This document shows, piece by piece, positions 1 through 64,000 of a stretch of DNA of 64,000 nucleotides. This stretch comes from Candidatus Gorgyraea atricola (lineage in GTDB: Bacteria; Omnitrophota; Gorgyraeia; Gorgyraeales; Gorgyraeaceae). The position numbers were made by a program, and so were the translations under genes. Location: the NCBI GenBank assembly GCA_030765235.1, contig JAVCCW010000028.1, positions 24,744-88,743 on the forward strand, given 5' to 3'. The notes under the pieces were generated by a model. That model saw nothing but the letters and a program-made list of their open reading frames with translations, did not search any database and was not told the DNA's origin. How positions within the stretch are numbered: position 1 is the stretch's first letter; each line of letters starts with the position of its first letter.

Positions 1-392
1 ATTGTGGCAGTGGCGCAATAGGCATTGAGGCCTTTTCGCGAGGCGCAAAAAGCATTAGTTTTGTTGAGAACGATGCCAGGTGTATTGCTATATTAAAGAA
101 GAATATATCTTTATTGCAGTTATCTAAAATAAATATATATGCTAGGGACGCGCTAAGGTGGATTAAGGAGAATAAGGAGGCTTTTGACATTGTTTTTCTT
201 GACCCGCCTTACTATAAAGACATGGCCAAAAAGACCTTGATAGCGCTATCTGATTGTGATATACTGGCTCGCAATGCGCTAGTAATAATAGAGGCGTATA
301 AGAAGGATATCCTGCCTGAAGAGGCGGGAACTTTAAAGAAAATACGCACCTGTAAGTACGGCGACACAAAACTGGAGTTCTATAAGACATGA
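1..392 (+). CDS. rsmD: 16S rRNA (guanine966-N2)-methyltransferase RsmD; 5' end lies outside the window
   Basis: Frame-3 translation from nt 3 reads GSGAIGIEAFSRGAKSISFVENDARC...IVFLDPPY (class I MTase glycine motif plus DPPY substrate motif). Stop at 390-392. Classic rsmD-coaD adjacency, with an ATGA overlap to the next gene. Confidence 0.75.
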   Translation, partial: CGSGAIGIEAFSRGAKSISFVENDARCIAILKKNISLLQLSKINIYARDALRWIKENKEAFDIVFLDPPYYKDMAKKTLIALSDCDILARNALVIIEAYKKDILPEEAGTLKKIRTCKYGDTKLEFYKT

Positions 393-868
393 AGAAGATA
401 GTCGTGTATCCTGGCAGTTTTGACCCGATGACCTATGGCCACCTGGACATTATAAAAAGGGCACTGAAGATATCAGATAAGGTAGTGGTGGCAGTCGCGC
501 ATAACTCTGAGAAGATGCCGCTTTTTGATGTAGGCGAAAGGGTCGATCTTTTAAAGAGGGCAGTCAAGGGATTTAAGAGGGTAGAGGTGGATGACTTTGA
601 CGGGCTGATCGTAGACTATGTCAAAAAAAAGAAGGCATCGGTTGTGATCAGAGGACTTCGCATGATCTCGGATTTTGAATATGAATTCCAGATGGCGCTT
701 ACCAATAGAAAGCTTGCCAGTAATATCGAGACCATTTTTATGATGCCCTCAGAGTCTTATTCGTATTTATCAAGCAAATTAATCAAAGAGGCAGCAGCCC
801 TTGGAGCAAATCTAAAAGGTTTTGTCCCTCCCTTTATAGAAAAGGCAATCAAAGAGAAACTAGGATAG
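389..868 (+). CDS. coaD: phosphopantetheine adenylyltransferase
   Basis: 159 aa. MKKIVVYPGSFDPMTYGHLDII carries the T/HxGH nucleotidyltransferase motif. Size and context are typical. Confidence 0.9.
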   Translation: MKKIVVYPGSFDPMTYGHLDIIKRALKISDKVVVAVAHNSEKMPLFDVGERVDLLKRAVKGFKRVEVDDFDGLIVDYVKKKKASVVIRGLRMISDFEYEFQMALTNRKLASNIETIFMMPSESYSYLSSKLIKEAAALGANLKGFVPPFIEKAIKEKLG

Positions 869-1813
869 GTGTATATGGGCTTTGTAGAAAAGATATACAA
901 GCAAGCCAAAAGAGCAAAAAAACGCATACTCCTGCCTGAGGGCAAAGAGCCCCGCGTTTTAAAGGCAGTTGATTTTATATTGAAGCATGATATATGCGTA
1001 CCTGTTCTTATCGCAGGCCCGGATGATTATAAAAATTTAGATAAGTATGTATCGCTTTATTGCGAGATCCGGAAACATAAAAATGTAAAAGAGAGTGACG
1101 CGCGGAGATTGATTTTGGAAAATCCTGTTTTTTATTCCGCGCTCGCAGTACGCGCAGGAGACGCGGATGGTTTTGTGGCAGGCGCATCTACCACTACGCG
1201 CGACGTTGCAAGAGCGGCTATCCATTGCATAGGGCCTGCAGAGGGTACGAAAACTATATCGAGCTCAAGCATTGTTATCCTTTCTGATGAGACCCTTGGA
1301 TCTAACGGGGTCCTTGTATACGCGGACTCAGGTATCATACCTGACCCTACTGCTGAACAGTTATGCGATATCGCGATAGCGTCTGCTAAGATGGCGCAGG
1401 CGCTGCTGGATGATGAGCCAAGGGTGGCAATGCTTAGCTATTCCACAAAAGGAAGCGGTGGTTCTGGAAAGAGCATAGAAAAGGTCCGCCAGGCAACGAA
1501 ACTTGTGATGGAAAAGGAACCGGATATAGTTATAGACGGAGAAATACAGATCGATTGCGCTGTTGTATCTAGTGTGGCTAAAAGAAAAGACCCTGACGGT
1601 AAAATAAAAGGCAAGGCAAACGTCTTTATCTTCCCAAATCTGGATGCGGGGAATATAGCTTATAAATTAACAGAGCGGCTTGCAAAGGCCCATGTGATCG
1701 GGCCTTTACTGCAAGGTCTTAAGAAACCTGCTAGCGATCTGTCCAGGGGCTGCGATTCACAGGATATCGTTGACGCGGTAGCAGTAACCGCGTTGAGGGC
1801 ACAAGAAGTTTAA
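869..1813 (+). CDS. pta: phosphate acetyltransferase (short-form Pta/PTA_PTB family)
   Basis: 314 aa. Collinear with short Pta proteins (RVAMLSYSTKGSG, ANVFIFPNLDAGNIAYKL, DLSRGC). Start is GTG at 869 or ATG at 875. Confidence 0.8.
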   Translation: MYMGFVEKIYKQAKRAKKRILLPEGKEPRVLKAVDFILKHDICVPVLIAGPDDYKNLDKYVSLYCEIRKHKNVKESDARRLILENPVFYSALAVRAGDADGFVAGASTTTRDVARAAIHCIGPAEGTKTISSSSIVILSDETLGSNGVLVYADSGIIPDPTAEQLCDIAIASAKMAQALLDDEPRVAMLSYSTKGSGGSGKSIEKVRQATKLVMEKEPDIVIDGEIQIDCAVVSSVAKRKDPDGKIKGKANVFIFPNLDAGNIAYKLTERLAKAHVIGPLLQGLKKPASDLSRGCDSQDIVDAVAVTALRAQEV

Positions 1814-1905
1814 AGGCAAAGGTCTTTAAATAGAAAGGTAGGCTTTAGCCTGCCTTAATAGAAAAAGACCTTTGCTACATTATGTAGGTCACACTTTAGT
1901 GTGAC
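1813..1905. terminator. nested stem-loops in the pta-ackA intergenic region
   Basis: An outer inverted repeat aggcaaaggtcttt / aaagacctttgct encloses the hairpin aggtaggc-ttta-gcctgcct. A second hairpin, gtcacact-tt-agtgtgac, lies at 1888-1905. There is no clear U-tract, so this could be a terminator or an RNA-processing/regulatory structure. Confidence 0.4.
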
Positions 1906-1930
1906 AAAAGAGTGTGCCAAAAATTAAATT

Positions 1931-2959
1931 ATGAAAATTCTAGTATTAAATAGCGGAAGTTCATCCATAAAATATAAGCTCTTTGACATATCAAAGAATA
2001 AAGAAACGCTTTTAGATAAAGGCATGGCGGAGAGAGTTTCTGATCATAAGGAGGCGTTGAGTTTAATATTGAAAAAAATAGATTCAAAGATAGAGGCCTG
2101 TGGTCACAGGGTCGTGCATGGCGGGGATAGATTTAAAACAGCAGCACTGATCGATGAAACTGTAATGGAGACAATAGAACATTTTAGTGAATTAGCACCT
2201 CTTCATAATCCGCCAGCGCTTCTGACAATAAATGAGTCAAAGAAACTTCTTCCGGATGTGCCGCACGTAGCAGTGTTTGATACAGCCTTTTTTCAGACAA
2301 TGCCGGAATGCGCGTATCTATATGCTATACCGTATGCGCTTTACGAGAAACACAAGATCCGAAAATATGGTTTTCATGGCACATCTCATAAGTATGTAGC
2401 AGGTCAGGCCGCGAGGATCTTGAAAAAGTCCATTGATAAGCTAAAGATCATCACCTGTCATCTGGGGAATGGATGCAGTATAGCTGCTGTTAAAAGCGGC
2501 AAGGCCATTGATACAAGTATGGGATTTACGCCTTTGGAAGGCCTTATCATGGGGACGCGCTCAGGAGATATTGATCCGACAATAGTTTCTTATATTATGA
2601 AGAAACAGGGCGTGGATATTGATAGGGCGATTGAGATTTTGAACAAGGAGAGCGGGCTTTTAGGTATCTCGGGTATAAGCAATGACATGCGCGAGATAGT
2701 AAGAAAAAAAGACGATAAGAGGTCAGCCCTTGCGCTAAAGATGTTTGCGTACAGGATTAAAAAATACATCGGCGCTTATATAGCTTCAATGGGTGGAGTG
2801 GATGCAGTGGTCTTTACAGGTGGTATTGGCGAGAATCACCCAAACCTGGTGAAAGAAATATGCAAAGACGTTGTATCGCCAAAGGTCAGGATATTATCGA
2901 TTCCAACAGATGAGGAATTGATGATCGCGAGAGATACGTATGAAAATATATGTAGATAA
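1931..2959 (+). CDS. ackA: acetate kinase family (acetate/propionate kinase)
   Basis: MKILVLNSGSSSIKYKLFD N-terminus, RKYGFHGTSHKYV, VFTGGIGEN and PTDEELMIARD motifs. 342 aa is about 50 aa shorter than typical AckA. Confidence 0.75.
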   Translation: MKILVLNSGSSSIKYKLFDISKNKETLLDKGMAERVSDHKEALSLILKKIDSKIEACGHRVVHGGDRFKTAALIDETVMETIEHFSELAPLHNPPALLTINESKKLLPDVPHVAVFDTAFFQTMPECAYLYAIPYALYEKHKIRKYGFHGTSHKYVAGQAARILKKSIDKLKIITCHLGNGCSIAAVKSGKAIDTSMGFTPLEGLIMGTRSGDIDPTIVSYIMKKQGVDIDRAIEILNKESGLLGISGISNDMREIVRKKDDKRSALALKMFAYRIKKYIGAYIASMGGVDAVVFTGGIGENHPNLVKEICKDVVSPKVRILSIPTDEELMIARDTYENICR

Positions 2960-3410
2960 GATATTGCCAGAGGGATTAGATCTTGCAGAGAAAATAGACC
3001 CGGGTAAGATCTCGTCGGATCTGGCAAAGCAGGGCACGGCTTTTTTTGATTCAATAGATGTGAAGGCAAGGGTCACAAAGGCAGGGATGGAGGTCTTTGT
3101 CGATATTTCCCTGGAATCACCTGTTGAATATACGTGCAGTCGCTGTCTTGCTAAGATCAAGGATACTTTTAAGAAAAGTTTTAACACCAATTATGAAGTC
3201 CATCCAGGAGATATTCTGGAGATAGATGACGACATAAGACAGGAAATAATGCTGGATAGTCCGATAAAGATCGTTTGCAAACCTGATTGTAAAGGGCTAT
3301 GCCCGAATTGCGGTCAGAATTTCAATGTAGATGAATGTGAGTGCAAAACAGAAAACAGAAAACAGAAGACAGAAGACGGAAGACAGAAAAATCTGTTATC
3401 TGACCTCTGA
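2940..3410 (+). CDS. yceD: YceD/DUF177 family protein (large-subunit rRNA maturation factor)
   Basis: C-terminal Cys cluster CKPDCKGLCPNCGQNFNVDECEC. Lies immediately upstream of rpmF-plsX, as in most bacteria. The 3' end carries a 6x ACAGAAR heptamer repeat. Confidence 0.75.
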   Translation: MKIYVDKILPEGLDLAEKIDPGKISSDLAKQGTAFFDSIDVKARVTKAGMEVFVDISLESPVEYTCSRCLAKIKDTFKKSFNTNYEVHPGDILEIDDDIRQEIMLDSPIKIVCKPDCKGLCPNCGQNFNVDECECKTENRKQKTEDGRQKNLLSDL

Positions 3411-3427
3411 CTTCTGTCATCTGAACG
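3346..3427 (+). repeat. tandem heptamer (ACAGAAR) x6 followed by its inverted complement (tctgtt...tctgtcatctg) at the yceD 3' end and stop
   Basis: acagaaaacagaaaacagaagacagaagacggaagacagaaa, then atctgttatctgacctctgacttctgtcatctg. Read directly from the sequence. Confidence 0.7.
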
Positions 3428-3448
3428 ATTATACAAGGAGGTTGAGAA

Positions 3449-3649
3449 ATGGCTTTACCAAAACGAAGACATTCGAGTTCAAGGCAGGGTAAGCGCAGAG
3501 GCGCGCAGAAGATCCATGTGCCGAGCGTATCAGTATGTCCGGATTGCAAGGCGCCAAAGTTATCACACAGGGTATGTCCTGCCTGTGGCTTTTACAAAGG
3601 CAGACAAGTCGTGCAGATAAAGAAGAAAGAGAAAGAAGAGAAGAAGTAG
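3449..3649 (+). CDS. rpmF: 50S ribosomal protein L32
   Basis: MALPKRRHSSSRQGKRRG...CPDCKAPKLSHRVCPACGFYKGRQV is a zinc-ribbon L32. The Lys/Glu-rich tail is encoded by a purine repeat. Confidence 0.9.
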   Translation: MALPKRRHSSSRQGKRRGAQKIHVPSVSVCPDCKAPKLSHRVCPACGFYKGRQVVQIKKKEKEEKK

Positions 3650-3654
3650 TAGTG

Positions 3655-3765
3655 AGGGACAAGGGACATGGGACCCCATACGAGAATCAAAGATTTCGTA
3701 CGGGGCAGGCAAGAGACAAGGGGGTTTAGATACTCCTTGTCCCTTGTTGCTTGTCACTTGTCCCC
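3655..3765. repeat. palindromic mini-repeat, intergenic copy (GGGACAA heptamers + core hairpin + inverted CCTTGTC arm)
   Basis: gggacaagggacatgggaccccatacgagaatcaaagatttcgtacggggcaggcaagagacaaggg...ccttgtcccttgttgcttgtcacttgtcccc. The core ccccatacga...tcgtacgggg is an inverted repeat. Near-identical cores occur at 6091-6157 and 30067-30138. Confidence 0.8.
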
Positions 3766-3782
3766 AAAGATGAGGTTTTGTC

Positions 3783-4769
3783 ATGATAAAGATAGCTTTA
3801 GACGCAATGGGATCGGATAATGCGCCGGGTGTGGATATTGAGGGTGCTGTGCTGGCGGCCCGTGAATATGACCACCAGATAATCCTGGTGGGTCAAAAAG
3901 ACCTCATTGAAAAGGAACTTGAAAATCACGGATCTATTCCAAAAAATATCTCCATAGAGCATGCCCCAGAGGTCATAGGCATGCACGAGCAGCCCGTTCT
4001 TAGCGTCAGAAGAAAAAAACATTCCTCTATTGTGACCCTGGCGAATCTTGCAAAAGAAAAAAAGGTAGACGCTATTGTCAGCGCGGGCAATACAGGCGCA
4101 ATGGTGTGCGCTGCCACGCTTAAATGCAGGCTTCTTCCTGGAATAGAAAGGGCAGGCATAGGTATTGTCATGCCTACCTTAAGAGATACGGCCTTGATGA
4201 TAGATGTAGGAGCTAATATAGGCGCTAAGCCCAAGCATCTCCTGCAGTATGCGATAATGGGAAGCGCCTATTCAGAATGTATATTAAATAAAAAATCCCC
4301 AAAGGTAGGGCTTCTGAATATCGGAGAGGAAGAATCAAAAGGCACGGGTTTTTTGAAAGAGGCATATGGACTTTTAGAGCTCTCGGGCCTGAATTTTATA
4401 GGCAATATCGAGGGCAGGGATCTTTTTATGGGAGATTGCGATGTTATCGTGTGCGATGGCCTGGTCGGGAATGTGGCGCTCAAGGTTTCAGAGAGCACTG
4501 CGCACGCCCTTACAGAGATGCTTAAGCAATACCTGAACAGCAGTTTTATTACAAGGCTTTCTGCTGTACTGGGCAGAAGCGCCTTTCGTTTATATAAGAA
4601 AAAGATGGATTCTGCCGAGTATGGCGGCGCGCCGCTTTTGGGTATAAATGGGATCTCTATAATATGCCATGGTTCTTCGAGCGCCAAGGCGATCAAGAAC
4701 GCTATTCGGGTAGCAGGCGAAGAATTCAATAAGAATGTAAATCAACATATAGTTGAGAAGATTTCATAG
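3783..4769 (+). CDS. plsX: phosphate acyltransferase PlsX
   Basis: 328 aa. MIKIALDAMGSDNAP N-terminus. Sits in the canonical rpmF-plsX-fabH position. Confidence 0.85.
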   Translation: MIKIALDAMGSDNAPGVDIEGAVLAAREYDHQIILVGQKDLIEKELENHGSIPKNISIEHAPEVIGMHEQPVLSVRRKKHSSIVTLANLAKEKKVDAIVSAGNTGAMVCAATLKCRLLPGIERAGIGIVMPTLRDTALMIDVGANIGAKPKHLLQYAIMGSAYSECILNKKSPKVGLLNIGEEESKGTGFLKEAYGLLELSGLNFIGNIEGRDLFMGDCDVIVCDGLVGNVALKVSESTAHALTEMLKQYLNSSFITRLSAVLGRSAFRLYKKKMDSAEYGGAPLLGINGISIICHGSSSAKAIKNAIRVAGEEFNKNVNQHIVEKIS

Positions 4770-4781
4770 AGAGGAGATGCG

Positions 4782-5759
4782 ATGCAGGAAGCTGGGATAT
4801 TAGGGTTAGGCTGTTATCTACCTCCAAAGAAATTAACGAACAGTGATATCGAAAAAATGGTAGATACAACGAATGAGTGGATAATTACTCGAACAGGCAT
4901 TAAAGAAAGAAGGATCGCGCCTAAAGAAGTTGCTGCGAGTGATCTTGGCGTCGAGGCGTCCAAGGCTGCTATTGAAAATGCCGGATTAAAACCAGAGGAT
5001 ATTGATTTAATTATTACAGCTACAATAACCCCTGACATGGCATTTCCTGCTACGGCGTGCATTATACAGGATAAGATCGGCGCAAAAAATGCTGCTGCAT
5101 TTGACATAAACGCTGCATGTACTGGTTTTGTTTATGGTATAGTCCTGGCCAAACAGTTTATTAATACAGGTACATATAATAATGTTTTAGTAGTGGGTAC
5201 AGAAAAGCTGACGAGCATTGTTGACTGGACAGATAGATCGACCTGTGTATTATTTGGAGATGGCGCAGGCGCGTGTGTAGTGGGAAAGAGTAAAGAAAAG
5301 AGGATAGTTTCTAGCTTCCTGGGCGCAGACGGCTCAGGCGGTCATCTTTTAAGTATGCCTGCGGGCGGCTCAAGATTACCTGCTACAGAGGATACAGTTA
5401 AAAATAAGCTGCATTTTCTTAAGATGGAAGGAAATGAGGTATTCAAGATCGCAGTCAGGATAATGGTGCAGGCTGCTGACAAGGCGATCAAGAAAGTAGG
5501 ACTTAAGCCCAGTGATATAAATCTAGTTATCCCTCATCAGGCAAATATCAGGATACTTATGGCAGTTGCAAAGAGATTGGGCCTGCCTGAAGAAAAGATT
5601 TTTTTGAATATAGAGAAATACGGAAATATGTCAGCAGCCTCTACAGCAGTTGCGCTGGCAGAAGCAGGCCAGCAGGGTAAGTTAAAGAAGGGCGATAATG
5701 TGGTGCTGGTTGCGTTTGGCGGAGGACTTACTTACGGAGCAGCTGTTATAAAATGGTAA
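4782..5759 (+). CDS. fabH: 3-oxoacyl-ACP synthase III
   Basis: 325 aa. LGLGCYLPPKKLTNSDIEKMVDTTNEWIITRTGIKERR, AACTGF active-site Cys region, and a C-terminal GGGLTYGAA. Confidence 0.9.
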   Translation: MQEAGILGLGCYLPPKKLTNSDIEKMVDTTNEWIITRTGIKERRIAPKEVAASDLGVEASKAAIENAGLKPEDIDLIITATITPDMAFPATACIIQDKIGAKNAAAFDINAACTGFVYGIVLAKQFINTGTYNNVLVVGTEKLTSIVDWTDRSTCVLFGDGAGACVVGKSKEKRIVSSFLGADGSGGHLLSMPAGGSRLPATEDTVKNKLHFLKMEGNEVFKIAVRIMVQAADKAIKKVGLKPSDINLVIPHQANIRILMAVAKRLGLPEEKIFLNIEKYGNMSAASTAVALAEAGQQGKLKKGDNVVLVAFGGGLTYGAAVIKW

Positions 5760-5760
5760 T

Positions 5761-5848
5761 AAATCGCGGAACCAGCGCAGAAGCTAAAGTAGACAAATCT
5801 GTCAGTGACTGATTTGTCTACTTTAGACGCGGAACTTACGCAGAAGCG
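5761..5848. repeat. intergenic element with aatcgcggaac terminus: 16-bp perfect stem-loop flanked by about 22-nt direct repeats
   Basis: atcgcggaaccagcgcagaagc | ctaaagtagacaaatc-tgtcagtgactg-gatttgtctactttag | acgcggaacttacgcagaagcg. The left terminus is shared with the elements at 21103 and 62511. Confidence 0.7.
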
Positions 5849-5854
5849 AAAAAT

Positions 5855-6826
5855 ATGAAAAATGTAAGTTATATTTTTCCAGGGCAGAGCGCGCAGCATG
5901 TTGGCATGGGCAAGGATCTGTATGAAAATTGCCCTGAGGCAAAAGACGCGTTTGATGAGGCAGAAAAGATTTTACCAGAGGCAGGCATTAAGAAACTCTG
6001 CTTTGAGGGACCTCTTGAAGAACTAACTCAGACAGCGAATAGTCAGGTGTGTATTCTTGTGGCTAGTGTGGCGGCGTTGAAGGCATTAGTGACAAGTGAC
6101 AAGGGACCCCATACGAAAATCGGAGATTTCGTACGGGGCAGGCAAGGGACAAGGGTTGTTGCTTGCGCAGGGCTTAGTTTGGGAGAACTCACGTCGCTTG
6201 TGGCTGCAGGAAGTATTGAATTTGCTGATGCTGTGCGCCTCGTTAGACGGCGTGGCGAATTAATGGAAGAGTCGTCCAGGAAGAATCCAGGCAGCATGGC
6301 CTCTATAATCGGCCTGGCGCTCGAGGATCTAAAAAAAGTTTGTGCTGAGACAGGCGCTGAGATAGCAAATCTAAATTGCCCTGGCCAGATAGTCATATCC
6401 GGGAGAAAAGAATCTGTTGAAAAGGCAATGCCCCTTGCGTTAGAAAAAGGCGCTAAAAAGGCAATAGCCTTAAAAGTGAGCGGAGGATTTCATTCTTCTT
6501 TAATGAAGGAGGCAGCAGATCTTTTTAAAATAGAACTGGACAAGGTAAAATTTTCAGCGCCTCAGATAGGTGTTGTCAGTAATGTAACCGCGGATTATGA
6601 AAAAACGCCTGACGAGATCAAAGATAATCTCGTTAAACAGCTATTTAGTCCAGTGCGCTGGGAAGAATCTATAAAGAGAATTGCCTCCTCAGATGGGGGC
6701 GTTGATATATTTTTTGAAATCGGCCCAGGGAAAGTGCTAAAAGGATTATTGCGTAGAATAGATGGTAATCTAAAGGTCCATAACATAGAAAAAGTACAAG
6801 ATATAGAAAATATAAAAAAGATGTAG
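5855..6826 (+). CDS. fabD: malonyl-CoA:ACP transacylase (carries an in-frame repeat insertion at 6091-6157)
   Basis: 323 aa. FPGQSAQHVGMG and the nucleophile elbow AGLSLGELTSL. The ORF is uninterrupted through the repeat. Confidence 0.85.
   Translation: MKNVSYIFPGQSAQHVGMGKDLYENCPEAKDAFDEAEKILPEAGIKKLCFEGPLEELTQTANSQVCILVASVAALKALVTSDKGPHTKIGDFVRGRQGTRVVACAGLSLGELTSLVAAGSIEFADAVRLVRRRGELMEESSRKNPGSMASIIGLALEDLKKVCAETGAEIANLNCPGQIVISGRKESVEKAMPLALEKGAKKAIALKVSGGFHSSLMKEAADLFKIELDKVKFSAPQIGVVSNVTADYEKTPDEIKDNLVKQLFSPVRWEESIKRIASSDGGVDIFFEIGPGKVLKGLLRRIDGNLKVHNIEKVQDIENIKKM
6091..6157. repeat. palindromic mini-repeat copy inside the fabD coding sequence, in-frame
   Basis: gacaagtgacaagggaccccatacgaaaatcggagatttcgtacggggcaggcaagggacaaggg, translated SDKGPHTKIGDFVRGRQGTR within FabD. 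Confidence 0.8.
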
Positions 6827-6945
6827 GGGTGAGGATGAGTTGTGGGTCGAGTTGTGAGTTGTGAGGGTGAGTTTAAAAACCCACAACCCACCCACACAAC
6901 CCGACACACAACTCATAACACACCCCCATAACTCACAACAAGAGT
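6827..6945. repeat. about 115-nt imperfect palindrome (GT-rich arm / AC-rich arm) between fabD and fabF
   Basis: gagttgtgggtcgagttgtgagttgtgagggtgagttt aaaa acccacaacccacccacacaacccgacacacaactc. Confidence 0.6.
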
Positions 6946-6952
6946 CATTATC

Positions 6953-8191
6953 ATGAAACGTCGCGTAGTAATAACAGGTCTGGGCGTAATAGCGCCGAAT
7001 GGCGTGGGTAAGCGGGCGTACTGGGATGCCTTGAAGCAGGGGCGTTCTGGCATTCGCCGAATTACGCGTTTTGACCCGAGCCCTTTTCCCACACAGTTTG
7101 CTGGTGAGGCGGATTTTGACCCTGCCAAATTTATTTCCTTTAAACAGCTAAAGCGAATGGACAGGACTTCGCATCTTGCGGTTTCAGCAGCAAAGATGGC
7201 AGTAGAAGATGCAGGCCTTAATATTAAAGACGAAGATCCTGAGCGCATAGGTGTTGTCGTAGGCACTGCAATGGCTGGCCATGGCAGGATACTTGAACAG
7301 CATGATGTATTTATAAAAAAAGGGCCGATGAAAATAGATACATTTACTGCGATAGCGTCTTTTCCAGATGCGCCGTCGAGTCAGATTTCCATAGAGCTTG
7401 GCATTAATGGCCCGAGCTTTTCTATTGCCACTGCATGTTCTTCTGCCTCAGATGCGATCGGCTATGCCTTTAATGCGATCAGAAACAAAGATCTTGATAT
7501 AGTCATTATGGGAGGTGCTGATACTCCTATATTTCCACCTATACTTGGCGCATTTTGTGTCTTAAGGGCATTGTCAAAGAGAAACGATGCGCCTGAGAGG
7601 GCCTCAAGGCCGTTTGATAAGGAAAGGGATGGTTTTGTGCTTGGCGAAGGCGCAGGGATTTTAATACTGGAAGACCTGGAACATGCCTTAAAGCGCAATG
7701 CCCATGTCTATGGCGAGATCTCAGGTTTTGGCATGACATGCGATGCCTATCATATGACAAAACCAGAGCCTTCGGGAACTCAAGCAATAAGGGCATTGAA
7801 GCAGGCATTGCAGGACGCAAAGGTGAAACCAGCCGAGATACAATATATCAATGCGCACGGCACATCAACTCTACTGAATGACAAAAACGAAACGTTTATC
7901 ATAAAAGAGGTTTTTGGAAAATACGCGACTAAGCTTCCAATAAGTTCAATAAAATCCATGATAGGACATTTAATAGGCGCTGCTGGCAGCGTGGAATTAA
8001 TAGGCGCCTTGATGGCCATTGAAGAAGGTGTCATTCCGCCTACGATAAACTATGAAGCGCCTGATCCGGAATGTGATCTTGATTTTGTACCTAATAAGGC
8101 AAGAGAGGCAAAGGTAGACGTGCTCTTAAAGAATTCGTTTGGATTCGGAGGCAAAAACTCAGCGCTTGTGGTTAAGAGTTTTAAAGGATAA
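6953..8191 (+). CDS. fabF: 3-oxoacyl-ACP synthase II (KAS II family), copy 1
   Basis: 412 aa. MKRRVVITGLGVIAP, the ATACSS active-site Cys, and HxxH...GHLxGAAG C-terminal motifs. Confidence 0.85.
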   Translation: MKRRVVITGLGVIAPNGVGKRAYWDALKQGRSGIRRITRFDPSPFPTQFAGEADFDPAKFISFKQLKRMDRTSHLAVSAAKMAVEDAGLNIKDEDPERIGVVVGTAMAGHGRILEQHDVFIKKGPMKIDTFTAIASFPDAPSSQISIELGINGPSFSIATACSSASDAIGYAFNAIRNKDLDIVIMGGADTPIFPPILGAFCVLRALSKRNDAPERASRPFDKERDGFVLGEGAGILILEDLEHALKRNAHVYGEISGFGMTCDAYHMTKPEPSGTQAIRALKQALQDAKVKPAEIQYINAHGTSTLLNDKNETFIIKEVFGKYATKLPISSIKSMIGHLIGAAGSVELIGALMAIEEGVIPPTINYEAPDPECDLDFVPNKAREAKVDVLLKNSFGFGGKNSALVVKSFKG

Positions 8192-8206
8192 CGAAGCTTT
8201 TCTGTA

Positions 8207-8246
8207 GGCCAGGTTTAAACCTGGCCTACAGAAAAGCGGAGTTATC
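8207..8246. repeat. 40-nt perfect palindrome cttttctgtaggccaggttt|aaacctggcctacagaaaag (core shared with 24753-24778)
   Basis: Perfect 20-bp arms centred on GTTTAAAC. Lies immediately after the fabF stop. A second copy of the 26-nt core occurs after gspM. Confidence 0.75.
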
Positions 8247-8267
8247 CAATGGATAACGGAGGATATT

Positions 8268-9017
8268 ATGTGCGAGTTATCATTAGAAGGTAAAGTAGCA
8301 CTAGTAACAGGCGGCGCAAGAGGCATTGGCAAGGAGATCGCGCTCTCTTTTGCAAGGGAAGGCGCGAATATAGCCCTGTGTGATGTGAATCTTGAGGAAA
8401 CAGAGAAGACTGCTAAGGAAATCCGTGATTTAGGCAGGGATTGTCTTGCCTTGAAGACAGATGTCACCAGCCTAAAGGATGTGCAGGATATGATGGATAA
8501 AATTCTTGACAAACTTAGCAAATTAGATATACTTATAAACAACGCTGGCATAACAAAAGACGGCCTTGTCCTTAGGATGTCTGAACAGGACTGGGACAAA
8601 GTCATAGCAGTTAATCTAAAAGGCTGCTTTATCTGCACAAAAGTAGCGTCAAAGGTTATGCTGAAGCAGAGATTTGGCAAGATAGTTAATCTTGCTTCGA
8701 TCATTGGTATAATGGGTAACATTGGTCAGGCTAATTATGCAGCCTCCAAGGCAGGTATAATAGGGCTTACGAAGAGCGTGGCAAAAGAGCTGGCACCCCG
8801 CGGCGTATGTGTGAATGCAATAGCGCCCGGATTCATAAAGACAGAGATGACAGCCAAATTGCCAGAGGATATACAGAAGAAGATGCTTTCGTTTATACCG
8901 CTTGGACGTTTTGGAGAGCCAAAGGACGTAGCGAATCTCGCGCTGTTCCTTTCGAGCGAAAACTCTTCATATATAACTGGCCAGGTAATACAAATCGACG
9001 GCGGAATGTTGATGTAA
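8268..9017 (+). CDS. fabG: 3-oxoacyl-ACP reductase
   Basis: 249 aa [47 protein letters not shown]. Confidence 0.9.
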
Positions 9018-9034
9018 TAAAAGGAGGGCGGACA

Positions 9035-9274
9035 ATGGCAGTAGCAGAGAAAGTAAAATCAATAATAGCAGAGCAGTTAGGCGTGAAGCCGGAAGAGGTA
9101 GTTCCTGAGGCATCTTTTATCGATGATCTTGGCGCGGATTCTCTTGATACAGTAGAGCTGGTAATGGCGCTCGAAGAGGAATTTGGCACAGAGATCCCTG
9201 ATGAGGATGCTGAAAAGATCACTACTGTGGGCGACGCTGTTAAATACATAGAAGAGAAGTCAGCAAAGAAATAA
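9035..9274 (+). CDS. acpP: acyl carrier protein
   Basis: 79 aa from the ATG at 9035 with a [30 protein letters not shown] is the phosphopantetheine-attachment motif. The ORF track's upstream extension, which overlaps fabG, is rejected. Confidence 0.85.
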
Positions 9275-9300
9275 TATCTTTGCTTGGATCTGAGATGAAC

Positions 9301-9350
9301 GGGTTAGAAGAGTAAATCTGTATCTAATTCTCTTCTAACCCTTTACTTTT
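9301..9350 (+). terminator. rho-independent terminator after acpP
   Basis: gggttagaagag (12-bp perfect stem), a 17-nt loop, ctcttctaaccc, then a T-rich tttactttt. Confidence 0.6.
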
Positions 9351-9365
9351 AAGAGGATTTTAGAG

Positions 9366-10601
9366 ATGAAACGTAGAGTTGTCGTTACAGGATTAGGAAT
9401 AATCTCACCCGTAGGCAATAATAAGGAAGCATTCTGGACGTCTCTAGTGAATGGCAAGGGCGGTATTGGCCCGCTCACTTCCTATGATTGCAAGGATTAT
9501 ACTTCGCGTATAGCAGGTGAGGTCAAGAATTTCGTGCCAGCCCCATTTATCCCAAAGAAAGAATTGCGCCGCATGGAGAAGTTTGTCCAGTTTGCTGTAA
9601 CAGCAGCTAAAGAGGCGGTAGATGATTCAGGCCTTGATATACCAAATGAAGACCCGTTCAGAATAGGTGTTTTGGTGGGTTCAGGCATAGGCAGCTTAAG
9701 GATAATAGAGGAGCAGCATAAGGTGATTCTTGATAGGGGTCCTTCAAGAATAACTCCGTTTCTGATACCCATGCTTATTGTGAATATGGCGTCAGGCCAT
9801 ATATCAATAATGTTTAAGGTGAAGGGTCCGAACTCTTGCACAACGACTGCCTGCGCTGCAGGTACCCACGCGCTCGGCAGTGCATTTAAGATAATTCAGA
9901 GAGGCGATGCTGATGCGATGATCGCAGGCGGCACAGAGAGCTGTCTCACGGCTCTTGGCGTAGGAGGCTTTTGCGCATTAAAAGCGCTTTCCACTAGAAA
10001 CAATGAGCCAGAAAGGGCGAGCCGGCCTTTTGATAAAGAAAGAGACGGATTTGTAATAGCAGAAGGTTCTGGAATGGTTATCTTAGAAGAGTATGAGCAT
10101 GCAAAGAAAAGAAATGCCAAGATATACGCAGAGGTGATCGGTTTTGGAATGAGCGGAGACGGCTATCACATGACAGCGCCTGATCCTACAGCAGAGAGTC
10201 CAGCTGAATGTATGAGAAGCGCATTAAAGGATGCGGGGATAAAGCCAGAAGACGTCTCCTATATAAATGCGCATGGTACATCTACAAACCTCAATGATAA
10301 AGTAGAAACACTTGCTATAAAAAAGGTTTTTGGCGATTACGCGAAGAAAGTACCGATTTCCTCAACAAAATCCATGACAGGCCATCTACTAGGCGCGGCA
10401 GGGGGCGTTGAATTTATCGCATGCTGCCTTGCTATTAAAGATGGAATAATCCCACCCACCATTAACTACGAAAATCCAGACCCGGACTGCGACCTCGACT
10501 ATGTGCCAAACAAGGCGCGTAAGGCAAAGGTCGATATCTGCATATCCAATTCCCTAGGTTTCGGCGGTCATAACGCCACCATTTGCCTCAAAAAACTCTA
10601 A
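9366..10601 (+). CDS. fabF: 3-oxoacyl-ACP synthase II (KAS family), copy 2
   Basis: 411 aa. MKRRVVVTGLGIISP. A paralog of copy 1 over its full length, with the same active-site architecture. Confidence 0.85.
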   Translation: MKRRVVVTGLGIISPVGNNKEAFWTSLVNGKGGIGPLTSYDCKDYTSRIAGEVKNFVPAPFIPKKELRRMEKFVQFAVTAAKEAVDDSGLDIPNEDPFRIGVLVGSGIGSLRIIEEQHKVILDRGPSRITPFLIPMLIVNMASGHISIMFKVKGPNSCTTTACAAGTHALGSAFKIIQRGDADAMIAGGTESCLTALGVGGFCALKALSTRNNEPERASRPFDKERDGFVIAEGSGMVILEEYEHAKKRNAKIYAEVIGFGMSGDGYHMTAPDPTAESPAECMRSALKDAGIKPEDVSYINAHGTSTNLNDKVETLAIKKVFGDYAKKVPISSTKSMTGHLLGAAGGVEFIACCLAIKDGIIPPTINYENPDPDCDLDYVPNKARKAKVDICISNSLGFGGHNATICLKKL

Positions 10602-10634
10602 ATTGTACGGTTTTATACTGTTTTTATTGATTTG

Positions 10635-10663
10635 TTGACAATAGGTGGCAATTATAGTATAAT
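10635..10663 (+). promoter_or_regulatory. consensus sigma70-type promoter for the giant subtilase gene
   Basis: TTGACA (10635-10640), a 17-nt spacer, then TATAAT (10658-10663). An AAGGAG RBS lies 5 nt before the TTG start at 10702. Confidence 0.6.
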
Positions 10664-10701
10664 ATAATGAACCAAATATCTTTACAAAAAAAGGAGTTTT
10701 T

Positions 10702-13700
10702 TTGTTTACTTCCCGCAAAATTTTATTATCTTTTTCATTACTAGCAGTATTTGTTTTTCTCGCCTGTGCCAGCCCTTCTGTAGCATATAGCATTCCTACT
10801 GCTGAAATTTCTTCAATCGAGTTTGACAGTCCTACTAGACATCTTGTTGTTAATGGTTCTGCCTATGGTTCAGATTTCAAGAGCTATAAAATAGAATATG
10901 GCACAGGTGAGTCACCTACATATTGGACGAGTCTTAAGGTTTCAGAAGACGAGGTTCCAGACGGTGTTTTGGCAACAGGCACAGTATTCTGTATCAAAGA
11001 AGGATATTATACAGTCAAGCTCACTGTAGAAGATACTAATGGAGATATTGCAGAAGATAGAGATAGATTTTATTACTCACCTTATTTTATTTTAAAGTGG
11101 AGTAAAAACAGTTGGTCTGTTTCAATGTTTTCTTTAATGATAGGTCTATTGACTGTAACTGACGATGAGGGCGAGACAGCTACAGCTCCACTGAAAATTC
11201 TTGTCAATGCTGTAGATGAGGATGAAGATGAGGAGGAAGACGAAGATAAAGATGATGTTAAGGGTGAGAAAAAGCCAATAAAAGATCTGCAGTATGTCCC
11301 AGGTGAGTTTATAGTAAAGTTTAAGCCTGAGGCGATTCAAAAGGCTGCATCTATAGATTCAGCAAAGCCTCTCTTCAAAAAGAAAAAAGGTAAGATGCCT
11401 GATACTTATATTCTTAAGATAGATCCGTCAGAGGATGTATTGGCTGCATGTAGCAGGTATAAGGCAAGGGATGATGTTGTATATGCTGAGCCAAATTATA
11501 TTTACACCATAGATGGTGAGCCAGATCCTATGCTCTCACAGCAGTGGTCTCATAAAAAGACACAGGCAGATCTTGGCTGGGATATTGAAACAGGCAACAA
11601 GGATATTGTAATAGCTATTATAGATACAGGTGTAGAGTATACTCACCCAGACCTAGCAGAAAACATCTGGACAAATGAAGGCGAAATCCCTAATAACGGA
11701 GAAGATGATGATAGGAATGGGTATGTAGATGATTACTATGGCTATGATTTTGCTAACCTTAATAATGACCCTAAAGATGAGAATAACCATGGCACGCACT
11801 GTGCAGGTATTGCGGGTGCAGTAGGGAATAATGGCATAGGCGTGGCAGGCGTGTGTCATTCTTGCTCAATAATGTCTTTAAGGGTAAGCTTAAAGCCCCC
11901 TAATGGCAATGTAGTGCGCACTATTTCACAAAGTGATCTTTTAGCGGAAGCACTTAAATATGCTGCTGATAATGGCGCTCGTATTATCTCTATAAGTCTC
12001 AGAGGAGCCAACTCTCAGACAGTAAAAGACGCGATAACATATGCCTATCAAAAGGGATGTGTGATTGTAGCAGGCGCAGGCAACGGAAATTCCAGTAATA
12101 AATGTTATCCTGCGGCATTTGACAATGTAATCGCAGTAGCTGCTACTAATTTTAAAGATCAAAAAACAGAGATTTCAAACTATGGCAGCTGGATAGATGT
12201 TGCAGCCCCAGGCGAGAATATTTTATCAACTGTTCGTTCAGGTTATGGATCTTCTTCAGGTACCTCAATGGCTGCTCCATACGTAGCAGGTCTAGCAGGA
12301 CTTATACTTTCAAAAGATAGTTCACTTAGCAATAGTGAAGTTAAAAAGGTGATAGTAAGTAGCGTAGATGGCTGTGATTCTGATAAATATATAGGTACAG
12401 GCAGGGTCAATGTCTATGAGGCATTAAAGGATGAAGATGTCCCTTGCACAACAGAGATAACCTCGCCAGAGCATGATGATATAATAATTGAAGATGTGGA
12501 AGTTATAGGTACTGCTACAGGGGATTACACGCTTTATTATGGAAAGGGCACATATCCCTCCAGGTGGGAAGAATTTGACTTAGGCGAGAGTACCACAGAG
12601 GATGTTTTAGGTACATGGAATATATCAAATTTAACTGAAGGGACATATTCAATTAGACTAGCAGTTGAGGATGATGGCTCAGTAGTATGCGAGGATAAGG
12701 TGGTTGTAGAGGTAAGGGTAAGGGTGAATGATCGCGTGATTTACGTTGATAATTCTGCTAGCGGTGCAAATGATGGTACGTCCTGGCAGGATGCATATAC
12801 AACGATTAGCGCTGCCTTTGATGACTTATACTATGAATCAGGCGTTACTATAAAGGTAGCACAGGGTAGCAGTGCTTATGAAGAGGATTTCACCAATATC
12901 ACTAATGGGACAGATTCAGGAGTAAAGGATAATCATAATTCCTTAGTAGCAAAAGATGAGCATGCCCCAATAATAGCTTCTACTTTTACACTCAAGGATG
13001 TCAAATACTTTAAGATAAAAGGATTCAAATTTATCAACGCAGGCCTTGATATTATAGACGCTTCAAATATAAAGGTGGTAAACAATACAATAGACTCCAA
13101 TAGAGATTTTGGTATCTATTTACTGGATAGTGCTAATAATACTGTAAAGAATACCATTGTTATAAATGGTGAGGACGCAGGTATATGCGCAGAAGGGATC
13201 TCCTCAGTCTCGTCTTCGTATAATAATCTCTGGAATAATGGTGTGAATTACAAAGGCTGTTCAAAAGGTGAAGGAGATATCTCTAGCGACCCATTATTCG
13301 TAGATCTTGCATCAGGTGATTATCATCTCAGGTCTGATTCTCTATGTATAGATGCAGGGGATCCTAACGATCCGCTTGATAGTGCGGGTTCGCGAGTGGA
13401 TATAGGATGTTATACAGGGTATACACATCCAAGGGATCTCAAGAAACCTGTACTAGATGATGCGCAGCCTAAAGGCGCAACTGGCCTTGAGGTATATGAA
13501 GGTCAGGAGGTATTATTTAAGGTATATTCTTTTGATCCTAAAGGAAGGGCTATTACTTATTCGCTTCCCTATTCTTCAGATCCTGGCTTTATAGAAAATT
13601 CACAAGAAGAGCCAAAGAGTGGTATTTACACATGGCAGACAGATTATAATGATGCTGATGATGGCGGCGAGTACTATGTAACCATTAGGGCTACTGCAGA

Positions 13701-16700
13701 TGATGGCCGTTATGCAGAGGATATATTCAAGATAGTCGTAAATAATTTTGATCCAGAGAGGGAGCGCGTAATTTATGTTGATAATTCTGCTACTGGTGCA
13801 AATGATGGCACCTCATGGGAAAATGCATATACAACGATCACTGCAGCATTGAATGACTTGCACTATGAATCAGGTGTTACTATAAAAATTGCCAAAGGTA
13901 ATGGAGCTTATAAGGAGGATTTCAGCAGTGCCATAGATGATTCAGATTCTGGCACATATGAACAGCCAAATTATTTAGTAGCTAAACAAGGAGGCATGCC
14001 AACAATCGTTTCTTTAGTTGATGGCTTTAGCATTGATAATGCTAGATACATTACTATAGATGGATTGGGATTTATGGCTATTCCAGGTCATACAGGTTTG
14101 CCTGAAGTTGTAAGCATTAATGATTCTTCCAGGATTATATTTAAAAATAATGCAGTCGAGGCATTTGCAATAGATCTTAATGGTCTGGTTCTGGAGAATT
14201 GTTCAGATATAAGAGTAGAAGATAATAAGATGCTTGCGCTAGAAACCTCAATTTTGGCAAAAGATATTAAGAATAGCTTTATCAAGAGTAATCGTATAGA
14301 TTGCAGCAAGATTGGAATTTCTCTTGAGGGAGGTCTTGGTAATTCAGTCAATTATAACTTAGTTGTAAACAGTAGTAATGAAGGCATATCTATATCTTAT
14401 GGCGGCTTTTGTTCTATAGTAAATAACACCATAGACTCTTCAAGCTCTCCTTCTAGCCGTGATGGGATTATAGCCCGCGGCACGCTTAAGACCATTGTAA
14501 AAAATAACATAATAACCAATAATCAAGGAGCGGGAATAAGATTAGACGATGGCGCATCAATTAGATCTTCATATAACAATGTCTGGAATAATGGTGCGGA
14601 CTATAAGGGTTGTTCGCCAGGTACGGGAGCCATCTCTAGTGATCCATTGTTTGTTAATGTTTCGTCAAGGGATTATCATCTTCAGCCTAATTCTCCGTGT
14701 ATAGATGCAGGAGATCCTAATGACCCTCTTGATAGTGAACTTTCCAGAATAGATATAGGGTGTCACACAGGATATAGAGCTACAATAGTAAACCATGATC
14801 CTCAAGTCACAATAACTTCAATTTCTCCAAACCCAGCTTTGGTAGGCCAGCCTGTTAAGTTTAAGGCAGCAATAAGCGACCCTGATGGAGCTGGCGACTT
14901 GTTATACGACACATGGGACTATGGGAATGGTATAACTTCAATGTCGCAAGGAGGTTGTTCAGGAATCGGGGCAATGACCTATTTAAAGTCCGGGGATTAC
15001 ACAGTGACAGTCAAGGTGTATGATAAATCTGGTGGTACAGCAGAAGCCACAGATACTATAACTGTAAATACACCTCCTACGCGGCCGCCTGAGATTGAAT
15101 CCATACCTGATCAGGAGATGAGCGAGGGTGAAGAGCTTACAGTTAACATTAATACACTAGATATTCCTGACTACGAATTGTATGCTATGCATGTTGAAAA
15201 ACTGCCAGAATTTGCAGATGATATTATTTTAGATTATCATAATGGACCTAGGATAGTTACTGCTATTGTATTCAGGCCTGGCTTTGAGGACAGCGGCATA
15301 TACCCTGACATAACAGTAGTCTTGTCTATGGGAAAGTATCGCATAGAGGAGAAGTTTACATTAAAGGTACAAAACACTAACCGTAAGCCCAGAGTCACAA
15401 TAACCTCTATCTCTCCAAATCCAGCCTTGGTAGGCGAACTTGTTGAGTTTACAGCCCAGATAAGCGATCCAGACGGAGATAGTGACTTACTATGCGACGC
15501 ATGGGATTATGGAAATGACATAGCTTCAATGACGCAAGGGGGATGTAATGGGTCCGGAAGAATGACCTATTTAAAATCAGGAGACTACACAGTAACAGTG
15601 ACTGTGCGTGATAAATCTGGTGCTGCAGCAACAGATTCAGCAGTAGTTACTGTAAATAAAAGGCCTGACCGAGAACCCTCTAAGCCCATCCTCAAGAACG
15701 ATATAGCTAGTCTAACTGTAAATGAAGGAGAGAAGATGCAATTTAGACTCGCTTCAGCTGACCCGGACGGAGACAAAATAACCTACATAAAGGTAGAAGG
15801 ACCAGGCTCAATAGATGGCCTTACAGGTGTATTCACCTGGCAGACCGTCTATGCTGACAGCGGTACATACCCTCTAAGAGTGAAGGCCACATCCACCAGC
15901 CTGGAATCAGCGGAGGCAGAGTTTACTCTCACTGTCGAAAATACTAACCGTCCACCTGCTGCTGAAATCACTTTTGTTTCTGCAAGGAAGATTACTGTAG
16001 GAGAATCTGTTAACTTCGAGGCTAAGATCTATGATCCTGATGGTGACTCTGATATAAGCTATGTTATATGGAGATTCGGAGATGGTAAATCTTCAACAGG
16101 AGGCCTAAGTCAAAAAGACATTGCACATCGCTTTGATAAGCCAGGCAGTTATGAGGTAACTGTAGAAGTAGTTGATAAACAAGGTGTATCTGTAAAGGCC
16201 GGCGGTGTTACCATAACGGTAGAGGAACGGCTGCCCATAATTGGCGACGTGGATTCTGATGGTAAGGTACTGATGTATGATGCTTCTTTGGTTGCTCAGT
16301 ATGTTGAGGGTCTGATCAATTTTAACCCTACACAGATATACGCTGCTGATGTAACTCGCAATGGCCAGGTAACACACCTGGATGCTAATTTTATTGCAAT
16401 GTATGTAGTGGGAAAGATAGCTAAATTACCCGTAGAAAACCATGCCCCTATCTTTGCACAAATAGGCAATAAGACCGTCTTAAAAGGCTCTACCCTTAAC
16501 TTCACCATCGAAGCAACTGACCCTGATGGAAATAATCTCACTTACTCACTCAAGAATCCGCCAGATGGTGCAGCCTTAAAGGGTAATACCTTCTCATGGA
16601 CACCTGCTAGTACCCAGAAAGTCACCTTTGAAGTCACTGACGGTGAACTCTCTAGCTCGAAGACCATCATCATAACTGTACAAGATAAAAAACAGCCTCC

Positions 16701-16713
16701 TGCAATTGACTAA
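10702..16713 (+). CDS. giant secreted multidomain subtilisin-like (S8) serine protease with beta-helix, PKD/Ig-like and dockerin modules (2003 aa)
   Basis: TTG start with RBS. The signal peptide MFTSRKILLSFSLLAVFVFLACAS may be a lipobox. An acidic DEDEDEEEDEDKDD linker follows. An I9-like propeptide precedes the S8 catalytic triad (IAIIDTGV, NHGTHCAG, GTSMAAPYVAG). Two roughly 340-aa right-handed beta-helix modules are present (VIYVDNSA[ST]GANDGTSW...NNT repeats...DPLFV..DYHL..CIDAGDPNDPLDS). Three PKD-like domains carry DPDGD motifs. The dockerin repeats are GDVDSDGKV...DVTRNGQV. Ig-like domains lie at the C-terminus. Confidence 0.8.
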   Translation: MFTSRKILLSFSLLAVFVFLACASPSVAYSIPTAEISSIEFDSPTRHLVVNGSAYGSDFKSYKIEYGTGESPTYWTSLKVSEDEVPDGVLATGTVFCIKEGYYTVKLTVEDTNGDIAEDRDRFYYSPYFILKWSKNSWSVSMFSLMIGLLTVTDDEGETATAPLKILVNAVDEDEDEEEDEDKDDVKGEKKPIKDLQYVPGEFIVKFKPEAIQKAASIDSAKPLFKKKKGKMPDTYILKIDPSEDVLAACSRYKARDDVVYAEPNYIYTIDGEPDPMLSQQWSHKKTQADLGWDIETGNKDIVIAIIDTGVEYTHPDLAENIWTNEGEIPNNGEDDDRNGYVDDYYGYDFANLNNDPKDENNHGTHCAGIAGAVGNNGIGVAGVCHSCSIMSLRVSLKPPNGNVVRTISQSDLLAEALKYAADNGARIISISLRGANSQTVKDAITYAYQKGCVIVAGAGNGNSSNKCYPAAFDNVIAVAATNFKDQKTEISNYGSWIDVAAPGENILSTVRSGYGSSSGTSMAAPYVAGLAGLILSKDSSLSNSEVKKVIVSSVDGCDSDKYIGTGRVNVYEALKDEDVPCTTEITSPEHDDIIIEDVEVIGTATGDYTLYYGKGTYPSRWEEFDLGESTTEDVLGTWNISNLTEGTYSIRLAVEDDGSVVCEDKVVVEVRVRVNDRVIYVDNSASGANDGTSWQDAYTTISAAFDDLYYESGVTIKVAQGSSAYEEDFTNITNGTDSGVKDNHNSLVAKDEHAPIIASTFTLKDVKYFKIKGFKFINAGLDIIDASNIKVVNNTIDSNRDFGIYLLDSANNTVKNTIVINGEDAGICAEGISSVSSSYNNLWNNGVNYKGCSKGEGDISSDPLFVDLASGDYHLRSDSLCIDAGDPNDPLDSAGSRVDIGCYTGYTHPRDLKKPVLDDAQPKGATGLEVYEGQEVLFKVYSFDPKGRAITYSLPYSSDPGFIENSQEEPKSGIYTWQTDYNDADDGGEYYVTIRATADDGRYAEDIFKIVVNNFDPERERVIYVDNSATGANDGTSWENAYTTITAALNDLHYESGVTIKIAKGNGAYKEDFSSAIDDSDSGTYEQPNYLVAKQGGMPTIVSLVDGFSIDNARYITIDGLGFMAIPGHTGLPEVVSINDSSRIIFKNNAVEAFAIDLNGLVLENCSDIRVEDNKMLALETSILAKDIKNSFIKSNRIDCSKIGISLEGGLGNSVNYNLVVNSSNEGISISYGGFCSIVNNTIDSSSSPSSRDGIIARGTLKTIVKNNIITNNQGAGIRLDDGASIRSSYNNVWNNGADYKGCSPGTGAISSDPLFVNVSSRDYHLQPNSPCIDAGDPNDPLDSELSRIDIGCHTGYRATIVNHDPQVTITSISPNPALVGQPVKFKAAISDPDGAGDLLYDTWDYGNGITSMSQGGCSGIGAMTYLKSGDYTVTVKVYDKSGGTAEATDTITVNTPPTRPPEIESIPDQEMSEGEELTVNINTLDIPDYELYAMHVEKLPEFADDIILDYHNGPRIVTAIVFRPGFEDSGIYPDITVVLSMGKYRIEEKFTLKVQNTNRKPRVTITSISPNPALVGELVEFTAQISDPDGDSDLLCDAWDYGNDIASMTQGGCNGSGRMTYLKSGDYTVTVTVRDKSGAAATDSAVVTVNKRPDREPSKPILKNDIASLTVNEGEKMQFRLASADPDGDKITYIKVEGPGSIDGLTGVFTWQTVYADSGTYPLRVKATSTSLESAEAEFTLTVENTNRPPAAEITFVSARKITVGESVNFEAKIYDPDGDSDISYVIWRFGDGKSSTGGLSQKDIAHRFDKPGSYEVTVEVVDKQGVSVKAGGVTITVEERLPIIGDVDSDGKVLMYDASLVAQYVEGLINFNPTQIYAADVTRNGQVTHLDANFIAMYVVGKIAKLPVENHAPIFAQIGNKTVLKGSTLNFTIEATDPDGNNLTYSLKNPPDGAALKGNTFSWTPASTQKVTFEVTDGELSSSKTIIITVQDKKQPPAID
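12736..14775 (+). repeat. internal tandem duplication of an about 1-kb beta-helix module within the giant gene
   Basis: gtgatttacgttgataattctgctagcggtgcaaatgatggtacg at 12736 matches gtaatttatgttgataattctgctactggtgcaaatgatggcacc at 13768. Both modules end with ...CIDAGDPNDPLDS..R[IV]DIGC[YH]TGY. Confidence 0.75.
14803..15658 (+). repeat. two roughly 80%-identical PKD-domain repeats (14803-15070 and 15391-15658) within the giant gene
   Basis: [QR]VTITSISPNPALVG...ISDPDG..DLL[YC]D.WDYGN.I.SM[ST]QGGC.G.G.MTYLKSGDYTVTV.V.DKSG repeated. Confidence 0.75.
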
Positions 16714-16939
16714 TTAGCCTTTCGTGAATCAAACCTCAACTAAGATTAGCACACCTTCGTTACAATCCACCTTTTGTATTGATAGTGCAAAAATACCTTG
16801 ATTTTTTTAACATCTTTGGTGTAAACTTAGATTATAATGCGGATAGAATTAAATCTTGTTGACAACTTTTGTTTTATGCTGTGCGCTAAAGTTGTAAACT
16901 AGTCATGTTCGACTATTTTAAACATATACTTAAAATAGC

Positions 16940-16968
16940 TTGACTATTTTAAAGGCATAGTGTATATT
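16940..16968 (+). promoter_or_regulatory. candidate promoter for the AAA/DUF4143 ATPase gene
   Basis: TTGACT (16940-16945), a 17-nt spacer, then TATATT (16963-16968). This implies a very short leader before the ATG at 16980. Confidence 0.35.
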
Positions 16969-16979
16969 TATATTAGATC

Positions 16980-18194
16980 ATGATAGATAGAATATTGTAT
17001 AATATAGCGTTCTCAGACGAATGGGGCAGGCAGATGAGGTTTATAACCGGGCCTCGTCAATCAGGTAAGACTACCCTTGCGAAGTTGAAATTAGAACAAG
17101 AGAACACCAAAGGGTTGTATTATCTATGGGATCTTAGGTCGATCAGAAATAGATATAAAGACAATGAACTTTTTTTTACGCAGGATGCAGCATCATCAGC
17201 GCATAAATTATGGATATGCTTTGATGAAATCCATAAGATGCCCAAGTGGAAAAATATTTTAAAGGGCATATATGATTCCTCTTTTGATAATTATAATTTT
17301 ATCGTTACTGGATCAGCGAAGTTTGATATAAAAAGACGCGCGGGAGACAGCCTATCAGGAAGATATTTCACCTTCCATCTTTTTCCTTTATGTCTTTGTG
17401 AGCTGATCGGCGCCAAATCTTTCTTGATCCCGTCCTCTTCCAACGCGTCGGATTTTATTAAACAGAAAATAGAACGTAATATCAAGGCCCATGACCAATT
17501 AAATTCCTTAATAGAATATAGCGGTTTTCCCGAACCTTTTACAAGGCAGTCTAAAAAATTTCAGGCTAAATGGTCACAGGATTATTTAGACACGGTTATT
17601 AAAGAAGACATAGGAGCGCTTACAAGAATAATAGACAGGGAATATTTATATGATCTATATAAATTACTGCCAGAGATGGCCGGCAGCCCCATATCTGAGT
17701 CATCCTTAGCCTCTCATTTGGAAGTAAGTCCGCCGACTATAAAGAATTATCTTAAAAGGTTAGAAGATTTTTATTTAGCTTTTAGAATATACCCTTACTC
17801 GAAAAATATAAAGCGCTCCTTACTAAGGGCATCAAAGTGCTATCTTTACGATTGGTCGCGCGTTAAAGAACCTGGAAATAGATTTGAAAATTATGTAGCG
17901 GTTGAGTTAAAGACGCAGATTACTTTATGGAATGATGCCCTGGGCGGGGATTATCGGCTTTTTTATATTAGAAATAAAGATAAAAAAGAAATAGATTTTT
18001 TAATAACGGTACAAGACAAACCATGGCTTTTAATCGAAGCTAAATCTTCCGATAGCCCTGTTTCAAGGCATTGTTTTGACATTCAAAGGATGCTGGGCAA
18101 TATTCCTTTGGTGCAGCTTTGCATGGAAAAGGATGTTTGTTTGCTGGAGAAGAAGAATGTATATAGAATATCCGCAGATCGTTTTTTAAGTTGA
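16980..18194 (+). CDS. AAA+ ATPase with C-terminal DUF4143-like domain
   Basis: 404 aa. Walker A GPRQSGKTT and Walker B ICFDEIH. The architecture matches the widespread AAA_14/DUF4143 ATP-binding proteins. Preceded by a 266-nt AT-rich intergenic region. Confidence 0.7.
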   Translation: MIDRILYNIAFSDEWGRQMRFITGPRQSGKTTLAKLKLEQENTKGLYYLWDLRSIRNRYKDNELFFTQDAASSAHKLWICFDEIHKMPKWKNILKGIYDSSFDNYNFIVTGSAKFDIKRRAGDSLSGRYFTFHLFPLCLCELIGAKSFLIPSSSNASDFIKQKIERNIKAHDQLNSLIEYSGFPEPFTRQSKKFQAKWSQDYLDTVIKEDIGALTRIIDREYLYDLYKLLPEMAGSPISESSLASHLEVSPPTIKNYLKRLEDFYLAFRIYPYSKNIKRSLLRASKCYLYDWSRVKEPGNRFENYVAVELKTQITLWNDALGGDYRLFYIRNKDKKEIDFLITVQDKPWLLIEAKSSDSPVSRHCFDIQRMLGNIPLVQLCMEKDVCLLEKKNVYRISADRFLS

Positions 18195-18215
18195 GATCCT
18201 GCATGCACACACAAG

Positions 18216-19916
18216 ATGCTGATTAAAAAAACTATACTCTTAGGTGAAAGGCTTATCCAGAAAGGCCTGATTTCTCGTCGGGAACTAGATAAGGGTTTGA
18301 AGGAGCACGAGAAAACAGGCCTTTTTCTTGGGACTACTCTGGTAAGGCTTGGTTTTATCAGTGAAGAAGAACTGTATCCTATTCTTGCCGAGCAGTTGAA
18401 GATGGAGTATGTTAAGATAAAAGAACTTACTATTGATTCCGTGATTTTTGAAAAAGTCCCTGCCAGATATGCCTGCCATTACAGGCTCATGCCAGTAAAA
18501 TTTGATAAAGACATTTTGAGTGTTGCGGTCTCAGATCCTCTGGATATTAGGTCACTGGATGACCTGAGACTTCTTCTGGGTTGTGATGTGATCGGGTTAT
18601 TGGCAACTGAGTCAGACATAACCGAGGCCATCAGGAAATATTATGGCATTGGCGCAGAGACCATAGAAGAGATAGTGGATACGGGCGATATGGCCAAAGA
18701 TATAGAGCTGTCAGCAAAGACAACAGAGGATATAGAGGATCTTGCAGAGGACGCGTCGATTATAAAATTTGTAAATCAGGTCCTGGTGCAGGCAGTTAAA
18801 GACAGGGTCACGGATATTCATATTGAGCCGTATGAGGATGAGCTTAAGGTACGATACAGGGTGGATGGTGTTTTGTACGATATCCCAATCCCGCAGAATA
18901 TAAAATATTTTCAGGCTGCTATTGTTTCCAGGATAAAAATTATGGCGAGCCTGGATATTGCTGAGCGCAGGCTCCCGCAGGATGGGAGGATAAAGATCAA
19001 GGTAGGAGGGGAAGAACTGGATCTAAGGATATCCATACTTCCCACGCAGTTTGGAGAAAGCGTTGATATCAGGCTTTTAAGCGGCACAATGCTGTATAGC
19101 CTGAAGAATCTTGGACTTTCTTCTTCTGATCAAAAGATCATGGAAGTCCTTATCAAAAAGCCGCACGGGATCATATTTGTAACAGGACCTACAGGCAGCG
19201 GAAAGACTACTACGCTTTACGCGTGTTTATCCAAGATAAACAACAAAGACAAAAAGATCATTACCATAGAAGACCCCATAGAATATCAATTAAAGGGCGT
19301 GACGCAGATCCAGATCCACCCTCGCATTGGGCTTAGTTTCGCAGCAGGTCTGCGCTCAATGCTTCGTCATGACCCAGATATCATGATGGTGGGCGAGGTA
19401 AGGGATTTTGAAACAGCAGAGATAACTATTCGCGTTGCATTGACAGGGCATCTCGTGTTCAGTACTTTGCATACAAATGATGCTGCAGGAGGCATGGCGC
19501 GTTTGTTGGATATGGGTGTGGAGCCATATCTTGCTGCGAGTTCTGTTGAATGTTTTGCTGCGCAGCGCCTTGTAAGGCTGATCTGTCCGAAGTGTAAGAT
19601 TGAGAAAAGACCTGATAAAAAGGTCTTGAAGGAATTTGGAATAAAAGAGAAAAATATAAGTAAGGTAATTATTTTTGAGGGAAAAGGATGTGAGTCATGC
19701 AAGTTTACAGGCTACAGGGGCCGCACAGGCATATATGAGTTTTTACTTATGCATGAAGAGATCCGAGAACTAGTTCTTCACCGCTCATCAGCTGACCAGA
19801 TAAAGAAAAAGGCATTGGAGTTAGGCATGCACACGCTCCGCATGGATGGATGGGAAAAAGTGAAAAAGGGCCTGACAACGATAGACGAGGTGATCAGGGT
19901 TACAAAGGAAGACTAA
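18216..19916 (+). CDS. gspE: type II secretion/type IV pilus assembly ATPase (GspE/PilB family)
   Basis: 566 aa. N-terminal T2SSE_N domain with two MshEN-like motifs (LGERLIQKGLISRRELDKGL and LGTTLVRLGFISEEELYPILAEQL). Walker A VTGPTGSGKTTTLYA, and a C-terminal tetracysteine CPKC...CESC. Confidence 0.85.
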   Translation: MLIKKTILLGERLIQKGLISRRELDKGLKEHEKTGLFLGTTLVRLGFISEEELYPILAEQLKMEYVKIKELTIDSVIFEKVPARYACHYRLMPVKFDKDILSVAVSDPLDIRSLDDLRLLLGCDVIGLLATESDITEAIRKYYGIGAETIEEIVDTGDMAKDIELSAKTTEDIEDLAEDASIIKFVNQVLVQAVKDRVTDIHIEPYEDELKVRYRVDGVLYDIPIPQNIKYFQAAIVSRIKIMASLDIAERRLPQDGRIKIKVGGEELDLRISILPTQFGESVDIRLLSGTMLYSLKNLGLSSSDQKIMEVLIKKPHGIIFVTGPTGSGKTTTLYACLSKINNKDKKIITIEDPIEYQLKGVTQIQIHPRIGLSFAAGLRSMLRHDPDIMMVGEVRDFETAEITIRVALTGHLVFSTLHTNDAAGGMARLLDMGVEPYLAASSVECFAAQRLVRLICPKCKIEKRPDKKVLKEFGIKEKNISKVIIFEGKGCESCKFTGYRGRTGIYEFLLMHEEIRELVLHRSSADQIKKKALELGMHTLRMDGWEKVKKGLTTIDEVIRVTKED

Positions 19917-21101
19917 ATGCCTAAATTTATTTACAAAGCGAAAAAAGGGCCGAAAGAGATTATAGAGGGAAAGATCGAGGCTGAATCAGAGGCCCAGGCT
20001 GTAAAGCAGCTCATGCAGCAGGGCTATTATCCTATATGGGTTAAAGAGACCTCGACCTTAGCCTCACAAAAAAGAAGACCTGTAAAAACAAAGGACCTTG
20101 CGATTTTTACAAGGCAGCTCTCAGAGCTCTTGGATTCAGGCCTGGCCCTGTACGAGGCATTAAATATAATTGAAAATCAAATAGAGCTGCCGGGGTTAAA
20201 AGAGATCATAAGAGGTATTAGGGAAAAGGTAAGGGATGGCAATACCTTTTCTGAATCTTTGAAAGACTACCCAGGTGTTTTTTCAGAATTATATGTAAAT
20301 CTGGTTCGCTCAGGTGAGGCAGGGAGCATGCTTAGGGACGTGCTCAATAATATCGCGGATTTTCTGGAAAAAGAAGAGGATGTAAAGTCCAGGGTATTGG
20401 CTGCACTGGCATATCCAATGCTGATGCTGATCGTAGGTGCTGGTACAATATTTATTCTAACAGGATTTGTTATTCCAAAATTGGCCAATATGTTTATTGA
20501 GATGGGCGAGGTCTTACCTCTTCCCACAAGGATGCTTATTGGATTTAGTGATTTTATAAGGAGTTACTGGATATTATTAGCCATTTTTATAGGTGGCGCG
20601 ATATTTTTTGTTGCAAGGAGTAAATCCAAGGGGGCTATAGACAGGTTCAAATTAAAATTGCCTATTATTGGAGCGCTAGTAAGGGATAGTGAGCTTGCTA
20701 GATTCTCACGCACGCTTTCAATGCTTCTTAAAAATGGCGTGGCGATTCTTTCTGCATTAAAGATTACCTCTGATGTAATCGAAAATGAGGTTGTAAAAGC
20801 CGAGGCGCTTAGGATCTATAATGATGTTAGAGAAGGTTCATCGCTTGCAGCTGCGATAAAAAAGAATACCAGCTTTCCCCAGTTTATCGTAAATATGGCA
20901 ACGATAGGAGAAGAGGGTGGGATGCTGGATAAGACCTTACTTAAGGCTGCAAAGAGTTACGAGCTCGAGAGCGACAGAAAGATCAAGATACTCTCATCTC
21001 TTTTAGAGCCAGCTATAATATTGATCATGGGTGTGGTAGTAGGTTTTATCGTAATATCAATGCTTTTGCCAGTATTTCAGATATCGTTGACTGCACATTG
21101 A
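19917..21101 (+). CDS. gspF: type II secretion inner-membrane platform protein (GspF/PilC family)
   Basis: 394 aa. Duplicated T2SSF domains and three TM segments. The start codon abuts the gspE stop. Confidence 0.85.
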   Translation: MPKFIYKAKKGPKEIIEGKIEAESEAQAVKQLMQQGYYPIWVKETSTLASQKRRPVKTKDLAIFTRQLSELLDSGLALYEALNIIENQIELPGLKEIIRGIREKVRDGNTFSESLKDYPGVFSELYVNLVRSGEAGSMLRDVLNNIADFLEKEEDVKSRVLAALAYPMLMLIVGAGTIFILTGFVIPKLANMFIEMGEVLPLPTRMLIGFSDFIRSYWILLAIFIGGAIFFVARSKSKGAIDRFKLKLPIIGALVRDSELARFSRTLSMLLKNGVAILSALKITSDVIENEVVKAEALRIYNDVREGSSLAAAIKKNTSFPQFIVNMATIGEEGGMLDKTLLKAAKSYELESDRKIKILSSLLEPAIILIMGVVVGFIVISMLLPVFQISLTAH

Positions 21102-21102
21102 C

Positions 21103-21134
21103 AAATCGCGGAACTTCCGCGTAGTTCAGCGATT
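21103..21134. repeat. minimal copy of the aatcgcggaac...gttcagcgatt palindromic element, directly after the gspF stop
   Basis: aaatcgcggaacttccgcgtagttcagcgatt. The termini are shared with the element at 62511-62628, and the left terminus with 5761-5848. Confidence 0.65.
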
Positions 21135-21150
21135 ACTATAGGAGGTAATT

Positions 21151-21549
21151 ATGAGTAGTCAAAAAGGTTTTACATTGATAGAACTGATGCTTGTCGTAAT
21201 AATCATAGGGGTGCTTGCGTCATTAGTAGTGCCCAGGCTTGTGGGCCGTTCAGAAGAGGCAAGGATTGCCGCTGCAAAGGCAGATATAAATGCCAATATT
21301 TCAGTGGCGCTTGATCTATATGAGCTGGACAATGGAAAATACCCGTCTGACCTGAATGCCTTAAAGGCAAAATCAGGCTCGGACGCAAACTGGAAAGGCC
21401 CATATCTTAAAAGAAGCGTAAAAGATCCATGGGGAAATTCTTATGTATACAGAAGCCCAGGGGATCATGACACTGATTACGATCTTTATTCTTATGGCCC
21501 TGACGCTGCAGAGGGCGGAGGCGATGATATTACGAACTGGGAAGAATAA
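21151..21549 (+). CDS. gspG: type II secretion major pseudopilin GspG
   Basis: 132 aa. Prepilin leader MSSQKG|FTLIELMLVVIIIGVLASLVVPRL. The GspG-specific motif DPWGNSYVY is present. Confidence 0.85.
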   Translation: MSSQKGFTLIELMLVVIIIGVLASLVVPRLVGRSEEARIAAAKADINANISVALDLYELDNGKYPSDLNALKAKSGSDANWKGPYLKRSVKDPWGNSYVYRSPGDHDTDYDLYSYGPDAAEGGGDDITNWEE

Positions 21550-21784
21550 AAAAGGGATTTTATTGCTGGAAGTATTAGTCAGCACTACGATTCTTTCAGT
21601 TTGTTTTATATTTATAATAAGTTCTTTTACGAGATCTATAAGGGCGATAGACCTCTCAGGGGATTATTTCAGGCTAGGCCTGGTTCTTGAGCAGGAATTA
21701 TACGAGGCCCTTGATTGCGAATTAAAACAAGGTCTTCCGGATTTTGACAAAATTTATGAAGAAAAAAGGGTTTACCCTGATTGA
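21524..21784 (+). CDS. minor pseudopilin (GspH/GspI-like)
   Basis: Start chosen at MILRTGKNKKG|ILLLEVLVSTTIL, a prepilin-like leader plus hydrophobic helix. Overlaps the gspG 3' end by 26 nt. The ORF track's upstream extension is rejected. Confidence 0.5.
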   Translation: MILRTGKNKKGILLLEVLVSTTILSVCFIFIISSFTRSIRAIDLSGDYFRLGLVLEQELYEALDCELKQGLPDFDKIYEEKRVYPD

Positions 21785-22325
21785 GCTTATAATTAGTGTA
21801 ACAATATTTAGCATAGTAATCGTTTCAGTTTATGGCGTGTTTTATATGGGTTTAAAGACATGGAGGCGCGCTCAAGGAGAAAAATCCCTGCAAGAGATAC
21901 GCATGGCATTTTTAAAGATGGAAAAGGAACTGAAAAATACATTCTTCTTTTCTGACACCAAATTTAAAGGCACGTCAAAAGACATGTCTTTTCCTTTAGT
22001 TGTCTCAGATAAAGTTTATACAATTACCTATAGCGTGAACGAAAATGAAGATAGCGGACTAAGTCAAATTCTGAGAACAAAAGACGAAGAAGAAAAAGAG
22101 ATATCGCCTCCAATGAAGTCTATTAAATTTCAATATGCTGCTATGGCCGAAGATATCGAATGGAAGGATAATTGGAATGAAGATGACCTTCCTTCTGGCA
22201 TAAGGATTTCTTTAGAGGATGAGGAGACTTGCCCCGTGCCTTTTGCAGATAGAGCAAAAAGCAAAAGGCATGGGGTTTACAGCAAGACCATTTTTCTTAA
22301 ACAGCCGGATTTTAAGATACAATGA
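21756..22325 (+). CDS. minor pseudopilin (GspJ-like)
   Basis: MKKKG|FTLIELIISVTIFSIVIVSVYGVF prepilin N-terminus. An in-frame TTG at 21744 is an alternative start. About 190 aa, consistent with GspJ. Confidence 0.55.
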   Translation: MKKKGFTLIELIISVTIFSIVIVSVYGVFYMGLKTWRRAQGEKSLQEIRMAFLKMEKELKNTFFFSDTKFKGTSKDMSFPLVVSDKVYTITYSVNENEDSGLSQILRTKDEEEKEISPPMKSIKFQYAAMAEDIEWKDNWNEDDLPSGIRISLEDEETCPVPFADRAKSKRHGVYSKTIFLKQPDFKIQ

Positions 22326-23110
22326 AGAAAAAAGGAAGCATCTTGATATTTACATTGTGGGTGTTAATTATTTTAGCCATCCTTAGTGTGATTATTTCTC
22401 GTCGGGCATCTACTGATGTAAGGCTGGCAAAATACGAGGCTGATAGCATAAAAGGCACTTATTTTGCAAAGGCAGGTGTCATGAAGATGCTTGTAGAACT
22501 TACTAAAGATAAAAATGGGTACGACAGCTTAGATGAGGACTGGAATAGAGGTAAGGATAATCCAAAGGAATTGACATTGAAAAATGATACAGTACTCTAT
22601 GGCGCATCTGATGAAGCAGCCAGATTAAATCTGAATCATTGCACAATAGATAACCTTAAGAACCTGGGACTTGAAGATGATATTGCTAATAATATATTAA
22701 AGTATAGGACGGATCATAATAAGGACTTTGAGTTTATGGAAGAGTTGTTTCTGGTAGAGGCTATGACGCGAGAGGTGTATAATACAATTAAGGATCTAGT
22801 TACGATTTATAGAGGAGATGAGGTCAAGGTAAACATAAATACTGCATCTTCAGATGTACTGATGGCAGTTGTGGGCGATCCAGTTTTAGTACAGGCGATA
22901 GTAGATTATAGAAATAACGATGATATGTTTACAAATACTAGTGATATCAGCATGATACAAGGATTGGATCCAGCTATGTTTAACTGGGAGTCTAATATCT
23001 TTCGCATATGGGCAGAGGCTGTTCTGGCAGATGATACTGATGCAACAAAAACTGCTGAAGCTATAGTCGATAGGACATCAGGAAAGATCTATCATTGGAG
23101 GGAAGATTGA
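22322..23110 (+). CDS. gspK: GspK-like minor pseudopilin
   Basis: 262 aa. MKKKGSILIFTLWVLIILAILSV N-terminal TM helix without the processing Gly/Phe, as in GspK. Gene order is G-H/I-J-K. Confidence 0.6.
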   Translation: MKKKGSILIFTLWVLIILAILSVIISRRASTDVRLAKYEADSIKGTYFAKAGVMKMLVELTKDKNGYDSLDEDWNRGKDNPKELTLKNDTVLYGASDEAARLNLNHCTIDNLKNLGLEDDIANNILKYRTDHNKDFEFMEELFLVEAMTREVYNTIKDLVTIYRGDEVKVNINTASSDVLMAVVGDPVLVQAIVDYRNNDDMFTNTSDISMIQGLDPAMFNWESNIFRIWAEAVLADDTDATKTAEAIVDRTSGKIYHWRED

Positions 23111-24225
23111 TAATCATACCGCGGCATCAAGTCTTTGTTAAGTTCGTGGACGTACCATCTCTAGACGAATCTGAGATAGCGAAGATGGCAGAATTTCAGA
23201 TCGTGAAGGAGATCCCGCATCCAAAAGAAGATTTGATAATCAGCTATAGAAATCTTGACTCCCATAGAGAAGGTTTCTCATCACTCATGCTAACAGTTGT
23301 TACCAGAGATGTGATAGAGGAAAAGATTGACGAGGCTGCTCATGTAGATAGCATAAGACTATATAGTGAGCTATTATATCTATTCCTGTTAAAAGAGAAT
23401 GTGGTAAGCCAGGATAAGGTAAGTCTTATTATTCATGTTAGAGAAGAAGACTCAGAGATAATGATAATAGATCGCTCACGGCTGATATTTTCCAGAGGTT
23501 TTAAGGATAGGCACGCATTTTTAGGTGAGATAGAGCGTTCAATTTTAGCCTATAAAAGAGAAAAGGCAAATCCTGAGATAGAAGATATAATTATAGTACG
23601 CCATTCAGGTGTGAATATCGACGATAAAATAGAAAAGATAAAGGCACAGTTTACGATTCCTGTAAGGTTTCATGAATATAGCCAGGATTTGAGTCTGCTT
23701 GATCTGGGGCCTCAGATCGACCTTATGCCAAAGGAGATCAGTCATAAAAGACGTGGTTTAGTAAAGAGGCGCGAGTCCATAGTTACATATTCTCTTGTAG
23801 GAGTGGTTATTGTATTATTTTCTATTTTACTTTATTCAAAGATTCACCAGAAAAATAAAATTATAGGCGCGATTTCTACAAAGGTAGAAGAAGTGGACGC
23901 AAGGATAGAAGGTTTGGACGAGATCCTTAAAAAGACCGAGGCTGTAAAGGATCATTTAGAAAAGGGTAGTTTTATTATAAAGGTTTTAGAGGATTTTTAT
24001 CTAACAGTCCCCCAAGATATATCAATTTCAGGCTTAGATTATGATGGAAAGGATAATATTTTCTATAAAGGCAATTCAAAGGCCATGGCTACTCTCCTAA
24101 ATTACGTAAAAAGACTGGAGAATTCCAAGTATTTCAGCAAGGTGGAAGTTAAATATGCTACAAAGAAAAAGGTAAAGGGAGAAGAGATAGTAGATTTTAA
24201 TCTAAGGTGTCAATTAAAGCCATGA
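23095..24225 (+). CDS. GspL-like (cytoplasmic actin-like domain + TM + periplasmic domain) assembly protein
   Basis: 376 aa. A single central TM helix (VTYSLVGVVIVLFSILLYSKI) separates an about 240-aa N-terminal domain from an about 115-aa C-terminal domain, the GspL/PilM-PilN topology. The TTG start is uncertain. Confidence 0.5.
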   Translation: MEGRLIIIPRHQVFVKFVDVPSLDESEIAKMAEFQIVKEIPHPKEDLIISYRNLDSHREGFSSLMLTVVTRDVIEEKIDEAAHVDSIRLYSELLYLFLLKENVVSQDKVSLIIHVREEDSEIMIIDRSRLIFSRGFKDRHAFLGEIERSILAYKREKANPEIEDIIIVRHSGVNIDDKIEKIKAQFTIPVRFHEYSQDLSLLDLGPQIDLMPKEISHKRRGLVKRRESIVTYSLVGVVIVLFSILLYSKIHQKNKIIGAISTKVEEVDARIEGLDEILKKTEAVKDHLEKGSFIIKVLEDFYLTVPQDISISGLDYDGKDNIFYKGNSKAMATLLNYVKRLENSKYFSKVEVKYATKKKVKGEEIVDFNLRCQLKP

Positions 24226-24722
24226 ATATTTCCAAGCGAGAAAAATATATATCTATTATTGCTACTGGAGTTGTCGTATTGGCGCTGGCGTATAATTTTT
24301 TAATAGATCCACTTTTCAAAAAATGGCATAATTTTAATAATGATATAATAAAAAATGAAATTGCCTTAAAGAAAGGCTTGAAATTGCTGGAGAATAGAAA
24401 TGATATTATCAAAGAGTATAATAGCTATGCATCCACTACCAGGACGCTTTCAAGGATTTTGAGTTACATAGAAAAACATGCCATTTCAACAGGTGTAAAA
24501 ACAGCCAATATAAAGCCAAGGCCAGTTGTTGAAAAAGGCTATTATAAGGAATATGTCATTGAGCTGCAGGTAGAAGGCACATTTTCCGCTATCAACAAGT
24601 TCGCATCTAAGATCATAGAACCCCCTTTGCTAATCACCATAAAAAAATTCGACCTAAGAACCCCCACAGACACTCCATCCACCCTAAAAGGTACCCTAAT
24701 TCTCTCCAAACCCCTAATTTAA
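24222..24722 (+). CDS. GspM/PilO-like bitopic membrane protein
   Basis: ATGA overlap with the gspL-like stop. N-terminal TM helix ISIIATGVVVLALAYNFLI, then a periplasmic domain. Assigned from its position after gspL. Confidence 0.45.
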   Translation: MNISKREKYISIIATGVVVLALAYNFLIDPLFKKWHNFNNDIIKNEIALKKGLKLLENRNDIIKEYNSYASTTRTLSRILSYIEKHAISTGVKTANIKPRPVVEKGYYKEYVIELQVEGTFSAINKFASKIIEPPLLITIKKFDLRTPTDTPSTLKGTLILSKPLI

Positions 24723-24778
24723 CTTTACACTTAACCAAGGCTTAAGTGTAAAGTAGGCCAGGTTTAAACCTGGCCTAC
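24722..24778. repeat. two adjacent perfect palindromes after gspM: actttacacttaa-ccaaggc-ttaagtgtaaagt and gtaggccaggtttaaacctggcctac
   Basis: The second is the 26-nt core of the 8207-8246 palindrome. Confidence 0.75.
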
Positions 24779-24798
24779 AGAGAAGTTAGGAGTTGACC

Positions 24799-24872
24799 TT
24801 GACAATAAGGAAATCGTGGGGCATACTTACTCTCTATATGGAGAGTGAACTCTCACTCTCTACTTGGAGAGC
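24799..24872 (+). promoter_or_regulatory. candidate promoter (TTGACA-17-CATACT) plus two tandem CTCTC-N6-GAGAG inverted-repeat boxes upstream of the MerR-like gene
   Basis: ttgaca at 24799-24804. Box 1 is tctctatatggagag, and box 2 is tctctacttggagag, 10 nt further. Both precede the ATG at 24874. Confidence 0.4.
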
Positions 24873-24873
24873 T

Positions 24874-25110
24874 ATGAATAAGATATATTTGATTAAAGAT
24901 CTGGCAAGGCTAAGTGGACACACAGTGCACACTGTGAAGTATTACCTTAATATAGGTGTCATAAAGGAGATTGGCAGGAGTCCAGAGACTAACTTTAGAT
25001 ACTTTGATGATGTAGTGCTTGAGAGATTGAAAAAGGTGAGGGATTTGCGCAGACAGAATAAAGGCCTTGCAGAGATAAAGGAGTTACTCGGGTCAGATGT
25101 CGTATTATAA
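24874..25110 (+). CDS. small MerR-family HTH transcriptional regulator embedded in the T2SS locus
   Basis: 78 aa. IKDLARLSGHTVHTVKYYLNIGVI...FRYFDDVVLERLKKVRDLRRQNKGLAEIKELL has the MerR HTH and coiled-coil pattern. There is no effector domain. Confidence 0.6.
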   Translation: MNKIYLIKDLARLSGHTVHTVKYYLNIGVIKEIGRSPETNFRYFDDVVLERLKKVRDLRRQNKGLAEIKELLGSDVVL

Positions 25111-25924
25111 TATTCTCAATCTCAATAAAGAGCCATTTTCAACAAGTCCAGATCCTTATTTTTTATATCCATCCACGTCTCATCAGCAGGCACTGCAGAG
25201 GCTTGAGATCGCGATCAGGCTTAAGAGAGGGCTGAGCGTGATTTTAGGAGACGTGGGGATCGGGAAGACCACGCTTGCCCGCGCGCTTGTCCAGAATCTA
25301 AATCAGGATCACACTATAGTTACTCACATGATCTTTGATCCTACCTATGATTCAGAGTTTCAGTTTGTTGTTTACCTGGCAAAACTTTTTGGCATAAGAC
25401 CAAATTTTCGTTCAGCCCTTGATTATAAAGAGGCCATAGAGAGGTTTTTATTTAAAAAATGCGTGGATGAGGAAAATATTGTCGTGCTTATTATTGACGA
25501 GGCTCAGAAATTGAGCGCATCCAGCCTGGAGATATTGCGCACGCTCCTGAACTACGAAACTAATGAATACAAACTTCTCCAGCTCGTGATTATAGGTCAA
25601 ACAGAGCTTCTGCCTAAATTAAAAAGGATAAGAAATTTTTCAGACAGGGTTTCGCTGAAGTATATGATCAACCCGTTTGATATAAATGAGACCAGGGCCA
25701 TGATACAGTTTAGACTGAAGCAGGCTGGTTATAATTCAGGAAAAGGTCTTTTTAGTAATAATGCAATGGATATGATCTACCAGTATACACAGGGCTATCC
25801 GCGGCAGATAGCAAATATCTGTCATCTCGCATTAGAAGAATTTTTAATGCAAGAGAGGTCCGTGGTGGATACTGATTTAATAGACGAGGTAATAGAACGC
25901 GATAGAAAGGTGGATCTGGATTAA
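25097..25924 (+). CDS. gspA: GspA/ExeA-like AAA ATPase (secretin-assembly factor), cytoplasmic ATPase part only
   Basis: 275 aa. ...QQALQRLEIAIRLKRGLSVILGDVGIGKTTLARAL carries Walker A, and VLIIDEAQ is Walker B. The ExeA family signature is present. Confidence 0.7.
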   Translation: MSYYNILNLNKEPFSTSPDPYFLYPSTSHQQALQRLEIAIRLKRGLSVILGDVGIGKTTLARALVQNLNQDHTIVTHMIFDPTYDSEFQFVVYLAKLFGIRPNFRSALDYKEAIERFLFKKCVDEENIVVLIIDEAQKLSASSLEILRTLLNYETNEYKLLQLVIIGQTELLPKLKRIRNFSDRVSLKYMINPFDINETRAMIQFRLKQAGYNSGKGLFSNNAMDMIYQYTQGYPRQIANICHLALEEFLMQERSVVDTDLIDEVIERDRKVDLD

Positions 25925-26409
25925 TGGCTGGTATGACTTCAGAAGGGAAACTTCTTAATCTCATAAAAGATGCGCAGAAAAAACGTAAGCTCAGGAAGGA
26001 TTTAAAGGTGTTTACGAAAATAAACATTGTCTTGATCGTTCTTATATTGGTTATACTTATTGTGTTTTTAGTGGATTTTCTCACCCCTGACCAAGAGAGG
26101 TCTAAGCTCATGGTAGAGCTGCCAAAGGAAGATGGAGCAGTTTTGCCTCTAGTAGAGGACGTGGATATAGAGGAAGAGATAGTGATTGAAGAAAAATCTC
26201 TTGCCTCAAAAGAGGAATTAGTAAAGGACTTGGCTGTGCTGGGCATCATCACAGGTGATAGCGACCAGGTTATAATAGAAGACAAGAGTGCAGGAAAGAC
26301 CTTTTTTCTTTACAAAGACGATAGTTTCGGAGATTTTAAGATTATCGAAATAAAAGATAATGGCGTGACCTTAGATTATAAAGGTGAAAAAATAGAATTG
26401 AATATGTAA
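25924..26409 (+). CDS. bitopic membrane protein, GspB/GspC-like partner of GspA
   Basis: 161 aa. Basic cytoplasmic N-terminus, then a TM helix (INIVLIVLILVILIVFLV), an acidic periplasmic linker and a small beta-rich C-domain. TAATG overlap with gspA. Homology is not firmly established. Confidence 0.4.
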   Translation: MAGMTSEGKLLNLIKDAQKKRKLRKDLKVFTKINIVLIVLILVILIVFLVDFLTPDQERSKLMVELPKEDGAVLPLVEDVDIEEEIVIEEKSLASKEELVKDLAVLGIITGDSDQVIIEDKSAGKTFFLYKDDSFGDFKIIEIKDNGVTLDYKGEKIELNM

Positions 26410-26424
26410 AAGGGGAGGTTTCCG

Positions 26425-28386
26425 ATGATAAAAAGAGTTATTGTATCTATAGTTATATTTTCGATATCTATTTTTTCTGCAGTGCCGATGGTCTTGCCGC
26501 AGTATGAAGATCCAGAATTAATATCGCTGGATCTTAAAGGTATGGAGATACGCGATGTTCTTAAGATCCTTTCGCAGAAGAGTGGGCTTAACATGGTAGC
26601 TGATAAGGATGTGAAAGGAACAGTATCGGTTTACGTGAAGGATGTGGATGTAATGGATGCCCTGGATATAGTAGTTTCCACAAATGACCTTGCTTATGAA
26701 GAGAAAGGCAGCCTTATCAGGGTCATGACTGCCAGGAAATACGAAAAGATGAATGGCGCCAGGTTTAAAGACAGGACCAAGACAGAAATAGTTAAGCTTA
26801 ATTATGCCAAGGCCTCCACTGTCGCAGTGACCTTGACAAAGATGAAAACAAAGCTAGGCAAGGTCATTGCGGATGATGCCTCGAACACATTAGTCTTAAT
26901 AGACAATTCTAAAAACATTGAAAGAATGAAGCAGGCTATTTTAGAAATAGATATCCTGCTGGTTACTGAGATTTTCTCTCTTGATTATGCAAAGGCAGAT
27001 TCCATAAAAGAGAAGTTAGAAAAGATGCTTTCCAAGGATATGGGGACTATACGATTTGATGAAAGGACAAACAAGGTAGTGGTTAAAGACACCCAGGAAA
27101 AGATCAATGAGATAAAGAAGGTGGTAGAGGCATTTGATGAGAAGACGCGAGAAGTGCTCATAGATGCAAAGATAATACAGGTGACACTCTCGGATAAACA
27201 TAGCTATGGAATAGATTGGGATAGCATTGCTACGCTGGGAAACATAACAATAGAGGCGACTACACATCTTACTACCAGCTTGGCAGGCACTACTCCGAAT
27301 GTATTGACTATAGCCAAGAAAGGTGGCACTCATTTAAATGTGTTAAGACTTCTTGAGACATTTGGCAAGACTAATGTCCTGTCGCGCCCGAGAATTACTG
27401 TTGCTGACAGGGAAGAGGCAAAAATCCTGGTTGGCGCCAAAGAGGTGTATGTGACGAGTGAAGTGACAACCACATCAGGAGGTACGTATCATACGACAGA
27501 TAATGTCCAGTTCGTTGATGTTGGTGTGACATTAGGCGTGACACCTGAGATAAATAGCGACGGTTATGTTAGAATGAAGATAAAGCCAGAAGTGTCTAAC
27601 ACTGATGCTACAAAGACAGTCATGCTGACAAATCCCGATGGATCAACCAGGACAGTTGTCCCTTATGTTACTACGTCAGAGGCAGAGACAACAGTGCTGA
27701 TCAAAGACAATACCACACTTATATTGGGTGGCCTGATGAAGGACACAGTTACAGAATATAATGACAAAGTGCCTATTCTTGGAGACATTCCTATTTTGGG
27801 GAAACTGTTTTCCACAAAAGGAAAGAGCAAAGAAAAAACAGAACTCGTAATATTTATCACACCTCATATCATAGACCCTGGTAAATCAACAAAAGAAGCA
27901 GAGTTTTATGCTAAAGAGTGGAAAAAGAAGACAGAAGACGCGAAGATAGGGAAATCAGAAAAGCCAGTTAAGAAAGAGAAAAAATCTGCCAAAGTTAAAG
28001 CAAAACGAAAACCAGAACCTAAGAAGAAAAAAGAATGGACACCTGTTTTTAGCAACAAAAAACCTGAAAAGGAAAAGGTGGTAAAACAGGAAAAGAAGGA
28101 AGTGGTTAAAACACCCTATGAGTCATACTACCTTGCTATAAGAAAAGAGATAATTGGTGCAGCCCAGAGGCAGGATATGGAAGGGTTTACAGGAGATGTT
28201 GAACTGCAATTCACGCTGGACAGAGATGGCTTTTTAACAAAAGGCCCTATTGTCCTGAATAAGCCTGATTTGAAACTTGTGCGAGCAGCTGTAAATTGCG
28301 TAAAGCTTACTTCGCCATTTTTTCCTTTTCCAAAGAGCTTAGACAAGGAAGAGGCAGAATTTTATATAATAGTACGGTATGAATGA
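26425..28386 (+). CDS. gspD: T2SS secretin GspD with C-terminal Lys-rich linker and TonB-C-like domain
   Basis: 653 aa. Signal peptide, N0/N1 domains, and the secretin signature VPILGDIPILGKLFSTKGKSKEKTELVIFITPHII. Then a KKEKKSAKVKAKRKPEPKKKKEW low-complexity linker and a YESYYLAIRKEIIGAAQRQDMEGFTGDVELQFTLDRDGFL... domain resembling TonB_C. Confidence 0.85.
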   Translation: MIKRVIVSIVIFSISIFSAVPMVLPQYEDPELISLDLKGMEIRDVLKILSQKSGLNMVADKDVKGTVSVYVKDVDVMDALDIVVSTNDLAYEEKGSLIRVMTARKYEKMNGARFKDRTKTEIVKLNYAKASTVAVTLTKMKTKLGKVIADDASNTLVLIDNSKNIERMKQAILEIDILLVTEIFSLDYAKADSIKEKLEKMLSKDMGTIRFDERTNKVVVKDTQEKINEIKKVVEAFDEKTREVLIDAKIIQVTLSDKHSYGIDWDSIATLGNITIEATTHLTTSLAGTTPNVLTIAKKGGTHLNVLRLLETFGKTNVLSRPRITVADREEAKILVGAKEVYVTSEVTTTSGGTYHTTDNVQFVDVGVTLGVTPEINSDGYVRMKIKPEVSNTDATKTVMLTNPDGSTRTVVPYVTTSEAETTVLIKDNTTLILGGLMKDTVTEYNDKVPILGDIPILGKLFSTKGKSKEKTELVIFITPHIIDPGKSTKEAEFYAKEWKKKTEDAKIGKSEKPVKKEKKSAKVKAKRKPEPKKKKEWTPVFSNKKPEKEKVVKQEKKEVVKTPYESYYLAIRKEIIGAAQRQDMEGFTGDVELQFTLDRDGFLTKGPIVLNKPDLKLVRAAVNCVKLTSPFFPFPKSLDKEEAEFYIIVRYE

Positions 28387-28394
28387 GATTATCC

Positions 28395-28422
28395 TTGACG
28401 CATAGGAAATAATATATAGAAT
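28395..28422 (+). promoter_or_regulatory. candidate promoter for the acd-etfBA operon
   Basis: TTGACG (28395-28400), a 16-nt spacer, then TAGAAT (28417-28422). An AGGAGG RBS precedes the ATG at 28455. Confidence 0.4.
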
Positions 28423-28454
28423 ATAAGAAATATGTCTAAAATAAGGAGGAGATA

Positions 28455-29606
28455 ATGGATTATTTGTTGACTGAAGAACAGATAATGATTCGCGATTTGG
28501 CAAGGCAGATAGCCAAAGAAAAGATCAAACCTGTTGCGGCAAAGTATGACGAAGAGGGCATATTCCCGTGGGATATCGTGAAGATCCTGGCGGATAGCGA
28601 TCTCTGCGGCATATACATCGAGGAAAAATACGGCGGCATAGGAGGCGGTTCCATGGAGCTCGTGCTCGCGACAGAGGAGCTGTCCAAGGCATGCGGCGGT
28701 ATTTCACTTGCGCTGGCAGCTACGGCGCTCGGGACATACCCTATTATTTTGTTTGGCACAGACGCTCAGAAGGAAAAATATCTTCCTGATATCGCTAAGG
28801 GCAAGAAGCTCGCTGCATTTGCTCTTACAGAGGCAGGCGCTGGGAGTGACGCAGCAGCAGTCGCGACCACTGCGGAGAAAAAAGGCGATCATTATATATT
28901 GAATGGCACAAAACAATGGATTACAAATGGCGGCGAGGCCGAGGTCTATACTGTAGTTGCCTCAGTTGACAGAAGAAAAGGCGCGCGCGGCGCAGCGACA
29001 TTTATTGTTGAAAAGGGTACGCCGGGTTTTGAATTTGGAAAAAAAGAAGATAAGATGGGTATACGCGCGTCTGCTACAAGAGAGCTTGTTTTTACAGATT
29101 GTAAGATCCCCAAAGAGAATCTGCTTGGCAAAGAGGGCGGTGGATTTATCGTTGCGATGAAGACATTCGATCAGTCCAGGCCAGGCGTGGCAGCACAGGC
29201 ACTTGGCATTGCGCAGGGAGCATTGGATCTTACTGTTGAATATGTAAAAGGGAGAAAGCAATTTGGTAAATCAGTATCTTCTTTTCAGGGCGTGCAGTTT
29301 ATGCTCGCTGACATAGCGACACAGATAGAGGCAGCCAGGGCATTGATATACGCGACAGCAAGGATGCTGGATAGCGGAGCCAAGAAGGTTGCCAAGGATT
29401 CCGCGATAGCAAAGCTCTTTGCCTCAGACATGGCCATGAAGGTCACGGTTGACTGCGTGCAGCTATTCGGCGGCTACGGATATATGCGCGATTACCCGAT
29501 AGAAAAATACATGCGCGACGCAAAGATCACGCAGATATACGAGGGTACAAACCAGATACAGCGCAGCGTCATCGCATTAAATCTACTAAAGGAGCGCACC
29601 ACCTAA
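28455..29606 (+). CDS. acyl-CoA dehydrogenase (short-chain/butyryl-CoA dehydrogenase family)
   Basis: 383 aa. LTEEQIMIRDLARQIAKEKIKP, FALTEAGAGSDAAA, and a C-terminal YEGTNQIQR. Confidence 0.85.
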   Translation: MDYLLTEEQIMIRDLARQIAKEKIKPVAAKYDEEGIFPWDIVKILADSDLCGIYIEEKYGGIGGGSMELVLATEELSKACGGISLALAATALGTYPIILFGTDAQKEKYLPDIAKGKKLAAFALTEAGAGSDAAAVATTAEKKGDHYILNGTKQWITNGGEAEVYTVVASVDRRKGARGAATFIVEKGTPGFEFGKKEDKMGIRASATRELVFTDCKIPKENLLGKEGGGFIVAMKTFDQSRPGVAAQALGIAQGALDLTVEYVKGRKQFGKSVSSFQGVQFMLADIATQIEAARALIYATARMLDSGAKKVAKDSAIAKLFASDMAMKVTVDCVQLFGGYGYMRDYPIEKYMRDAKITQIYEGTNQIQRSVIALNLLKERTT

Positions 29607-29610
29607 AGAT

Positions 29611-30462
29611 ATGAATATTATCGTCTGCATAAAACAGGTCCCGGATACAACAGATATTAGAATAGATCCTGAGACGAATACGCTTATCAGGAGCGGAGTG
29701 GCAAGTATTATAAATCCATTCGATATGTACGCGATTGAAGAAGGGATCCGTCTTAAGGAGAAGTTTGGCGGTAAAGTCACGATTCTGACAATGGGACCGC
29801 CGCAGGCAGAAGATGCGTTGCGCGAGGCGATCTCGCTTGGCGCAGATGAGGCGATCCTTGTTTCAGATCGCGCATTTGCGGGGAGCGACACTTGGGCAAC
29901 GAGTTACACCCTATCAAAGGCGATCCATAAGATAGGCGACTGCGATCTTATAATCTGCGGAAAGCAGGCAATCGACGGTGATACTGCTCAGGTCGGGCCT
30001 GGCATTTCAGCGCACCTCGATATACCACAGGTCGCGTATGTTAAAAAGATAGAAGAGGTAAATTTAGGGACAAGGGACCCCATACGAGAATCAAAGATTT
30101 CGTACGGGGCAGGCAAGGGACAAGGGACAAGTAGTGGCTATATGCGTACCGAGAGGATGACAGAGGAAGGCTATGAGATCATTGAATCGCCTCTGCCGTG
30201 CCTGATTACTGTTGTAAAAGAGATAAATGAGCCAAGGCTCCCTTCTTTAAAGGGGAAGATGAAGGCCAAAAAGATTGAAATAAAAAAGTGGGGCGCAAAA
30301 GATCTCGATGTGGATCCTGATCTGATCGGACTCAATGGCTCACCAACAAAGGTGGTAAGGATATTCACGCCGCCCCCCAGAGAAAAAGGTCAGATGCTAG
30401 AAGGAGACGCAAAAGAGGTAAGCGAGAAATTAGTCGAGTTGTTAAAGAAGGATATTTTATAA
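29611..30462 (+). CDS. etfB: electron transfer flavoprotein beta subunit (carries an in-frame repeat insertion at 30067-30138)
   Basis: 283 aa. MNIIVCIKQVPDT, and AILVSDRAFAGSDTWATSYTLSKAI. The ORF is uninterrupted through the repeat. Confidence 0.85.
   Translation: MNIIVCIKQVPDTTDIRIDPETNTLIRSGVASIINPFDMYAIEEGIRLKEKFGGKVTILTMGPPQAEDALREAISLGADEAILVSDRAFAGSDTWATSYTLSKAIHKIGDCDLIICGKQAIDGDTAQVGPGISAHLDIPQVAYVKKIEEVNLGTRDPIRESKISYGAGKGQGTSSGYMRTERMTEEGYEIIESPLPCLITVVKEINEPRLPSLKGKMKAKKIEIKKWGAKDLDVDPDLIGLNGSPTKVVRIFTPPPREKGQMLEGDAKEVSEKLVELLKKDIL
30067..30138. repeat. palindromic mini-repeat copy inside the etfB coding sequence, in-frame (different frame from the fabD copy)
   Basis: gggacaagggaccccatacgagaatcaaagatttcgtacggggcaggcaagggacaagggacaagtag, translated RDPIRESKISYGAGKGQGTSS. 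Confidence 0.8.
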
Positions 30463-30463
30463 A

Positions 30464-31672
30464 ATGTCTATCAGGGTTATCAATGAAAAATGTACGGGTT
30501 GTAAGCTTTGCATAAAGGCGTGTCCTTTTGCAGCAATTGAAGTGAAGGATAAAAAGGCTGTAATAGATCTGGACAAATGCAATCTGTGCGGTGCGTGCAT
30601 AGAATCATGCAAGTTTGACGCGATCGTACTTACCAAGATAAGCCCATCAGATATAGATTTTCCAAAAAAGATAGAACAGCATAAAAACGTGTGGGTGTTT
30701 TGTGAACAGAAGAATAGCGTTATCCAGAGCGTGGCATACGAGCTTTTAGGAAAAGGCCGGGAGCTTGCTGACGCGCTTGGCGTAGAGCTTTGCGGGGTTT
30801 TGCTGGGCGAGGCCATGAAAGAACAGGCGCAGGACATTATTCACAGGGGAGCTAATAAGGTGTATCTTGTAGATTCGCCAAAACTCAAACATTACCAGAG
30901 TGAGCCCTACTCAAAGACGCTTATCAAATTAATAAAGGAATACAAGCCAGAGATAGTGCTTTGCGGTGCGACCTCCATAGGCCGTTCATTGATATCGCGC
31001 GTGGCAATAGGGATCCATGCAGGACTTACTGCAGATTGTACAGGACTGGATATAGATAAAAAAGAAAAATTGCTTTTACAGACAAGGCCTGCGTTTGGCG
31101 GTAATATTATGGCCACGATCATCTGCCCGAATCACAGGCCTCAGATGGCGACTGTGCGGCATAAGGTGATGAAGGAGGCTGAGCCTGATAATCGACATAA
31201 AGGAAAGATCATAGAAAATAGTTATGACGATGATACCTATTTTTCACGTACAAAACTGCTAGATGTGGTGGAGGAAATAGAAGAGACCGTAAACCTCACA
31301 GAGGCAGACATCATTGTCTCAGGTGGCAGGGGCCTGCAGAAGCCAGAGAATTTCAGTATCATAGAGGATCTGGCCAAGGTCCTGGGCGGCGCAGTTGGTG
31401 CTTCCCGCGCGTCAGTAGACGCAGGATGGAAAAGTTACTCGCATCAGGTGGGACAGACAGGAAAGACTGTGTGTCCAAAGATCTATATTGCATGTGGCAT
31501 CTCAGGCCAGATACAGCATCTTGTAGGCATGCAATCGTCAGATGTAATAGTGGCGATAAACAAAGATCCACACGCGCCTATTTTCAGCGTAGCTACTTAC
31601 AGCATAGTAGGCGATTTATTTGAGGTCGTGCCAGAGCTGACAAAGAAGTTTAAAGAAGTTTTAAAGAAATAA
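30464..31672 (+). CDS. etfA: electron transfer flavoprotein alpha subunit with N-terminal 2x[4Fe-4S] ferredoxin domain
   Basis: 402 aa. CTGCKLCIKACP and CNLCGACIESC cysteine motifs sit in the first about 60 aa. An EtfA FAD-binding domain follows, ending SDVIVAINKDPHAPIF. Confidence 0.85.
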   Translation: MSIRVINEKCTGCKLCIKACPFAAIEVKDKKAVIDLDKCNLCGACIESCKFDAIVLTKISPSDIDFPKKIEQHKNVWVFCEQKNSVIQSVAYELLGKGRELADALGVELCGVLLGEAMKEQAQDIIHRGANKVYLVDSPKLKHYQSEPYSKTLIKLIKEYKPEIVLCGATSIGRSLISRVAIGIHAGLTADCTGLDIDKKEKLLLQTRPAFGGNIMATIICPNHRPQMATVRHKVMKEAEPDNRHKGKIIENSYDDDTYFSRTKLLDVVEEIEETVNLTEADIIVSGGRGLQKPENFSIIEDLAKVLGGAVGASRASVDAGWKSYSHQVGQTGKTVCPKIYIACGISGQIQHLVGMQSSDVIVAINKDPHAPIFSVATYSIVGDLFEVVPELTKKFKEVLKK

Positions 31673-31687
31673 TATCTACGTTTGTGT

Positions 31688-31750
31688 AAAGTGTCAGGTG
31701 TCAAGTGTCAGGGGCGTTCCTTGACACTTGACACTTTGAACCTGACACCA
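31688..31750. repeat. imperfect palindrome built from GTGTCAR units in the smc 5' leader
   Basis: aaagtgtcaggtgtcaagtgtcagg ggcgttcc ttgacacttgacactttgaacctgacac. Confidence 0.6.
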
Positions 31751-31774
31751 GCAAAGGAATATAAGGAAGCAAGT

Positions 31775-34700
31775 ATGTATTTCAAACGATTAGAATTATT
31801 TGGTTTTAAATCATTTGCCGAAAGGACAAAGCTGGACTTTGAGCCGGGCATAACCGCTATCGTGGGGCCAAATGGCTGCGGCAAATCAAATATTGCCGAT
31901 TCTATAAAGTGGGTGCTTGGTGAGCAGTCTGCGAAGATGCTGCGCGGCGGCAAAATGGAAGATGTGATCTTCAATGGCACTGACGGCAGAGAGCCAGTCA
32001 ATTACGCTGAGGTCTCGCTCACCCTCTCCAATCAGGACCGTATACTCCCTATCGAATATGACGAAGTCACTGTTGCGCGCCGGCTCTACCGCTCAGGCGA
32101 AAGCGAATATCTGATCAACAAAACCACCGTAAGACTTAAAGACGTGAGTGAGCTTTTCATGGGCACTGGCATTGGCACAAGCGCCTACTCGCTTATTGAA
32201 CAGGGGAAAATAGATCAGGTCTTAAGTTCGAGACCAGAAGACAGGCGCGAGGTCTTTGAGGAGGCAAGCGGCATCACAAAATATAAATCAAAGAGAAAAG
32301 AAGCTATGCGGCGGCTCGACGGCACAGAACAGAATCTCGTTAGGATCAATGATATTATCATAGAGGTCAAGCGCCAGATAAATTCTATAGAGAGACAGGC
32401 CAGAAAGGCAGAGCGTTATAAGGAAAGATACGAAGAACTAAAGGCCCTGGAATTGAAACTGACAAGGATAGAGTTGGAGTTATTAAACCAAAAAATAAAA
32501 GAATCCAGCACGAATCTGGAAGGCCTTAAGACAAGAGAATCAGAGCTAAATTCAGGATTGCAAAAAATGATAGGCGAGCTTTCAGAATTGAATACCCAGC
32601 GTTCTGAGATCGAGTCAAAGAGGATGGATTTTAAGTCCACCATCATAGAGACTGATTCTGAAGTGTCTAAGTCAAAAGATAAACTTTCCATGAACAGGGA
32701 AAGGATAGAGGAACTAAAGAAAAGGCGCATCGATCTCGAGAGCGAGATAGAAAAAAGCGCGGATAGTATAAAATCCCAGCGAAAAGAAGTAGAGGGCTTA
32801 AGAGAAAAGGTCTCGACGCTACAGACTGAGGACATGGAACGTTCCTCCGCTCTTTCAGTCAAGGAAAAGAGGCTCGACGAGACCTCAAAGACTATTTCTG
32901 AAAACGAGACGACCATTTCCACATCCAAGGCAAACCTGATAGACCTTGCCTCAAAGGAGTCTAAATTAAGAAATCAATCCGCAAAGATCTCTACGACCCT
33001 CGCATCAGATGACGCGAGACTCAAGAGACTCACAGTAGAAAAAGATACTATTTTGGAAGAAAAAAATAGTCTGGATGTAAAGCTGAGCGATGTGTTGAAA
33101 GAGGTCGAGCAGGTAGAAACAGAAGTCCTATCCTTGAAGGACGAAAAAGAAAGTGTTTCTCAAAAAGTATCCGCTTTGACTAGCCGCATAGAAAGCCTGA
33201 CAAGTCAATCAACGCAGATCCATCAGACTCTTGCCACTAATAAATCCAGGTTCGATGTCCTGAATGAGGCAAAGGCAAAGTATGAGGGTTTTTCTTCAGG
33301 CGTAAAGGCCATAATGGGCAAAGGCGTTTTTAAGAAAAAGCCAATAGAAGGCGTGCAAGACGCCCTTGCGAACCTCTTTAGTGTAAATAAAGGATACGAG
33401 ATCGCCATAGAGTCAGCACTCGGAGAAAACCTGGAGTCTATTCTCGTCGATGATCTTGAATCTGCGGAAAAGGCAATAGAGTTTCTGAAAGAGAATTCAC
33501 TCGGCAAGGCATTATTCGCGCACCCAGATTCTTTCCGGGCGATGCAAAGTGAGACCTCGCTTAGCGACAGCCGTATACTAGGCAGGGCAATAGACTTCGC
33601 GCGCATAAATAATAAGTGCAGAAACATCTTAGAGTATCTTTTGAAAGATACCTTTATTGTAAAAGACTTGAAAGATGCGGCCAGCATTCTAAAAGAGAAC
33701 CCGGATCTAAAAGAATCCACATTTGTTACGCTGCTTGGCGAAAAGATCGGCAGGGGATTTGTCTCTGGTGGAGATATCAGAGATGCGGGCCTTACGCTTA
33801 TAAATAGAGAAGAGAACATAAAGGAGCTTTTTGAGATAATAGCTGCGTCAGAGGCCAGATTTAAAATAATAGAAGAGGAAAAATTAACCGGCGAACAGGA
33901 AAAAGAAGAGTTAGAAAAAAGATCAGAAGTCGTCACCTCGAGCCTTAATGAAAAAGAGATCATGCTTGCCAATGCCAGGACCAGGCGCAGCAATATAGAG
34001 GAGAACATGAAAGGGGTGGCGGATGAGATCTCACTTGTCTCTCTTGAAGTAGACGAGGTGACTTCCGAGGCAGAGAGATTAAAAGAAGAAGAGCTTAGTG
34101 TTGTAAAGGCCCTGAAGCAGTCAGAAAACGATACGCATCTAAACCAGGAAAGGATCAAGAGAAGCGAGATCCTCATAAGTGATTATGCAAAGGAAAAAGA
34201 ACAGCTTATCATAGAGGTGGCAGAGCAGAGGACTGAATTAGGTTCTCTCGAGAGCAAAAAAGAAGGCCTTTCAAATACATTGAATCTCCTGGATAGCTCC
34301 TTAAAGGATGTAGAGAATAGCCGCCAGGCCCGTAAGGCAGAGATAGAGGATTCTATTAAAAAGGTAAAGGAATTAAGTGATGGACTCATGACCCTTGAAA
34401 AAAATATAGAGTCTTTATCTGAGAAAAGTGGCGAAAAAGGCGTGGAGCTGGAGGGCGTAGAGAGTGTTTATTCAGCGGTAATGCAAAAAATAAAAGAGCA
34501 AGAAGTCATCTTTAAGCAATCAGAAAAAGAGATAAACAGTCTTCGTTCGAATGTACATGAGATAGACCTTAAAAGGGCTGAGACAAATTATGGACTCGAG
34601 AATCTGACCCAGCGAATAAAGGATGTGTATAAGCTGGACCTGAATGAGGTCGAGATAGTCGAGAACTGGCAGGATATAGAAAGGGATGCGCTTCGTTCTG

Positions 34701-35356
34701 AGGTCGAGGAAAAGCGTGAAAAGCTGGATTCTATGGGCACAGTGAATCTGGTGGCCATCGAAGAACACACAGAACTCCAGGATAGATTCGCGTTTTTAAC
34801 ACACCAGCGGGATGATTTACTAAAGGCAAAGGACACGCTCTTAAAGGCCATAGCCAAGATAAACAAGATCACAAAAGAGCTTTTTATGGAGACATTTAAG
34901 AGTATACAGGTCGAGTTCAGGAATTTCTTTAAGATGCTGTTCGGCGGCGGCGACGGCGAGCTGATACTTCTGGATGAAAATAATGTGCTTGAGTCTGGCA
35001 TCGAGATAGTGGCAAGACCTCCAGGAAAAAGGCTTCAGAATGTGTCGCTGCTTTCAGGGGGAGAAAAGGCCCTCACCGCGATCTCACTCATCTTTGCCAT
35101 ATTCAAGGTAAAGCCCAGCCCGTTCTGCGTGCTGGATGAGATAGACGCGCCCCTTGACGAGTCAAACGTTGACAGGTTTTCAAGAAGCCTTGATATGTTT
35201 ACAAACACCTCACAGTTCATCGTAATAACCCACAACAAAAAGACCATTGATAAGGCCGACGTGATGTATGGCATCACCATGCAGCAGTCAGGCGTCTCTA
35301 AAGTTGTCTCAGTGAAATTTTCTGACTCTAGGAAACAAGAGGCAGCGACTAAATAA
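31775..35356 (+). CDS. smc: chromosome partition protein SMC
   Basis: Start chosen at MYFKRLELFGFKSFAERTKLDF with Walker A GPNGCGKSN. Long coiled coils, a hinge, and a C-terminal LSGGEKALTAISLIFAIF...VLDEIDAPLD ABC signature and D-loop. The ORF track's upstream extension covers the palindrome. Confidence 0.85.
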   Translation: MYFKRLELFGFKSFAERTKLDFEPGITAIVGPNGCGKSNIADSIKWVLGEQSAKMLRGGKMEDVIFNGTDGREPVNYAEVSLTLSNQDRILPIEYDEVTVARRLYRSGESEYLINKTTVRLKDVSELFMGTGIGTSAYSLIEQGKIDQVLSSRPEDRREVFEEASGITKYKSKRKEAMRRLDGTEQNLVRINDIIIEVKRQINSIERQARKAERYKERYEELKALELKLTRIELELLNQKIKESSTNLEGLKTRESELNSGLQKMIGELSELNTQRSEIESKRMDFKSTIIETDSEVSKSKDKLSMNRERIEELKKRRIDLESEIEKSADSIKSQRKEVEGLREKVSTLQTEDMERSSALSVKEKRLDETSKTISENETTISTSKANLIDLASKESKLRNQSAKISTTLASDDARLKRLTVEKDTILEEKNSLDVKLSDVLKEVEQVETEVLSLKDEKESVSQKVSALTSRIESLTSQSTQIHQTLATNKSRFDVLNEAKAKYEGFSSGVKAIMGKGVFKKKPIEGVQDALANLFSVNKGYEIAIESALGENLESILVDDLESAEKAIEFLKENSLGKALFAHPDSFRAMQSETSLSDSRILGRAIDFARINNKCRNILEYLLKDTFIVKDLKDAASILKENPDLKESTFVTLLGEKIGRGFVSGGDIRDAGLTLINREENIKELFEIIAASEARFKIIEEEKLTGEQEKEELEKRSEVVTSSLNEKEIMLANARTRRSNIEENMKGVADEISLVSLEVDEVTSEAERLKEEELSVVKALKQSENDTHLNQERIKRSEILISDYAKEKEQLIIEVAEQRTELGSLESKKEGLSNTLNLLDSSLKDVENSRQARKAEIEDSIKKVKELSDGLMTLEKNIESLSEKSGEKGVELEGVESVYSAVMQKIKEQEVIFKQSEKEINSLRSNVHEIDLKRAETNYGLENLTQRIKDVYKLDLNEVEIVENWQDIERDALRSEVEEKREKLDSMGTVNLVAIEEHTELQDRFAFLTHQRDDLLKAKDTLLKAIAKINKITKELFMETFKSIQVEFRNFFKMLFGGGDGELILLDENNVLESGIEIVARPPGKRLQNVSLLSGGEKALTAISLIFAIFKVKPSPFCVLDEIDAPLDESNVDRFSRSLDMFTNTSQFIVITHNKKTIDKADVMYGITMQQSGVSKVVSVKFSDSRKQEAATK

Positions 35357-35530
35357 TAAATCCCAAATCCAAATACTACCAAATCCCAAATAAATCCAAT
35401 CCTTTGACTACGCTCAGGATTGGCCCTGAGCAAAGTCGAAGGGCCAAAATCCCAAATCCAAAACCATGTTTGGGATTTGGAAATTGGGATTTATTTGGTA
35501 GTATTGGTATTTATTGGGATTTGGGATTTT
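35357..35530. repeat. about 170-nt composite palindrome of AAATCCCAAATCC units between the convergent smc and GGDEF genes (probable bidirectional terminator)
   Basis: aaatcccaaatccaaatactaccaaatcccaaataaatcc ... ggatttatttggtagtattggtatttattgggatttgggattt, with internal hairpins ggccctgagcaaagtcgaagggcc and ccaaatccaaaaccatgtttgggatttgg. Confidence 0.65.
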
Positions 35531-35531
35531 A

Positions 35532-36653
35532 CTACGTACACACCTTGTTCTTCCCCGTGCGTTTTGCTTTGTAGAGTGCCTTGTCAGCCAGGGAAATAAG
35601 TTGCTCTTTTTCTTTTGCATCCTCAGGGAAGGATGCAGCGCCTATGCTGATGGTTATGCCTTTCAGGTCCTTGCTTTCCTTGACAGTTTTCCTCAGGCGT
35701 TCAGCCAGGACAAGCGCTTCTTGTTTATTTGTTCCAGGAAGGAGCATTACAAATTCTTCGCCTCCATAGCGGGCAACGATATCTATCCTTTTCGATGTCT
35801 TCTTGAATATATCAGAGATAGTTCTTAGTATTGCGTCGCCAGCCTGGTGCCCATGTGTATCATTAAATTTTTTAAAATCATCTATGTCGATCATAAGAAT
35901 GGTGAATGACTGTTTTCTAGACGAGGAATACTTGATCTCCTCTCCCAGCAGATATTGAAAGTAACCGTGGTTCCACAGCCTTGTCAAAGAATCAGAATTA
36001 GAGAGAACCAGCGCCCTTTCGTAGAGCCTGGAGTTTTGTATTGCCAGGCCTGCCTGGTTGGCAAATGTCGTAAGCATGCGCACGTCGTTGCTGGTTATAG
36101 GTTTTTTATTAAAGAAATTATCTGTAACTATGACGCCTATTACCTTATCCCTGGCCTTTAGGGGCACTGTTACGAATTCTTCCAGATTTAGGACCTTGGC
36201 ATATTCTGATTTTACTTTTTTCTTTATCTCAAAGGTCTTACCTTTAATAACTGTTAATGCTATGACGCCTGATTTTTCAGTTATAGGGATCTTTAGGGCC
36301 TTCACGGTTTTATTCAATTTGGACTTTTTCAGGTGTTCGAACTGGCTGCGCGTCTCTATGAGCTCGTCGAATCCTAATTGATGCTTTTCTATATGCGTCC
36401 ACACCGCGCTCGCATCCTCCTGGCTGTCAGGTCCTATACCCATTTTTCCCTCGAGCTGCGCCTCTTTTTCATTCACCAGAAATAACATGGCCCTGTTAAA
36501 ACTCAGGCCTACATGAGAAGTCACAGCTGTGAGGATTATATAGAGCATCTCTTCGAGATTGAGCGTTGTGTGCATGGCATTGCCTATCTCGTAAAGCCTC
36601 TCCAACTCTGCCTGCGCTTTCATGTACTTTTCCTTAAAGTCCTTTTTCATCAT
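35532..36653 (-). CDS. GAF-domain diguanylate cyclase (GGDEF)
   Basis: 373 aa. An N-terminal GAF-like region, then the GGDEF domain with the active-site RYGGEEFVMLLPG. The only confident minus-strand gene. Confidence 0.8.
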   Translation of the reverse strand: MMKKDFKEKYMKAQAELERLYEIGNAMHTTLNLEEMLYIILTAVTSHVGLSFNRAMLFLVNEKEAQLEGKMGIGPDSQEDASAVWTHIEKHQLGFDELIETRSQFEHLKKSKLNKTVKALKIPITEKSGVIALTVIKGKTFEIKKKVKSEYAKVLNLEEFVTVPLKARDKVIGVIVTDNFFNKKPITSNDVRMLTTFANQAGLAIQNSRLYERALVLSNSDSLTRLWNHGYFQYLLGEEIKYSSSRKQSFTILMIDIDDFKKFNDTHGHQAGDAILRTISDIFKKTSKRIDIVARYGGEEFVMLLPGTNKQEALVLAERLRKTVKESKDLKGITISIGAASFPEDAKEKEQLISLADKALYKAKRTGKNKVCT

Positions 36654-36710
36654 AGTAAAGTAGTATAGCAGATAAGCCTTACGCTTTCAATAGGGAATGA
36701 AAAATTGGTC

Positions 36711-36739
36711 TTTACAAGGCCTGGGATATCTGGTTAAAT
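36711..36739 (+). promoter_or_regulatory. candidate promoter for the glycan-locus first gene
   Basis: TTTACA (36711-36716), a 17-nt spacer, then TTAAAT (36734-36739). A purine-rich RBS precedes the ATG at 36768. Confidence 0.35.
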
Positions 36740-36767
36740 ATAGGCATATTTATAGAGAGGAGAGGCT

Positions 36768-37895
36768 ATGTTTTCGCTTAGAAAAGTTATAAAAAGACAC
36801 AAAGGCTGGGTTATATTTTTTGGCATTGCCCTGACATTGGTGGCTATAAATAAGGGGATAAAGTATTATGATAGATATAAGTACAATATCCGCGCCACAA
36901 ATGACGTCCCCTTGTATGCGCTTCGCCGCGCGTCGATCAGCCCTGAGCAGATGACCGAATATAGCGCTTGCGGCGAACTCGAGCTATATCCGTATATAAT
37001 GTTTAAGGGCCCTTCCAATGTAAAAAATAAAACAGTAAGCACAAACTCTTTTGGGTTCAGGGGCGGAGAGATCGGCCCAAAGCTCCCAGACACATACAGG
37101 ATAATCCTTGTTGGCGCCTCAACTGTTTTTGGAGGTCATGTTACCTCTGATGAAAAGACATTTGCCGCCCAGCTTGAAAGACAATTAAATTTAAAATCCG
37201 CAGAATTGGACACCTCATTCGAGGTTATCAATGCCTCTTTCCCAGCCTTTAATTCAATGCAGGAACTTATATTAATACAATGGAGGCTTTTAGAGCACTC
37301 TCCGAATATGATAATTATCTGCGATGGTTTTAATGACGCCATGACTTATCTGACGCGCGACAACAGGCCTGGATTTCCTTATCTATTCAAAAAGATAGAA
37401 AAGATCACCTCCACCAGTGCCTTGGTCAAGAATAGGCTGCGGCATATCCGTATATTCAGAAAGATAATGGAGATGATGGAGAAACGTGAGACTCAGAGGC
37501 AGACGACCTTTGATCCAGAGGTCGTGGAGTTTTACAGAAATAATTTAGACGTCATGTGCCATTTGCTGAACAGTTATAATATTAAGCCATTTGTTGTGTT
37601 TCAGCCAGTCTTAGATTATAAAGATCCATTGTCTAAGTTGGAGAGAGATTATTTAGAAGACGAGACCTCGATGAACCGTAAAATATTCGTGGAGCTTTGC
37701 AATGGCTTAGAGGTTGCTGCCAGCGAGGTAGCCAGGCAGAATAACGCGATCTATCTTGATTCGCGCAATGTCTTTGACGGCGTAAACGATACACTGTTTA
37801 CAGATGATTGCCATTTTAATGACAGGGGTCATAAAATAGTAGCTGATAATTTGTATAAGCGTATATATGATTATCTCCTTGGGGCAGGGTTATGA
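36768..37895 (+). CDS. membrane-anchored SGNH/GDSL-family hydrolase (probable glycan O-acyl esterase/transferase)
   Basis: 375 aa. N-terminal TM helix. The catalytic-type pattern is ILVGASTVFG...ICDGFND...TDDCHFNDRGHK (the DxxH of SGNH hydrolases). Confidence 0.5.
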   Translation: MFSLRKVIKRHKGWVIFFGIALTLVAINKGIKYYDRYKYNIRATNDVPLYALRRASISPEQMTEYSACGELELYPYIMFKGPSNVKNKTVSTNSFGFRGGEIGPKLPDTYRIILVGASTVFGGHVTSDEKTFAAQLERQLNLKSAELDTSFEVINASFPAFNSMQELILIQWRLLEHSPNMIIICDGFNDAMTYLTRDNRPGFPYLFKKIEKITSTSALVKNRLRHIRIFRKIMEMMEKRETQRQTTFDPEVVEFYRNNLDVMCHLLNSYNIKPFVVFQPVLDYKDPLSKLERDYLEDETSMNRKIFVELCNGLEVAASEVARQNNAIYLDSRNVFDGVNDTLFTDDCHFNDRGHKIVADNLYKRIYDYLLGAGL

Positions 37896-38299
37896 GAGAA
37901 CGCATAGAATATAACGGAGAACTTCTGGCAATAATAATCAAAGAGGATTATATGCCGGCCAAAACAGAGTTTATTACGCCGGATACATTCAAACAGCAAG
38001 TGGGTTTTGTTGTCTATGATAAAGATAATGAGATACAGCCTCACATTCATCGCGAGATGCCGCGTAGTCTCAAGGGTACATCAGAGGTCTTGATTCTCAA
38101 AAAGGGGCATGTTCGCGTTGATTTTTATTCTCAGAAAAAGCAATATACAGAGAGTCGTGAGCTTATGCCAGGAGATGTGCTTATCTTGGTTTCAGGCGGT
38201 CATGGCTTTCACTTCCACGAATACAGTGTTTTTTTAGAGGTAAAACAAGGCCCTTATATCGGACCCCAGGAAAAAGAAAGATTCTCGAGGCCAGCATGA
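37892..38299 (+). CDS. cupin-fold protein (WxcM/FdtA-like sugar 3,4-ketoisomerase-like)
   Basis: 135 aa. Cupin His motifs PHIHREM...GHGFHFHE. Adjacent to the DegT aminotransferase, as for FdtA-FdtB pairs. Confidence 0.45.
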   Translation: MRERIEYNGELLAIIIKEDYMPAKTEFITPDTFKQQVGFVVYDKDNEIQPHIHREMPRSLKGTSEVLILKKGHVRVDFYSQKKQYTESRELMPGDVLILVSGGHGFHFHEYSVFLEVKQGPYIGPQEKERFSRPA

Positions 38300-39447
38300 T
38301 CCCTGTAAACGAGCCCTTAATGTCTGGTAACGAACTCAAGTATGTTTCGGATTGCATAAAGACAAACTGGATCTCATCTGCAGGCAGCTACCTTGAGCGT
38401 TTTGAAACAGCATGGGCAAAATACTGCGGTCAGAAATACGGAGTCGCAGTCTGTAACGGCACTGTGGCTCTGGAGCTCGCAGTCGAAGTCTGTAATTTCC
38501 CAAAAGGGAGTGAGATAATCCTTCCCAGCTTTACCATTATTTCGTGTGCTCAGGCCATAACAAAGAATGACTGTGTACCTGTTTTAGTAGACTGCGACCC
38601 AGAGGCTTACTGCATGGATGTCAGCCAGATAGAAAAAAAGATTACCAAGCGCACTGTAGCGATTATGCCAGTGCATATCTATGGCCATCCCTGTGACATG
38701 GATCCCATAATGGACATTGCTAAAAAGCATGATCTTGTTGTCATAGAAGATGCAGCTGAGGTCCACGGCGCAGAATACCAGAGTGTCAAAGATAATACCT
38801 GGCATAAATGTGGCAGCTTTGGCCATCTTTCATGTTTTTCCTTTTACGCCAATAAACTAGTCACTACTGGCGAAGGCGGCATGGTCATTACATCCGACGA
38901 TAAACTCGCAGAGAGGCTACAGAGACACAGAAACCTCTGCTTTTTAAAATCACCGCGATTCCTGCACCATCATATAGGAAATAATTTTAGGATGACAAAT
39001 ATACAGGCAGCGCTTGGCCTTGCGCAGCTCGAGAATATAGATAAGACGATTAAAAGAAAAAGAGAAATGGCGAAAAAATACTCTGATCTCTTAAATGACC
39101 TACCTCTAAAGCTCCCAACAGAACATAAATGGGCCAGGGGAGTAGTATGGATGTATGGAGTCGTGTTGCAGGAAGAAAAAGGCCAGGGAAATTTGAGCGT
39201 ACAAGACTATATGAAGTGGCCTAATTATAAGATCATGAAAAAATTAGCTAAGCTCGAGATTCAAACGCGGCCATTTTTCATAGGAATGCACGAACAACCG
39301 ATCTTTCAGAGCTTAGAATATTTTAAAAATGAGTCTTATCCTGTAACAGAGGGAATTGCAAGGACAGGATTTTATCTCCCGAGTGGCCAGGTAATAAAAG
39401 ACGCGCAGATAAAAGAAGTGGCTCGCGCCCTGAAAGGGTTATTTTAA
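38296..39447 (+). CDS. DegT/DnrJ/EryC1/StrS-family PLP-dependent sugar aminotransferase (ArnB-like)
   Basis: 383 aa. NGTVALELAV, a catalytic-Lys region FSFYANKLVTTGEGGMV, and SGQVIKDAQIKEVARAL. Confidence 0.8.
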   Translation: MIPVNEPLMSGNELKYVSDCIKTNWISSAGSYLERFETAWAKYCGQKYGVAVCNGTVALELAVEVCNFPKGSEIILPSFTIISCAQAITKNDCVPVLVDCDPEAYCMDVSQIEKKITKRTVAIMPVHIYGHPCDMDPIMDIAKKHDLVVIEDAAEVHGAEYQSVKDNTWHKCGSFGHLSCFSFYANKLVTTGEGGMVITSDDKLAERLQRHRNLCFLKSPRFLHHHIGNNFRMTNIQAALGLAQLENIDKTIKRKREMAKKYSDLLNDLPLKLPTEHKWARGVVWMYGVVLQEEKGQGNLSVQDYMKWPNYKIMKKLAKLEIQTRPFFIGMHEQPIFQSLEYFKNESYPVTEGIARTGFYLPSGQVIKDAQIKEVARALKGLF

Positions 39448-40193
39448 TGAAAAATCGCTTATCAGTAATATTGCCCACTTACAATGAGGCAGAAAACATA
39501 AAACCCCTGATAGATGCCATAAGAGATGCGCTGGAAGAGGTTTATGAGGTAATAGTCGTTGATGATAATTCTCCTGATGGTACGAGTGAAATCGTTGAGA
39601 AGATGATCAGGGGAGGGGGATACCAGTTTTTAAAATTAGAGAAGAGGACTAGCGACAGGGGTTTGACTAAGAGTATAGCCAGAGGCATAGAACTTGCCAC
39701 AGGTGATGTGGTAGGCTGGATGGACTGCGATTTTTCAATGCCCCCGAAATACCTGCCAGTACTTTTGTCACTTATTAATGCGGATTACGATATTGCAGTA
39801 GGTTCTCGCTTTCTTCTGGGCGGCAGATGGAAGGGAGAAAAGAAAAATCCGGAAGATACTTTTCTTGGAGTCATATTGAGCCGCATTATGAATTTATTTA
39901 TACAGGTCTGTCTTGATCATAGATTCAGGGATTATACCAGCGGTTTTGTCGTGGCGCGCAGAGAAATTTTTGAAAAGATCGAGCTGAGGGGGGACTACGG
40001 TGAGTATTTTATAGATTTTATCTATCGTGCCCTGAAGTCAAATTATCATGTGGTCGAGGTCCCGTATGTATGGCGCCCCAGAAAAGCAGGTTGCTCTAAA
40101 ACAGGGATCAATCTAGCTGATTATTGCAGGCGCGGCTGGAAATATATTATTACTACGTTGAGGTTGCTGTTCTCATGCCGAAAGTCTTATTAA
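39447..40193 (+). CDS. GT2 polyprenol-phosphate sugar transferase (DPM1/ArnC-like)
   Basis: 248 aa. LSVILPTYNEAENI...VIVVDDNSPDGT and a DxD-type WMDCD. Confidence 0.75.
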   Translation: MKNRLSVILPTYNEAENIKPLIDAIRDALEEVYEVIVVDDNSPDGTSEIVEKMIRGGGYQFLKLEKRTSDRGLTKSIARGIELATGDVVGWMDCDFSMPPKYLPVLLSLINADYDIAVGSRFLLGGRWKGEKKNPEDTFLGVILSRIMNLFIQVCLDHRFRDYTSGFVVARREIFEKIELRGDYGEYFIDFIYRALKSNYHVVEVPYVWRPRKAGCSKTGINLADYCRRGWKYIITTLRLLFSCRKSY

Positions 40194-41596
40194 TAAATCC
40201 GCCTTTTGAGCAGGAAGAAGAGTCTGTTGGGCGGTCCAGGAGTATCAAGAAGGTACTTAATATAGTGCCGCCTCTTGGTATTGCGTACATTGCCGCGATC
40301 CTGGAAGAGATGGACATAGAGACAAAGATAATAGACTGTGCCATAGGTATTTCATTCGATGATCTTTACAAGAGAATACTTGAGGAATCCCCAGACGTAA
40401 TCGGTATCACTTCTACTACACCCGCCTTTGTAAAGGCCAAAAAGTTAGCTTCTTTTATTCGCGAACAATTCCCTTTAACAAAGATCCTGATAGGCGGCGC
40501 CCAGCTAACAGCACTTCCCTGCGAAACCATGGAGACCGGGCTTTTTGATATAGGGGTGATCGGCGAGGGGGAATTAACAGCCAAAGAGTTGTTTAAAAAT
40601 TATAGAAACAAAAGATTCGAGGCCCTTGATCAGATACGAGGCATTATCTATAAAGACCAAACAGGTATACATCAGAATCCAGATCAGGATTTTATCAATG
40701 ATCTTGATTTGATCCCTATGCCTGCAAGACATCTATTGCCTCATCCTAAATTTTACCGGCCGACACCTGCATCGTGTCGTCGTGTGCCATACGTCGTTAT
40801 CATGACGAGCCGCGGCTGCCCATCGCAGTGCACCTTTTGTGACAGAAAGATCTTTGGTATGCGATGCAGGATGCGAAGCGGACCTAATATTTTCCAGGAG
40901 ATAGAAGAGGTTATTGCGAAGTATGACGTGAAAGAAATCAGATTTTTTGACGATACATTTACTTTGAATAAAAAAAGGGTTTATGAGATCTGTGATGAGT
41001 TTGAAAAGAGAAGGCTTAAGCTGTCGTGGACGTGTCTGACAAAAGTAGCTTGTGTGGATGGGCCGCTTCTAAAGCGTATGAAAAAGGCCGGGTGCTGGCA
41101 GGTGTTGTATGGTTTTGAATCAGGCGATGACCGCATGCTCAAGCTTCTTAAAAAAGGAAATACTGTTGAGATGAATAAGAAGGCAGCACGCCTTACAAAA
41201 GAGGCAGGACTGGAGGTGCGCGGAGATTTTATTGTAGGTACGCCTGGCGAAACATGGGAGAGCCTTGAAAGGACCGTGCGATTCGCGATCGATATGGATT
41301 TGGACTACGCGCATTTTAATAAATTCACACCTTTTCCAGGGACGGAGCTTTATAGGAAACTTACAGACGAAGGCCATGTGTTTGATTTTTCAAAGAGTAC
41401 AATACTGGACCACAAACAGGTTCATTACAATAATCCTGACATGGACACAACTGAATTCTCAAGGTTTTTAGACAGGGCCAGTAAGCGTTTTTATCTCAGG
41501 CCCAGATATATCTTGAAAAGACTATTTTCAATAAGGACCCTGCACCAGTTAAAAGGGCAGATAGATGGATTTTTTGCGATATTTGAGTTGCAATAA
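40175..41596 (+). CDS. B12-binding-domain radical SAM protein (class B)
   Basis: 474 aa from the ATG at 40175. An N-terminal cobalamin-binding-like Rossmann region (PPLGIAYIAAILEE), then a radical SAM domain with the CPSQCTFCD CxxxCxxC motif. Confidence 0.75.
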   Translation: MPKVLLINPPFEQEEESVGRSRSIKKVLNIVPPLGIAYIAAILEEMDIETKIIDCAIGISFDDLYKRILEESPDVIGITSTTPAFVKAKKLASFIREQFPLTKILIGGAQLTALPCETMETGLFDIGVIGEGELTAKELFKNYRNKRFEALDQIRGIIYKDQTGIHQNPDQDFINDLDLIPMPARHLLPHPKFYRPTPASCRRVPYVVIMTSRGCPSQCTFCDRKIFGMRCRMRSGPNIFQEIEEVIAKYDVKEIRFFDDTFTLNKKRVYEICDEFEKRRLKLSWTCLTKVACVDGPLLKRMKKAGCWQVLYGFESGDDRMLKLLKKGNTVEMNKKAARLTKEAGLEVRGDFIVGTPGETWESLERTVRFAIDMDLDYAHFNKFTPFPGTELYRKLTDEGHVFDFSKSTILDHKQVHYNNPDMDTTEFSRFLDRASKRFYLRPRYILKRLFSIRTLHQLKGQIDGFFAIFELQ

Positions 41597-41645
41597 AATA
41601 TAGAGGCCGAGTCACCACTTTTGTGGTATAATAAATAACCTTAAT

Positions 41646-42725
41646 ATGACAAAAAGGATACTGATAATAAATCCATTCGGAATAGGGGATGTTTTGTTTT
41701 CAACCCCTTTGATCGCTACTATTAAAGAAAAATACTCTGGGTGCTATATAGGGTATATATGTAATATAAGGACAGAGGAGATACTGGCTGCAAATCCCGG
41801 GATAGACGAAGTTTTTATATTTGAGAGAGATGAATATAGAGAGCTCTGGAAGAAGTCAAAACTGGAATGTCTTAAGAAGCTTTGCGATTTCTGGAAAGAG
41901 ATAAAAAAAAGAAGATTCGATCTATTGTTTGACCTTTCCCTGGGCAGGGAATATGCGTTTTTATGCTGGTTGATAGGCATAAGAGAGCGCAGGGGTTTTA
42001 ATTATAAAGGCCGCGGGAGATTTTTGACGCATAAGATTCAGTTTGATGGGTTTAGTGGCAGGCCTGTCGCGGAATATTACTTGGATGCTATTAGGGACAA
42101 GGGACAAGGGACAAGGGACAAGGGGTTGATTTTAGCAACAACAGATAAGGATAAAGAATATATTGATGCCTTTTTGAAAAAGGCAGGGATTAAAGAACAG
42201 GATACGCTGGTCGGCATTGCGCCTGGAGGAGGCGCTTCTTATGGCAAAGAAAAATCCCATTACAAAAGATGGGGCTGTGAGAAGTTTGCTGTGCTTGCTG
42301 ACAGGATAGCATCGTGCGGGGCTAAGCCTATCTTACTGGGAGGACCTAAAGAAAAAGACTTGATCAGGGATGTTAAACTAAAAATGCAAGGCAAGCCCCT
42401 CATGGGGCCAGACGCAAAAATAAGAGAGATGGCTTGTTTGATCAAAAGATGTAACGTACTTGTGTGTAACGACGGGGGACTCTTACATATAGCCGTGAGT
42501 CAGGATACGCCTACAGTTTCCATTTTCGGACCCACTGATGAAAAGGTCTATGGCCCGTATCCGGCATCTAAAAAACATATTGTTGTAACAAACAATGCGG
42601 ATTGCAGGCCTTGCTACAGGCGTTTCAGGCTGCCAGAATGTACTGACAGGAAGTGCATGGAAGACCTTTCTGTAGACTCTGTTTTTAACGCGCTTTCAAA
42701 ATTTATCCAAGAGGTAGGGACATGA
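41646..42725 (+). CDS. GT9-family glycosyltransferase (LPS heptosyltransferase-like); contains GGGACAA x4 repeat
   Basis: 359 aa. [24 protein letters not shown]-terminus, and LGGPKEKDL...[16 protein letters not shown]-terminal GT-B motifs. Confidence 0.75.
42094..42125 (+). repeat. tandem heptanucleotide GGGACAA x4 (+GGGG) inside the GT9 ORF
   Basis: gggacaagggacaagggacaagggacaagggg, translated [11 protein letters not shown]. The same heptamer flanks the palindromic mini-repeats. Confidence 0.8.
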
Positions 42726-43828
42726 AAGTCGATATATTGAGCCTGAAAAAACAGCATGAAGGCATAAAGGATGAGATAAAAAAATCCATGGAAAGAGTCA
42801 TAAGTTCAGGAGGATTCATTCTTGGAGAAGATGTGAAGCTTTTTGAACAGGAATTCGCGGATTATTGTGGCGTAGCGCATGGCGTAGGCGTAAATTCCGG
42901 CACAGACGCGCTGTTTCTCGCCTCTCTTGCCTGTGGAATAGGAAAGGGCGACGAGGTAATCACGATACCTTATACTTACATTGCTACGATTCTTGCCATA
43001 TCTATGACAGGCGCAAGGCCAGTGTTTGTCGATATAGACGAAAAGACCTATAACATCGATGTTTCAAAAATAGAAAAGGCAATTACCAAAAAGACAAAGG
43101 CTATTCTGCCAGTGCATCTTTACGGCCATCCTGTGGATATGGACCCTTTGATGGGGATAGCGGAAAAGCACGGTCTTAAAGTCATTGAGGACTGTGCCCA
43201 GGCTCACGGCGCGCTTTATAAAAATAAGAAAATAGGCAGTTTCGGAGATGCGGCGTGTTTTTCATTTTACCCTACCAAAAACCTCGGTGCATTTGGCGAC
43301 GCTGGCATGGTCATAACAGATTCTAAGGAGACAAGAGAAAAGCTCCTGCTCCTGCGTGATTGTGGAAGAAAGGGTAGGTATGAACATATCTTAAAAGGTT
43401 TTAATTCAAGGCTCGATACCCTGCAGGCAGCGATACTCAGAGTTAAATTAAGGCATCTGGACAAATACAACGAGAACAGAAGGAAAAACGCGAGTCTCTA
43501 TACAAAGTTATTCAAAGAAAACAAACTAGATATAGGATGTCCTTTTGAGGCTGATTACGCAAAACACGTATACCACCTCTATCCTGCAGGGGTAAAGGAT
43601 AGAGAAAGCGTGAAGGATAGGCTCGTGGAAAAAGGCGTGCGCACGCTTATACATTACTCGATACCAATACACCTGCAAGAGGCCTATAAAGACCTTGGCT
43701 ATAAAAAGGGTGACTTTCCGATTTCAGAAAAGTACTGCGAAAAGATCCTGAGCCTTCCTATGTATCCTGAATTATCAGAAGGGGAGATCAGGTTTGTTGT
43801 AGAGTCGCTCAAGGAGATCTTGTTATGA
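42722..43828 (+). CDS. DegT/DnrJ/EryC1/StrS-family sugar aminotransferase, second copy
   Basis: 368 aa. [27 protein letters not shown], and [18 protein letters not shown]. Confidence 0.8.
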
Positions 43829-44478
43829 GAAAGATAAGAGAAAAGATAAAAAAGAACTATAGCCAGATGAAGCGCAGATTGACCTGGATATTGTATAGGA
43901 AAAAGAGAATCCTTGCCATGGATTGCAGAGAATTGATAGAGAAGAAGAGGAAAGACGGCCCGATAAAATTACATCTTTGCTGCGGAGGCAATAAGTACCA
44001 GGGCTATATCAATGTGGACATTGTCCCGCTGGAAGGCACAGACGCCCTGATGAATATCCCCCAGGACCTGTTTTTAGTGTCGCCAAACTCAGCTTCAGAG
44101 ATACTGATAGAAAGTGGTTTTGAGCATTTTTACAGATACCAGCAGGATGATTTTTTAAAGGAGTGTTACAGGATCCTTGTGGATAAAGGCAGGCTTGCGA
44201 TGAAAAACATACCTGATTTTGACTTGATTGCGGACGCGTACCTGGGCAAAAAGCAGGGAAACATCAGTCCTATATTTGATCTCTACGAGGTCTATAGGCT
44301 TACGCATGGGGCGCCAGAGCCCAGAAACTCACCGCATCAATTACATAAAGACATCTTTACTAAAGGATCTGTCAGGGAATTGTTAGAGCGAAATAAATTT
44401 AAGATACAAGAGATGCGTGACACTATATTCCGCGGAGAAAACACTGCTGCGAGCTTCGATGTAGTCGCAGTTAAATAA
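43825..44478 (+). CDS. putative class I SAM-dependent methyltransferase-like protein
   Basis: 217 aa. [20 protein letters not shown] resembles a methyltransferase motif I (xLxLGCG..GWINID). Weak. Confidence 0.4.
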
Positions 44479-44491
44479 CAAGGTTTAAATT

Positions 44492-44830
44492 ATGGATAAA
44501 AAATATATACTTGTCTGTGAAAAGGGGTGGCGCAAGATAAGAGAGTTATCGCTGGATCTGGCAGAAAAAGGCATCTCTTCCACTGTTTTAATAAGGGGGT
44601 TGGTCAGACCAGATGTAGAGAGGATGATAACAGCACATAAAGAGATAAGTAACGTATTTGTCCCGGAGAAGCTTTTCACATTAATCCTTTTCATGCGCAT
44701 GGCCACCAGCTTAATTTTGTGTCCACGAAGGAGATTGTTAATAGCCCTTAGCAAAGAAAAGACCTATAAGAGATTAGAGATACTTAAGAAAATTTTTCGC
44801 AGGATCGAATTGGCAAAGGTTTTTGATTAG
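44492..44830 (+). CDS. hypothetical protein
   Basis: 112-aa ORF with no recognisable motifs. It competes with an antisense 89-aa ORF. Kept only because of its co-orientation and tight spacing. Confidence 0.25.
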   Translation: MDKKYILVCEKGWRKIRELSLDLAEKGISSTVLIRGLVRPDVERMITAHKEISNVFVPEKLFTLILFMRMATSLILCPRRRLLIALSKEKTYKRLEILKKIFRRIELAKVFD

Positions 44831-44832
44831 AC

Positions 44833-45687
44833 ATGAAAATAGCTATTATATTTGGCAAGGAACGTCTGGATACAGTAGGCATATATTTTGAACGAGCGTT
44901 AAAGGCCCTGGGCCACGAGGTCAGGCATTTTTGGCCTAAAGATATAGAAAATATCAGGCCTGAATATGATTTTTATTTTCGAGTGGATGACGGGCACTAT
45001 GATCATTGTATCCCTGAGAGGCTTAAGCCAAGGGTCTATTTTGCCTCGGATACGCATTTAAAAAATCCGTTCAAAAAAATAAAAAAACACATATTGAGAG
45101 AAGCGTACGAACTGGTATTTTGTCCTATGCTGAAGGAAGTAGAGATATTAAAAAAGGTCTCTCCTGTAGAAATAATCTGGATGAATTTCGCATGCGATCC
45201 TGAGGTGCATAAGAGGTTGGATATAGAGAGAAATTACGATATAGGTTTTGTGGGAAACGACGGCGGGGTGCCCAGAAAGTTCTATCTTCAGGAGCTAAGA
45301 GAACGGTATCCGAAAAGTTTCATAGACCGAGCTGATTATTCACAGATGAGCCAGATCTACAGCTCTTCAAAGATAGGCTTTAACTTTGCTATTCGCGGAG
45401 AATCCCTTACTATGAGGAGCTATGAGATAATGGCCTGCAAGGCAATGCTTCTTATGCAGAGATTAAGGGACAATAGCGCTGAAAAGGCCGGTTTTATCGA
45501 CGGGAAACATCTTGTGTTTTTTGACAAGCCAGAGGATCTGTTCAAACTTATCGAGCATTATCTGAAAAACAAGAAAGAAAGGGAAGAGATAGCGGAAAAC
45601 GGCTATCGTCTCACACTCGAGAGACATACTTACACTCATAGGATCAACGAGATGCTCGATATAATTAAAGATAGGTTTAAGATATGA
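44833..45687 (+). CDS. CgeB-like glycosyltransferase-family protein (GT1-like C-terminal domain)
   Basis: 284 aa. The C-terminal ...MACKAMLLMQR...GKHLVFFDKPEDLFKLIEHYLKNKKEREEIAENGYRLTLERHTYTHRI resembles the CgeB/Glyco_trans_1_2 family. Confidence 0.45.
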   Translation: MKIAIIFGKERLDTVGIYFERALKALGHEVRHFWPKDIENIRPEYDFYFRVDDGHYDHCIPERLKPRVYFASDTHLKNPFKKIKKHILREAYELVFCPMLKEVEILKKVSPVEIIWMNFACDPEVHKRLDIERNYDIGFVGNDGGVPRKFYLQELRERYPKSFIDRADYSQMSQIYSSSKIGFNFAIRGESLTMRSYEIMACKAMLLMQRLRDNSAEKAGFIDGKHLVFFDKPEDLFKLIEHYLKNKKEREEIAENGYRLTLERHTYTHRINEMLDIIKDRFKI

Positions 45688-47189
45688 GACAGAAAGCAAA
45701 AAAGGATATTGTATTAATAATATTTTGTCTTTTGGCAGGGGTAATATTATTTACCAATCTGGGGAACATCTATCTCTGGCAGGATGAGGCAACAACCGCA
45801 GTTTTAGCTAAAAACACACTTGAGTTTGGGATCCCCAGGACCTTTGACGGGACTAATCTTATTACGACTATTTACTCTGACCCTTGCAAATATAGTGGAT
45901 GGAAATACGCCCCGTGGTTTCAATTTTATCTTGCGGCATTATCCTTTTACTTGTTTGGAGTCAGTACTTTTGCTGCGAGACTCCCTTTCGCTGTGTTTGG
46001 TATGGGTAGCTTGATATTGTGTTATTTACTCGCGCAGAGGCTTTTCCAGAATAGGCTCCTCTCCAGGCTATCGACCGCATTTATGCTTTTTTCCGCGCCA
46101 TTCTTTTTATATATGCGTCAGTGCAGATGGTATGGTCTTTCAGTATTTTTTACACTCTGGATTTTGATCTCGTATTTGGACATGATAAAGAAGAAGCGAT
46201 TTTCTGCATGGGGATTTGTCCTGGCAAGCAGCCTTCTCTTTCACTCAAATTATGCAATCTTTTTCCCTGTCTTGGGAGCCATGTGTTTTCACTATCTTGT
46301 GTTTCACAAAAAAGATATTGAATTAAAGAGGATATTAGGCTATCTCTCTATTATTGCTATACTCACTGTACCTTTTTTCCTCTATTCTGTAAACATGGAG
46401 TGTAGCGGGCAGATGACGTTTCTGCGTACAAAAGGTCATTTAGAATTCTATGTCCGCGTCTTAAATAAATACCTATTTCCTCTTGTATTTTTGTTTTTGA
46501 GTCTAGCTGTATTTTCCTTTTTCAAGAAAAAGGTCTTTCCTGTACTGGATAAGGCGCTGGATAGATCTCGACTCTGGTTTTTTCCGCTCGTATTTATTTT
46601 TACTATCTGTTTTCTGCTTTTAGCAGAGGAAAGACAGCTGAGGTATCTTATTCATCTTTTACCTTTATCCTGTATCCTTATGAGTTTTTTAATGATCGGG
46701 TGGCTAAAGCTGAATATTATAGTCGCTGGTCTAGTATTTGTTGTCGCATGTTTTACAAATTCATTTCACACAGGCAGCCCTTTTGCAAAGAAACTATGGA
46801 TACCCATAGTGGATATCGCTTATGAGTTGACCCATGATTATGACGGGCCAGTAGAAGGAATAATAAAGTTTTTAAATAAGAATGCGAGGCCAGGAGATAC
46901 AGTTAAATTGATCATGGGTGATTGCGCGGTTATGTTTTATACAGATTTCAAGGTAGACAATGAAGATTTTACGCAGGAATCATTCCCTGAGTGGATTATA
47001 GTGAGAAATGACTGGGTCTCGTTCAAGAGTTTAAGTGCCAGGTATCGTAGACAAATAGAATCGCAATATCAAAGAATTGAATTAAATTATCCTGATATAA
47101 TGTGGGAAAACCGGCCAGACCCTGGTTATCATAAATTCAAGACAGTAACTGACTGGCCTACTAAAGTGACGGTGTATAAGAAAAGATGA
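45684..47189 (+). CDS. ArnT/PMT-like (GT83/GT39) polytopic membrane glycosyltransferase
   Basis: 501 aa with about 11 TM helices. An N-terminal loop carries WQDEATTAVLAKN (the D-E motif of the first periplasmic loop of PMT_2 transferases). Confidence 0.6.
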   Translation: MRQKAKKDIVLIIFCLLAGVILFTNLGNIYLWQDEATTAVLAKNTLEFGIPRTFDGTNLITTIYSDPCKYSGWKYAPWFQFYLAALSFYLFGVSTFAARLPFAVFGMGSLILCYLLAQRLFQNRLLSRLSTAFMLFSAPFFLYMRQCRWYGLSVFFTLWILISYLDMIKKKRFSAWGFVLASSLLFHSNYAIFFPVLGAMCFHYLVFHKKDIELKRILGYLSIIAILTVPFFLYSVNMECSGQMTFLRTKGHLEFYVRVLNKYLFPLVFLFLSLAVFSFFKKKVFPVLDKALDRSRLWFFPLVFIFTICFLLLAEERQLRYLIHLLPLSCILMSFLMIGWLKLNIIVAGLVFVVACFTNSFHTGSPFAKKLWIPIVDIAYELTHDYDGPVEGIIKFLNKNARPGDTVKLIMGDCAVMFYTDFKVDNEDFTQESFPEWIIVRNDWVSFKSLSARYRRQIESQYQRIELNYPDIMWENRPDPGYHKFKTVTDWPTKVTVYKKR

Positions 47190-48208
47190 AGTGCGATATA
47201 ATTATTCCAGTTTGGAATCAACTCGAGTTTACCAAAAAATGCATAGAGAGTGTTTTTAGAAATACGAATTATGCGTTTCGTTTAGTTGTTATTGATAATG
47301 GAAGCGCTAAGGCTACGAGGGCCTATCTGGATGAATTGGCACGCGATAAAAAAACAGGCGTTACTGTACTTAGAAATAATGAGAATCTGGGATTCATTAA
47401 GGCCACCAACCAAGGGATAAGAGAGTCAGACGCACCTTATGTCTGCCTTTTAAATAATGATACAGAGGTCACAAAAGGCTGGCTTAAAGAAATGGTCAAT
47501 GTAGCTGAGAAGAAAAAGGATATAGGTATAGTTAATGCTAACAGTAATACCCTGGGCTGCAAGGCCAAGTTTGGCCAGTCTGTAGAATCGCTTGCAGAGG
47601 AACTGAGGTCTCACTCTGGAGAGTATAGCATGCTGGCCCAGGCTACAGGGTTTTGCATGTTGATCAAGCGAGAGATCATTGATAAGGTGGGCATTTTTGA
47701 CGAGACCTACGGAATGGGAAATTTCGAAGACGCTGACTTTAGTAAAAGGGCGCAGAGATCAGGTTATTCCTGTGTATGCGCCAGGGCATCCTACGTATAT
47801 CACAGAGAACGACGCTCATTCGTAAGATTTAGGAAGTTTGATCAGGATTTTGATCGTAATCGGGAAATATTTTACTCTAAATGGGGCAGACAAGAGAGGA
47901 TCCTTTATGTGCTTAGTCACAGTGATTCTGCATACAGGAAAGAAATAGGCAGGAGATCTCTTAAATTGGCCCGCGATGGCAATATTGTCTGGATTTTTTC
48001 AAAAGGATGTCCTGGGCAGGATATCGAAAGGCATTCCAATATTTATAGTTATAGCCTGCCAAAGAGGTTTTTTGGTATGATCAGTTTATGGAGGATACTG
48101 AAGCGCAAAAAAAAGTTTGACAAGATATACGTAGATGACGAGAATTATGGGAAGCGCTTAGGGGGTTTTAAATTTTTTCATAAAGCAGAGGTGATTCGTG
48201 GATGCTAA
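47186..48208 (+). CDS. GT2-family glycosyltransferase
   Basis: 340 aa. IIIPVWNQLEFTKKCIESV...VVIDNGSAKAT, and the DxD-region LLNNDTEV. Confidence 0.7.
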   Translation: MKCDIIIPVWNQLEFTKKCIESVFRNTNYAFRLVVIDNGSAKATRAYLDELARDKKTGVTVLRNNENLGFIKATNQGIRESDAPYVCLLNNDTEVTKGWLKEMVNVAEKKKDIGIVNANSNTLGCKAKFGQSVESLAEELRSHSGEYSMLAQATGFCMLIKREIIDKVGIFDETYGMGNFEDADFSKRAQRSGYSCVCARASYVYHRERRSFVRFRKFDQDFDRNREIFYSKWGRQERILYVLSHSDSAYRKEIGRRSLKLARDGNIVWIFSKGCPGQDIERHSNIYSYSLPKRFFGMISLWRILKRKKKFDKIYVDDENYGKRLGGFKFFHKAEVIRGC

Positions 48209-48974
48209 AATTCCTTTATCCGCAGTAATTATTACCAGAAACGAAGAGACCAATATTAAAGAGTGCCTTGAGTCAGTCAGATGGGCGGACGAGATCGTCG
48301 TGGTCGACGACGACAGTACTGACAGGACAGTGGAAATCGCCCAGGGTTATACAGATAGGATTTTTCACAGGAAAATGGATATTGAGGGCAGGCACAGGAA
48401 CTGGGCCTATAGCCAGGCGCGTAATACCTGGGTCTTGAGTCTGGATGCTGATGAGAGGGTGACTCCTGAACTGAGAAAAGAAATACAGGAAACCATATCC
48501 AATGCCGGAAACTTCGAAGGCTTTATTATCCCGCGCAGAAATTATATCGGGAATTACTGGGTCAAATACGGCGGATGGTATCCAAGCGGCCAGTTGAAGA
48601 TGTTTAGAAAAGATAAATTTTACTGGGAAGAGGCCGAGGTCCACCCCCGAGCGTTCTTGGGGACTCCTGCGGGAAGGTTAAAGAATGACATAATCCATTA
48701 TTCGTACAAGAACTTCGAGGATTTTGTCAATAAGATGAACAAGCAGACTACGCTGGAGGCGGCTAAATGGGTCAGGGATAAAAGGGGAATGAGTCTTGGC
48801 AGGGCCCTTCGCCGCACATGCGACCGTTTCCTGCGCACATTCTTTCGCAAAAAGGCGTACAAAGACGGGTTGATTGGTTTTATGGTATCGATCTTTGCCG
48901 GGCTTTATCAGATATTGAGTTATGCTAAATACTATGAACTGAAATTCGCACATAAGTTACGCGATTGCCGATGA
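48198..48974 (+). CDS. GT2-family glycosyltransferase (LPS-core KdtX/WaaE-like)
   Basis: 258 aa. GTG start. LSAVIITRNEETNIKECLESVRWADEIVVVDDDSTDRT, and LSLDADE. A paralog of 54386-55438. Confidence 0.7.
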   Translation: MDAKIPLSAVIITRNEETNIKECLESVRWADEIVVVDDDSTDRTVEIAQGYTDRIFHRKMDIEGRHRNWAYSQARNTWVLSLDADERVTPELRKEIQETISNAGNFEGFIIPRRNYIGNYWVKYGGWYPSGQLKMFRKDKFYWEEAEVHPRAFLGTPAGRLKNDIIHYSYKNFEDFVNKMNKQTTLEAAKWVRDKRGMSLGRALRRTCDRFLRTFFRKKAYKDGLIGFMVSIFAGLYQILSYAKYYELKFAHKLRDCR

Positions 48975-50005
48975 AAAAGGATTTATTGGAAATTTTAAAC
49001 TGTCCAAGCTGCACAAGTACTTTATTTTCATTGCAACAGTGTAAAGTCGATCAGATAGAGGTTAGATCCGGTAGTATAGTTTGTCAGAGTTGTGGGGCTT
49101 CTTACGGGATCGAGAGCGGTATAGTAAATTTTATCAAGGACCCCTCGCAGGGAGTGAAGCAGGAAAGAGAGGCAATGGATGCGGAGGAGTATATTACTGA
49201 CGATAAGGGCAAAAGATATAAGATTAATGAAGAGACAATAGAAAGATTTAAAGATAAATTTCTTTCTATGCCAGAAGGTGATGGCTCACATTTTTTTAGA
49301 AATAGAGGCAGTTTTCAAGCTATTGCAAATATATCTTCCAGAGTCTATTCTACCCTTGATGGTTTGAAGCTCACAGGCAAGGAACACATACTTGAAATAG
49401 GGGCGTGTTTTTCCTATGCCTCTTTTAAGTTCGCCAAAAAAGGGTGTCGTGTCGTGGCTATAGACATAAGCAATTATCTCAAGGTTGCGGATCTTTTTGT
49501 TAAAGAAGCATATTTTGACAGGATGTTTTGCGACATGCATAAGACACCATTTGGAGACGAAACATTTGATATTATATTTGGTTCGGCAGTCCTTCATCAC
49601 AGTAAGGAGTTGTCCCTGGTTTTCAAAGAGATGCGCCGTATTTTAAAACCAGACGGGCGCCTAGTATTGATCAACGAAGTAGCAAGAGGTCTTTTTGAAA
49701 AGGTGCACCCTATATTTGAAAAAATGCAGAAACAAGGCTACGGAGATACTTCTTATACTTTAACAGAATGGCAAAAGGCAGCATACAAAGGCGGCTTTAA
49801 GAATGTGAGGATTGATTTTTTATCGCTTGCAGACGATTATATAACAAGGCACAAGAATAAGGATTTGCAGGATCAGGATAGTGTTAAGCTTAGACTTGCA
49901 AAGTTTTTTAAAACGCATATAATACTAGAAAAATGCCTGTCTTTTCTTTTGATTCCGCCGAGGCTTTTTTTTAGGCCAAAAAGCTGGAAGATTACATGTT
50001 ATTAG
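48971..50005 (+). CDS. class I SAM methyltransferase with N-terminal Trm112-like zinc ribbon
   Basis: ATGA overlap. LEILNCPSCTS...CQSCGASYGIESGIVNF, then ILEIGACFSYASFKFAKKGCRVVAIDIS, DIIFGSAVLHH and LKPDGRLVL. Confidence 0.6.
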   Translation: MKKDLLEILNCPSCTSTLFSLQQCKVDQIEVRSGSIVCQSCGASYGIESGIVNFIKDPSQGVKQEREAMDAEEYITDDKGKRYKINEETIERFKDKFLSMPEGDGSHFFRNRGSFQAIANISSRVYSTLDGLKLTGKEHILEIGACFSYASFKFAKKGCRVVAIDISNYLKVADLFVKEAYFDRMFCDMHKTPFGDETFDIIFGSAVLHHSKELSLVFKEMRRILKPDGRLVLINEVARGLFEKVHPIFEKMQKQGYGDTSYTLTEWQKAAYKGGFKNVRIDFLSLADDYITRHKNKDLQDQDSVKLRLAKFFKTHIILEKCLSFLLIPPRLFFRPKSWKITCY

Positions 50006-50015
50006 GAGGTAAGAT

Positions 50016-50609
50016 ATGGGAATGCGATTAGCAGATAAAGTTCAGTCAATTTTTTATATTAATAGATTAAAGAAGCTTGACAAGGTCAAGGGATATCTTG
50101 GTTTAAACGAGGGTTTTCTGCTATTTAAGATCGCGAGATCGCTCAGGGAAAATTCGGTGATCGTGGAGATAGGTAGTTTTAAAGGAAAGTCCACTTGTTT
50201 TATAGCAGAAGGCATAGGTGACAAAAAAATGCAGTTTTTTTGTATCGATCCCTGGAGGGACGACCTGATGCAGGAAAAAGGAGATGCGATATTTAACGAA
50301 TTCCTGCAAAATACAAAAGAATATAAGGACAGGTTCAGTGTATTGCGGGGATTTTCCCATGAAGTGATCATGGAGTGGCCCGTACACAGAAAGATAGATT
50401 TTCTGTGGGTCGACGGAGATCATTCTTACGAAGGAGTTAAGGAGGATATTCTTAATTGGATGCCTCTGGTTAAAAAGAACAGTTTTATTTGTTTTCATGA
50501 CTATAGGGACGCGCCTGGAGTTAAAAAAGCAGTGGATGAATTGGCGAGAGACAATAAGATCAAATTTATTAAGAGAGTAGGATGTACCTATGTTTCAAAA
50601 TTACTTTAG
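50016..50609 (+). CDS. class I SAM-dependent O-methyltransferase-like protein (TylF/CmcI-type fold)
   Basis: 197 aa. IVEIGSFKGKST...FLWVDGDHSYEGVKEDILNW...FHDY. AGGAGG RBS. Confidence 0.6.
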   Translation: MGMRLADKVQSIFYINRLKKLDKVKGYLGLNEGFLLFKIARSLRENSVIVEIGSFKGKSTCFIAEGIGDKKMQFFCIDPWRDDLMQEKGDAIFNEFLQNTKEYKDRFSVLRGFSHEVIMEWPVHRKIDFLWVDGDHSYEGVKEDILNWMPLVKKNSFICFHDYRDAPGVKKAVDELARDNKIKFIKRVGCTYVSKLL

Positions 50610-51705
50610 AGGCATAAAGAAGAAAGATAGAAAAAAAAGGATCCTTTTTGCGGGGATCTCTCCTACTAATTTTGTTCAGTTTGCGCCAATCTATGAAGTT
50701 CTTAAACAAGATTCCAGAATTGAGGTTTTTTTATCAGGGATGTCTCATGGTAAAGATCGGCCGCAGGATATCTACAGGTATTTTGACGTGGACAAAAAAT
50801 TTATAATAAAAGAAAAAGTGGCAAAGCGCTTTTATTTCGATATATACGTAAGTCCTGATTTCCATTTAGTAGGTAAAAGACACGGTGTAAGCGTGCAGAT
50901 GTTCCATGGTAACTCATTCAGAAATTTTTCCATAAACGAAGAGGCAAAGAATTTTGATCACCTTTTCCTGATGGGCTCATATATGAAGCGCAAATTTTTA
51001 GAATTGGGAATTTTTAAAGAGGGAGAAAGTAGGTTTGAAGAAATAGGGATGCCTCAGACAGATGCTCTTTTGAACAATACAGATACGGGATTGCGTGAAA
51101 AACTTAATTTGAATAAAAAGTTTGCTACCGTACTCTATGCCCCGGTCTGGGCCCATATGGAAAGTTTCCTGGAAGATGTACGGAGAACCTTACAGGAGTT
51201 GACCTCGCTTGAGGTAAATCTACTCGTGAAGATGCACCATGGTTTTTATTCTAAGGAATTAAATAAGATTAAATGGCAAGAATATCTAGATGAGCTTTTA
51301 AAGAAAAATATAAATATGCACTTGATAAAAGATTTTGATATTGTGCCGTATATGCGCATTAGTGATTTACTTGTAAGCGATGCAAGCGGAGTCGTGCATC
51401 AATTTTCCATATTAGATAGGCCGATCGTATGTATAAAGATAGACATCGATGAATTCAGAAAAGGTTATCCAAACCTTGATCAGGCGGCGTATGCGAATCG
51501 TGCAGTCGTAGAGGTCTCTACAGGAGAATCCCTGAAGGAAGCTGTACTGAAAGAGCTTGCTGATCCCGGTAGGTTAAGCCGACAAAGATTGGCTATGGCC
51601 AAGGAGTATTTTTATAATATTGGTTTTTCTACTAAATATGCTATCTCAAGACTTTATCGTTTTCTTAATAAGGAGCCTTTACAATACAGAGAGAAGGAGA
51701 TATGA
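50590..51705 (+). CDS. CDP-glycerol glycerophosphotransferase-family protein (TagB/TagF-like)
   Basis: 371 aa. VLYAPVWAH matches the YAPTWR region, and HLIKDFDIVPYMRISDLLVSDASGVVHQFSILDRPIVCIKID matches the C-terminal catalytic region of Glyphos_transf. Confidence 0.6.
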   Translation: MFQNYFRGIKKKDRKKRILFAGISPTNFVQFAPIYEVLKQDSRIEVFLSGMSHGKDRPQDIYRYFDVDKKFIIKEKVAKRFYFDIYVSPDFHLVGKRHGVSVQMFHGNSFRNFSINEEAKNFDHLFLMGSYMKRKFLELGIFKEGESRFEEIGMPQTDALLNNTDTGLREKLNLNKKFATVLYAPVWAHMESFLEDVRRTLQELTSLEVNLLVKMHHGFYSKELNKIKWQEYLDELLKKNINMHLIKDFDIVPYMRISDLLVSDASGVVHQFSILDRPIVCIKIDIDEFRKGYPNLDQAAYANRAVVEVSTGESLKEAVLKELADPGRLSRQRLAMAKEYFYNIGFSTKYAISRLYRFLNKEPLQYREKEI

Positions 51706-52454
51706 AAGCCATTATTATTGCTGCTGGGATAGGGTCACGTTTAAACCCTTTAACCAGCAACAAACCTAAATGTATGTTAGAAATAAACGACAGGACCTTA
51801 TTGCAGCATCAGATTGAGGCGCTGAGGGGTGCTGGGATAGATAGAATAGTTTTAATTAAAGGATATAAGAAAGAGATGATAAATTATCCTGATTTAGTTT
51901 ATTACATCAATGACGATTACAAGAACAATAACATCCTCCACTCTTTATTTTATGCTGAAAAAGAAATGAATAATGCATTTATAGCAGCTTATTCAGATAT
52001 TTTTTACACTAAAGATATAGTGGAAAGGTTGCTTGAGAGCAAAGAGGATATATCGATAGTAGTGGATATAGATTGGAAAGGTTATTATGAAGGCAGGACA
52101 GACCATCCTATCAGTGAGGCGGAAAATGTTATCTTTGACGCGGATAATAATGTAGTCAAGATCGGCAAGATCCTGCCGGATGAAGATGCTGTCCATGGTG
52201 AATTTATCGGCATGATGAAATGTTCAAAAAAAGGTGCGCTTATTTTTAGGAAATATTTTAATAGGTTAAAAGAGATTTACAAAGGAAGGCCGTTCCAGAG
52301 GGCCGGCGTATTTGAAAAGTCATATCTGACAGATATATTTCAGGACATGGCTGATTGCGGCGTGAAGATCAACTGTGTGATTATAGAAAAGGGCTGGGCT
52401 GAGATAGATACGGTCCAGGATTATAAGCGTATATTAAAGGATAAGGAGACGTAA
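51702..52454 (+). CDS. LicC-like nucleotidyltransferase (CTP:phospho-alcohol cytidylyltransferase family)
   Basis: 250 aa. MKAIIIAAGIGSRLNPLTSNKPKCMLEIN is the G-x-G-x-R NTP-transferase motif. Collinear with LicC/sugar-phosphate nucleotidyltransferases. The substrate is inferred from neighbours only. Confidence 0.65.
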   Translation: MKAIIIAAGIGSRLNPLTSNKPKCMLEINDRTLLQHQIEALRGAGIDRIVLIKGYKKEMINYPDLVYYINDDYKNNNILHSLFYAEKEMNNAFIAAYSDIFYTKDIVERLLESKEDISIVVDIDWKGYYEGRTDHPISEAENVIFDADNNVVKIGKILPDEDAVHGEFIGMMKCSKKGALIFRKYFNRLKEIYKGRPFQRAGVFEKSYLTDIFQDMADCGVKINCVIIEKGWAEIDTVQDYKRILKDKET

Positions 52455-53101
52455 TGAAGTTGGTCAAGTTTTGGTTATTATTTACAGCAGCATTTTTTTG
52501 CTGCGCTTCACTTGTGCATGCAAGTGATGATACTGAGTACTGGAGCATGCATACCTTTAGCGCAAAGATAAACGAAAGGGTAAAATTGAATCTGCTCGAG
52601 GAATTTCGTATGAAAAGTGACATGGGTAATTTCTATACCTATGTCCAGTATGTCGGCGCAAGTTATAAGGTAAGCGACTATTTTGATGTGGCAGGATGGT
52701 ATAAGCTGGTTTCATCAAAGGCAAATCAGAATTGGACCGAGACTCACCGGTATGACATAGACGGGACATTAAAGATAGACCTGGATGGCTTTAAACTCTC
52801 TAATAGGTCAAGGTTTGAGCGGAATACAAATGCCTCATCATGGCTATATAGAGACAGGATAAAGGTGACAAAGAAGGTAAAACTATTCGACAGAGATTAC
52901 ACACCTTTTCTTTCCAATGAATTCTTTTTGGATATAGAGCCCAATGATGGCTATCACGAAAACAGAGCCAGCGGAGGCATTAGCACAGATTTTATATGGG
53001 GCACAAAACTGACTCTATATTATATGTCACTCGCCAAAAAGAGCAGTGGAGAGTGGAATAGCGCGAATGTAATCGGGACTACTGTAGGGGTTAGTTTTTA
53101 A
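52454..53101 (+). CDS. secreted putative outer-membrane beta-barrel protein (DUF2490-like)
   Basis: 215 aa. Signal peptide MKLVKFWLLFTAAFFCCASLVHA. Alternating hydrophobic/aromatic beta-strand pattern, and a C-terminal aromatic ...VGVSF. Confidence 0.4.
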   Translation: MKLVKFWLLFTAAFFCCASLVHASDDTEYWSMHTFSAKINERVKLNLLEEFRMKSDMGNFYTYVQYVGASYKVSDYFDVAGWYKLVSSKANQNWTETHRYDIDGTLKIDLDGFKLSNRSRFERNTNASSWLYRDRIKVTKKVKLFDRDYTPFLSNEFFLDIEPNDGYHENRASGGISTDFIWGTKLTLYYMSLAKKSSGEWNSANVIGTTVGVSF

Positions 53102-53127
53102 AATTTCTAGAAAAGGAGATTTAAAAA

Positions 53128-54333
53128 GTGAAGAACAATAAGGCAATATTTTGGAACATCTGGACATCTTATGCCACATATTATTTTGGCAAGGTAAATT
53201 TGAGCATAGTAGTGCCGGCGTTATTGGCGACATATAAGAATCTGGATTTATATACTGTTGGTTTAGTTTCGAGTGGTTTTTTCTTTGCGTATGCGCTTGG
53301 TCAATTTTTGCATGGTCAGATTTCAGAGCGGCACAATCCTTTTGTTTATATCGCAATAGGGTTAATTGGTTCTGCCATAATGAACCTGATCCTTGGTTTT
53401 TCCGGAGGTTTTTTTATAATGTTATTTCTTGGAGAGGTCCTTGACGGATTTTTTCAATCAATGGGTTGGTCATCCTGTGTAAGGGCGAATGCCTTGATCC
53501 AAAAGGATAAAGACAGAGAAAGATCCTCTACGATACTAGGGACTTCCTACCAAGTAGGTAATTCAGTGGCATGGCTTATATCTTCTTTTGCTGTCGGCAC
53601 ATGGGGCTGGCAGGCAGGTTTCTGGGTTGCGAGCGGTTTTTTATTCGCTAGGGGGATATTATTGCTATTGACAAAACCAAAGATGGAGATTGCGCCTCCT
53701 CAGAAAGTCAAGGTCCAGATAAAGAATACTTTATCTTTTCCGATCGTGCTGAGTGGCATATCACTTTGTTTATTAAATATGGTGAGATATGGTGTTATTA
53801 CGTGGATACCGTTATATTTCTTTAAGACAGGGAATTTTACAGTGGAGCAGATGGGAAAGGTCGGTCTGAAAGTATTTTTGATTCCTATAGCAGGTGTTCT
53901 GGGCACATTGATATATAATAAGCTCAAGATCAACAGGGATATCCTTACTATTATATGTCTGATAATGCTGGCGATCAGCTTTTTTGTGTTACCCTTTACT
54001 ACAGGTTTGTTGGCGACGTTTGTATTATTGATCGGTAGTTTCTTTCTGTACGGCCCCCATGTTTTTTTAGTAACAACATTTCCGACCCGTTTTGTGGATA
54101 AACAGGTAGTTGCAGCCTCCACAGGATTTATAGATGGAATGGGCTATATCGGAACGGTATTAATAGGCATAATTGTCCCATTTTTGGTTACATCAGCCGC
54201 AGGTAAATGGGAGAATGTATTTATATTCTGGGGGATCCTTTCGATTATGGTGGCTGTCGTTGTTGCTATTGTCTATATTAGGAGTTTTAGAGATAAGACG
54301 ATAGATTTCTTAGCGCTTAAGAATAACAGGTGA
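53128..54333 (+). CDS. MFS transporter, organophosphate:Pi antiporter family (GlpT/UhpT-like)
   Basis: 401 aa. GTG start with AAGGAG RBS. GFFQSMGWSSCVRANALIQKDKDRERSSTILGTSYQVGNSVAWL aligns with the GlpT [25 protein letters not shown] region. 12 TM helices. Confidence 0.7.
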   Translation: MKNNKAIFWNIWTSYATYYFGKVNLSIVVPALLATYKNLDLYTVGLVSSGFFFAYALGQFLHGQISERHNPFVYIAIGLIGSAIMNLILGFSGGFFIMLFLGEVLDGFFQSMGWSSCVRANALIQKDKDRERSSTILGTSYQVGNSVAWLISSFAVGTWGWQAGFWVASGFLFARGILLLLTKPKMEIAPPQKVKVQIKNTLSFPIVLSGISLCLLNMVRYGVITWIPLYFFKTGNFTVEQMGKVGLKVFLIPIAGVLGTLIYNKLKINRDILTIICLIMLAISFFVLPFTTGLLATFVLLIGSFFLYGPHVFLVTTFPTRFVDKQVVAASTGFIDGMGYIGTVLIGIIVPFLVTSAAGKWENVFIFWGILSIMVAVVVAIVYIRSFRDKTIDFLALKNNR

Positions 54334-54385
54334 GAGCCAATGAGTACGAAGACGATTTATCCTTAAAAAATAAAGGGATTCAGGG

Positions 54386-55438
54386 ATGGCGACAGTCTCA
54401 ATAGGAATAATCTGTCAGGACAATGAAAATATTATTCGGGATTGTCTGGAAAGCGCCAAATGGGCTGATGAGATAGTCGTGGTAGATGCCTTCAGCAAGG
54501 ATAGGACCGTGGAAATCGTCAGAGAATACACGAATAAGATATACCAGCATAAAGTAGACAGGCACCTGAATGAACAATGGAACAGGGCTATAGGTTATGC
54601 GACCTGCGATTGGTTCTTTCATCTTTCGACAGACCAGCGATTTACGCCTCAGTTGCGGGACGAGATCAGGAGAGTAGTTCAAAAAAAAGAACGATATGCG
54701 GCTTATTACGTGCCTCTGGAAAATTATTTTCTTGGTAAATGGATACAGTACTGCGGTTGGTCCCCTGATTACAATATAATGTTTCACAAAAGAGACAAGG
54801 GGGTCTGCTCAGATAAAGAAGGCGGCCTTTTAATGGTAGACGGCGAGATAGGGTATCTTAAGAGCAGGTTGATCCATTATTCTCACACAGGGATCTCCAG
54901 TACTATAAGCAAGGAAAACATGCTTTCCACCAGGGAAGCCGAATACTTTTTAGAGACAAAGACGTCTTTTAGAAGAAGGTTTATACTGACTAAGGCACTT
55001 CGGAACTTCAGAAAGACCTATTGGAAACAAGAGGGTTATAAAGACGGGATGTACGGGTTGGTTTTTTGTTTGATTTTTTCTTTTAATAAATTTTTGATTT
55101 ACGCGAAATACTGGAATATGCTTCAAAGACAGAAGAGAAATTCCTGTGTATGTGAAGATATCAGTCTGCTTGTAGAAAGAGAGAATCATGATACATCTTT
55201 ACTAGCAGAAAGATTATTAAAAGAACGCGGGATAACGGGTGAAAAAGAAATGAGATATCAAATGACTGTTGTTCCGTTAAGGCTTTTCTTGAAGACTTAT
55301 ATTGGGAAGACGGAATTCCGCCAGGGTGTCCGTGGCCTCACTCATTGCATCTTTAATGCGTATATTCATGCGATAAAATGGTCTAAGTATTGGGAATTAA
55401 GTTGTGTAAAAAAGATAAAACCGCAGAATAATACATAA
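54386..55438 (+). CDS. GT2-family glycosyltransferase with C-terminal extension (paralog of 48198-48974)
   Basis: 350 aa. VSIGIICQDNENIIRDCLESAKWADEIVVVDAFSKDRT. Confidence 0.65.
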   Translation: MATVSIGIICQDNENIIRDCLESAKWADEIVVVDAFSKDRTVEIVREYTNKIYQHKVDRHLNEQWNRAIGYATCDWFFHLSTDQRFTPQLRDEIRRVVQKKERYAAYYVPLENYFLGKWIQYCGWSPDYNIMFHKRDKGVCSDKEGGLLMVDGEIGYLKSRLIHYSHTGISSTISKENMLSTREAEYFLETKTSFRRRFILTKALRNFRKTYWKQEGYKDGMYGLVFCLIFSFNKFLIYAKYWNMLQRQKRNSCVCEDISLLVERENHDTSLLAERLLKERGITGEKEMRYQMTVVPLRLFLKTYIGKTEFRQGVRGLTHCIFNAYIHAIKWSKYWELSCVKKIKPQNNT

Positions 55439-55452
55439 GGACACTTTTTATT

Positions 55453-56577
55453 ATGGCAAAAAAAATTCTATTTGTTTTTGGCACGCGCCCGGAGGTCATT
55501 AAGATGGCGCCTGTTATCGAGCTTGCGAGAGAGTCAGGGGTTGGGCTGGACCCCGTTGTTTGTGTTACAGGCCAGCATCGACATCTTTTGGATCAGGCAT
55601 TGACTGAATTTGATATCAAGCCAGATATCGACCTTGATCTGATGAGGACTGATCAGAGTTTAGATGGTATCGTATCCGGGGTTTTGCGCGGCATGCAAGA
55701 GGTCTATCATAAGGTCTGTCCTGAGGTTGTCTTAGTGCAGGGAGATACCTCTACGGTGTTTGCTGCAACCCTCGCCTGTTATTATAACGGCATAGATGTC
55801 GGACACATCGAGGCAGGGTTACGCTCCGGAGACAACCAGAATCCTTTTCCTGAGGAGGTAAACAGGCGGTTTGTCTCACTTATCGCGAAATATAATTTTT
55901 GCCCGACCCAGGATGCGAAGAAAAATTTATTAAAAGAGGCTGTGCGTCCTGAAAAGATATTTGTTACAGGCAATACAATAGTCGATGCGCTTGAGAGGAC
56001 CTTAAATATAATTGGTTCAAGACAGATGTCTATTAATGGAGTTGACCGGGAATTCCTGCAAAAGCCATTTGCCCTTATTACAGGACACAGAAGGGAAAAT
56101 TTTGATGGGGGCATGAAGGATATCTGCGAGGCCATCAAGTCTCTGGCAAAAAAACACAGCGCCTTTCACTGGCTGTGGTCAATGCATCTGAATCCAAATG
56201 CCAGGGATGTTGTTTTTAAAATCCTCGATGGTTTAGAAAACGTCAGATTAATAGAGCCTCCTCCGTATAGAGAGTTTGTATACCTGATGAACCGCTCTAG
56301 ATTTATTATCTCAGACTCTGGAGGCGTGCAGGAAGAGGCCCCGTCATTGGGAAAGACTGTGCTTGTAACCAGGGTGTGCACAGAGCGGCCAGAGGCCATT
56401 AAATCCGGCACGTCTATTTTAGTGGGCACAGACCCAGCCAGGATAACAAAAGAAGTAGATAGACTGCTGAAGGATAGAGGGCCTGCAAAGAAAACAAAAA
56501 ATCCTTTTGGCGACGGCCTGGCTGGGACAAGGATCATAGACATTATTACTAAAGGAAGCTATAAGGAATTTCGCTAA
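55453..56577 (+). CDS. wecB: UDP-N-acetylglucosamine 2-epimerase (non-hydrolysing)
   Basis: 374 aa. KILFVFGTRPEVIKMAPVI...VTGQHRHLLDQ...HIEAGLRS...GNTIVDAL...SDSGGVQEEAPSLGK. Confidence 0.85.
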   Translation: MAKKILFVFGTRPEVIKMAPVIELARESGVGLDPVVCVTGQHRHLLDQALTEFDIKPDIDLDLMRTDQSLDGIVSGVLRGMQEVYHKVCPEVVLVQGDTSTVFAATLACYYNGIDVGHIEAGLRSGDNQNPFPEEVNRRFVSLIAKYNFCPTQDAKKNLLKEAVRPEKIFVTGNTIVDALERTLNIIGSRQMSINGVDREFLQKPFALITGHRRENFDGGMKDICEAIKSLAKKHSAFHWLWSMHLNPNARDVVFKILDGLENVRLIEPPPYREFVYLMNRSRFIISDSGGVQEEAPSLGKTVLVTRVCTERPEAIKSGTSILVGTDPARITKEVDRLLKDRGPAKKTKNPFGDGLAGTRIIDIITKGSYKEFR

Positions 56578-57462
56578 ATGAAAACTAAATACGAGACAGT
56601 TTCGCAGTGTAATCTCTGCGAAAGCATTAAAAACAGGGTCGTTGATGAAAGGGGCCACATAGTGCAGTGTGAAAACTGCGGCCTGAGGTTTGTGAATTTG
56701 CGCCTGACCCAGGATGCCATCTCCACGGATTATGATCACAGCTATGTAAATATCCCTGGCTGGGGCAAGGTGGATGCAGAGGCGCAACTGATGTACAAAA
56801 GAAGAGCGGATTTTTTAAACAGGTTTATCCAGAGAGGCAGGATCCTGGACGTGGCTGCGGGTCTGGGAGAATTTTTATCACATGTTAAAAAGACAGGCAG
56901 GTGGGAGTGTCTTGGCACAGAGACATCGCGATACGCGATCGAGTTTATAAAAAAGGAATTTGGTATCGAACTTTCTTTCGGGCAGCTTGAAGGCTTGAGG
57001 TATCCGGATGGTTTTTTTGATGCGGTCTGTTTCTGGCATGCGCTGGAGCATATGCCGGACCCATCGATCGTAATAAAAGAGGCCTGGCGCATTTTAAAGG
57101 ATAATGGTTTTTTGTTCATTGCCGTGCCCAATGATTCATGGCTTGGCAGGAGGCATTTTTTTAAAAATGCGCTCAGAAAGGTCGTCAACCACATGCCATT
57201 AAAAAGAAAATTGAAAATAAAAAAGATGTATCCTGAGATTGACGAAGAAGGCAACAAACACCTTTTTTATTTTACGCCGCGGACCCTGACGAGATTACTG
57301 AAAAAATATGGTTTCAAGGTCAGGGCGCGTTCAGTGGATTATGATTACGGGAAGCCAGATCCTAAATTGGAAAGAAGATACAGATTTGATGTGCTATTTT
57401 GCCGTTTTACAGGGCTTAATATTTCTAACGCCATTTTAATCGCAGCGCAGAAGAAAAGTTAG
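56578..57462 (+). CDS. class I SAM methyltransferase with N-terminal zinc ribbon
   Basis: 294 aa. CNLCES...CENCG, then ILDVAAGLGEF...FDAVCFWHALEHMPDP. Confidence 0.6.
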   Translation: MKTKYETVSQCNLCESIKNRVVDERGHIVQCENCGLRFVNLRLTQDAISTDYDHSYVNIPGWGKVDAEAQLMYKRRADFLNRFIQRGRILDVAAGLGEFLSHVKKTGRWECLGTETSRYAIEFIKKEFGIELSFGQLEGLRYPDGFFDAVCFWHALEHMPDPSIVIKEAWRILKDNGFLFIAVPNDSWLGRRHFFKNALRKVVNHMPLKRKLKIKKMYPEIDEEGNKHLFYFTPRTLTRLLKKYGFKVRARSVDYDYGKPDPKLERRYRFDVLFCRFTGLNISNAILIAAQKKS

Positions 57463-57479
57463 GGAAGATATAAGGAGGA

Positions 57480-58523
57480 ATGATGAAGGTATTAGTGACA
57501 GGTGGGGCAGGGTTAGTCGGATCGCATACAGCAGAGTATTATTCAAAGAAGGGTGATGAGGTGATCGTACTGGATAATCTGATGCGCTCTAATCTATTCG
57601 GATACAATAAGGAGAGCGTGGAGTTTAACTGGAACTATCTGAGCCAGCTCGAAAACGTAAAGAGGATAAAAGGGGACATAAGAGAAGAAAAGGACGTGAT
57701 GAAGGCGCTGGGTGACGGCGTGGATGCAGTGATACATACTGCGGGCCAGCCAGGCGTGCCGCTTTCCATGAAGATCCCGAGAGAAGACTTTAGTATAAAC
57801 GCCTATGGCACGCTTAATGTCCTTGAATGTCTCAGGCAGGTCTCGCCAAAGGCTGCGTTTGTGTATTGCTCCACAAATAAGATCTACGGAGAGAATGTGG
57901 ACAGCATTACACTGGAAGAAGAAGAGACAAGATATAGGTATAAAACTAAAAAAGGTGTTCCTGAGACACTGTCTGTGGACCTGACTGGCCATACGCCTTA
58001 TGGCGCTTCGAAATATACAGGCGATATCTATACGCAGGAATACGGACATATCTACGGCATGAAGACAGCAGTGTTTCGCATGTCATGTATCTATGGCACA
58101 AGGCAGTTTGGTTTTGAGGATCAGGGCTGGGTAGCATGGTTTGTCATAGCGAATCTGACAGGCCAGCCCATCATTGTCTACGGCGACGGAAAACAGGTAA
58201 GGGACTTACTGTACGTGGATGATCTAGTAGAGGCCTATGACAAGTTCATACACGGCGAGGCAATGCATGACGTGTTTAATATTGGCGGCGGGCCAAGGAA
58301 CACTACCTCGCTCCTGGAGTTTATAGCATTGATAGAAAAGAAAACAGGCATCAAGTTCAGGAAAATAGATCACAAGGAGTGGCGGCCAAGTGACCAGAAG
58401 GTATACATCTCTGACATCGGCAAGGTCTCAAAGTCACTCACCTGGAAACCAAAGCATACACCCGAGAAAGGCCTGGAAAAACTGATCGAATGGGTTGGCA
58501 GTAACACAAAATACTTTATTTAA
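57480..58523 (+). CDS. NAD-dependent nucleotide-sugar epimerase/dehydratase (extended SDR)
   Basis: 347 aa. MKVLVTGGAGLVGSH, the catalytic YGASKYTGD, and NIGGGPRNTTSL. Confidence 0.8.
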   Translation: MMKVLVTGGAGLVGSHTAEYYSKKGDEVIVLDNLMRSNLFGYNKESVEFNWNYLSQLENVKRIKGDIREEKDVMKALGDGVDAVIHTAGQPGVPLSMKIPREDFSINAYGTLNVLECLRQVSPKAAFVYCSTNKIYGENVDSITLEEEETRYRYKTKKGVPETLSVDLTGHTPYGASKYTGDIYTQEYGHIYGMKTAVFRMSCIYGTRQFGFEDQGWVAWFVIANLTGQPIIVYGDGKQVRDLLYVDDLVEAYDKFIHGEAMHDVFNIGGGPRNTTSLLEFIALIEKKTGIKFRKIDHKEWRPSDQKVYISDIGKVSKSLTWKPKHTPEKGLEKLIEWVGSNTKYFI

Positions 58524-58526
58524 TAA

Positions 58527-58656
58527 CACGGAGGTTGCGGAATGTTACGGAATGTTAGAGAAGGTTACGGAAGGTTACAAGAGGCGATGGATTTCAGCGC
58601 TTTTAGTGTAACATTCCGCAACCTTCCGAAACATTCCGCAACCTTATGTAACATCC
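58527..58656. repeat. about 130-nt imperfect palindrome built from GGTTGCGGAATGTT/ACGGAA units between the epimerase and gmhB
   Basis: ggaggttgcggaatgttacggaatgttagagaaggttacggaaggttaca ... tgtaacattccgcaaccttccgaaacattccgcaaccttatgtaacat. Confidence 0.6.
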
Positions 58657-58672
58657 AAGGATATTCCATATC

Positions 58673-59227
58673 ATGATTAAAGCTATATTTCTAGATAGGG
58701 ATGGTGTCATAAATAGGGATCCTGGCGGTGGCGATTATATAAAGTCATGGAAGGAGTTTGAGTTCTGGCCAGGCTCTATCGAGGCCATAAAAAAACTAAA
58801 TGAAAAAGGCTATGAGATCTTTGTGATATCCAACCAGGCAGGAGTAGGCAGGGGGATCTATTCGCAGGCTTCGCTTGATGAGATCACAAAAAATATGCTG
58901 AGCGAGATTGAAAAACAGGGAGGCAGAATAAAGTCTGTCAATTATTGCACGCATAAGCCGGATGCTGGCTGCGAATGCAGAAAGCCAAAGACCGGTACGA
59001 TAAAGAAAGCTACGAAAGGACTTGATATAGATTTTAAAAATACATATTTTATAGGCGACTCGCACCCTGATGTGGGCGCTGGGAAAGGCATGGGGTGCAA
59101 GACCATACTTTTATTGACAGGGAAAGAGAATTTAGACGATGTCAAGAATTGGGTGCTTAAGCCTGATCTCATAAAGAGAGATTTAAAGGAGGCAGTTGAA
59201 TGGATATTAAAGCAAGAGCGAGGATAA
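58673..59227 (+). CDS. gmhB: D-glycero-beta-D-manno-heptose-1,7-bisphosphate 7-phosphatase
   Basis: 184 aa HAD-IIIA. IFLDRDGVIN, and the zinc-binding CTHKPDAGCECRKPKTG typical of GmhB. Confidence 0.8.
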   Translation: MIKAIFLDRDGVINRDPGGGDYIKSWKEFEFWPGSIEAIKKLNEKGYEIFVISNQAGVGRGIYSQASLDEITKNMLSEIEKQGGRIKSVNYCTHKPDAGCECRKPKTGTIKKATKGLDIDFKNTYFIGDSHPDVGAGKGMGCKTILLLTGKENLDDVKNWVLKPDLIKRDLKEAVEWILKQERG

Positions 59228-59367
59228 TAGGAGAGCTTTTTAAGTTTTTGTGGGAGAGAAAATTATGGTGGATGATCCCGATAGTGATGGTGCTTTTGCT
59301 ATTTGGGCTTTTGATATTTTTCACACAATCATCAGCTGTAGCCCCGTTTATTTATACACTATTTTGA
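59200..59367 (+). CDS. small single-TM membrane protein (55 aa) below the ORF-track size cutoff; from memory it resembles the DUF5989-type small proteins ending FIYTLF
   Basis: The ATG at 59200 gives MDIKARARIIGELFKFLWERKLWWMIPIVMVLLLFGLLIFFTQSSAVAPFIYTLF: an amphipathic, basic N-terminus, then a W-W-x-I-P-I motif and one hydrophobic helix. Overlaps the gmhB 3' end by 28 nt. The stop lies 1 nt before the next ATG. Confidence 0.4.
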   Translation: MDIKARARIIGELFKFLWERKLWWMIPIVMVLLLFGLLIFFTQSSAVAPFIYTLF

Positions 59368-59368
59368 T

Positions 59369-60490
59369 ATGAAAATATTAGTTGCGCACGCATATGCGGG
59401 AATTGGACACAAGAAGGCAGCAGAGGCAATAGGAAAGGCCTTGCTGGATTCTGGAGCCCATGTCGAGGTCGTAGATACGCTGGACTATACGAATGCATTT
59501 TTCAAGTTTTCGTACCCCAGGGTTTATCTATTTCTTATAAACAGGGCGCCCTTTTTATGGGGGTGCCTGTATTATTTCTTTGATCTCAGATCAGTGGATT
59601 TCTTTTGTGCTCCGGTAAGAAGATTTTTTCATGATCTTCAGGCAGCCAGATTCAAGAGGTTTGTTATTGAAAAAAAACCAGATGTTATAGTCTGCACACA
59701 TTTTCTTCCCGCGGAAGTAGTTTCTGCGTTAAAGAAAAAAAATCTTTTTAACGGCAGGCTTGTAACAGTCATTACGGATTTTTTGCCTCATTCTTTTTGG
59801 TTGGCTAGACGATCAGATTATTTTATAGGCGCGCTAGAAAAGACAAAAAAAGGACTCGTAAGGCGCGGGATAGAGGAGGCCCGTATAAAGATCTTCGGTA
59901 TCCCCACTGACCCTGTATTTAGTATTTCAAAAGGCCGCAAGACCCTGATAGAAAAACTGGGCCTGAAAGAAAATTGTTTTAATCTCCTTATTATGGGCGG
60001 CGGATTTGGAACAGGCCCGGTAAAAGAAATAGTCAATGCTATTTCTGAGCTGGAATCAGGGATAAAGAATGGTTTACAGATAATAATCATATGCGGAAAA
60101 AATAAGGCCTTGCTTGAAGATTTAAATAAGATAGGAACGAGTTCAGGGATTAAGTTGAGCGCCTTTGGCTATATGAATAATGTTGATGAGTTCATGGAGG
60201 CGAGTGATTTGATAATAACAAAGTCAGGCGGACTAACTGTCTCAGAGTCGCTTTCAAAGAAATTACCCATGATTATAATACAGCCAATACCTGGTCAGGA
60301 GACAGGAAACTGTAAAGTCCTTGAGGGCTATGGCGTGGCAGTGCGCGCAAATACAGTAGGTCAGATCGTGGATCATGTAAAGTGTTTCGTAGCTGCTCCT
60401 GAGAAGATAATCGACATGAAGGCCAGGATAAATCTATTGGCATATCCTGATGCTGCAAAGGATATAGCGGATCTGGTGGTGAAAATATGA
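59369..60490 (+). CDS. GT28-family glycosyltransferase (MGDG synthase/UgtP-like diacylglycerol glycosyltransferase)
   Basis: 373 aa. MKILVAHAYAGIGHKKAAEAI and VITDFLPHSFW align with UgtP (ANYGNGHVQVA, MTDFCLHKIWV) regions. C-terminal GT-B motifs. Confidence 0.7.
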   Translation: MKILVAHAYAGIGHKKAAEAIGKALLDSGAHVEVVDTLDYTNAFFKFSYPRVYLFLINRAPFLWGCLYYFFDLRSVDFFCAPVRRFFHDLQAARFKRFVIEKKPDVIVCTHFLPAEVVSALKKKNLFNGRLVTVITDFLPHSFWLARRSDYFIGALEKTKKGLVRRGIEEARIKIFGIPTDPVFSISKGRKTLIEKLGLKENCFNLLIMGGGFGTGPVKEIVNAISELESGIKNGLQIIIICGKNKALLEDLNKIGTSSGIKLSAFGYMNNVDEFMEASDLIITKSGGLTVSESLSKKLPMIIIQPIPGQETGNCKVLEGYGVAVRANTVGQIVDHVKCFVAAPEKIIDMKARINLLAYPDAAKDIADLVVKI

Positions 60491-61191
60491 AAATAGATCT
60501 AGTGAAAAAATTACCAAGAAAGGTTTCAATGCTTGTTGAGACCTTGGGGAAGATCGCTGATGAAGAAGGGGTGCGCGTTTATATGGTTGGCGGCCCTGTA
60601 CGGGATCTATTGCTCAACGTATCGAATTACGACCTGGATTTTGTCGTAGAGACAGATGCCATAAAATTCAGCGAGGTCTTGAATAAGACCTTGAAGGGCG
60701 CACTGACTGTCCATAAGGCCTTTGGTACAGCTACCGTCGCGCGTAAAGATCTCAGGATAGACATAGTGACTGCGAGAAGAGAATCCTATGAACATCCTGC
60801 TGCCTATCCTGATGTAGAGCCAGCTACGATAAAAGAGGATCTATTCAGAAGAGATTTTACTATAAACGCCATGGCTATAATTATCAATAAGAGGAATTTC
60901 GGAGAGCTGGCTGATCTTTATGGCGGCTTGGGAGATCTAAAAAAAGGTATTGTAAGGGTTATGCACGATAAAAGTTTTATGGATGACCCTACGCGCATAT
61001 TCAGGGCTGTCAGATTTTCTACCAGATTAAATTTTAAGATAGAATCACATACAAAAGGCCTGATGAAAGAGGCAGTAGCAGCTGGTTTCTTAGGAGAAGT
61101 GAATCGTGGAAGGATCAAGAAAGAGATGGAATTGTTTCTAAAAGAAAAAAATGCGTTAAAATGCCTGGAGACATTTTCCAGATTGATTTAG
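60487..61191 (+). CDS. CCA-adding enzyme/poly(A) polymerase-family nucleotidyltransferase, head+neck domains only (234 aa)
   Basis: VRVYMVGGPVRDLLLNVSNYDLDFVV (GG.VRD, DxD), RRDFTINAMA, and RIFRAVRFSTRLNF. Collinear with the N-terminal half of class II CCA enzymes. Ends before the body/tail domains. Confidence 0.7.
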   Translation: MKIDLVKKLPRKVSMLVETLGKIADEEGVRVYMVGGPVRDLLLNVSNYDLDFVVETDAIKFSEVLNKTLKGALTVHKAFGTATVARKDLRIDIVTARRESYEHPAAYPDVEPATIKEDLFRRDFTINAMAIIINKRNFGELADLYGGLGDLKKGIVRVMHDKSFMDDPTRIFRAVRFSTRLNFKIESHTKGLMKEAVAAGFLGEVNRGRIKKEMELFLKEKNALKCLETFSRLI

Positions 61192-61203
61192 GGAGGGTAG
61201 GAT

Positions 61204-61557
61204 ATGGGTGTGAGGACGGACAGGGTGCGAAAGCAGTTAATGAAAGAGCTCTCTATGATATTGCAGGAGGAGCTAAAGGATCCGCGCATAGGCTTTGTCA
61301 CGATCACAAGGATCGATCTTACTGGCGACCTGAGATATGCAAAGATCTATTTTAGCGTGCTTGGTGATGAATCAAAAAAAGAAGCCAGTCTCGAGGGGAT
61401 CGAGAGTGCGGCAGGCTATATCCGCAGGCTTATCGGAGAAAAGTTAAAGCTAAAATACGTGCCAGAGCTTTCATTCAGACTCGATAAATCAGCTGAATAC
61501 AGCCTAGAACTTGAAAAAACATTTGAGAGGTTAAGAGATGAACGCAAAATCGATTAA
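61204..61557 (+). CDS. rbfA: ribosome-binding factor A
   Basis: 117 aa. RVRKQLMKELSMILQEELKDPRIGFVTITRIDLTGDLRYAKIYFSV. Confidence 0.85.
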   Translation: MGVRTDRVRKQLMKELSMILQEELKDPRIGFVTITRIDLTGDLRYAKIYFSVLGDESKKEASLEGIESAAGYIRRLIGEKLKLKYVPELSFRLDKSAEYSLELEKTFERLRDERKID

Positions 61558-62497
61558 AAAAATTATAACAAAATTTGACACATTTTTTATTTCAGCCCAC
61601 ATAAATCCTGAAGGCGATTCTGTGGGGAGCCAGATTGCCCTCGCGTCTTTATTGAAGAGGCTAGGGAAAAAGGTCATGATCGTAAACGAAAGCCCTGTAC
61701 CGCATATATTGCGATTCATGAATGGCGTAGATGGCATTTTAAAAGAATTACCTCGCAATGCTGATTTTCAAGCAGCAGTTATTCTGGATTGTCCGGACAT
61801 GAGCCGTCTTGGAAAGGTTGCAGAGTGTGTAACAAAGGACAAGGTAGTCATAAACATAGACCATCACATCTCAAACGAGAATTTTGGCCAGCATAACTGG
61901 GTGGATGCAAAGACATCGAGCGCGGGCGAGATGGTGTTTGAACTATTTAAAGAATTTAAATTAAAGATAGAATATGATGAGGCTGTAGCTATGTATGTGG
62001 CGATTATGACAGATACAGGTTCGTTTAAGTATACCAATACATCTTCAAAGACTCACAGGATAGTAGCGGAACTGATGGATACAGGCGTGGAGCCTTATGA
62101 TATATATAGCAGGATCTACGAGACGAGCAGTCTTCAGAATACGAGTTTATTAGGTTCTGCGCTTCAGACACTGAAGGTGTCAGAGGATGGAAAGATCGCG
62201 TGGCTCTGGGTTACAAAGGAGATGCTCAAGAATACAAAGGCGTCGCTGGAAGGCACAGAAGGCATAATAAATTTTGCGCGTTCCATAGATGGCGTAGAGA
62301 TCGCGGCATTTTTCAGAGAAACAGGCACAGAAAACAGGATAAAAGTAAGCTTCCGCTCCAAAGGCAAGGCAGATGTAAATAAGCTTGCTTCATTTTTCAA
62401 TGGCGGCGGTCACGCCACAGCAAGCGGATGTACTGTCTTTGGTAAGATGGAAGAAGTAGAGAAGAAGGTCTTAGACAAGGCACGTAGCTTGCTTTAG
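61538..62497 (+). CDS. nrnA: DHH-family phosphoesterase NrnA (oligoribonuclease / pAp phosphatase)
   Basis: 319 aa. AHINPEGDSVGS, ILDCPD, and INIDHHISN DHH motifs, plus a DHHA1 C-terminal domain GGGHATASG. Sits in the canonical rbfA-nrnA-truB position. Confidence 0.8.
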   Translation: MNAKSIKKIITKFDTFFISAHINPEGDSVGSQIALASLLKRLGKKVMIVNESPVPHILRFMNGVDGILKELPRNADFQAAVILDCPDMSRLGKVAECVTKDKVVINIDHHISNENFGQHNWVDAKTSSAGEMVFELFKEFKLKIEYDEAVAMYVAIMTDTGSFKYTNTSSKTHRIVAELMDTGVEPYDIYSRIYETSSLQNTSLLGSALQTLKVSEDGKIAWLWVTKEMLKNTKASLEGTEGIINFARSIDGVEIAAFFRETGTENRIKVSFRSKGKADVNKLASFFNGGGHATASGCTVFGKMEEVEKKVLDKARSLL

Positions 62498-62510
62498 TAC
62501 ATATGTGGAT

Positions 62511-62628
62511 AATCGCGGAACTCACTCGGAAGACGCAGAACTACGCTGAAACGAGGTTTTAATCTTCTGTGTAATTCCGCGTCCGTTCCGAGCAAAGCGA
62601 GGAACGGCTTCAGCGTATTTCAGCGATA
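62511..62628. repeat. expanded copy of the aatcgcggaac...ttcagcgat palindromic element in the nrnA-truB spacer
   Basis: aatcgcggaactcactcggaagacgcagaactacgctgaaacg...gtaattccgcg...ccgttccgagcaaagcgaggaacgg...cttcagcgtatttcagcgat. The termini match 21103-21134. Contains several internal hairpins. Confidence 0.65.
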
Positions 62629-62631
62629 TAT

Positions 62632-63282
62632 ATGGATGGTATCTTAGTCGTAGACAAACCCAAGGGTATGACGTCGCATGATGTGGTGGATGTTGTAAGG
62701 CGAAGATTTGGGATGAGGCGTGTTGGTCATGCAGGTACGCTTGATCCAATGGCTACGGGTGTGCTTGTGATGCTGGTAGGTCGCGCCACAAAGTTGGCAG
62801 GTACATTTTTAAGGGATGACAAGGAATATGTCGCCACACTTTTTTTTGGAAGATCTACAGATACGCAGGATAGCACTGGCAAGGTTATCGAAGAAAAAGA
62901 TGTAAATGGTTTGGACATTGATGCTGTAAAAAAGGCGCTGGAGAGTTTCAAAGGAAACATGGAGCAGATACCGCCAATGGTCTCTGCAAAAAAATATAAA
63001 GGCAAGAAATTATATCAGCTCGCGCGTAAAGGCAAGACCGTTCCGAGGAAACCCTGCCCCATAACGATACACGAGATAGAACTTGTGGAATTTAATATGC
63101 CTGAGGCTATTTTTCGCGTGAAGTGTTCAAAAGGCACATACGTAAGGACATTGTGCGAAGATATAGGCAGGTCATTAGGTTATCCTGCGCACATGTCAGC
63201 GCTTAAAAGGACCAGGTCAGGAAAATTTTCCTTGCAAGAGGCTTGCCCCCTGGACCATATCAATGAAAAAGACATCCAATAA
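62632..63282 (+). CDS. truB: tRNA pseudouridine(55) synthase
   Basis: 216 aa. ILVVDKPKGMTSHDVV...GHAGTLDPMATGVLVMLVGRATK carries the catalytic Asp motif. Confidence 0.85.
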   Translation: MDGILVVDKPKGMTSHDVVDVVRRRFGMRRVGHAGTLDPMATGVLVMLVGRATKLAGTFLRDDKEYVATLFFGRSTDTQDSTGKVIEEKDVNGLDIDAVKKALESFKGNMEQIPPMVSAKKYKGKKLYQLARKGKTVPRKPCPITIHEIELVEFNMPEAIFRVKCSKGTYVRTLCEDIGRSLGYPAHMSALKRTRSGKFSLQEACPLDHINEKDIQ

Positions 63283-64000
63283 AAAGTTACGAGGAGCGAA
63301 GCGACGAGCTAACTTTGTAGCTGCCATAGGCATCTTTGACGGTGTTCATCGTGGCCACCAGAAGATCTTAAAAAAGCTTACTAAAGAAGCATCTCGCAAC
63401 AACGCTAGCAGTCTTCTTATAACATTTGACCCGCACCCTCGCAATATCCTTAAATCAAAGATCCCGCTTTTGATCTCGTTAAAACACAGACTTACATTGA
63501 TAAAAGATTTTGGCGTAGATTCTCTTAGAGTTATAAGATTTACAGGAAAGCTCTCGCGACTTTCCGGAGAAGAGTTTATAACTAAAATTTTAATGCGCAG
63601 ATTTAAAATAGATATTCTTGTCGTGGGAGAAAATTTTAGATTTGGCTACAAGGGTAGAGGTACTGCTGGACTCTTAAAAAGATACGGCTTTAAGGTATTC
63701 GAGGTCAAGACCCTTAGATCAAAAGGCCATTCTGTTTCCAGCACAAGGATACGCCAGAAAATTGAAAAAGGAGACTTAAGGAATGCATCGCTTATGTTGG
63801 GCAGGCCTGTCACAGTCCTTGGTACTGTGGTAAGAGGCAGACGCGTTGGAAGAAGGCTTGGATTTCCAACGGCAAATATCGATCCGCATCACGAGGCGAT
63901 TCCGCCGAGCGGAGTTTATAGCGTAGATGCAAAGATCTCCAACAGGATCTACAAAGGTATTTTGAATATTGGCACCAGGCCCACATTTGGTTTACCCCGT
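63263..64000 (+). CDS. ribF: bifunctional riboflavin kinase/FAD synthetase, 3' end outside window
   Basis: Not in the ORF track because it has no stop in the window. The ATG at 63263 gives MKKTSNKKLRGAKRRANFVAAIGIFDGVHRGHQKILKKL...LITFDPHP. Later GRPVTVLGTVVRGRRVGRRLGFPTANID is the riboflavin-kinase motif. Overlaps the truB end by 20 nt. Confidence 0.8.
   Translation, partial: MKKTSNKKLRGAKRRANFVAAIGIFDGVHRGHQKILKKLTKEASRNNASSLLITFDPHPRNILKSKIPLLISLKHRLTLIKDFGVDSLRVIRFTGKLSRLSGEEFITKILMRRFKIDILVVGENFRFGYKGRGTAGLLKRYGFKVFEVKTLRSKGHSVSSTRIRQKIEKGDLRNASLMLGRPVTVLGTVVRGRRVGRRLGFPTANIDPHHEAIPPSGVYSVDAKISNRIYKGILNIGTRPTFGLPR

What the first reader, a model, noticed from the sequence alone, without database searches (positions are those of the whole stretch)
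16231..16431. Dockerin-like double calcium-binding loop in a Gram-negative secreted protease
LPIIGDVDSDGKVLMYDASLVAQYVEGLINFNPTQIYAADVTRNGQVTHLDANFIAMYVVGKIAKLP contains two DxDxDG-type loops, each followed by an amphipathic helix. That is the dockerin type-I duplicated F-hand. Dockerins imply a cohesin-bearing scaffold or surface anchor, so the giant protease may be tethered to the cell surface or to a multi-enzyme complex. Cellulosome-style architecture is established in Clostridia but rarely discussed in LPS-bearing bacteria.
Basis: partly seen in the sequence, partly recalled or inferred. Interest (0 to 1): 0.55.

Follow-up and report, generated by a model that had tools for sequence, protein, structure and literature searches.

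The report
Dockerin module in Omnitrophota secreted protease
A 2,003-residue secreted serine protease from an uncultured Antarctic-lake bacterium (Candidatus Gorgyraea atricola, phylum Omnitrophota) really does carry a calcium-binding "dockerin" attachment module, but such modules outside cellulosomes, including in this phylum, are already documented and no binding partner could be found.

Summary
Window 16231-16431 (+) encodes residues 1844-1910 of a 2,003-aa ORF (10702-16713). This stretch matches Pfam Dockerin_1 above the curated cut-off (37.8 bits in the whole protein, 43.6 bits alone, against 22.9; profile positions 2-56 of 57). It matches solved cohesin-binding dockerins by sequence (E 4e-14 to 1e-10). 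It is predicted to adopt the dockerin fold (pLDDT 88; rmsd 1.2 Å to the A. cellulolyticus ScaB dockerin).

The host is a diderm, Candidatus Gorgyraea atricola (Omnitrophota). The gene lies just upstream of a type II secretion-like operon. The dockerin is the best-conserved domain between this protein and its closest full-architecture relative (81% identity). In that relative's contig, the same Dockerin + He_PIG C-terminal cassette also ends a different giant protein. This argues for a shared, selected attachment function.

There is no cohesin in the 64 kb window, and the rest of the source genome could not be reached.

Novelty is low. The protein is already in NCBI with PF00404 precomputed. 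Non-cellulosomal dockerins in diderms and in Omnitrophota are published. I class it as a new member of a known kind.

The parts
10702..16713 (+). Gene for a 2,003-aa secreted multidomain S8 serine protease (TTG start). It is identical to the NCBI protein 'S8 family serine peptidase [Candidatus Gorgyraea atricola]'.
   Evidence: ORF list and translation. 100% match to P0001 on a 119,273-bp contig. Pfam architecture.
10702..10788 (+). Signal peptide (about aa 1-29, MFTSRKILLSFSLLAVFVFLACASPSVA|YS). Probably cleaved by signal peptidase I; not a lipobox.
   Evidence: Read directly from the sequence. Cys22 is Tyr in the closest relative P0002, so lipidation is not conserved.
11260..11496 (+). Fervidolysin-like N-terminal prodomain (aa 187-265), preceded by an acidic linker starting at aa 172.
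   Evidence: Pfam PF22148, 38.8 bits against a cut-off of 21. Linker position.
11599..12366 (+). Peptidase_S8 catalytic domain (aa 300-555) with triad D308, H363, S522.
   Evidence: Pfam PF00082, E 1.5e-52. Motifs IDTG, HGTH and GTSMA located.
12799..14766 (+). Two right-handed beta-helix regions (about aa 700-900 and 1016-1355; Beta_helix / NosD / Disaggr_assoc) separated by an Ig-like domain.
   Evidence: Pfam PF13229, PF05048, PF08480 and PF17161.
14779..16221 (+). Stalk of PKD and Ig-like domains (aa 1360-1840). It is poorly conserved (25% identity) against the closest relative.
   Evidence: Pfam PKD / PKD_4, 4-5 stretches. Per-domain identity.
16231..16440 (+). Type-I dockerin module (aa 1844-1913; Pfam match aa 1848-1902).
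   Evidence: PF00404, 37.8 / 43.6 bits against a cut-off of 22.9. PDB phmmer E 4e-14 (8x39_A) and 1e-10 (4uyq_B). AlphaFold2 pLDDT 88.1. Foldseek top 33 hits are all dockerins.
16246..16281 (+). Ca-binding loop 1 (D1849-D1860: DVDSDGKVLMYD).
   Evidence: Sequence. Column frequencies across 626 dockerin modules.
16348..16383 (+). Ca-binding loop 2 (D1883-D1894: DVTRNGQVTHLD).
   Evidence: Sequence. Column frequencies across 626 dockerin modules.
16444..16680 (+). C-terminal He_PIG / Big_9 Ig-like domain (aa 1915-1993). Together with the dockerin it forms a conserved C-terminal cassette.
   Evidence: Pfam PF05345 / PF17963. Cassette alignment at 69-83% identity to three copies in locus L001. AlphaFold2 pLDDT 83-94 for this domain.
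18216..28386 (+). Type II secretion-like operon, the likely export route. It holds GspE, GspF, GspG, minor pseudopilins, a GspK-like protein, PilN/PilO-like proteins, an AAA_22 ATPase and a secretin.
   Evidence: Pfam. The NCBIfam GspG equivalog passes (132.3 > 88.85). GspE scores 626.6 against 630.25.

Best explanation
The segment is a genuine type-I dockerin: two calcium-binding F-hand loops, each followed by a helix. It sits near the C-terminus of a Sec-exported S8 protease of the diderm Candidatus Gorgyraea atricola (Omnitrophota), between a PKD/Ig stalk and a final He_PIG Ig domain.

Shown:
- Membership of the dockerin family, and the predicted fold.
- Intact catalytic and signal motifs.
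- Position next to a T2SS-like operon.
- The Dockerin + He_PIG cassette is the best-conserved part of the protein. In a related organism it is shared by a second, unrelated giant exoprotein.

Inferred mechanism:
1. The preprotein crosses the inner membrane through Sec.
2. It is exported by the adjacent T2SS-like machine.
3. The prodomain is removed autocatalytically.
4. The calcium-loaded dockerin cassette attaches the enzyme non-covalently to a protein partner on the cell surface or in a surface assembly.

The partner would be a cohesin or a cohesin-like beta-sandwich encoded elsewhere in the genome. The attachment would keep the protease and its beta-helix domains at the cell surface, where this ultra-small and probably host-dependent bacterium meets its substrate or host.
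For: Dockerin identity:
- Pfam PF00404 above the curated cut-off, nearly full length.
- phmmer against the PDB: E 4e-14 to the C. thermocellum Clo1313_0689 serine-protease double dockerin (8x39) and E 1e-10 to the A. cellulolyticus ScaB dockerin (4uyq), including the shared C-terminal GKI..LPVE motif.
- AlphaFold2 pLDDT 88, with 94-98 in the core.
- The top 33 Foldseek PDB hits are all dockerins. The best is 4uyp_B, TM 0.79/0.87, rmsd 1.2 Å, 45% identity.
- Asp at positions 1 and 12 of both loops.

Selection and a shared module:
- Dockerin identity to the relative P0002 is 81%. That compares with 76% for the S8 domain and 25% for the PKD stalk. dN/dS is about 0.23.
- P0002 carries the cassette twice. 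Its neighbouring 2,172-aa CARDB/PKD protein ends with the same cassette, 78-84% identical.

Secretion context:
- Signal peptide.
- T2SS-like operon 1.5 kb downstream on the same strand.
- The literature reports conserved T2SS-like loci next to giant surface proteins in Omnitrophota (bioRxiv 10.1101/2023.11.21.568195).

Cohesins in related settings:
- Proteins with a He_PIG domain 40-54% identical to this one carry both Cohesin and Dockerin.
- One Omnitrophota MAG (Genome 58) is listed with both PF00404 and PF00963 in Seymour et al.'s source data.
Against: - No cohesin was found in any ORF of the 64 kb window, in its six-frame translation, or in the relative's 13 kb contig.
- Among the 66 closest dockerin-bearing representatives, cohesin is not in any family shared by two or more of them. 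Most are poly-dockerin proteins without a cohesin.
- The papers on Omnitrophota dockerin proteins report no cohesin partner.
- Peer et al. 2009, as cited in those papers, is the source for non-cellulosomal dockerins. From my own recollection of that review, many such genomes have dockerins without detectable cohesins; I could not check this, because the review is not held.
- Loop 1 has Leu at position 9 (1% of modules). Loop 2 has Thr and Asn at positions 3 and 5. Calcium affinity is therefore untested.
- The dockerin is internal, followed by an Ig domain, rather than terminal.
- Export by the T2SS rests on adjacency only.
Confidence: 0.55

Rival explanations
1. Orphan dockerin acting as an adhesin or a structural bead. 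The module binds calcium and folds as a dockerin, but has no cohesin partner. It either stiffens and spaces the Ig/He_PIG stalk, or it binds a non-cohesin ligand such as a host or prey surface protein or glycan.
For: - No cohesin in the window or in the relative's contig.
- In P0002, dockerins alternate with He_PIG domains like beads on a string.
- The closest relatives world-wide are poly-dockerin proteins with 5-10 tandem dockerins and no cohesin.
- Seymour et al. suggest that Omnitrophota non-cellulosomal dockerins 'may serve as adhesins' (PMC10066038).
- West-Roberts et al. propose attachment to a host or prey surface, and describe ladder-like dockerin/CBM repeats.
Against: - The module is most similar in sequence and fold to dockerins solved in complex with cohesins, at 45% identity.
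- The same cassette on two otherwise unrelated exoproteins is the pattern expected for a common docking site.
- A pure spacer would not need to be the most conserved domain.
Confidence: 0.3
2. Full cellulosome-style complex. A multi-cohesin scaffoldin encoded elsewhere in the genome assembles this protease with several other dockerin-bearing enzymes into a multi-enzyme surface machine. This would resemble the system proposed for Cloacimonadota in the same lake.
For: - Ca. Stygibacter (Cloacimonadota, Ace Lake) has dockerin-bearing S8, C25, GH18 and GH57 enzymes plus a 3,755-aa scaffoldin-like protein with tandem cohesins (PMC8542988).
- At least two different exoproteins share this dockerin cassette in a relative.
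- One Omnitrophota MAG is listed with PF00963.
Against: - The 64 kb window holds only one dockerin and no cohesin.
- The paper that produced this MAG looked for dockerin and cohesin domains and reported them only for Cloacimonadota.
- The genome is small (1.74 Mb).
- No carbohydrate-active catalytic domain or CBM was identified in the protein.
Confidence: 0.12
3. Chance resemblance. An Asp-rich linker happens to mimic EF-hand loops and has no dockerin fold or function.
For: Asp/Gly-rich loops are common in PKD- and cadherin-rich surface proteins. Loop 2 departs from the DxDxDG consensus.
Against: - Nearly full-length HMM match at E 3e-11.
- PDB sequence hits down to E 4e-14.
- A confident three-helix model that superposes on solved dockerins at 1.2 Å.
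- 81% conservation with dN/dS of about 0.23.
Confidence: 0.02

Closest known systems
Type-I dockerins of clostridial cellulosomes (e.g. A. cellulolyticus ScaB dockerin, PDB 4UYP/4UYQ; C. thermocellum Xyn10B dockerin, 1OHZ/2CCL)
   Same: - About 65-70 residues, with two 12-residue calcium loops each followed by a helix and a short linker helix.
- The GKI..LPVE C-terminal motif is shared.
- 45% identity and 1.2 Å rmsd to the ScaB dockerin.
   Different: - The host is a diderm Omnitrophota bacterium, not a Gram-positive clostridium.
- The module is internal, followed by a He_PIG Ig domain.
- Recognition positions 10-11 are Met-Tyr and His-Leu, different in the two repeats. I recall Ser-Thr being typical of C. 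thermocellum, but I did not verify that here.
- Leu at loop-1 position 9.
- No cohesin has been identified.
Double-dockerin module of the C. thermocellum serine protease Clo1313_0689 (PDB 8X39/8X3A)
   Same: The best sequence match in the PDB (E 4e-14). It is likewise a dockerin attached to a serine protease rather than to a glycoside hydrolase.
   Different: That protein has two tandem dockerins and belongs to a bona fide cellulosome producer. Ours has a single dockerin, although the relative P0002 has two separated by a He_PIG domain.
Cellulosome-like system of Ca. Stygibacter (Cloacimonadota), Ace Lake (Williams et al. 2021, PMC8542988)
   Same: - Same lake, and a diderm host.
- A signal-peptide-bearing Peptidase S8 with a dockerin.
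- Proposed surface tethering.
   Different: - There a 3,755-aa scaffoldin-like protein with tandem cohesins and a T9SS C-terminal domain was found.
- Here no cohesin is known, and the neighbouring secretion system is T2SS-like.
'Dockerin-type' giant proteins of Omnitrophota (West-Roberts et al. 2023 bioRxiv 10.1101/2023.11.21.568195; Seymour et al. 2023 PMC10066038)
   Same: - Same phylum.
- PF00404 modules in large exoproteins.
- A T2SS-like locus next to the gene.
- A proposed role in attachment.
   Different: - Those proteins are at least 30,000 aa, with many dockerin and TSP3 repeats, transmembrane anchors and SecA-like domains.
- This one is 2,003 aa, with one dockerin, an active S8 domain, and no TM anchor or TSP3.
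Non-cellulosomal cohesin/dockerin proteins (Peer et al. 2009), including the Coh-He_PIG-Doc secreted proteins found here (P0344, P0369 and others)
   Same: The He_PIG domain is 40-54% identical to ours, and dockerin modules sit directly next to He_PIG.
   Different: - Those are proteins of about 320 aa that carry their own cohesin.
- Their dockerins belong to a different subtype without the LPVEN tail.
- Their taxon is unknown.
- They have no protease domain.

Membership tests
Dockerin type I (Pfam PF00404) | Scores above the curated gathering threshold over most of the profile | tested here: met
   37.8 bits in the whole protein and 43.6 bits alone, against a cut-off of 22.9; profile positions 2-56 of 57.
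Dockerin type I (Pfam PF00404) | Two tandem 12-residue EF-hand-like loops (Asp at positions 1 and 12; Asp/Asn-type ligands at 3 and 5), each followed by an alpha-helix | tested here: met
   Loop 1 is D-x-D-x-D-G-x-x-x-x-x-D. Loop 2 is D-x-T-x-N-G-x-x-x-x-x-D. Helices fall at model residues 23-33 and 57-67. Thr at position 3 of loop 2 and Leu at position 9 of loop 1 are minority variants.
Dockerin type I (Pfam PF00404) | Three-helix dockerin fold superposable on solved dockerins | tested here: met
   AlphaFold2 pLDDT 88.1, pTM 0.78. Foldseek against the PDB: ranks 1-33 are all dockerins, best rmsd 1.2 Å, TM 0.79/0.87. This rests on a predicted structure, not a solved one.
Dockerin type I (Pfam PF00404) | Calcium-dependent folding | not testable with these tools
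   Needs CD, NMR or ITC with and without Ca2+/EDTA.
Dockerin type I (Pfam PF00404) | Binds a cognate cohesin | not testable with these tools
   No candidate partner is available. There is no cohesin in the window, and the rest of the genome could not be reached.
Cellulosome / cellulosome-like multi-enzyme complex | A cohesin-bearing scaffoldin or anchoring protein encoded in the genome | tested here: inconclusive
   Absent from the 64 kb window and from L001. The other roughly 1.68 Mb of the MAG was not searchable. The published Pfam-per-genome table is cut off before this genome.
Cellulosome / cellulosome-like multi-enzyme complex | Several different enzymes carrying closely similar dockerins | tested here: inconclusive
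   Only one dockerin in the window. In the related contig L001, two different giant proteins share the cassette at 78-84% identity.
Cellulosome / cellulosome-like multi-enzyme complex | Carbohydrate-active catalytic modules or CBMs among the docked subunits | tested here: not met
   No glycoside hydrolase or CBM family matched the protein. Only S8, beta-helix / NosD / Disaggr_assoc, PKD and He_PIG matched.
Subtilase (Peptidase S8) | S8 domain with the Asp-His-Ser triad in the order D, H, S | tested here: met
   PF00082, E 1.5e-52. D308 (IDTG), H363 (HGTH) and S522 (GTSMA).
Omnitrophota 'Dockerin-type giant protein' (West-Roberts et al. 2023) | Giant size (>= 30,000 aa), with many dockerin and TSP3 repeats, a C-terminal TM anchor and SecA-like domains | tested here: not met
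   2,003 aa with one dockerin. No TSP3, SecA or TM anchor appears among the Pfam hits.
Type II secretion substrate | Sec/Tat signal peptide plus dependence on a T2SS | tested here: inconclusive
   A signal peptide is present. A T2SS-like operon starts 1.5 kb downstream, and its GspG passes the NCBIfam cut-off. Dependence on that system cannot be tested in silico.

The most novel reading that the evidence does not exclude
In Gorgyraeaceae-type Omnitrophota, a conserved Dockerin + He_PIG C-terminal cassette acts as a common surface-retention tag for T2SS-exported giant exoproteins (proteases, CARDB/PKD adhesins). It would dock either onto a partner that is not a Pfam-recognisable cohesin, or onto cohesin-bearing scaffolds of other organisms. 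An example of the second case would be cohesin-bearing bacteria in the same lake, used by an ultra-small episymbiont to latch onto its host. Either version would be a new way of using dockerins in diderm bacteria.
Probability: 0.1. Interest if true: 0.6.

Novelty: new member of a known kind. Interest (0 to 1): 0.27.

Why it matters
Omnitrophota are ultra-small, uncultured and probably host-dependent or predatory bacteria. Their large surface proteins are thought to mediate attachment and digestion of other cells (PMC10066038; bioRxiv 10.1101/2023.11.21.568195).

A compact, enzymatically legible protein gives a more tractable handle than the 15,000-150,000-aa giants reported for this phylum. 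It has an active S8 protease, beta-helix domains, and a single well-conserved dockerin cassette. One can express an 80-residue module and fish for its partner.

If a partner exists, it would show how T2SS-exported enzymes are retained on a diderm surface in this phylum. As it stands, the finding adds one well-characterised example to an already documented phenomenon.

Tried and rejected
1. Lipoprotein anchoring through 'VFLAC'. Rejected, because the Cys is Tyr in the closest relative P0002 while the SPase-I site (S-x-A|Y) is conserved.
2. The look-up of encoding contigs for the protease and for GspE, to walk along the 119 kb contig. Both are 'not on record'.
3. A dockerin-only search with the search for homologous proteins. 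No candidates passed the word filter, so the search was wasted.
4. A genome-contig scan with the C-terminal cassette. The source genome is not in that collection, and only distant He_PIG matches came back (L002-L006). A genome-wide cohesin search was therefore impossible.
5. A metagenome-contig scan with the cassette alignment. It returned 36 loci, all distant dockerins (28-51% identity), with no further copy of this cassette.
6. AlphaFold2 on Dockerin + He_PIG with a 4-sequence alignment. He_PIG was confident, but the dockerin scored pLDDT 25-47, so nothing can be said about interdomain packing.
7. A literature look-up of PDB 8X39 found nothing relevant. The Peer et al. 2009 review is not held.
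8. The published per-genome Pfam table (Seymour et al. source data) is cut off after genome 58 and part of genome 231. The PF00963 status of this MAG (genome 132) could not be read.
9. Cohesin co-occurrence among the 66 nearest dockerin proteins. Cohesin is not seen in any family with two or more members. Single-member families were only partly listed, so at most one of the 66 could carry a cohesin.
Full report
OBSERVATION. The opposite strand contains a stop codon. The segment is residues 1844-1910 of a 2,003-aa ORF at 10702-16713, with a TTG start.

Against Pfam-A the whole protein matches Dockerin_1 (PF00404) at residues 1848-1902. The match covers profile positions 2-56 of 57 and scores 37.8 bits (E 2.3e-9), against a curated cut-off of 22.9. 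An isolated 87-aa piece scores 43.6 bits (E 3.4e-11) and matches no other Pfam family at E <= 1.

ANATOMY OF THE MODULE.
- Loop 1 (D1849-V-D-S-D-G-K-V-L-M-Y-D1860) has Asp at positions 1, 3, 5 and 12.
- Loop 2 (D1883-V-T-R-N-G-Q-V-T-H-L-D1894) has Asp at positions 1 and 12, Thr at 3 and Asn at 5.
- Positions 1 and 12 are Asp in 97-99% of the modules.
- Minority variants are Thr at position 3 (5%), Asn at position 5 (13%) and Leu at position 9 of loop 1 (1%).
- The module ends with G-K-I-A-K-L-P-V-E-N. Pro1910 is conserved in 97% of the modules, and position 1909 is Leu or Phe in 91%.

phmmer against all PDB sequences finds only dockerins. The best hits are the double-dockerin module of the C. 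thermocellum serine protease Clo1313_0689 (8x39/8x3a, E 4e-14) and the A. cellulolyticus ScaB dockerin (4uyq/4uyp, E 1e-10). The alignments include the same ...GKI..LPVE tail.

AlphaFold2 on a 10-sequence alignment gives mean pLDDT 88.1 and pTM 0.78, with 94-98 in the core. It predicts helices at model residues 23-33, 41-47 and 57-67. In the Foldseek search of the PDB, ranks 1-33 are all dockerins, most of them solved in complex with cohesins. The best is 4uyp_B, with TM 0.79/0.87, rmsd 1.2 Å and 45% identity. Generic EF-hand proteins appear only at E > 2. I conclude the module is a real type-I dockerin and not a chance Asp-rich linker.

THE PROTEIN. The Pfam architecture, with motif positions, is:
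- signal peptide;
- an N-terminal Ig-like domain;
- an acidic linker starting at aa 172;
- a fervidolysin-like prodomain (aa 187-265);
- a Peptidase_S8 domain (aa 300-555, E 1.5e-52) with D308, H363 and S522;
- two right-handed beta-helix regions (Beta_helix / NosD / Disaggregatase-related);
- four or five PKD domains;
- the dockerin;
- a C-terminal He_PIG / Big_9 Ig domain (aa 1915-1993).
No cohesin, CBM or glycoside hydrolase family matched. The 'VFLAC' string in the signal peptide looks like a lipobox. However, the Cys is Tyr in the closest relative, so signal peptidase I cleavage after SVA is more likely.

ORGANISM AND CONTEXT. The protein is 100% identical to an NCBI entry, 'MAG: S8 family serine peptidase [Candidatus Gorgyraea atricola]', on a 119,273-bp contig. 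PF00404 is already among its precomputed Pfam domains. The taxon belongs to Candidatus Omnitrophota in the PVC group.

Seymour et al.'s tables identify the genome as MAG 3300035698_32 from Ace Lake, Antarctica. It is 98.2% complete, with 30 scaffolds, 1.74 Mb and an N50 of 119,273. It was first published by Williams et al. 2021.

The window layout is as follows.
- Upstream of the protease: pta/ack and a fatty-acid synthesis cluster.
- Downstream on the same strand: an AAA_14/DUF4143 ATPase, then a T2SS-like operon. The operon holds GspE, GspF, GspG, minor pseudopilins, a GspK-like protein, PilN/PilO-like proteins, an AAA_22 ATPase and a secretin. GspG passes NCBIfam's equivalog cut-off (132.3 against 88.85), and GspE just misses (626.6 against 630.25).
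- Further downstream: ETF, SMC and a large polysaccharide/LPS cluster. The cluster includes a GT9 heptosyltransferase, a GmhB-like phosphatase and a DUF2490 outer-membrane protein.
The 'Gram-negative / LPS-bearing' premise is therefore supported.

IS THE DOCKERIN UNDER SELECTION, AND IS IT SHARED? The closest full-architecture relative is P0002 (2,039 aa; ENA contig of 13 kb, locus L001). It carries the Dockerin + He_PIG unit twice (Dockerin_1 at 57.8 bits, two stretches). The gene immediately upstream of it encodes a different 2,172-aa CARDB/PKD/He_PIG protein (P0140). That protein ends with the same He_PIG-Dockerin-He_PIG cassette. The four cassette copies are 69-83% identical over 168 residues.

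Per-domain identity between the window protein and P0002:
- dockerin 81% (the highest);
- S8 domain 76%;
- C-terminal He_PIG 75%;
- beta-helix 2 74%;
- PKD/Ig stalk 25%, meaning it has been replaced.
Nei-Gojobori dN/dS over the dockerin is about 0.23. The two copies inside P0002 are 98% identical at the DNA level, which points to a recent duplication. A module that is conserved better than the catalytic domain, and that is shared by unrelated exoproteins of one organism, is what one expects of a common docking or retention tag. This is inference, not proof.

THE MISSING PARTNER.
- I scanned every window ORF of at least 120 aa against Pfam. None matches Cohesin PF00963.
- The last homology search turned up a family of secreted proteins of about 320 aa with the layout signal peptide, Cohesin, He_PIG, Dockerin. 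Their He_PIG domain is 40-54% identical to ours. One such locus (L043) also holds a radical-SAM-He_PIG-Dockerin fusion and a second cohesin protein.
- A cohesin HMM built from 14 of these proteins finds nothing at E <= 10 in the six-frame translation of the window or of L001. It finds nothing at E <= 0.01 in any of the S8 or dockerin-bearing proteins collected.
- The window has only one dockerin in six frames.
- The source genome could not be searched. It is not indexed for the look-up of encoding contigs and is absent from the genome-contig collection.
- A metagenome scan gave only distant dockerins.
- An exhaustive HMMER search of 1.84 billion representatives found 3,441 proteins at E <= 1e-3. 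The top hits are poly-dockerin proteins with 5-10 tandem modules. Among the top 66, cohesin is not in any family shared by two or more of them.
- The published source data list one Omnitrophota MAG with both PF00404 and PF00963. This is Genome 58, DG02-5-26, order B26-G9. The stored table is cut off before Genome 132.

WHAT IS ALREADY KNOWN.
- Seymour et al. [quoted passage not shown] 2009.
- West-Roberts et al. 2023 define 'Dockerin-type giant proteins' in Omnitrophota. They report a conserved T2SS-like locus next to giant genes, and N-terminal S8 domains in some of them.
- A 2026 preprint counts PF00404 in 21 long Omnitrophota proteins and never mentions cohesin.
- Williams et al. 2021 produced this very MAG. 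They describe a cohesin scaffoldin plus dockerin-bearing enzymes, including a Peptidase S8, in Cloacimonadota of the same lake. They do not describe such a system for Omnitrophota.
The statement that such architecture is 'rarely discussed in LPS-bearing bacteria' is therefore outdated. This particular protein's dockerin has not been singled out in the papers I could read.

MECHANISM (best estimate).
Shown:
- a signal peptide, an intact S8 triad and a prodomain;
- a bona fide dockerin;
- a conserved cassette shared with another exoprotein;
- an adjacent T2SS-like operon.
Inferred:
- Sec export, followed by T2SS-like secretion and autocatalytic removal of the prodomain;
- calcium-dependent docking of the Doc-He_PIG cassette to a surface partner (a cohesin or a cohesin-like beta-sandwich encoded elsewhere), which keeps the protease and its beta-helix domains on the cell surface.
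I put about 0.55 on this reading, 0.30 on an orphan dockerin acting as an adhesin or a calcium-stiffened bead, 0.12 on a full multi-enzyme scaffoldin complex, and 0.02 on chance.

VERDICT. This is a new member of a known kind, the non-cellulosomal dockerin-bearing exoproteins of diderm bacteria, already noted in this phylum. Interest is modest (0.27). The useful residue is a tractable 80-residue bait for finding what dockerins bind in Omnitrophota.

Noticed in passing
window 18216-19916 (GspE) and 35532-36653 (-): The T2SS-like ATPase GspE carries an N-terminal MshE-type c-di-GMP-binding domain (NF053729, 57.8 bits against a cut-off of 38; Pfam MshEN). A GAF-GGDEF diguanylate cyclase lies about 16 kb downstream on the opposite strand. 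Secretion may be regulated by c-di-GMP.
   Followed up: partly
window 26425-28386: The secretin (Secretin, Secretin_N x2, STN, N0) ends with a TonB_C-like domain (aa 584-652, E 1.6e-5). This is an unusual fusion. By NCBIfam the protein is ambiguous between PilQ and GspD.
   Followed up: partly
window 16980-18194: An AAA_14/DUF4143 ATPase gene sits between the protease and the T2SS-like operon. It has no NCBIfam match, and its role is unknown.
   Followed up: no
window 1-64000: Almost every gene is on the + strand, and GC skew is positive in every 4-kb bin (0.08-0.22). This is consistent with a long co-oriented stretch on the leading strand.
   Followed up: no
window 6953-10601: Two FabF-type ketoacyl synthase paralogues (6953-8191 and 9366-10601) flank fabG in the fatty-acid synthesis cluster directly upstream of the protease.
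   Followed up: no
window 36768-61191: A large polysaccharide/LPS biosynthesis cluster. It includes a GT9 heptosyltransferase (41646-42725), two DegT aminotransferases, several GT2s, a B12-binding radical SAM enzyme (40124-41596), methyltransferases, a GmhB-like phosphatase (58673-59227) and a DUF2490 outer-membrane protein (52454-53101).
   Followed up: partly
L001 171-12942: In the related contig, two adjacent giant genes (a 2,172-aa CARDB/PKD protein and a 2,039-aa S8 protease) end in the same He_PIG-Dockerin-He_PIG cassette. The protease carries it twice, and the two copies are 98% identical at the DNA level. Between the two orthologous proteases the PKD/Ig stalk has been swapped (25% identity) while both ends are conserved.
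   Followed up: yes
L043 2104-6447 (GCA_964517985.1 CAZFCV010000001.1); proteins P0344-P0389: A family of secreted proteins of about 320 aa with the layout signal peptide, Cohesin, He_PIG, Dockerin. In L043 one of them lies between a B12-radical-SAM-He_PIG-Dockerin fusion (583 aa) and a second cohesin-containing protein (529 aa). This looks like a compact non-cellulosomal cohesin-dockerin system of unknown taxon and function.
   Followed up: partly
proteins P0121-P0139 (protein-representative hits): The nearest relatives of this dockerin world-wide are short proteins built almost entirely of tandem dockerins, for example P0121 at 762 aa with 10 Dockerin_1 stretches. Some also carry FG-GAP, Listeria-Bacteroides repeat or PG_binding_1 domains. 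None in the top 66 shares a cohesin family with another.
   Followed up: partly
source MAG 3300035698_32, scaffold Ga0374944_353219 (outside the window): Seymour et al.'s source data list a 15,222-aa giant ORF in the same genome. They also list a different Omnitrophota MAG (Genome 58, DG02-5-26, a Tibetan hot spring) with both PF00404 and PF00963.
   Followed up: partly

Follow-up and report, generated by a model that had tools for sequence, protein, structure and literature searches.

Components of the gene cluster

The window analyzed here is the whole stretch of 64,000 nt of DNA, which is assigned to Omnitrophota. At 18216-28386 it holds a gene cluster that a first-pass annotation had described as a complete type II secretion system (T2SS) locus. 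The cluster is real, with open reading frames (ORFs) at the positions listed in Table 1. The genes are co-oriented, as the annotation had it, and all lie on the plus strand; their junctions overlap or span no more than 49 nt, the single exception being a 151-nt gap between the PilO and MerR-like genes. The locus is not complete, since GspH is absent from the window and no prepilin peptidase (GspO; Peptidase_A24) was found among ORFs of at least 150 aa across it. A GspH-like gene occurs in more distant relatives, e.g. in locus L018. Three minor pseudopilins had been listed beside a GspK-like one; the GspK-like protein is present, together with two small pseudopilins (I-like and J-like) rather than three.

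Table 1. Features of the cluster and its upstream neighbors, with coordinates in the window and the evidence for each assignment.
Feature	Coordinates	Strand	Evidence or remark
Sigma-70-type promoter, TTGACA-17-TATAAT	10635..10663	+	12/12 matches; only perfect site in 10300-29000
2003-aa S8 subtilase, candidate cargo or surface enzyme	10702..16713	+	Extracellular-type domains
AAA_14/DUF4143 ATPase, not a secretion component	16980..18194	+	Ahead of gspE in the window and L003 alone
Assembly ATPase, GspE/PilB family	18216..19916	+	T2SSE and MshEN; GspE 626.6 bits (cutoff 630.25), PilB 600.1
GspF-type polytopic inner-membrane platform protein	19917..21101	+	GspF 373.6 bits vs PilC 305; T2SSF x2; 3 TM
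Major pseudopilin GspG	21151..21549	+	TIGR01710 132.3 bits (cutoff 88.85); PF08334
Short GspI-like minor pseudopilin, G/ILLLE	21524..21784	+	Weak gspI/ComGE matches; kept in relatives
GspJ-like minor pseudopilin, G/FTLIE	21744..22325	+	N_methyl; gspJ 34.9 bits, below cutoff
GspK-like minor pseudopilin	22322..23110	+	NF037980 66.4 bits (cutoff 130); HHH_3 75 bits; weak T2SSK
Bitopic fusion, PilM-like (cytoplasmic) and PilN-like (periplasmic)	23095..24225	+	PilN 35.5 bits; TM 228-246
PilO-family bitopic protein, GspM-equivalent	24207..24722	+	PF04350 40.8 bits
Two adjacent perfect inverted repeats, ACTTTACACTTAA-N7-TTAAGTGTAAAGT and GTAGGCCAGGTTT/AAACCTGGCCTAC	24722..24778	.	Directly after PilO stop
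Internal promoter, TTGACA-17-CATACT	24799..24827	+	Near-consensus; position kept in 32/35 aligned promoter regions
Two palindrome copies, TACTCTCTATATGGAGAGT and CACTCTCTACTTGGAGAGC, putative operator	24828..24872	.	Only such sites in window
78-aa truncated MerR-family winged-HTH protein, putative autoregulator	24874..25110	+	MerR_1 48.4 bits
Cytoplasmic GspA/ExeA-family AAA+ ATPase, 275 aa	25097..25924	+	AAA_22; TIGR03015 193.9 bits (cutoff 324.5)
161-aa bitopic protein, GspB/GspC/PilP class	25924..26409	+	TM 35-53; C-terminal HR-type beta-sandwich
Secretin	26425..28386	+	Signal peptide, N0/STN, two Secretin_N, secretin core, Lys/Pro-rich linker, TonB_C

Among Pfam and NCBIfam families, GspE and GspF scored best for the ATPase and the platform protein, and the NCBIfam equivalog cutoffs were not reached by GspE, GspF, GspI, GspJ or GspK. 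The ATPase has the full-length PilB/MshE architecture, with two tandem MshE-type c-di-GMP-binding motifs at residues 9-60 (NF053729, 57.8 bits; cutoff 38) that lie N-terminally as in MshE, and its best PDB matches were to PilB (528 bits vs 418 for GspE). A GAF-GGDEF cyclase is encoded elsewhere in the window, at 35532-36653. Reading from the sequence, we placed the likely start of the GspI-like protein at 21524, within an ORF that opens at 21443. The GspK-like protein lacks Glu5 and carries a helix-hairpin-helix (HhH) alpha-domain. The two proteins that follow had been called L-like and M-like, a naming that their profile matches contradict: these were to PilM (115 bits), PilN and PilO and not to GspL or GspM. 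The PilM-PilN fusion gave no GspL match, and its architecture is GspL-like.

Downstream of the ATPase gene that closes the MerR-like pair, the 161-aa protein, which had been noticed as a small bitopic partner, consists of a conserved cytoplasmic N-terminus, a transmembrane segment, an acidic linker and a C-terminal HR fold. In its AlphaFold2 (AF2) model the C-terminal part was modeled at a pLDDT of ~90, and the top eight Foldseek matches comprised GspC-HR (3oss_C; TM 0.77, rmsd 2.0), PilP, LspC and PulC-HR, which allowed us to assign the partner to the GspC/GspB/PilP HR fold. The extra C-terminal domain reported for the secretin is a TonB_C domain (residues 584-652; 25.7 bits, cutoff 24.6), which was matched independently by 12 of 13 orthologous secretin C-termini. 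The secretin itself scored 266 bits for PilQ vs 258 for GspD, both below cutoff, and contains no AMIN domains.

Secretion versus pilus function

The T2SS-like locus is thus a mosaic, neither complete nor canonical. Judged from sequence, 18216-28386 probably encodes a type IV-filament machine that is best classed as T2SS-like. The class assignment of the first-pass annotation, T2SS rather than type IV pilus, was borne out by profile searches of the pilin set, which placed it with GspG (above cutoff) and, at weak scores, with GspI, GspJ and GspK, not with PilA, PilV, PilW or PilX. GspG has the prepilin motif G/FTLIE and the calcium-loop region DPWGNSYVY on which that assignment had been based, and all of its top eight PDB matches were to GspG.

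We weighed this against a true surface pilus of the T4aP or MSH type, which would serve host or prey attachment or motility and have the GspG-like protein as the major pilin of the lineage. Such a pilus, which we consider rather unlikely, would fit the PilM/PilN/PilO-type platform and the MshE-like features of the ATPase. Moreover, the locus agrees in three respects with how Denise et al. (PMC6668835) define MSH: its ExeA/MshM-like ATPase is short, its assembly ATPase is of the MshE type, and it lacks a prepilin peptidase. Published TXSScan surveys list "type-4a pili" as near-universal in Omnitrophota, a phylum reported to be rich in "T4aP" and to consist of probable epibionts or predators (PMC10066038), and in Marinimicrobia an orthologous module of MerR-like protein, GspA-like ATPase, HR protein and secretin shares its cluster with a PilT-like ATPase. 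However, the major subunit exceeds the GspG equivalog cutoff and resembles type IV pilins in its N-terminal helix only (32 bits vs 87), a GspI/J/K-type tip set is present, and GspF outscores PilC by ~70 bits. The locus holds no PilA- or MshA-type pilin, PilT, PilY1 or MshN; the secretin is without AMIN domains, and the connector is bitopic as in GspC and GspB, whereas PilP is a lipoprotein.

An HhH-like alpha-domain is a regular part of GspK, and T2SSK counts among the HhH families. This bears on a third reading, a DNA-uptake (competence) pseudopilus whose HhH GspK-like tip pilin binds DNA, for which the K protein would speak by its match to HHH_3 (ComEA-type; 75 bits vs 23 for T2SSK) and to the ComEA HhH repeat (47.3 bits, cutoff 53.1), as would weak ComGC/GE/GF matches in the small pseudopilins. 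We regard this as very improbable, because the HhH-like domain belongs to GspK itself, the NF037980 GspK model scores 66 bits over the same region, the ComG matches are limited to the N-terminal helix, and the Pfam-scanned ORFs of the window include no ComEC or DprA homolog.

Protein secretion rather than pilus function is therefore what we infer for the locus, which probably represents the form that a type II secretion-like type IV-filament machine takes in Omnitrophota, arranged in two transcription units. The first (18216-24722) would supply the GspE/PilB-family ATPase, GspF, GspG, the GspI-J-K tip set, the PilM-PilN fusion and PilO, and the second (24799-28386) the truncated MerR HTH protein, the GspA/ExeA-type ATPase, the bitopic HR protein and the secretin. 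A short GspG pseudopilus would push Sec-exported proteins out through the secretin; its assembly on a GspF/PilMN/PilO platform would draw on the ATPase for power, probably under the gating of c-di-GMP. GspB/OutB combines a TM segment with an HR domain, binds the secretin N0 domain and is usually paired with GspA (PMC9239104). By analogy, the HR protein may dock on the N0 ring and tie the secretin to the inner membrane, the job of GspC or PilP, and together with the GspA-like ATPase may carry out the secretin assembly performed by GspAB; these and the other protein-protein contacts are predicted.

Conservation of the cluster

The features singled out as unusual add-ons all exist, but they are not oddities of one locus. 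The order E-F-G-(H)-I-J-K-MN-O-MerR-A-HR-secretin(TonB_C), where A is the GspA/ExeA-like ATPase, recurs in ~40 related Omnitrophota loci with GspE identities as low as 58%, which makes the add-ons conserved parts of the cluster. In the related loci MerR identity was 49-81% and A identity 56-78%. The locus appears to have been inherited vertically at a fixed chromosomal site, at which fab genes are followed by the locus and then by acyl-CoA dehydrogenase/etfBA. The truncated MerR/GspA-like pair also heads pilus clusters in Marinimicrobia, where the proteins are 45-47% (MerR) and 48% (A) identical to those of the window, the genes likewise overlap by 14 nt, and PilM, PilO, a T2SSB-like protein and a secretin come after the pair.

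A promoter and palindromes ahead of the MerR-like gene

A MerR-like regulator had been described as embedded between gspM and gspA. The gene is present, its ORF opening at 24793 and the gene starting at 24874, but by its sequence context it is not merely embedded: it heads a transcription unit, the second of the locus, that has its own promoter and palindromes. The near-consensus internal promoter and the conserved palindromes beside the MerR gene are new here. In the window the promoter is followed by two palindromes of the form TACTCTCTA-NN-TAGAGAGTA, which abut the -10 box, cover the -10/+1 region and end 2 nt before the MerR ATG, and the arrangement TTGACA-17-(T/C)ATACT followed by this palindrome was found in 35 aligned promoters. 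The palindrome matched 45 times in 1.10 Mb of related loci. Of these matches, 43 lay within 200 nt upstream of a MerR start, and the other two just 3' of pilO, at places at which the MerR gene is either masked or cut off; loci lacking MerR also lacked the palindrome. Four loci with D/E in place of H/Y in the MerR recognition helix have the half-sites CTCCCT/AGGGAG, that is, the palindrome co-varies with one recognition-helix residue, a pattern that may go back to no more than one or two events in evolution. The inverted repeats after PilO may separate the two units as a terminator or insulator, and similar hairpins are found in L003, L006, L013, L044 and L050.

We propose autorepression: bound to the palindromes, the MerR-like protein would repress its own promoter and so limit expression of the secretin module; both the contacts with DNA at 24828-24872 and the direction of regulation are predictions. 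Against this model, the palindrome lies downstream of a promoter with a 17-nt spacer, unlike in classical MerR operators, and the truncated MerR is missing the dimerization helix usual in the family. An alternative is that the palindromes act in RNA, as 5'-UTR hairpins that mask the MerR ribosome-binding site or stabilize the transcript, while MerR regulates something else. The right arm of the second palindrome, GGAGAG, is the sole Shine-Dalgarno-like sequence ahead of the ATG, and both arms vary, as a hairpin would also need. Yet in almost every locus the first palindrome reaches with its left arm up to or into the -10 hexamer, and because this copy could not be fully transcribed, a DNA operator is favored. 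The palindrome sequence itself, beyond its pairing, is kept across loci whose proteins are just 20-60% identical, its occurrence and co-variation follow the MerR gene, and Rfam gave no match, which makes an RNA role improbable.

The MerR-like protein and the GspA-like ATPase

The MerR-like protein lacks both the dimerization coiled coil and an effector domain, and its gene overlaps that of the GspA-like ATPase by 14 nt, through which the two may be translationally coupled. The ATPase has Walker A (GDVGIGKT) and Walker B (LIIDEA) motifs. As the first-pass annotation noted, it is the ATPase half only and lacks a peptidoglycan-binding domain; it also has neither a TM segment nor a periplasmic domain. 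ATPase-only GspA proteins exist (PMC9239104). In the AF2 model (pLDDT 86.9) its closest solved folds were the DNA-binding AAA+ proteins Orc1/Cdc6, TnsC and MuB, and no similarity to E. coli GspA was detectable beyond Walker A.

These properties suggested another role, in which the MerR-like protein and the "GspA-like" AAA+ protein form a two-part DNA-bound switch that controls transcription of the secretin module, instead of the latter being an ExeA-type assembly factor. Such a split HTH-plus-AAA+ unit would be comparable to Orc1/Cdc6 or to TnsC/MuB with a specificity partner. It would account for a gene overlap kept in two phyla, for the finding that no MerR occurred without A in the loci examined, for a truncated MerR that is missing its own dimerization helix, for an ATPase without membrane or periplasmic parts that diverges from E. 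coli GspA past Walker A, and for the likeness to AAA+ proteins that polymerize on DNA. That likeness may, however, only reflect a shared AAA_22 clade, as the PDB holds no structure of an ExeA cytoplasmic domain. Moreover, L039, L041 and L071 carry A without MerR, and there too it lies next to the HR protein and secretin; its orthologs are named "ExeA family protein" or "general secretion pathway protein A" in annotation sources (K02450-type); the HR protein has a conserved cytoplasmic N-terminus on which A could dock; and the gspA-gspB-like adjacency fits the published GspAB pairing (PMC9239104). We therefore consider a DNA-bound switch unlikely.

The subtilase neighbor

The 2003-aa subtilase had been put forward as a plausible cargo. 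Its N-terminus has a signal peptide with a lipobox-like VFLAC, and the protein further carries a fervidolysin-type prodomain, a beta-helix, three PKD domains, a dockerin and He_PIG Ig domains. It is absent at this position from most relatives and is lineage-specific. Compared with other loci, in which fabF is the usual neighbor, the subtilase and AAA_14/DUF4143 genes are an insertion between fabF and gspE, so that cargo status is only plausible. Two further observations argue against it: the perfect sigma-70-type promoter sits 39 nt upstream of the subtilase start, and another gene stands between subtilase and gspE. Taken together, it is nearly an even call, leaning slightly to the negative, that the subtilase is a cargo or surface-anchored substrate of the machine in this lineage. 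What keeps the idea plausible is that S8 subtilases recur beside gspE, adjoining it in L011, L013, L020 and L049 and lying between gspE and gspF in L038. In L002 and L004 the start of gspE is overlapped by a separate gene that resembles a subtilisin propeptide.

Component assignment across the T2SS-like locus

The locus comprises 12 genes, all on the + strand within window positions 18216-28386, and the coordinates and gene order proposed in the first-pass annotation are correct, matching the ORF positions. Neighboring genes overlap or lie at most 49 nt apart, with the single exception of a 151-nt gap (24722-24874), in which the second unit of the locus (24799-28386) begins after the end of the first (18216-24722). 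We assigned components with Pfam and NCBIfam HMMs and set the bit scores against the NCBIfam cutoffs.

Components of the T2SS-like locus in window coordinates, with the matches behind each assignment
Component	Position	Strand	Match or feature
GspE/PilB-family ATPase	18216-19916	+	T2SSE 434 bits, MshEN 67 bits
GspF	19917-21101	+	GspF best family, 373.6 bits (cutoff 424); PilC 305
GspG major pseudopilin	21151-21549	+	TIGR01710 equivalog 132.3 bits (cutoff 88.85); PF08334 103.8 bits
Short GspI-like pseudopilin	21524-21784	+	G|ILLLE; 18 bits, under cutoff
GspJ-like pseudopilin	21744-22325	+	G|FTLIE; 34.9 bits, under cutoff
GspK-like pseudopilin	22322-23110	+	No Glu5; GspK 66.4 bits (under cutoff); HHH_3 75 bits
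Bitopic PilM-PilN fusion	23095-24225	+	C-terminus PilN; family profile PilM and PilN
PilO	24207-24722	+	PilO HMM match
MerR-like HTH protein, 78 aa	24874-25110	+	MerR_1
A, AAA_22 ATPase, 275 aa	25097-25924	+	AAA_22 73 bits
Bitopic HR protein, 161 aa	25924-26409	+	No family (Pfam) match
Secretin	26425-28386	+	N0/STN, two Secretin_N, secretin core, TonB_C 584-652

Run for each component, HMM assignment placed GspG above its equivalog cutoff but returned PilM, PilN and PilO for the platform rather than GspL and GspM. The eight best PDB matches of GspG are all GspG (54-87 bits), and type IV pilins reach only ~32 bits over the N-terminal helix, which upholds its earlier reading as T2SS-type. For the assembly ATPase, the GspE equivalog is the best NCBIfam family at 626.6 bits, just under the cutoff of 630.25, followed by PilB at 600.1; against solved structures, PilB (528 bits) exceeds GspE (418 bits), which is partly a length effect. 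The platform proteins gave no GspL or GspM sequence match, and the profile of the PilM-PilN fusion scored 115 bits to Myxococcus PilM. Its fused, bitopic architecture is GspL-like. The two proteins had first been labelled "L-like" and "M-like". Where three minor pseudopilins plus GspK had been counted, the window holds two small ones (I- and J-like) and GspK; GspH is absent from the window and present in relatives, for example in the related locus L018. With GspH missing and no prepilin peptidase (Peptidase_A24) among the ORFs of 150 aa or longer across the whole 64-kb window, the system cannot be called a complete T2SS.

A mosaic of T2SS and type IV pilus parts

Judged by protein families, the locus reads as a mosaic that falls outside strict T2SS, T4aP and MSH definitions alike. 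A T2SS-type machine is indicated by a GspG over its equivalog cutoff, a GspF that scores above PilC, the I/J/K set, a bitopic HR connector, a secretin without AMIN domains, and the lack of PilT, PilY1 and PilA in the locus. With the Gsp/Pul/Eps/Xcp systems of Proteobacteria it further shares the calcium-loop motif of GspG, a GspE-type core, the tip position of the I/J/K-type set, N0 and Secretin_N domains in the secretin, and a co-oriented, single-operon layout that lacks a retraction ATPase. It departs from them in having no GspH, GspN, GspO, pilotin or PDZ/coiled-coil part of GspC, in a PilM-PilN fusion and PilO occupying the places of GspL and GspM, in an ATPase that retains the N-terminal MshEN c-di-GMP module, in a secretin that bears a TonB-like linker and TonB_C, and in an operon split by an internal promoter, a putative operator and a MerR-type gene. 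A T4aP or MSH type is indicated, on the other side, by the PilM, PilN and PilO sequences, a full-length PilB/MshE ATPase with a c-di-GMP motif that matches PilB better than GspE, a secretin that scores PilQ above GspD above MshL, an MshM-like short ATPase, and the lack of a peptidase in the locus.

MSH loci likewise have no prepilin peptidase and carry an MshM-type short ATPase (PMC6668835), and the MSHA pilus resembles our locus also in its MshE-type ATPase with a c-di-GMP-binding N-terminus and in PilM/N/O-like platform genes beside the secretin. [quoted passage not shown] 2019, PMC6668835), the locus has GspG and not MshA as major subunit and an MshL score of 205.5 bits (cutoff 250); it also has no MshN (TPR) and no MshB/C/D/O/P/Q, and its gene order is unlike that of MSHA. 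A TXSScan survey recorded "T4aP" in most Omnitrophota (PMC10066038), and the locus has in common with PilBCMNOPQ systems its PilM, PilN and PilO homologs, PilB-like full-length ATPase and PilQ-related secretin. Yet a search of the locus for T4aP marks (PilA-type pilin, PilT, PilP lipoprotein, PilQ with AMIN domains) found none, PilU and PilY1 are missing too, and PilM and PilN are fused. On balance, we lean towards a machine that functions most like a T2SS. A T2SS-like locus that West-Roberts et al. described beside giant genes has rcpC and a rotamase, looks Tad-related, and is probably a different system.

Earlier papers already mention T2SS-like and T4aP loci in Omnitrophota, and the labels that published surveys give to the filament systems of this phylum are inconsistent, either T4aP or "T2SS-like". 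Our analysis provides a part-by-part anatomy of its conserved machine, in which T2SS pseudopilins are combined with a T4aP/MSH-type platform and ATPase, and such an intermediate form bears on the rise of T2SS and MSH from T4aP. The uncultured Omnitrophota are for the most part ultra-small and probably depend on hosts, and the giant proteins that they secrete are believed to serve in attacks on other cells. In the literature searched, we found no description of the two-unit architecture, of the promoter-palindrome-MerR element, of the small protein as an HR-domain type, or of the MerR/GspA-like pair across phyla.

Conservation and neighborhood of the locus

Using the window ATPase as query and keeping one genome per species, we collected 80 related loci (L-numbered below), mostly titled Candidatus Omnitrophota and many others Planctomycetia/Planctomycetales, with a best match 94% identical; all window proteins were then compared with these loci by tblastn. 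The order E-F-G-I-J-K-MN-O-MerR-A-small-D (MN for the PilM-PilN fusion, small for the HR protein, D for the secretin) is kept in ~40 loci, down to 58% ATPase identity. Identity to the window is 49-81% for the MerR-like protein and 56-78% for A, and lower (20-55%) for the pseudopilins and platform. The usual flanks are fabF directly upstream and an acyl-CoA dehydrogenase with etfBA downstream. This constancy of order and neighbors argues that the locus is core and vertically inherited, and the parts initially described as unusual add-ons are standard components, found in the same order in ~40 loci. The first-pass finding is real and was mostly read correctly, yet it is not a single-genome oddity. 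We also considered a mobile island and rejected it: the site between fabF and the acyl-CoA dehydrogenase/etf genes is constant in many divergent genomes, and composition is unremarkable.

More distant relatives have a GspH-like gene, and their I, K and PilM-PilN proteins are longer; the window lineage carries a trimmed version of the operon. One metagenome-assembled genome, JAHIPS01, contains two versions (L004 and L009), with GspE 94% and 80% identical to that of the window; these are either paralogous systems in one genome or the product of a mixed bin. Nearly all genes of the window (1-64000) lie on the + strand; GC skew is steadily positive, purines are in excess and cumulative GC skew rises monotonically, consistent with one replichore under a strong leading-strand gene bias. 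The window also has two fabF paralogs (6953-8191 and 9366-10601).

A promoter and palindromes precede the truncated MerR-type gene

The first-pass annotation had noted a MerR-like regulator embedded between the gspM-like gene and gspA. The gene is present there, though it starts a second self-contained unit rather than being a plain insertion. Within the 151-nt gap 5' of it lies a TTGACA-17-CATACT promoter (24799-24827), directly followed by two palindromes, TACTCTCTATATGGAGAGT (24828-24846) and CACTCTCTACTTGGAGAGC (~24854-24872), the latter ending 2 nt before the ATG. Other Omnitrophota loci have TTGACA-17-TATACT and then one or two copies of TACTCTCTA-NN-TAGAGAGTA. Allowing at most one mismatch, this palindrome pattern matched 45 times in 1.10 Mb of loci. 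All but two matches (43/45) lie within 200 nt upstream of a MerR start, in 32 of the 36 loci with a MerR gene, and the remaining two fall just after pilO in loci with a masked or cut-off MerR gene. The only matches in the 64-kb window are the two sites described, and the palindrome is absent from the loci that have no MerR gene (L039, L041, L046, L071, L080). No conserved motif was found upstream of gspE across the loci; the palindrome belongs specifically to the MerR promoter.

The half-sites vary together with a residue of the recognition helix: they are CTCTCT/AGAGAG in the 33 loci with H/Y at the position of His19 in the window protein, and CTCCCT/AGGGAG in the 4 loci with D/E, a co-variation that may reflect one or two evolutionary events only. 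Because the left arm of the first palindrome overlaps or abuts the -10, this palindrome is not fully transcribable, which favors a DNA operator over an RNA hairpin; an Rfam scan of 10000-30000 gave no match.

The MerR-like protein scores 48.4 bits to MerR_1 (cutoff 21.6), and its profile matches the N-termini of MerR, MtaN, BmrR, CadR and CueR. Its family is small, with only 23 clusters at E <= 1e-10 among 1.84 billion representatives, and its members (~75-105 aa) end after helix 4, without the dimerisation coiled coil and the effector-binding domain of MerR regulators. In common with those regulators, it has an N-terminal winged HTH and, beside its own gene, a 20-bp palindrome (9-2-9) of MerR-dimer size. 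The classical operator lies inside a 19-20-nt spacer, whereas here the promoter spacer has the optimal 17 nt and the palindrome sits at -10/+1, making repression by occlusion likelier than activation by DNA untwisting. A further difference is the constant coupling of this gene to one for an AAA+ ATPase. Read from sequence, the most economical interpretation is that the MerR-like protein would autorepress the merR-A-HR-secretin unit by occluding the -10/+1 region. Promoter, palindrome, candidate binding protein and residue-base co-variation together give a concrete cis-element, through which regulation of the secretin module becomes testable by EMSA and reporter assays without culturing the organism.

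Right after the pilO stop, 24722-24778 contains a pair of inverted repeats, both perfect and both lacking a T-run: ACTTTACACTTAA-N7-TTAAGTGTAAAGT and GTAGGCCAGGTTTAAACCTGGCCTAC, a 26-bp palindrome. Hairpins of a related kind (ACATTTAA...TTAAATGT, GTAGGnnnnnnTTTAAAnnnnnnCCTAC) are found close to the MerR promoter in the related loci L003, L006, L013, L044 and L050, sometimes 3' of the putative operator. These repeats may act as terminator or insulator, or may provide a second binding site; a consensus terminator scan inside the locus found none. Three distant relatives of the MerR-like protein, P0252 (271 aa), P0265 (610 aa) and P0275 (417 aa), carry 3-5 tandem truncated MerR HTH copies per polypeptide.

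The MerR/ATPase pair in Candidatus Marinimicrobia

A representative-library search with the MerR-like protein returned homologs at 45-47% identity annotated in Candidatus Marinimicrobia. These proteins are 77-78 aa long, and their genes overlap that of an AAA_22 ATPase by 14 nt, as in the window (25097 versus 25110); this ATPase and A share 48% identity across the full length of A. On the Marinimicrobia contigs (L083, L085-L087), the pair stands at the head of a cluster of pilus type, and the order is MerR, AAA_22, PilM (834 aa), PilO, a 173-aa protein weakly matching T2SSB (GspB), secretin and PilT-like ATPase, and onward a response regulator, a prepilin peptidase and an MshEN-PilB ATPase. 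Among Omnitrophota loci, A occurs without MerR in L039, L041 and L071, and MerR never occurs without A. The presence of the pair in Marinimicrobia argues that HTH protein and ATPase form an ancient two-gene unit on secretin-containing type IV-filament systems and are no local accident. A TTGACA-17-TATACT promoter lies ~150 nt upstream of MerR in the Marinimicrobia clusters, and the Omnitrophota palindrome is absent from these MerR promoters.

Orc1/Cdc6, TnsC and MuB are the nearest structural matches to A as modelled by AlphaFold2 (pLDDT 86.9). Since we know of no solved structure of the ExeA cytoplasmic domain, this likeness may simply reflect a shared AAA_22 clade; A may still have a DNA-linked role alongside the HTH protein, as the model would allow. 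A bolder reading, which we consider unlikely, is that the truncated MerR and A, in every case coupled in translation by the 14-nt overlap, are a new two-gene module acting as an ATP-dependent feedback switch in secretin-containing type IV-filament systems of at least two phyla. In such a switch, the HTH protein would read the 20-bp palindrome at the secretin-module promoter and A would touch the cytoplasmic tail of the secretin-bound HR/GspB-like protein, so that the assembly state of the outer-membrane pore would be relayed to the pore's own transcription. If true, the long-unexplained AAA+ domain of GspA/ExeA/MshM would gain an ancestral DNA-linked role, fitting the likeness to Orc1/Cdc6, TnsC and MuB.

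A GspA-GspB-like pair beside the secretin

A has Walker A and B motifs, as read from its sequence, and is followed by a gene for an HR fold; its orthologs are named 'ExeA family' or 'general secretion pathway protein A' in annotation sources. It is indeed only the cytoplasmic ATPase half of ExeA, as first proposed, with 275 aa, no TM segment by hydropathy scan and no PG_binding domain (PF01471). A homolog search with A returned Omnitrophota sequences only.

The same hydropathy scan placed a TM segment at residues 35-53 of the 161-aa HR protein. Its 110 homologs are all unnamed proteins, the few that are organism-labelled come from Omnitrophota, and none has a Pfam domain. In their alignment, the cytoplasmic N-terminus and a C-terminal block are conserved, and between the two lie a membrane helix and an acidic linker that varies. 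In the AlphaFold2 model, this protein has six strands at 103-160 (pLDDT ~90), for which the top eight Foldseek matches against the PDB include GspC-HR bound to GspD (3oss_C, TM 0.77, rmsd 2.0), PilP, LspC and PulC-HR, with 6hcg_e at TM 0.72. On the strength of this model, we assign it as an HR-domain protein, of the class that docks on the secretin N0 ring. It has neither a PDZ nor a coiled-coil domain, and it gave no Pfam match. Since no second HR protein is encoded, it probably also takes the GspC/PilP-type connector role.

According to a study of OutB, GspB is a TM plus HR protein usually encoded beside gspA, ATPase-only GspA exists and is known in Alteromonas and Pseudoalteromonas, and GspB homologs are reported only from gamma- and beta-proteobacteria (PMC9239104). 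By analogy, A, the HR protein and the secretin fit a GspA-GspB-GspD module: as in ExeAB/EpsAB and OutB, an AAA+ gene is followed by one for a bitopic protein with an HR fold, which in GspB binds N0, and the pair adjoins the secretin gene. The pair differs in lying outside Proteobacteria, in an A that lacks both the TM segment and PF01471 and whose similarity to E. coli K-12 GspA is confined to the region around Walker A, in an HR protein that is the only one of its system and may double as GspC, and in the translationally coupled MerR-type HTH gene that precedes it. An hhalign comparison of the HR protein family profile with K-12 GspB and GspC gave no match; K-12 GspB has no HR domain (PMC9239104) and single-sequence templates are weak, which is why a fold comparison was needed. 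With this locus, the known range of the GspA-GspB secretin-assembly pair extends past Proteobacteria.

The segment upstream of gspE and the subtilase

The 2003-aa S8 subtilase (10702-16713) that the first-pass annotation had put forward as plausible cargo begins with a signal peptide that includes a lipobox-like VFLAC, and it carries a set of extracellular domains. PulA, a classical T2SS substrate, is a lipoprotein too. The subtilase gene has its own perfect promoter (10635-10663), and the 267-nt gap 3' of it contains promoter-like sites and no terminator-like hairpin; the consensus terminator scan found nothing between it and gspE. Together with an AAA_14/DUF4143 gene it forms an insertion (10702-18194) between fabF and gspE that takes this form only in the window. 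The AAA_14/DUF4143 ATPase itself (16980-18194), between subtilase and gspE, has an HTH-like segment, and the 3' end of its gene holds a promoter-like site (18076-18104, TTGACA-17-AATATT) that is conserved in L003 and, to go by its sequence, may drive gspE.

Adjacency of subtilase and gspE is not conserved across the loci. By raw placement, S8 subtilases lie upstream of gspE in L011, L013 and L020 and downstream in L049, and in the distant Omnitrophota operon L038 (3496-6999) a 1167-aa S8 subtilase stands between gspE and gspF; this last protein begins with an anchor or signal sequence, ends in an Ig-like domain and also includes an I9-like prodomain and a region rich in repeats. L002 (2143-2556), and likewise L004, encodes a 137-aa signal-peptide protein resembling a subtilisin propeptide (I9), which overlaps the gspE start by 11 nt. 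In these two closest relatives (GspE 94%), a 655-aa Ig-repeat protein precedes the propeptide-like gene. The segment upstream of gspE thus looks like a variable slot for secreted proteins, and the recurrence of S8 subtilases together with the propeptide-like gene in L002 and L004 supports a functional link between subtilase and locus. Subtilases recurring beside or inside these operons are candidate cargo, and that the window subtilase is carried by the locus machine we judge, from these arrangements, to have close to an even chance, if slightly below it.

The c-di-GMP motif and the secretin C-terminus

NCBIfam places an MshE-type c-di-GMP motif at residues 9-60 of the assembly ATPase (57.8 bits, cutoff 38). 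In L015, L035, L044, L048, L050 and L064, the tblastn match to this ATPase starts at query residue 46-68, and some lineages may have a shorter GspE without the N-terminal motif. A GAF-GGDEF diguanylate cyclase is encoded at 35532-36653 (-), 7 kb downstream of the locus, and is the only large minus-strand gene of the window; Marinimicrobia clusters have a response-regulator-GGDEF gene just upstream as well (L085, 5593-6399).

The secretin scores 266.4 bits to PilQ, 258.3 to GspD and 205.5 to MshL in NCBIfam, all under the cutoffs, and its best PDB match is GspD (5wln, 142 bits). An extra C-terminal domain had been noted in it, and this corresponds by profile match to TonB_C (PF03544) at residues 584-652, with 25.7 bits in the full protein (cutoff 24.6) and 29.6 bits in the isolated C-terminus; NCBIfam tonB_Cterm reached 19.1 bits, under its cutoff of 27.1. 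TonB_C was also matched individually in 12 of 13 orthologous secretin C-termini. A stretch rich in Lys, Pro and Glu, KSEKPVKKEKKSAKVKAKRKPEPKKKKE...KPEKEKVVKQEKKEVVK (window 27900-28150, residues ~495-575), separates the secretin core from TonB_C and resembles the rigid periplasm-spanning spacer of TonB.

Follow-up and report, generated by a model that had tools for sequence, protein, structure and literature searches.

The 64-kb window analysed here, a stretch of DNA from Candidatus Gorgyraea atricola (Omnitrophota), encodes a 653-aa secretin in the open reading frame at 26425-28386 (+). A protein 100% identical to it is deposited at NCBI from the same organism (P0001). Beyond the secretin barrel, which closes with TELVIFITPHII (residues 472-483), the protein goes on for 163 aa, in agreement with the ~160 aa reported by a previous sequence-only reading. 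The linker and domain sequences quoted in that reading are both present as written, the linker (KKEKKSAKVKAKRKPEPKKKKEW) at residues 516-538; position 27895 is codon 491 and position 28386 is the last base of the stop codon. In the tail, a single helix (residues 490-506) is followed by a disordered linker (507-563), which leads into a folded domain (564-653). The features of the gene are listed below with the evidence for each.

26425..28386 (+): secretin-TonB_C fusion gene, 653 aa plus stop codon (Pfam Secretin, two Secretin_N, STN/N0 and TonB_C)
26425..26496 (+): signal peptide, residues 1-~24 (sole hydrophobic segment at 1-19; AF2 helix 2-19, low-confidence stretch 21-28)
26518..26754 (+): N0/STN domain, residues 32-110 (Pfam STN and GspD N0 just under their cut-offs; confident AF2 beta-alpha fold)
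26776..27135 (+): two Secretin_N domains of N1/N2 type, residues 118-237 (Pfam Secretin_N in two stretches; AF2 secondary structure consistent)
27151..27876 (+): secretin beta-barrel, residues 243-484, ending in ...TELVIFITPHII (Pfam Secretin, residues 310-484)
27892..27942 (+): single amphipathic helix behind the barrel, residues 490-506, in an S-domain-like position (AF2, moderate pLDDT)
27943..28113 (+): disordered Lys/Glu/Pro-rich linker, residues 507-563 (pLDDT ~40 over 510-559)
28030..28050 (+): short K-E-W-T-P-V-F motif within the linker, residues 536-542
28114..28383 (+): TonB/TolA-type C-terminal domain, residues 564-653 (Pfam TonB_C, AF2, Foldseek)

The Pfam Secretin profile (PF00263) scores 173.2 bits (cut-off 27.5), and the AF2 model places long beta-hairpins across residues 243-483. 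Secretin_N is matched at 83.9 bits (cut-off 28.2), while STN (25.8 bits versus 28.4) and GspD N0 (24.3 bits versus 27) fall slightly short of their cut-offs. The label 'GspD' originally given to the protein proved too specific, as the curated cut-offs of the NCBIfam GspD equivalog (TIGR02517; 258.3 bits versus 351.35), PilQ (TIGR02515; 266.4 versus 284.35) and MshL (TIGR02519; 205.5 versus 250.2) are all missed, although among the NCBIfam subfamilies PilQ matches best. Some homologues carry the JGI label MshL. The nearest solved structures are XcpQ (5WLN, the best sequence match, E 3e-40) and several PilQs; none of the solved secretin structures aligns past residue ~513 and none has a TonB_C tail. 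A Pfam scan detected no AMIN domain in the secretin, and the signal peptide region has neither a lipobox cysteine nor the character of a TonB-type anchor.

The secretin gene follows a series of genes on the same strand, which we assigned mainly using Pfam.

10702..16713 (+): subtilase/beta-helix/PKD/dockerin protein of 2003 aa, candidate secreted cargo (Peptidase_S8 179 bits, PKD, Beta_helix, Dockerin_1)
18216..24722 (+): core type II secretion/type IV filament genes, comprising the next seven entries
18216-19916 (+): GspE with MshEN domain
19917-21101 (+): GspF
21151-21549 (+): GspG
21744-22325 (+): minor pseudopilin
22322-23110 (+): GspK-like protein with HHH_3
23095-24225 (+): PilN-domain protein
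24207-24722 (+): PilO
24793..25110 (+): MerR-family regulator inside the operon (MerR_1 48 bits; position conserved in the loci that reach it)
25097..25924 (+): GspA/ExeA/MshM-like AAA ATPase, 275 aa, cytoplasmic only (AAA_22 73 bits; TIGR03015-like, 194 bits)
25924..26409 (+): GspB/PilP-like candidate, 161 aa (weak T2SSB match, E 0.05; no match at E<=0.01)

The secretin is the outer-membrane channel of this type II secretion/type IV filament-like machine. It shares with GspD/XcpQ (5WLN) the N0 domain, the Secretin_N repeats, the barrel, an accessory element behind the barrel and an operon with GspE, GspF, GspG and a GspK-like gene, whereas the PilN and PilO homologues recall the operon of PilQ. 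As for ExeA/ExeB (GspA/GspB), the secretin gene is directly preceded by genes for an AAA_22 ATPase and for a small membrane protein with one transmembrane pass. The GspB-like protein, whose assignment is weak, has a short cytoplasmic N-terminus, one transmembrane helix (residues 25-43) and a periplasmic, beta-rich C-terminus; its gene is directly 5' of the secretin and is conserved in those loci that reach far enough upstream, as is the upstream position of the ATPase gene. ExeA/GspA has a transmembrane segment and a periplasmic peptidoglycan-binding domain, whereas the ATPase encoded here has no transmembrane segment and therefore no such domain, so that it lacks both the membrane part and the peptidoglycan-binding part. 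Given that GspA-like and GspB-like genes adjoin the secretin here and across the loci that include this upstream region, the tail does not simply take the place of GspA/B. Pfam matched no pilotin family in the operon ORFs scanned, pilotins being diverse. Within the window we found no second secretin, no second TonB_C domain and no PDZ (GspC-like) gene copy. The 2003-aa subtilase gene belongs to a 17.6-kb block that is absent from two of the compared loci (L001 and L002).

By profile matches and predicted fold, the tail of the secretin ends in a genuine TonB/TolA-type C-terminal domain, as the sequence-only reading had supposed. With Pfam TonB_C (PF03544; gathering cut-off 24.6 bits), the full-length protein scores 25.7 bits and the isolated tail 29.1-30.2 bits (E 6e-7 to 1e-6), and PF03544 or PF13103 is precomputed on many homologues; the NCBIfam model TIGR01352 (tonB_Cterm) reaches 19.1-23.7 bits, under its curated cut-off of 27.1. 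In the AF2 model of the tail, pLDDT exceeds 90 over the last ~92 residues and lies at 89-97 in the domain, which forms a three-stranded sheet with two helices packed on it, in an alpha-beta-beta-alpha-beta topology (alpha1 564-581, beta1 590-599, beta2 604-610, alpha2 616-629, beta3 643-652). The top 25 Foldseek matches in the PDB are all C-terminal domains of TonB, TolA, HasB or FusB, the best being that of Helicobacter pylori TonB (6SLY/5LW8, E 2e-4 to 6e-4, target TM-score 0.64-0.67). A chance resemblance is excluded by the Pfam score above gathering, the confident AF2 fold and the composition of this Foldseek list. The tail profile also reaches TonB-sized proteins of ~200-240 aa (E 1e-12 to 1e-7), and many positions of the domain are near-invariant across 120 homologues. 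The limits of 560-653 first proposed need a small correction: the fold is there, with a structural span of 564-653 and a Pfam envelope of 584-652.

The segment between barrel and domain is far less uniform. The post-barrel helix (490-506 in the full-length AF2 model, helix 10-24 in the tail model) is predicted with moderate pLDDT; its consensus, TEEAxxYxxxWxxK, is kept in one of two groups of homologues (group A, see below) and is missing from short-linker relatives such as P0189. The linker itself is K/E/P-rich, with ~7-8% proline, and the stretch 484-563 carries a net charge of +16. Across the family, linker length ranges from ~10 to ~160 aa (median ~96 aa in group A; down to ~10 aa in group B, for example P0189) and net charge from -14 to +27, and the Lys-rich composition is confined to this protein and its close relatives. 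The Lys-rich low-complexity linker described earlier is thus present here, but its composition and the peptidoglycan-related or periplasm-spanning role attributed to it are not conserved; the spread in length and charge excludes it as a conserved functional element and indicates a variable spacer. Of the 120 group A linkers, 54-76 contain a KW[TA]P-type motif, against 0-1 of the 119 in group B; the motif also lies directly behind the signal peptide of the standalone proteins described below. AF2 leaves it as low-confidence coil, undocked from the domain. As a universal strand for binding the domain itself or a partner, the motif was rejected, since about a third to half of group A and essentially all of group B lack it.

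The homologous secretins that we retrieved fall into two divergent groups, A and B, of 120 each. The domain is present in all 240, and in 239 its end is no more than 5 aa from the C-terminus. Wherever a source is named for them, it is Omnitrophota; two names obtained for more distant fusions from a cluster look-up are Omnitrophota as well. The fusion thus appears to be a hallmark of this phylum. The metagenome-assembled origin of the window raises the idea that the tail arose by a frameshift or by the fusion of two genes during assembly, or that it is a relic without function, and no evidence supports this. The identical protein at NCBI, the same architecture in 240/240 homologues from many independent assemblies, and a body and tail in one uninterrupted ORF at all 30 complete loci from species-representative genomes exclude a frameshift or assembly artefact. 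Together with the strong residue conservation, which is accompanied by a dN/dS of 0.155 even where the domain is detached, this leaves an artefact or relic with a negligible probability. A Tad/CpaC-type secretin, P0177, also has a TonB_C domain, which suggests a second origin of the fusion on a Tad-type secretin. Another secretin, P0126, has three tandem TonB_C copies, and free proteins with 3-5 tandem copies occur.

The sequence-only reading also raised a coupling of the channel to an inner-membrane energiser. TonB energy transducers have an N-terminal transmembrane helix with an SHLS motif that engages ExbB/ExbD (PMC12204202). The secretin has neither this anchor nor the SHLS motif, its N-terminus being a secretin signal peptide, and we found no ExbB, ExbD, TolQR or TonB-dependent receptor among the ORFs of the window that were scanned with Pfam or matched by synteny. 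A literature search on Ton or Tol systems in Omnitrophota returned nothing. The domain shares with those of TonB, TolA, HasB and FusB its fold, a detectable sequence homology and a charged, proline-containing spacer ahead of it, but in TonB this spacer starts from an inner-membrane helix that engages ExbBD/TolQR, whereas here it starts from an outer-membrane channel, which makes a TonB-style delivery of force impossible. We infer that the tail is not an energy transducer, as it is tethered to the outer membrane and not to an ExbBD/TolQR motor, and the proposed coupling finds no support.

An arrangement that inverts TonB may nevertheless be envisaged, in which the domain, on a long leash from the outer membrane, would reach an inner-membrane platform or an ExbBD/TolQR/PocAB-like motor and mechanically couple it to gating or assembly of the channel. 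In a broader form, the leashed domains would actively engage a strand motif, either on such a motor or platform or on giant proteins that are secreted; gating of the channel or cargo loading would thereby be coupled to a partner, with the detached form as a soluble regulator of this interaction or a competitor in it. The tail is organised as in TonB, with a spacer followed by the C-terminal domain, and the median group A linker could span the periplasm, so that long-linker members of this group could make trans-periplasmic contact with the inner membrane. Moreover, TonB homologues are needed in trans for type IV pilus function: PocAB-TonB3 of Pseudomonas aeruginosa (PMC5285504) and TonB2 of Acinetobacter baumannii (PMC8811193) are tied to pilus assembly or localisation and to transformation. 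These, however, are TonB proteins of the conventional inner-membrane kind that work with ExbBD-like partners. The membrane anchor, the SHLS motif and (among the window ORFs scanned) motor genes are absent here, the group B linkers of ~10 aa are too short for the periplasm, and neither linker length nor charge is conserved. We therefore consider both forms of this arrangement quite improbable; if true, it would be a coupling of a kind not known for any secretin.

The secretion cluster occupies the same slot, between FabF and ACAD genes, across the phylum. In some relatives the whole 17.6-kb cluster is missing from this slot and the signal peptide and tail are kept there as a small gene (P0121-P0124). 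These standalone genes were revealed by a tail-only search of a word-indexed protein database, which returned five short proteins and no fused secretins and is uninformative on distribution. Their signal peptides resemble those of the secretins, and the domain in its standalone form is under purifying selection (dN/dS 0.155 at dS 0.93). The slot shared across the phylum and the secretin-like signal peptides favour derivation of the standalone gene by deletion, and we judge it less likely that the standalone gene is the ancestral state. Because the module persists detached after loss of the cluster at the locus, the partner of the TonB_C domain is probably a general envelope component and not a protein found only in the operon, an argument that another secretin, if present elsewhere in the genomes with the standalone gene, would weaken.

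We propose that the tail sits next to the channel as an adaptor or anchor that draws no energy, a reading to which we assign a probability of roughly 45%. In secretin structures (GspD, PilQ, InvG) the C-terminus leaves the barrel at its outer wall, on the side facing the periplasm. Since secretins assemble as 12-15-mers, 12-15 TonB_C domains would form a crown around the channel, their leashes varying in length. The group B linkers as short as ~10 aa argue for a position beside the channel and against one spanning the periplasm. In every characterised case that we know of, domains of the TonB/TolA fold add a strand of the partner to their own sheet. This beta-strand addition is how the C-terminal domains of TonB and TolA bind their targets (PMC12204202), so that each domain of the crown may clamp a strand of another envelope component. 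Without any input of energy, such clamping would serve to anchor the channel, to position it or to stabilise it, and the module would also work detached from the channel, as a small secreted protein.

Elsewhere, secretins are anchored by an S-domain/pilotin pair, by AMIN domains, by TsaP or by the peptidoglycan-binding part of ExeA/GspA. We note that other anchoring modules are missing here, with no AMIN in the secretin and a GspA-like ATPase reduced to its cytoplasmic part. Alternatively to binding a protein, the TonB_C domains might themselves bind the cell wall and fix the secretin to the sacculus in the manner of AMIN, the LysM domain of TsaP or the ExeA domain. The lack of other peptidoglycan-binding modules in the secretin and the GspA-like protein, the tandem arrays in P0126 (three copies) and in free proteins (3-5), which are typical of wall-binding modules, and the retention of the secreted standalone form under selection are all consistent with this. 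Older work reportedly described peptidoglycan binding by TonB C-terminal domains, of which our literature search found no report. AMIN-mediated anchoring to peptidoglycan is documented for PilQ (PMC5285504). Nothing in our results, however, ties the TonB_C fold to peptidoglycan, and all solved complexes among the fold matches are protein-protein complexes, so that direct wall binding seems unlikely.

We also considered cargo capture, in which the leashed domains would catch secreted proteins, among them the giant subtilase, by a TonB-box-like strand and deliver them to the channel. The 2003-aa subtilase/PKD/dockerin gene adjoins the machine, giant genes are reported to flank type II secretion-like loci in Omnitrophota (10.1101/2023.11.21.568195), and domains of this type bind exposed strands (PMC12204202). 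This role is highly doubtful. As in solved secretins, the C-terminus would lie outside the barrel, away from the periplasmic entrance. Members with short linkers could not reach the vestibule, and the standalone form persists at loci without the cluster and the giant gene.

The proposed adaptor or anchor has partial counterparts in known systems. In GspD/XcpQ the element behind the barrel is an S-domain of ~40-60 aa, whereas here a single helix leads through a disordered spacer to a TonB_C domain. As in PilQ with its AMIN domains and in the LysM protein TsaP, an extra module or partner would fix the secretin in the envelope (PMC5285504, PMC8811193), but the AMIN module of PilQ is N-terminal, whereas the module described here is C-terminal and has the TonB/TolA fold, not that of AMIN or LysM. 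GltG and GltJ of the Myxococcus xanthus Agl-Glt gliding machinery likewise end a long disordered periplasmic segment with a TonB-CTD-like domain in an envelope machine that is not a Ton system; these domains are predicted to be structural connectors that dock on a periplasmic pillar protein (PMC11761067). GltG and GltJ are, however, anchored in the inner membrane and associate with a TolQR-like motor, whereas the anchor here is an outer-membrane secretin. No description of a secretin-TonB fusion was found in the literature searched, including Omnitrophota genomics papers and a survey from 2025 on how TonB and TolA evolved.

In the outer membrane, secretins form the gates for type II and type III secretion, for type IV pili and for the export of filamentous phage, and systems differ in how these gates are positioned, stabilised and connected to the envelope. 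A C-terminal domain of the TonB/TolA type would add a further solution, beside pilotins and S-domains, AMIN, TsaP and ExeAB. Some full-length secretins bear the NCBI name 'energy transducer TonB', which is misleading, and counts of 'TonB' genes in Omnitrophota may partly count secretins. Members of this phylum are ultra-small and probably host-dependent or predatory, and their secretion and pilus loci, which lie beside giant genes, are considered central to this way of life (PMC10066038; 10.1101/2023.11.21.568195). The lone tail that survives where the cluster has been lost is a natural experiment and offers a direct handle on the search for the partner.

We identified a secretin fused to a TonB_C domain, encoded by a single ORF (26425-28386, + strand, 653 aa). 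Position 27895 is codon 491, directly past the last barrel strand (...TELVIFITPHII, residues 472-483), and the ORF runs on for 163 residues beyond the barrel, up to the stop codon. The sequence-only reading had described a secretin extended past its barrel by a Lys-rich linker and a TonB-C-like domain; the extension is confirmed, and the linker and domain sequences quoted were found unchanged in the translation. The NCBI protein with 100% identity, 'secretin N-terminal domain-containing protein [Candidatus Gorgyraea atricola]', places the window in an Omnitrophota metagenome-assembled genome.

The extension, hereafter the tail, is present in all 120 best homologous secretins (50-100% identical, 612-737 aa), where many of its positions are near-invariant, and likewise in a further set of 120 that is more divergent (~40% identical). 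Among 33 species-representative genomes, body and tail form one uninterrupted ORF in 30/30 complete loci. On this evidence we reject a frameshift or assembly fusion, which had been raised as a possible source of the extension; an artefact or relic has a negligible chance of being correct. The organism names on these proteins and contigs are all Omnitrophota/Omnitrophica, except for some contigs auto-labelled 'uncultured Planctomycetia', which share the synteny of the other loci. No fusion assigned to another phylum was found. Because the genome scan relied on subfamily-specific patterns, and because most metagenomic proteins are nameless, we grade restriction of the fusion to Omnitrophota as only likely.

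Pfam analysis of the whole protein revealed STN/N0, two Secretin_N, Secretin (173 bits) and TonB_C. The TonB_C match scores 25.7 bits in the whole protein and 29.1-30.2 bits in the tail alone (gathering score 24.6); the NCBIfam tonB_Cterm match, at 19-24 bits, falls slightly below its cut-off of 27.1. AlphaFold2 models of the tail (38 aligned sequences) and of the full protein (71 aligned sequences) agree, with a single helix at residues 490-506, disorder at 510-559 (pLDDT ~40) and an alpha-beta-beta-alpha-beta domain at 564-652 (pLDDT 89-97). The top Foldseek match in the PDB is the H. pylori TonB-CTD (E 2e-4, target TM-score 0.64-0.67), and ranks to 25 hold only TonB, TolA, HasB and FusB C-terminal domains; H. 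pylori TonB is also the sole significant relative in a sequence search of the PDB. Searched against 1.84 billion representative proteins, the tail profile reaches TonB-sized proteins (~200-240 aa, E 1e-12 to 1e-7). Since Pfam, AlphaFold2, Foldseek and the profile search concur, the tail carries a TonB/TolA-type domain, as had been assigned from sequence, and the structural interpretation of secretin, linker and TonB-type domain was right. A secretin body occurs in 39/150 best representative clusters matched by the profile, including a Tad/CpaC-type secretin with TonB_C (P0177) and a secretin followed by three tandem TonB_C copies (P0126). Five further metagenomic proteins (P0139, P0145, P0161, P0188, P0207) are listed with these two as modular reuse of TonB_C, and free proteins built of 3-5 tandem TonB_C domains also exist among the metagenomic matches.

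The secretin is the last gene of a type II secretion / type IV filament operon.

Genes of the operon preceding the secretin, identified with Pfam
18216-19916, + strand, GspE with MshEN domain
19917-21101, + strand, GspF
21151-21549, + strand, GspG
21744-22325, + strand, minor pseudopilin
22322-23110, + strand, GspK-like protein with HHH_3
23095-24225, + strand, PilN-domain protein
24207-24722, + strand, PilO
24793-25110, + strand, MerR regulator
25097-25924, + strand, AAA_22 ATPase, 275 aa, GspA/ExeA/MshM-like
25924-26409, + strand, single-pass protein, 161 aa, weak GspB resemblance

In the 33 loci, as far as each contig extends, the genes keep the order GspK-like, PilN, PilO, MerR, GspA-like, GspB-like, secretin with tail, ACAD and EtfBA; a few of the loci also show FabF or GspE upstream. 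There is no support for the suggested replacement of GspA/B by the tail, as GspA-like and weak GspB-like genes precede the secretin here and in those related loci that extend far enough upstream.

Several neighbours deserve mention. The HHH_3 match of the GspK-like protein (ComEA-type helix-hairpin-helix, 75 bits, two stretches) may indicate DNA binding or merely reflect the GspK alpha-domain. The MerR gene lies between PilO and the ATPase, whose start it overlaps, a position conserved in related loci reaching that far. Upstream of the operon (10702-16713, + strand) is a gene whose 2003-aa product combines subtilase S8, right-handed beta-helix, PKD, Ig-like and dockerin domains and is a plausible candidate for secreted cargo; its location fits the giant genes reported beside T2SS-like loci in Omnitrophota (10.1101/2023.11.21.568195). 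Of the 33 related loci, at least 23 (within L007-L036) carry, directly downstream of the secretin, a gene for a protein of ~320 aa that has a signal peptide and a C-terminal PDZ domain and may be a GspC equivalent (for example L011 7353-8333, between secretin and ACAD). The gene is truncated in L014, L018 and L019 and absent from the window (28387-28454, intergenic only) and its closest relatives, L005 and L006. Throughout the phylum the secretin is followed by the trio of acyl-CoA dehydrogenase, EtfB and EtfA homologue; the EtfA homologue (30464-31672, + strand) begins with a ferredoxin-like segment that contains two CxxCxxC motifs, and its L001 orthologue has Pfam Fer4-type matches. All 2-kb bins (1-64000) show positive GC skew, and all ORFs of at least 150 aa not nested in longer +-strand ORFs are on the + strand except a GGDEF gene (35532-36653), suggesting that the window is one long leading-strand segment.

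Across the homologous secretins the linker varies from ~10 to ~160 aa and in net charge from -14 to +27, Lys-richness (+16) being confined to close relatives of this secretin. It therefore cannot have periplasm spanning as its general purpose, contrary to the earlier proposal of a Lys-rich, periplasm- or peptidoglycan-spanning element; where it is ~10 aa long, the TonB_C domain must sit right beside the barrel. The linker is a variable leash. A K-W-[TA]-P-[LIV]-[LF]-G motif (28030-28050) occurs 11-47 residues before TonB_C in about half of the 120 best homologues, and was not found in the linkers of the more divergent 120. Anchoring modules known from other systems are missing as well: Pfam detected no AMIN domain in the secretin, and the GspA-like ATPase has neither the membrane part nor the peptidoglycan-binding part of ExeA. 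Direct binding of peptidoglycan by the TonB_C domains is an alternative reading, and we consider it unlikely.

Judged by its N-terminus, which is a secretin signal peptide with no SHLS-type anchor, the motor-binding element that defines TonB and TolA (PMC12204202), the fusion is not a TonB protein. Neither ExbB, ExbD, TolQR nor TonB-dependent receptor domains were found among the window ORFs that were Pfam-scanned or synteny-matched. An 'inverse TonB', in which the tail reaches an inner-membrane platform or motor, has a precedent in TonB homologues on which type IV pili depend in trans (PMC5285504, PMC8811193), and seems improbable here.

In some relatives (L001, L002), the FabF-ACAD slot holds only a 151-153-aa gene, whose product has a signal peptide, a KWTPLF motif (the longer motif also occurs in such standalone proteins), a short linker and a TonB_C domain. 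DNA alignment showed that window positions 10,600-28,190 (17.6 kb), a block with the giant subtilase gene, all of the secretion cluster and the body of the secretin, are replaced by ~350 bp there (regions compared: L001 7908-8261 and L002 ~7490-8263). Because the clustered arrangement is the one found widely among related loci, and the standalone signal peptides are closer to those of secretins than to other signal-like N-termini (for P0123, the median similarity to secretins is reached by only 1.7% of the background), we take these genes to have arisen from the fusion by deletion. With a domain dN/dS of 0.155 at dS 0.93 between two standalone orthologues, they are under purifying selection and not decaying. 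The module therefore has a function that requires neither a covalent tie to the channel nor, in this genomic slot, the neighbouring secretion genes. Cargo capture by the tail domains is a further alternative, and we consider it very improbable.

Secretins assemble as 12-15-mers, and their C-terminus faces the periplasm on the outside of the barrel, the site at which S-domains and pilotins bind. The C-terminal domains of TonB and TolA bind partners via beta-strand addition (PMC12204202). Our analyses establish a leashed C-terminal domain of TonB/TolA fold, with no motor-binding anchor, conserved family-wide and reused modularly. We propose, at a probability of roughly 0.45, that 12-15 leashed domains would form a crown around the channel, each clamping a strand of another envelope component, and that this would anchor, position or stabilize the channel without energy input. 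That the detached form persists points to a general envelope component as the probable partner. Such a role would be analogous to that of S-domain/pilotin, AMIN, TsaP and the peptidoglycan-binding part of ExeA, and the design to the TonB-CTD-like connectors GltG and GltJ of Myxococcus (PMC11761067).

Among solved secretins, XcpQ (5WLN) and several PilQs are the nearest; none aligns past residue ~513, and thus none has the tail. With scores below the NCBIfam cut-offs for GspD, PilQ and MshL, the protein is best called a T2SS/T4P-type secretin of an Omnitrophota-specific subfamily. We found no description or discussion of a secretin-TonB_C fusion in the literature. A 2025 survey of TonB/TolA evolution (PMC12204202) mentions neither secretins nor Omnitrophota. 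In the Omnitrophota genomics papers searched, the word 'secretin' is absent and 'TonB' comes up only in a 2026 preprint, which leaves the 'TonB-domain content' beside giant genes unexplained. Automatic annotation already shows the co-occurrence, as precomputed PF03544 or PF13103 calls, and NCBI names some full-length secretins 'energy transducer TonB' (this or 'TonB family protein' for P0003, P0015, P0026, P0080, P0289 and P0366), misnaming that could inflate TonB counts in Omnitrophota genomes. Channel and binding domain are each known; their combination and orientation have not previously been discussed in the literature searched. Overall, the fusion represents a phylum-wide architectural novelty that comes with a useful natural experiment.
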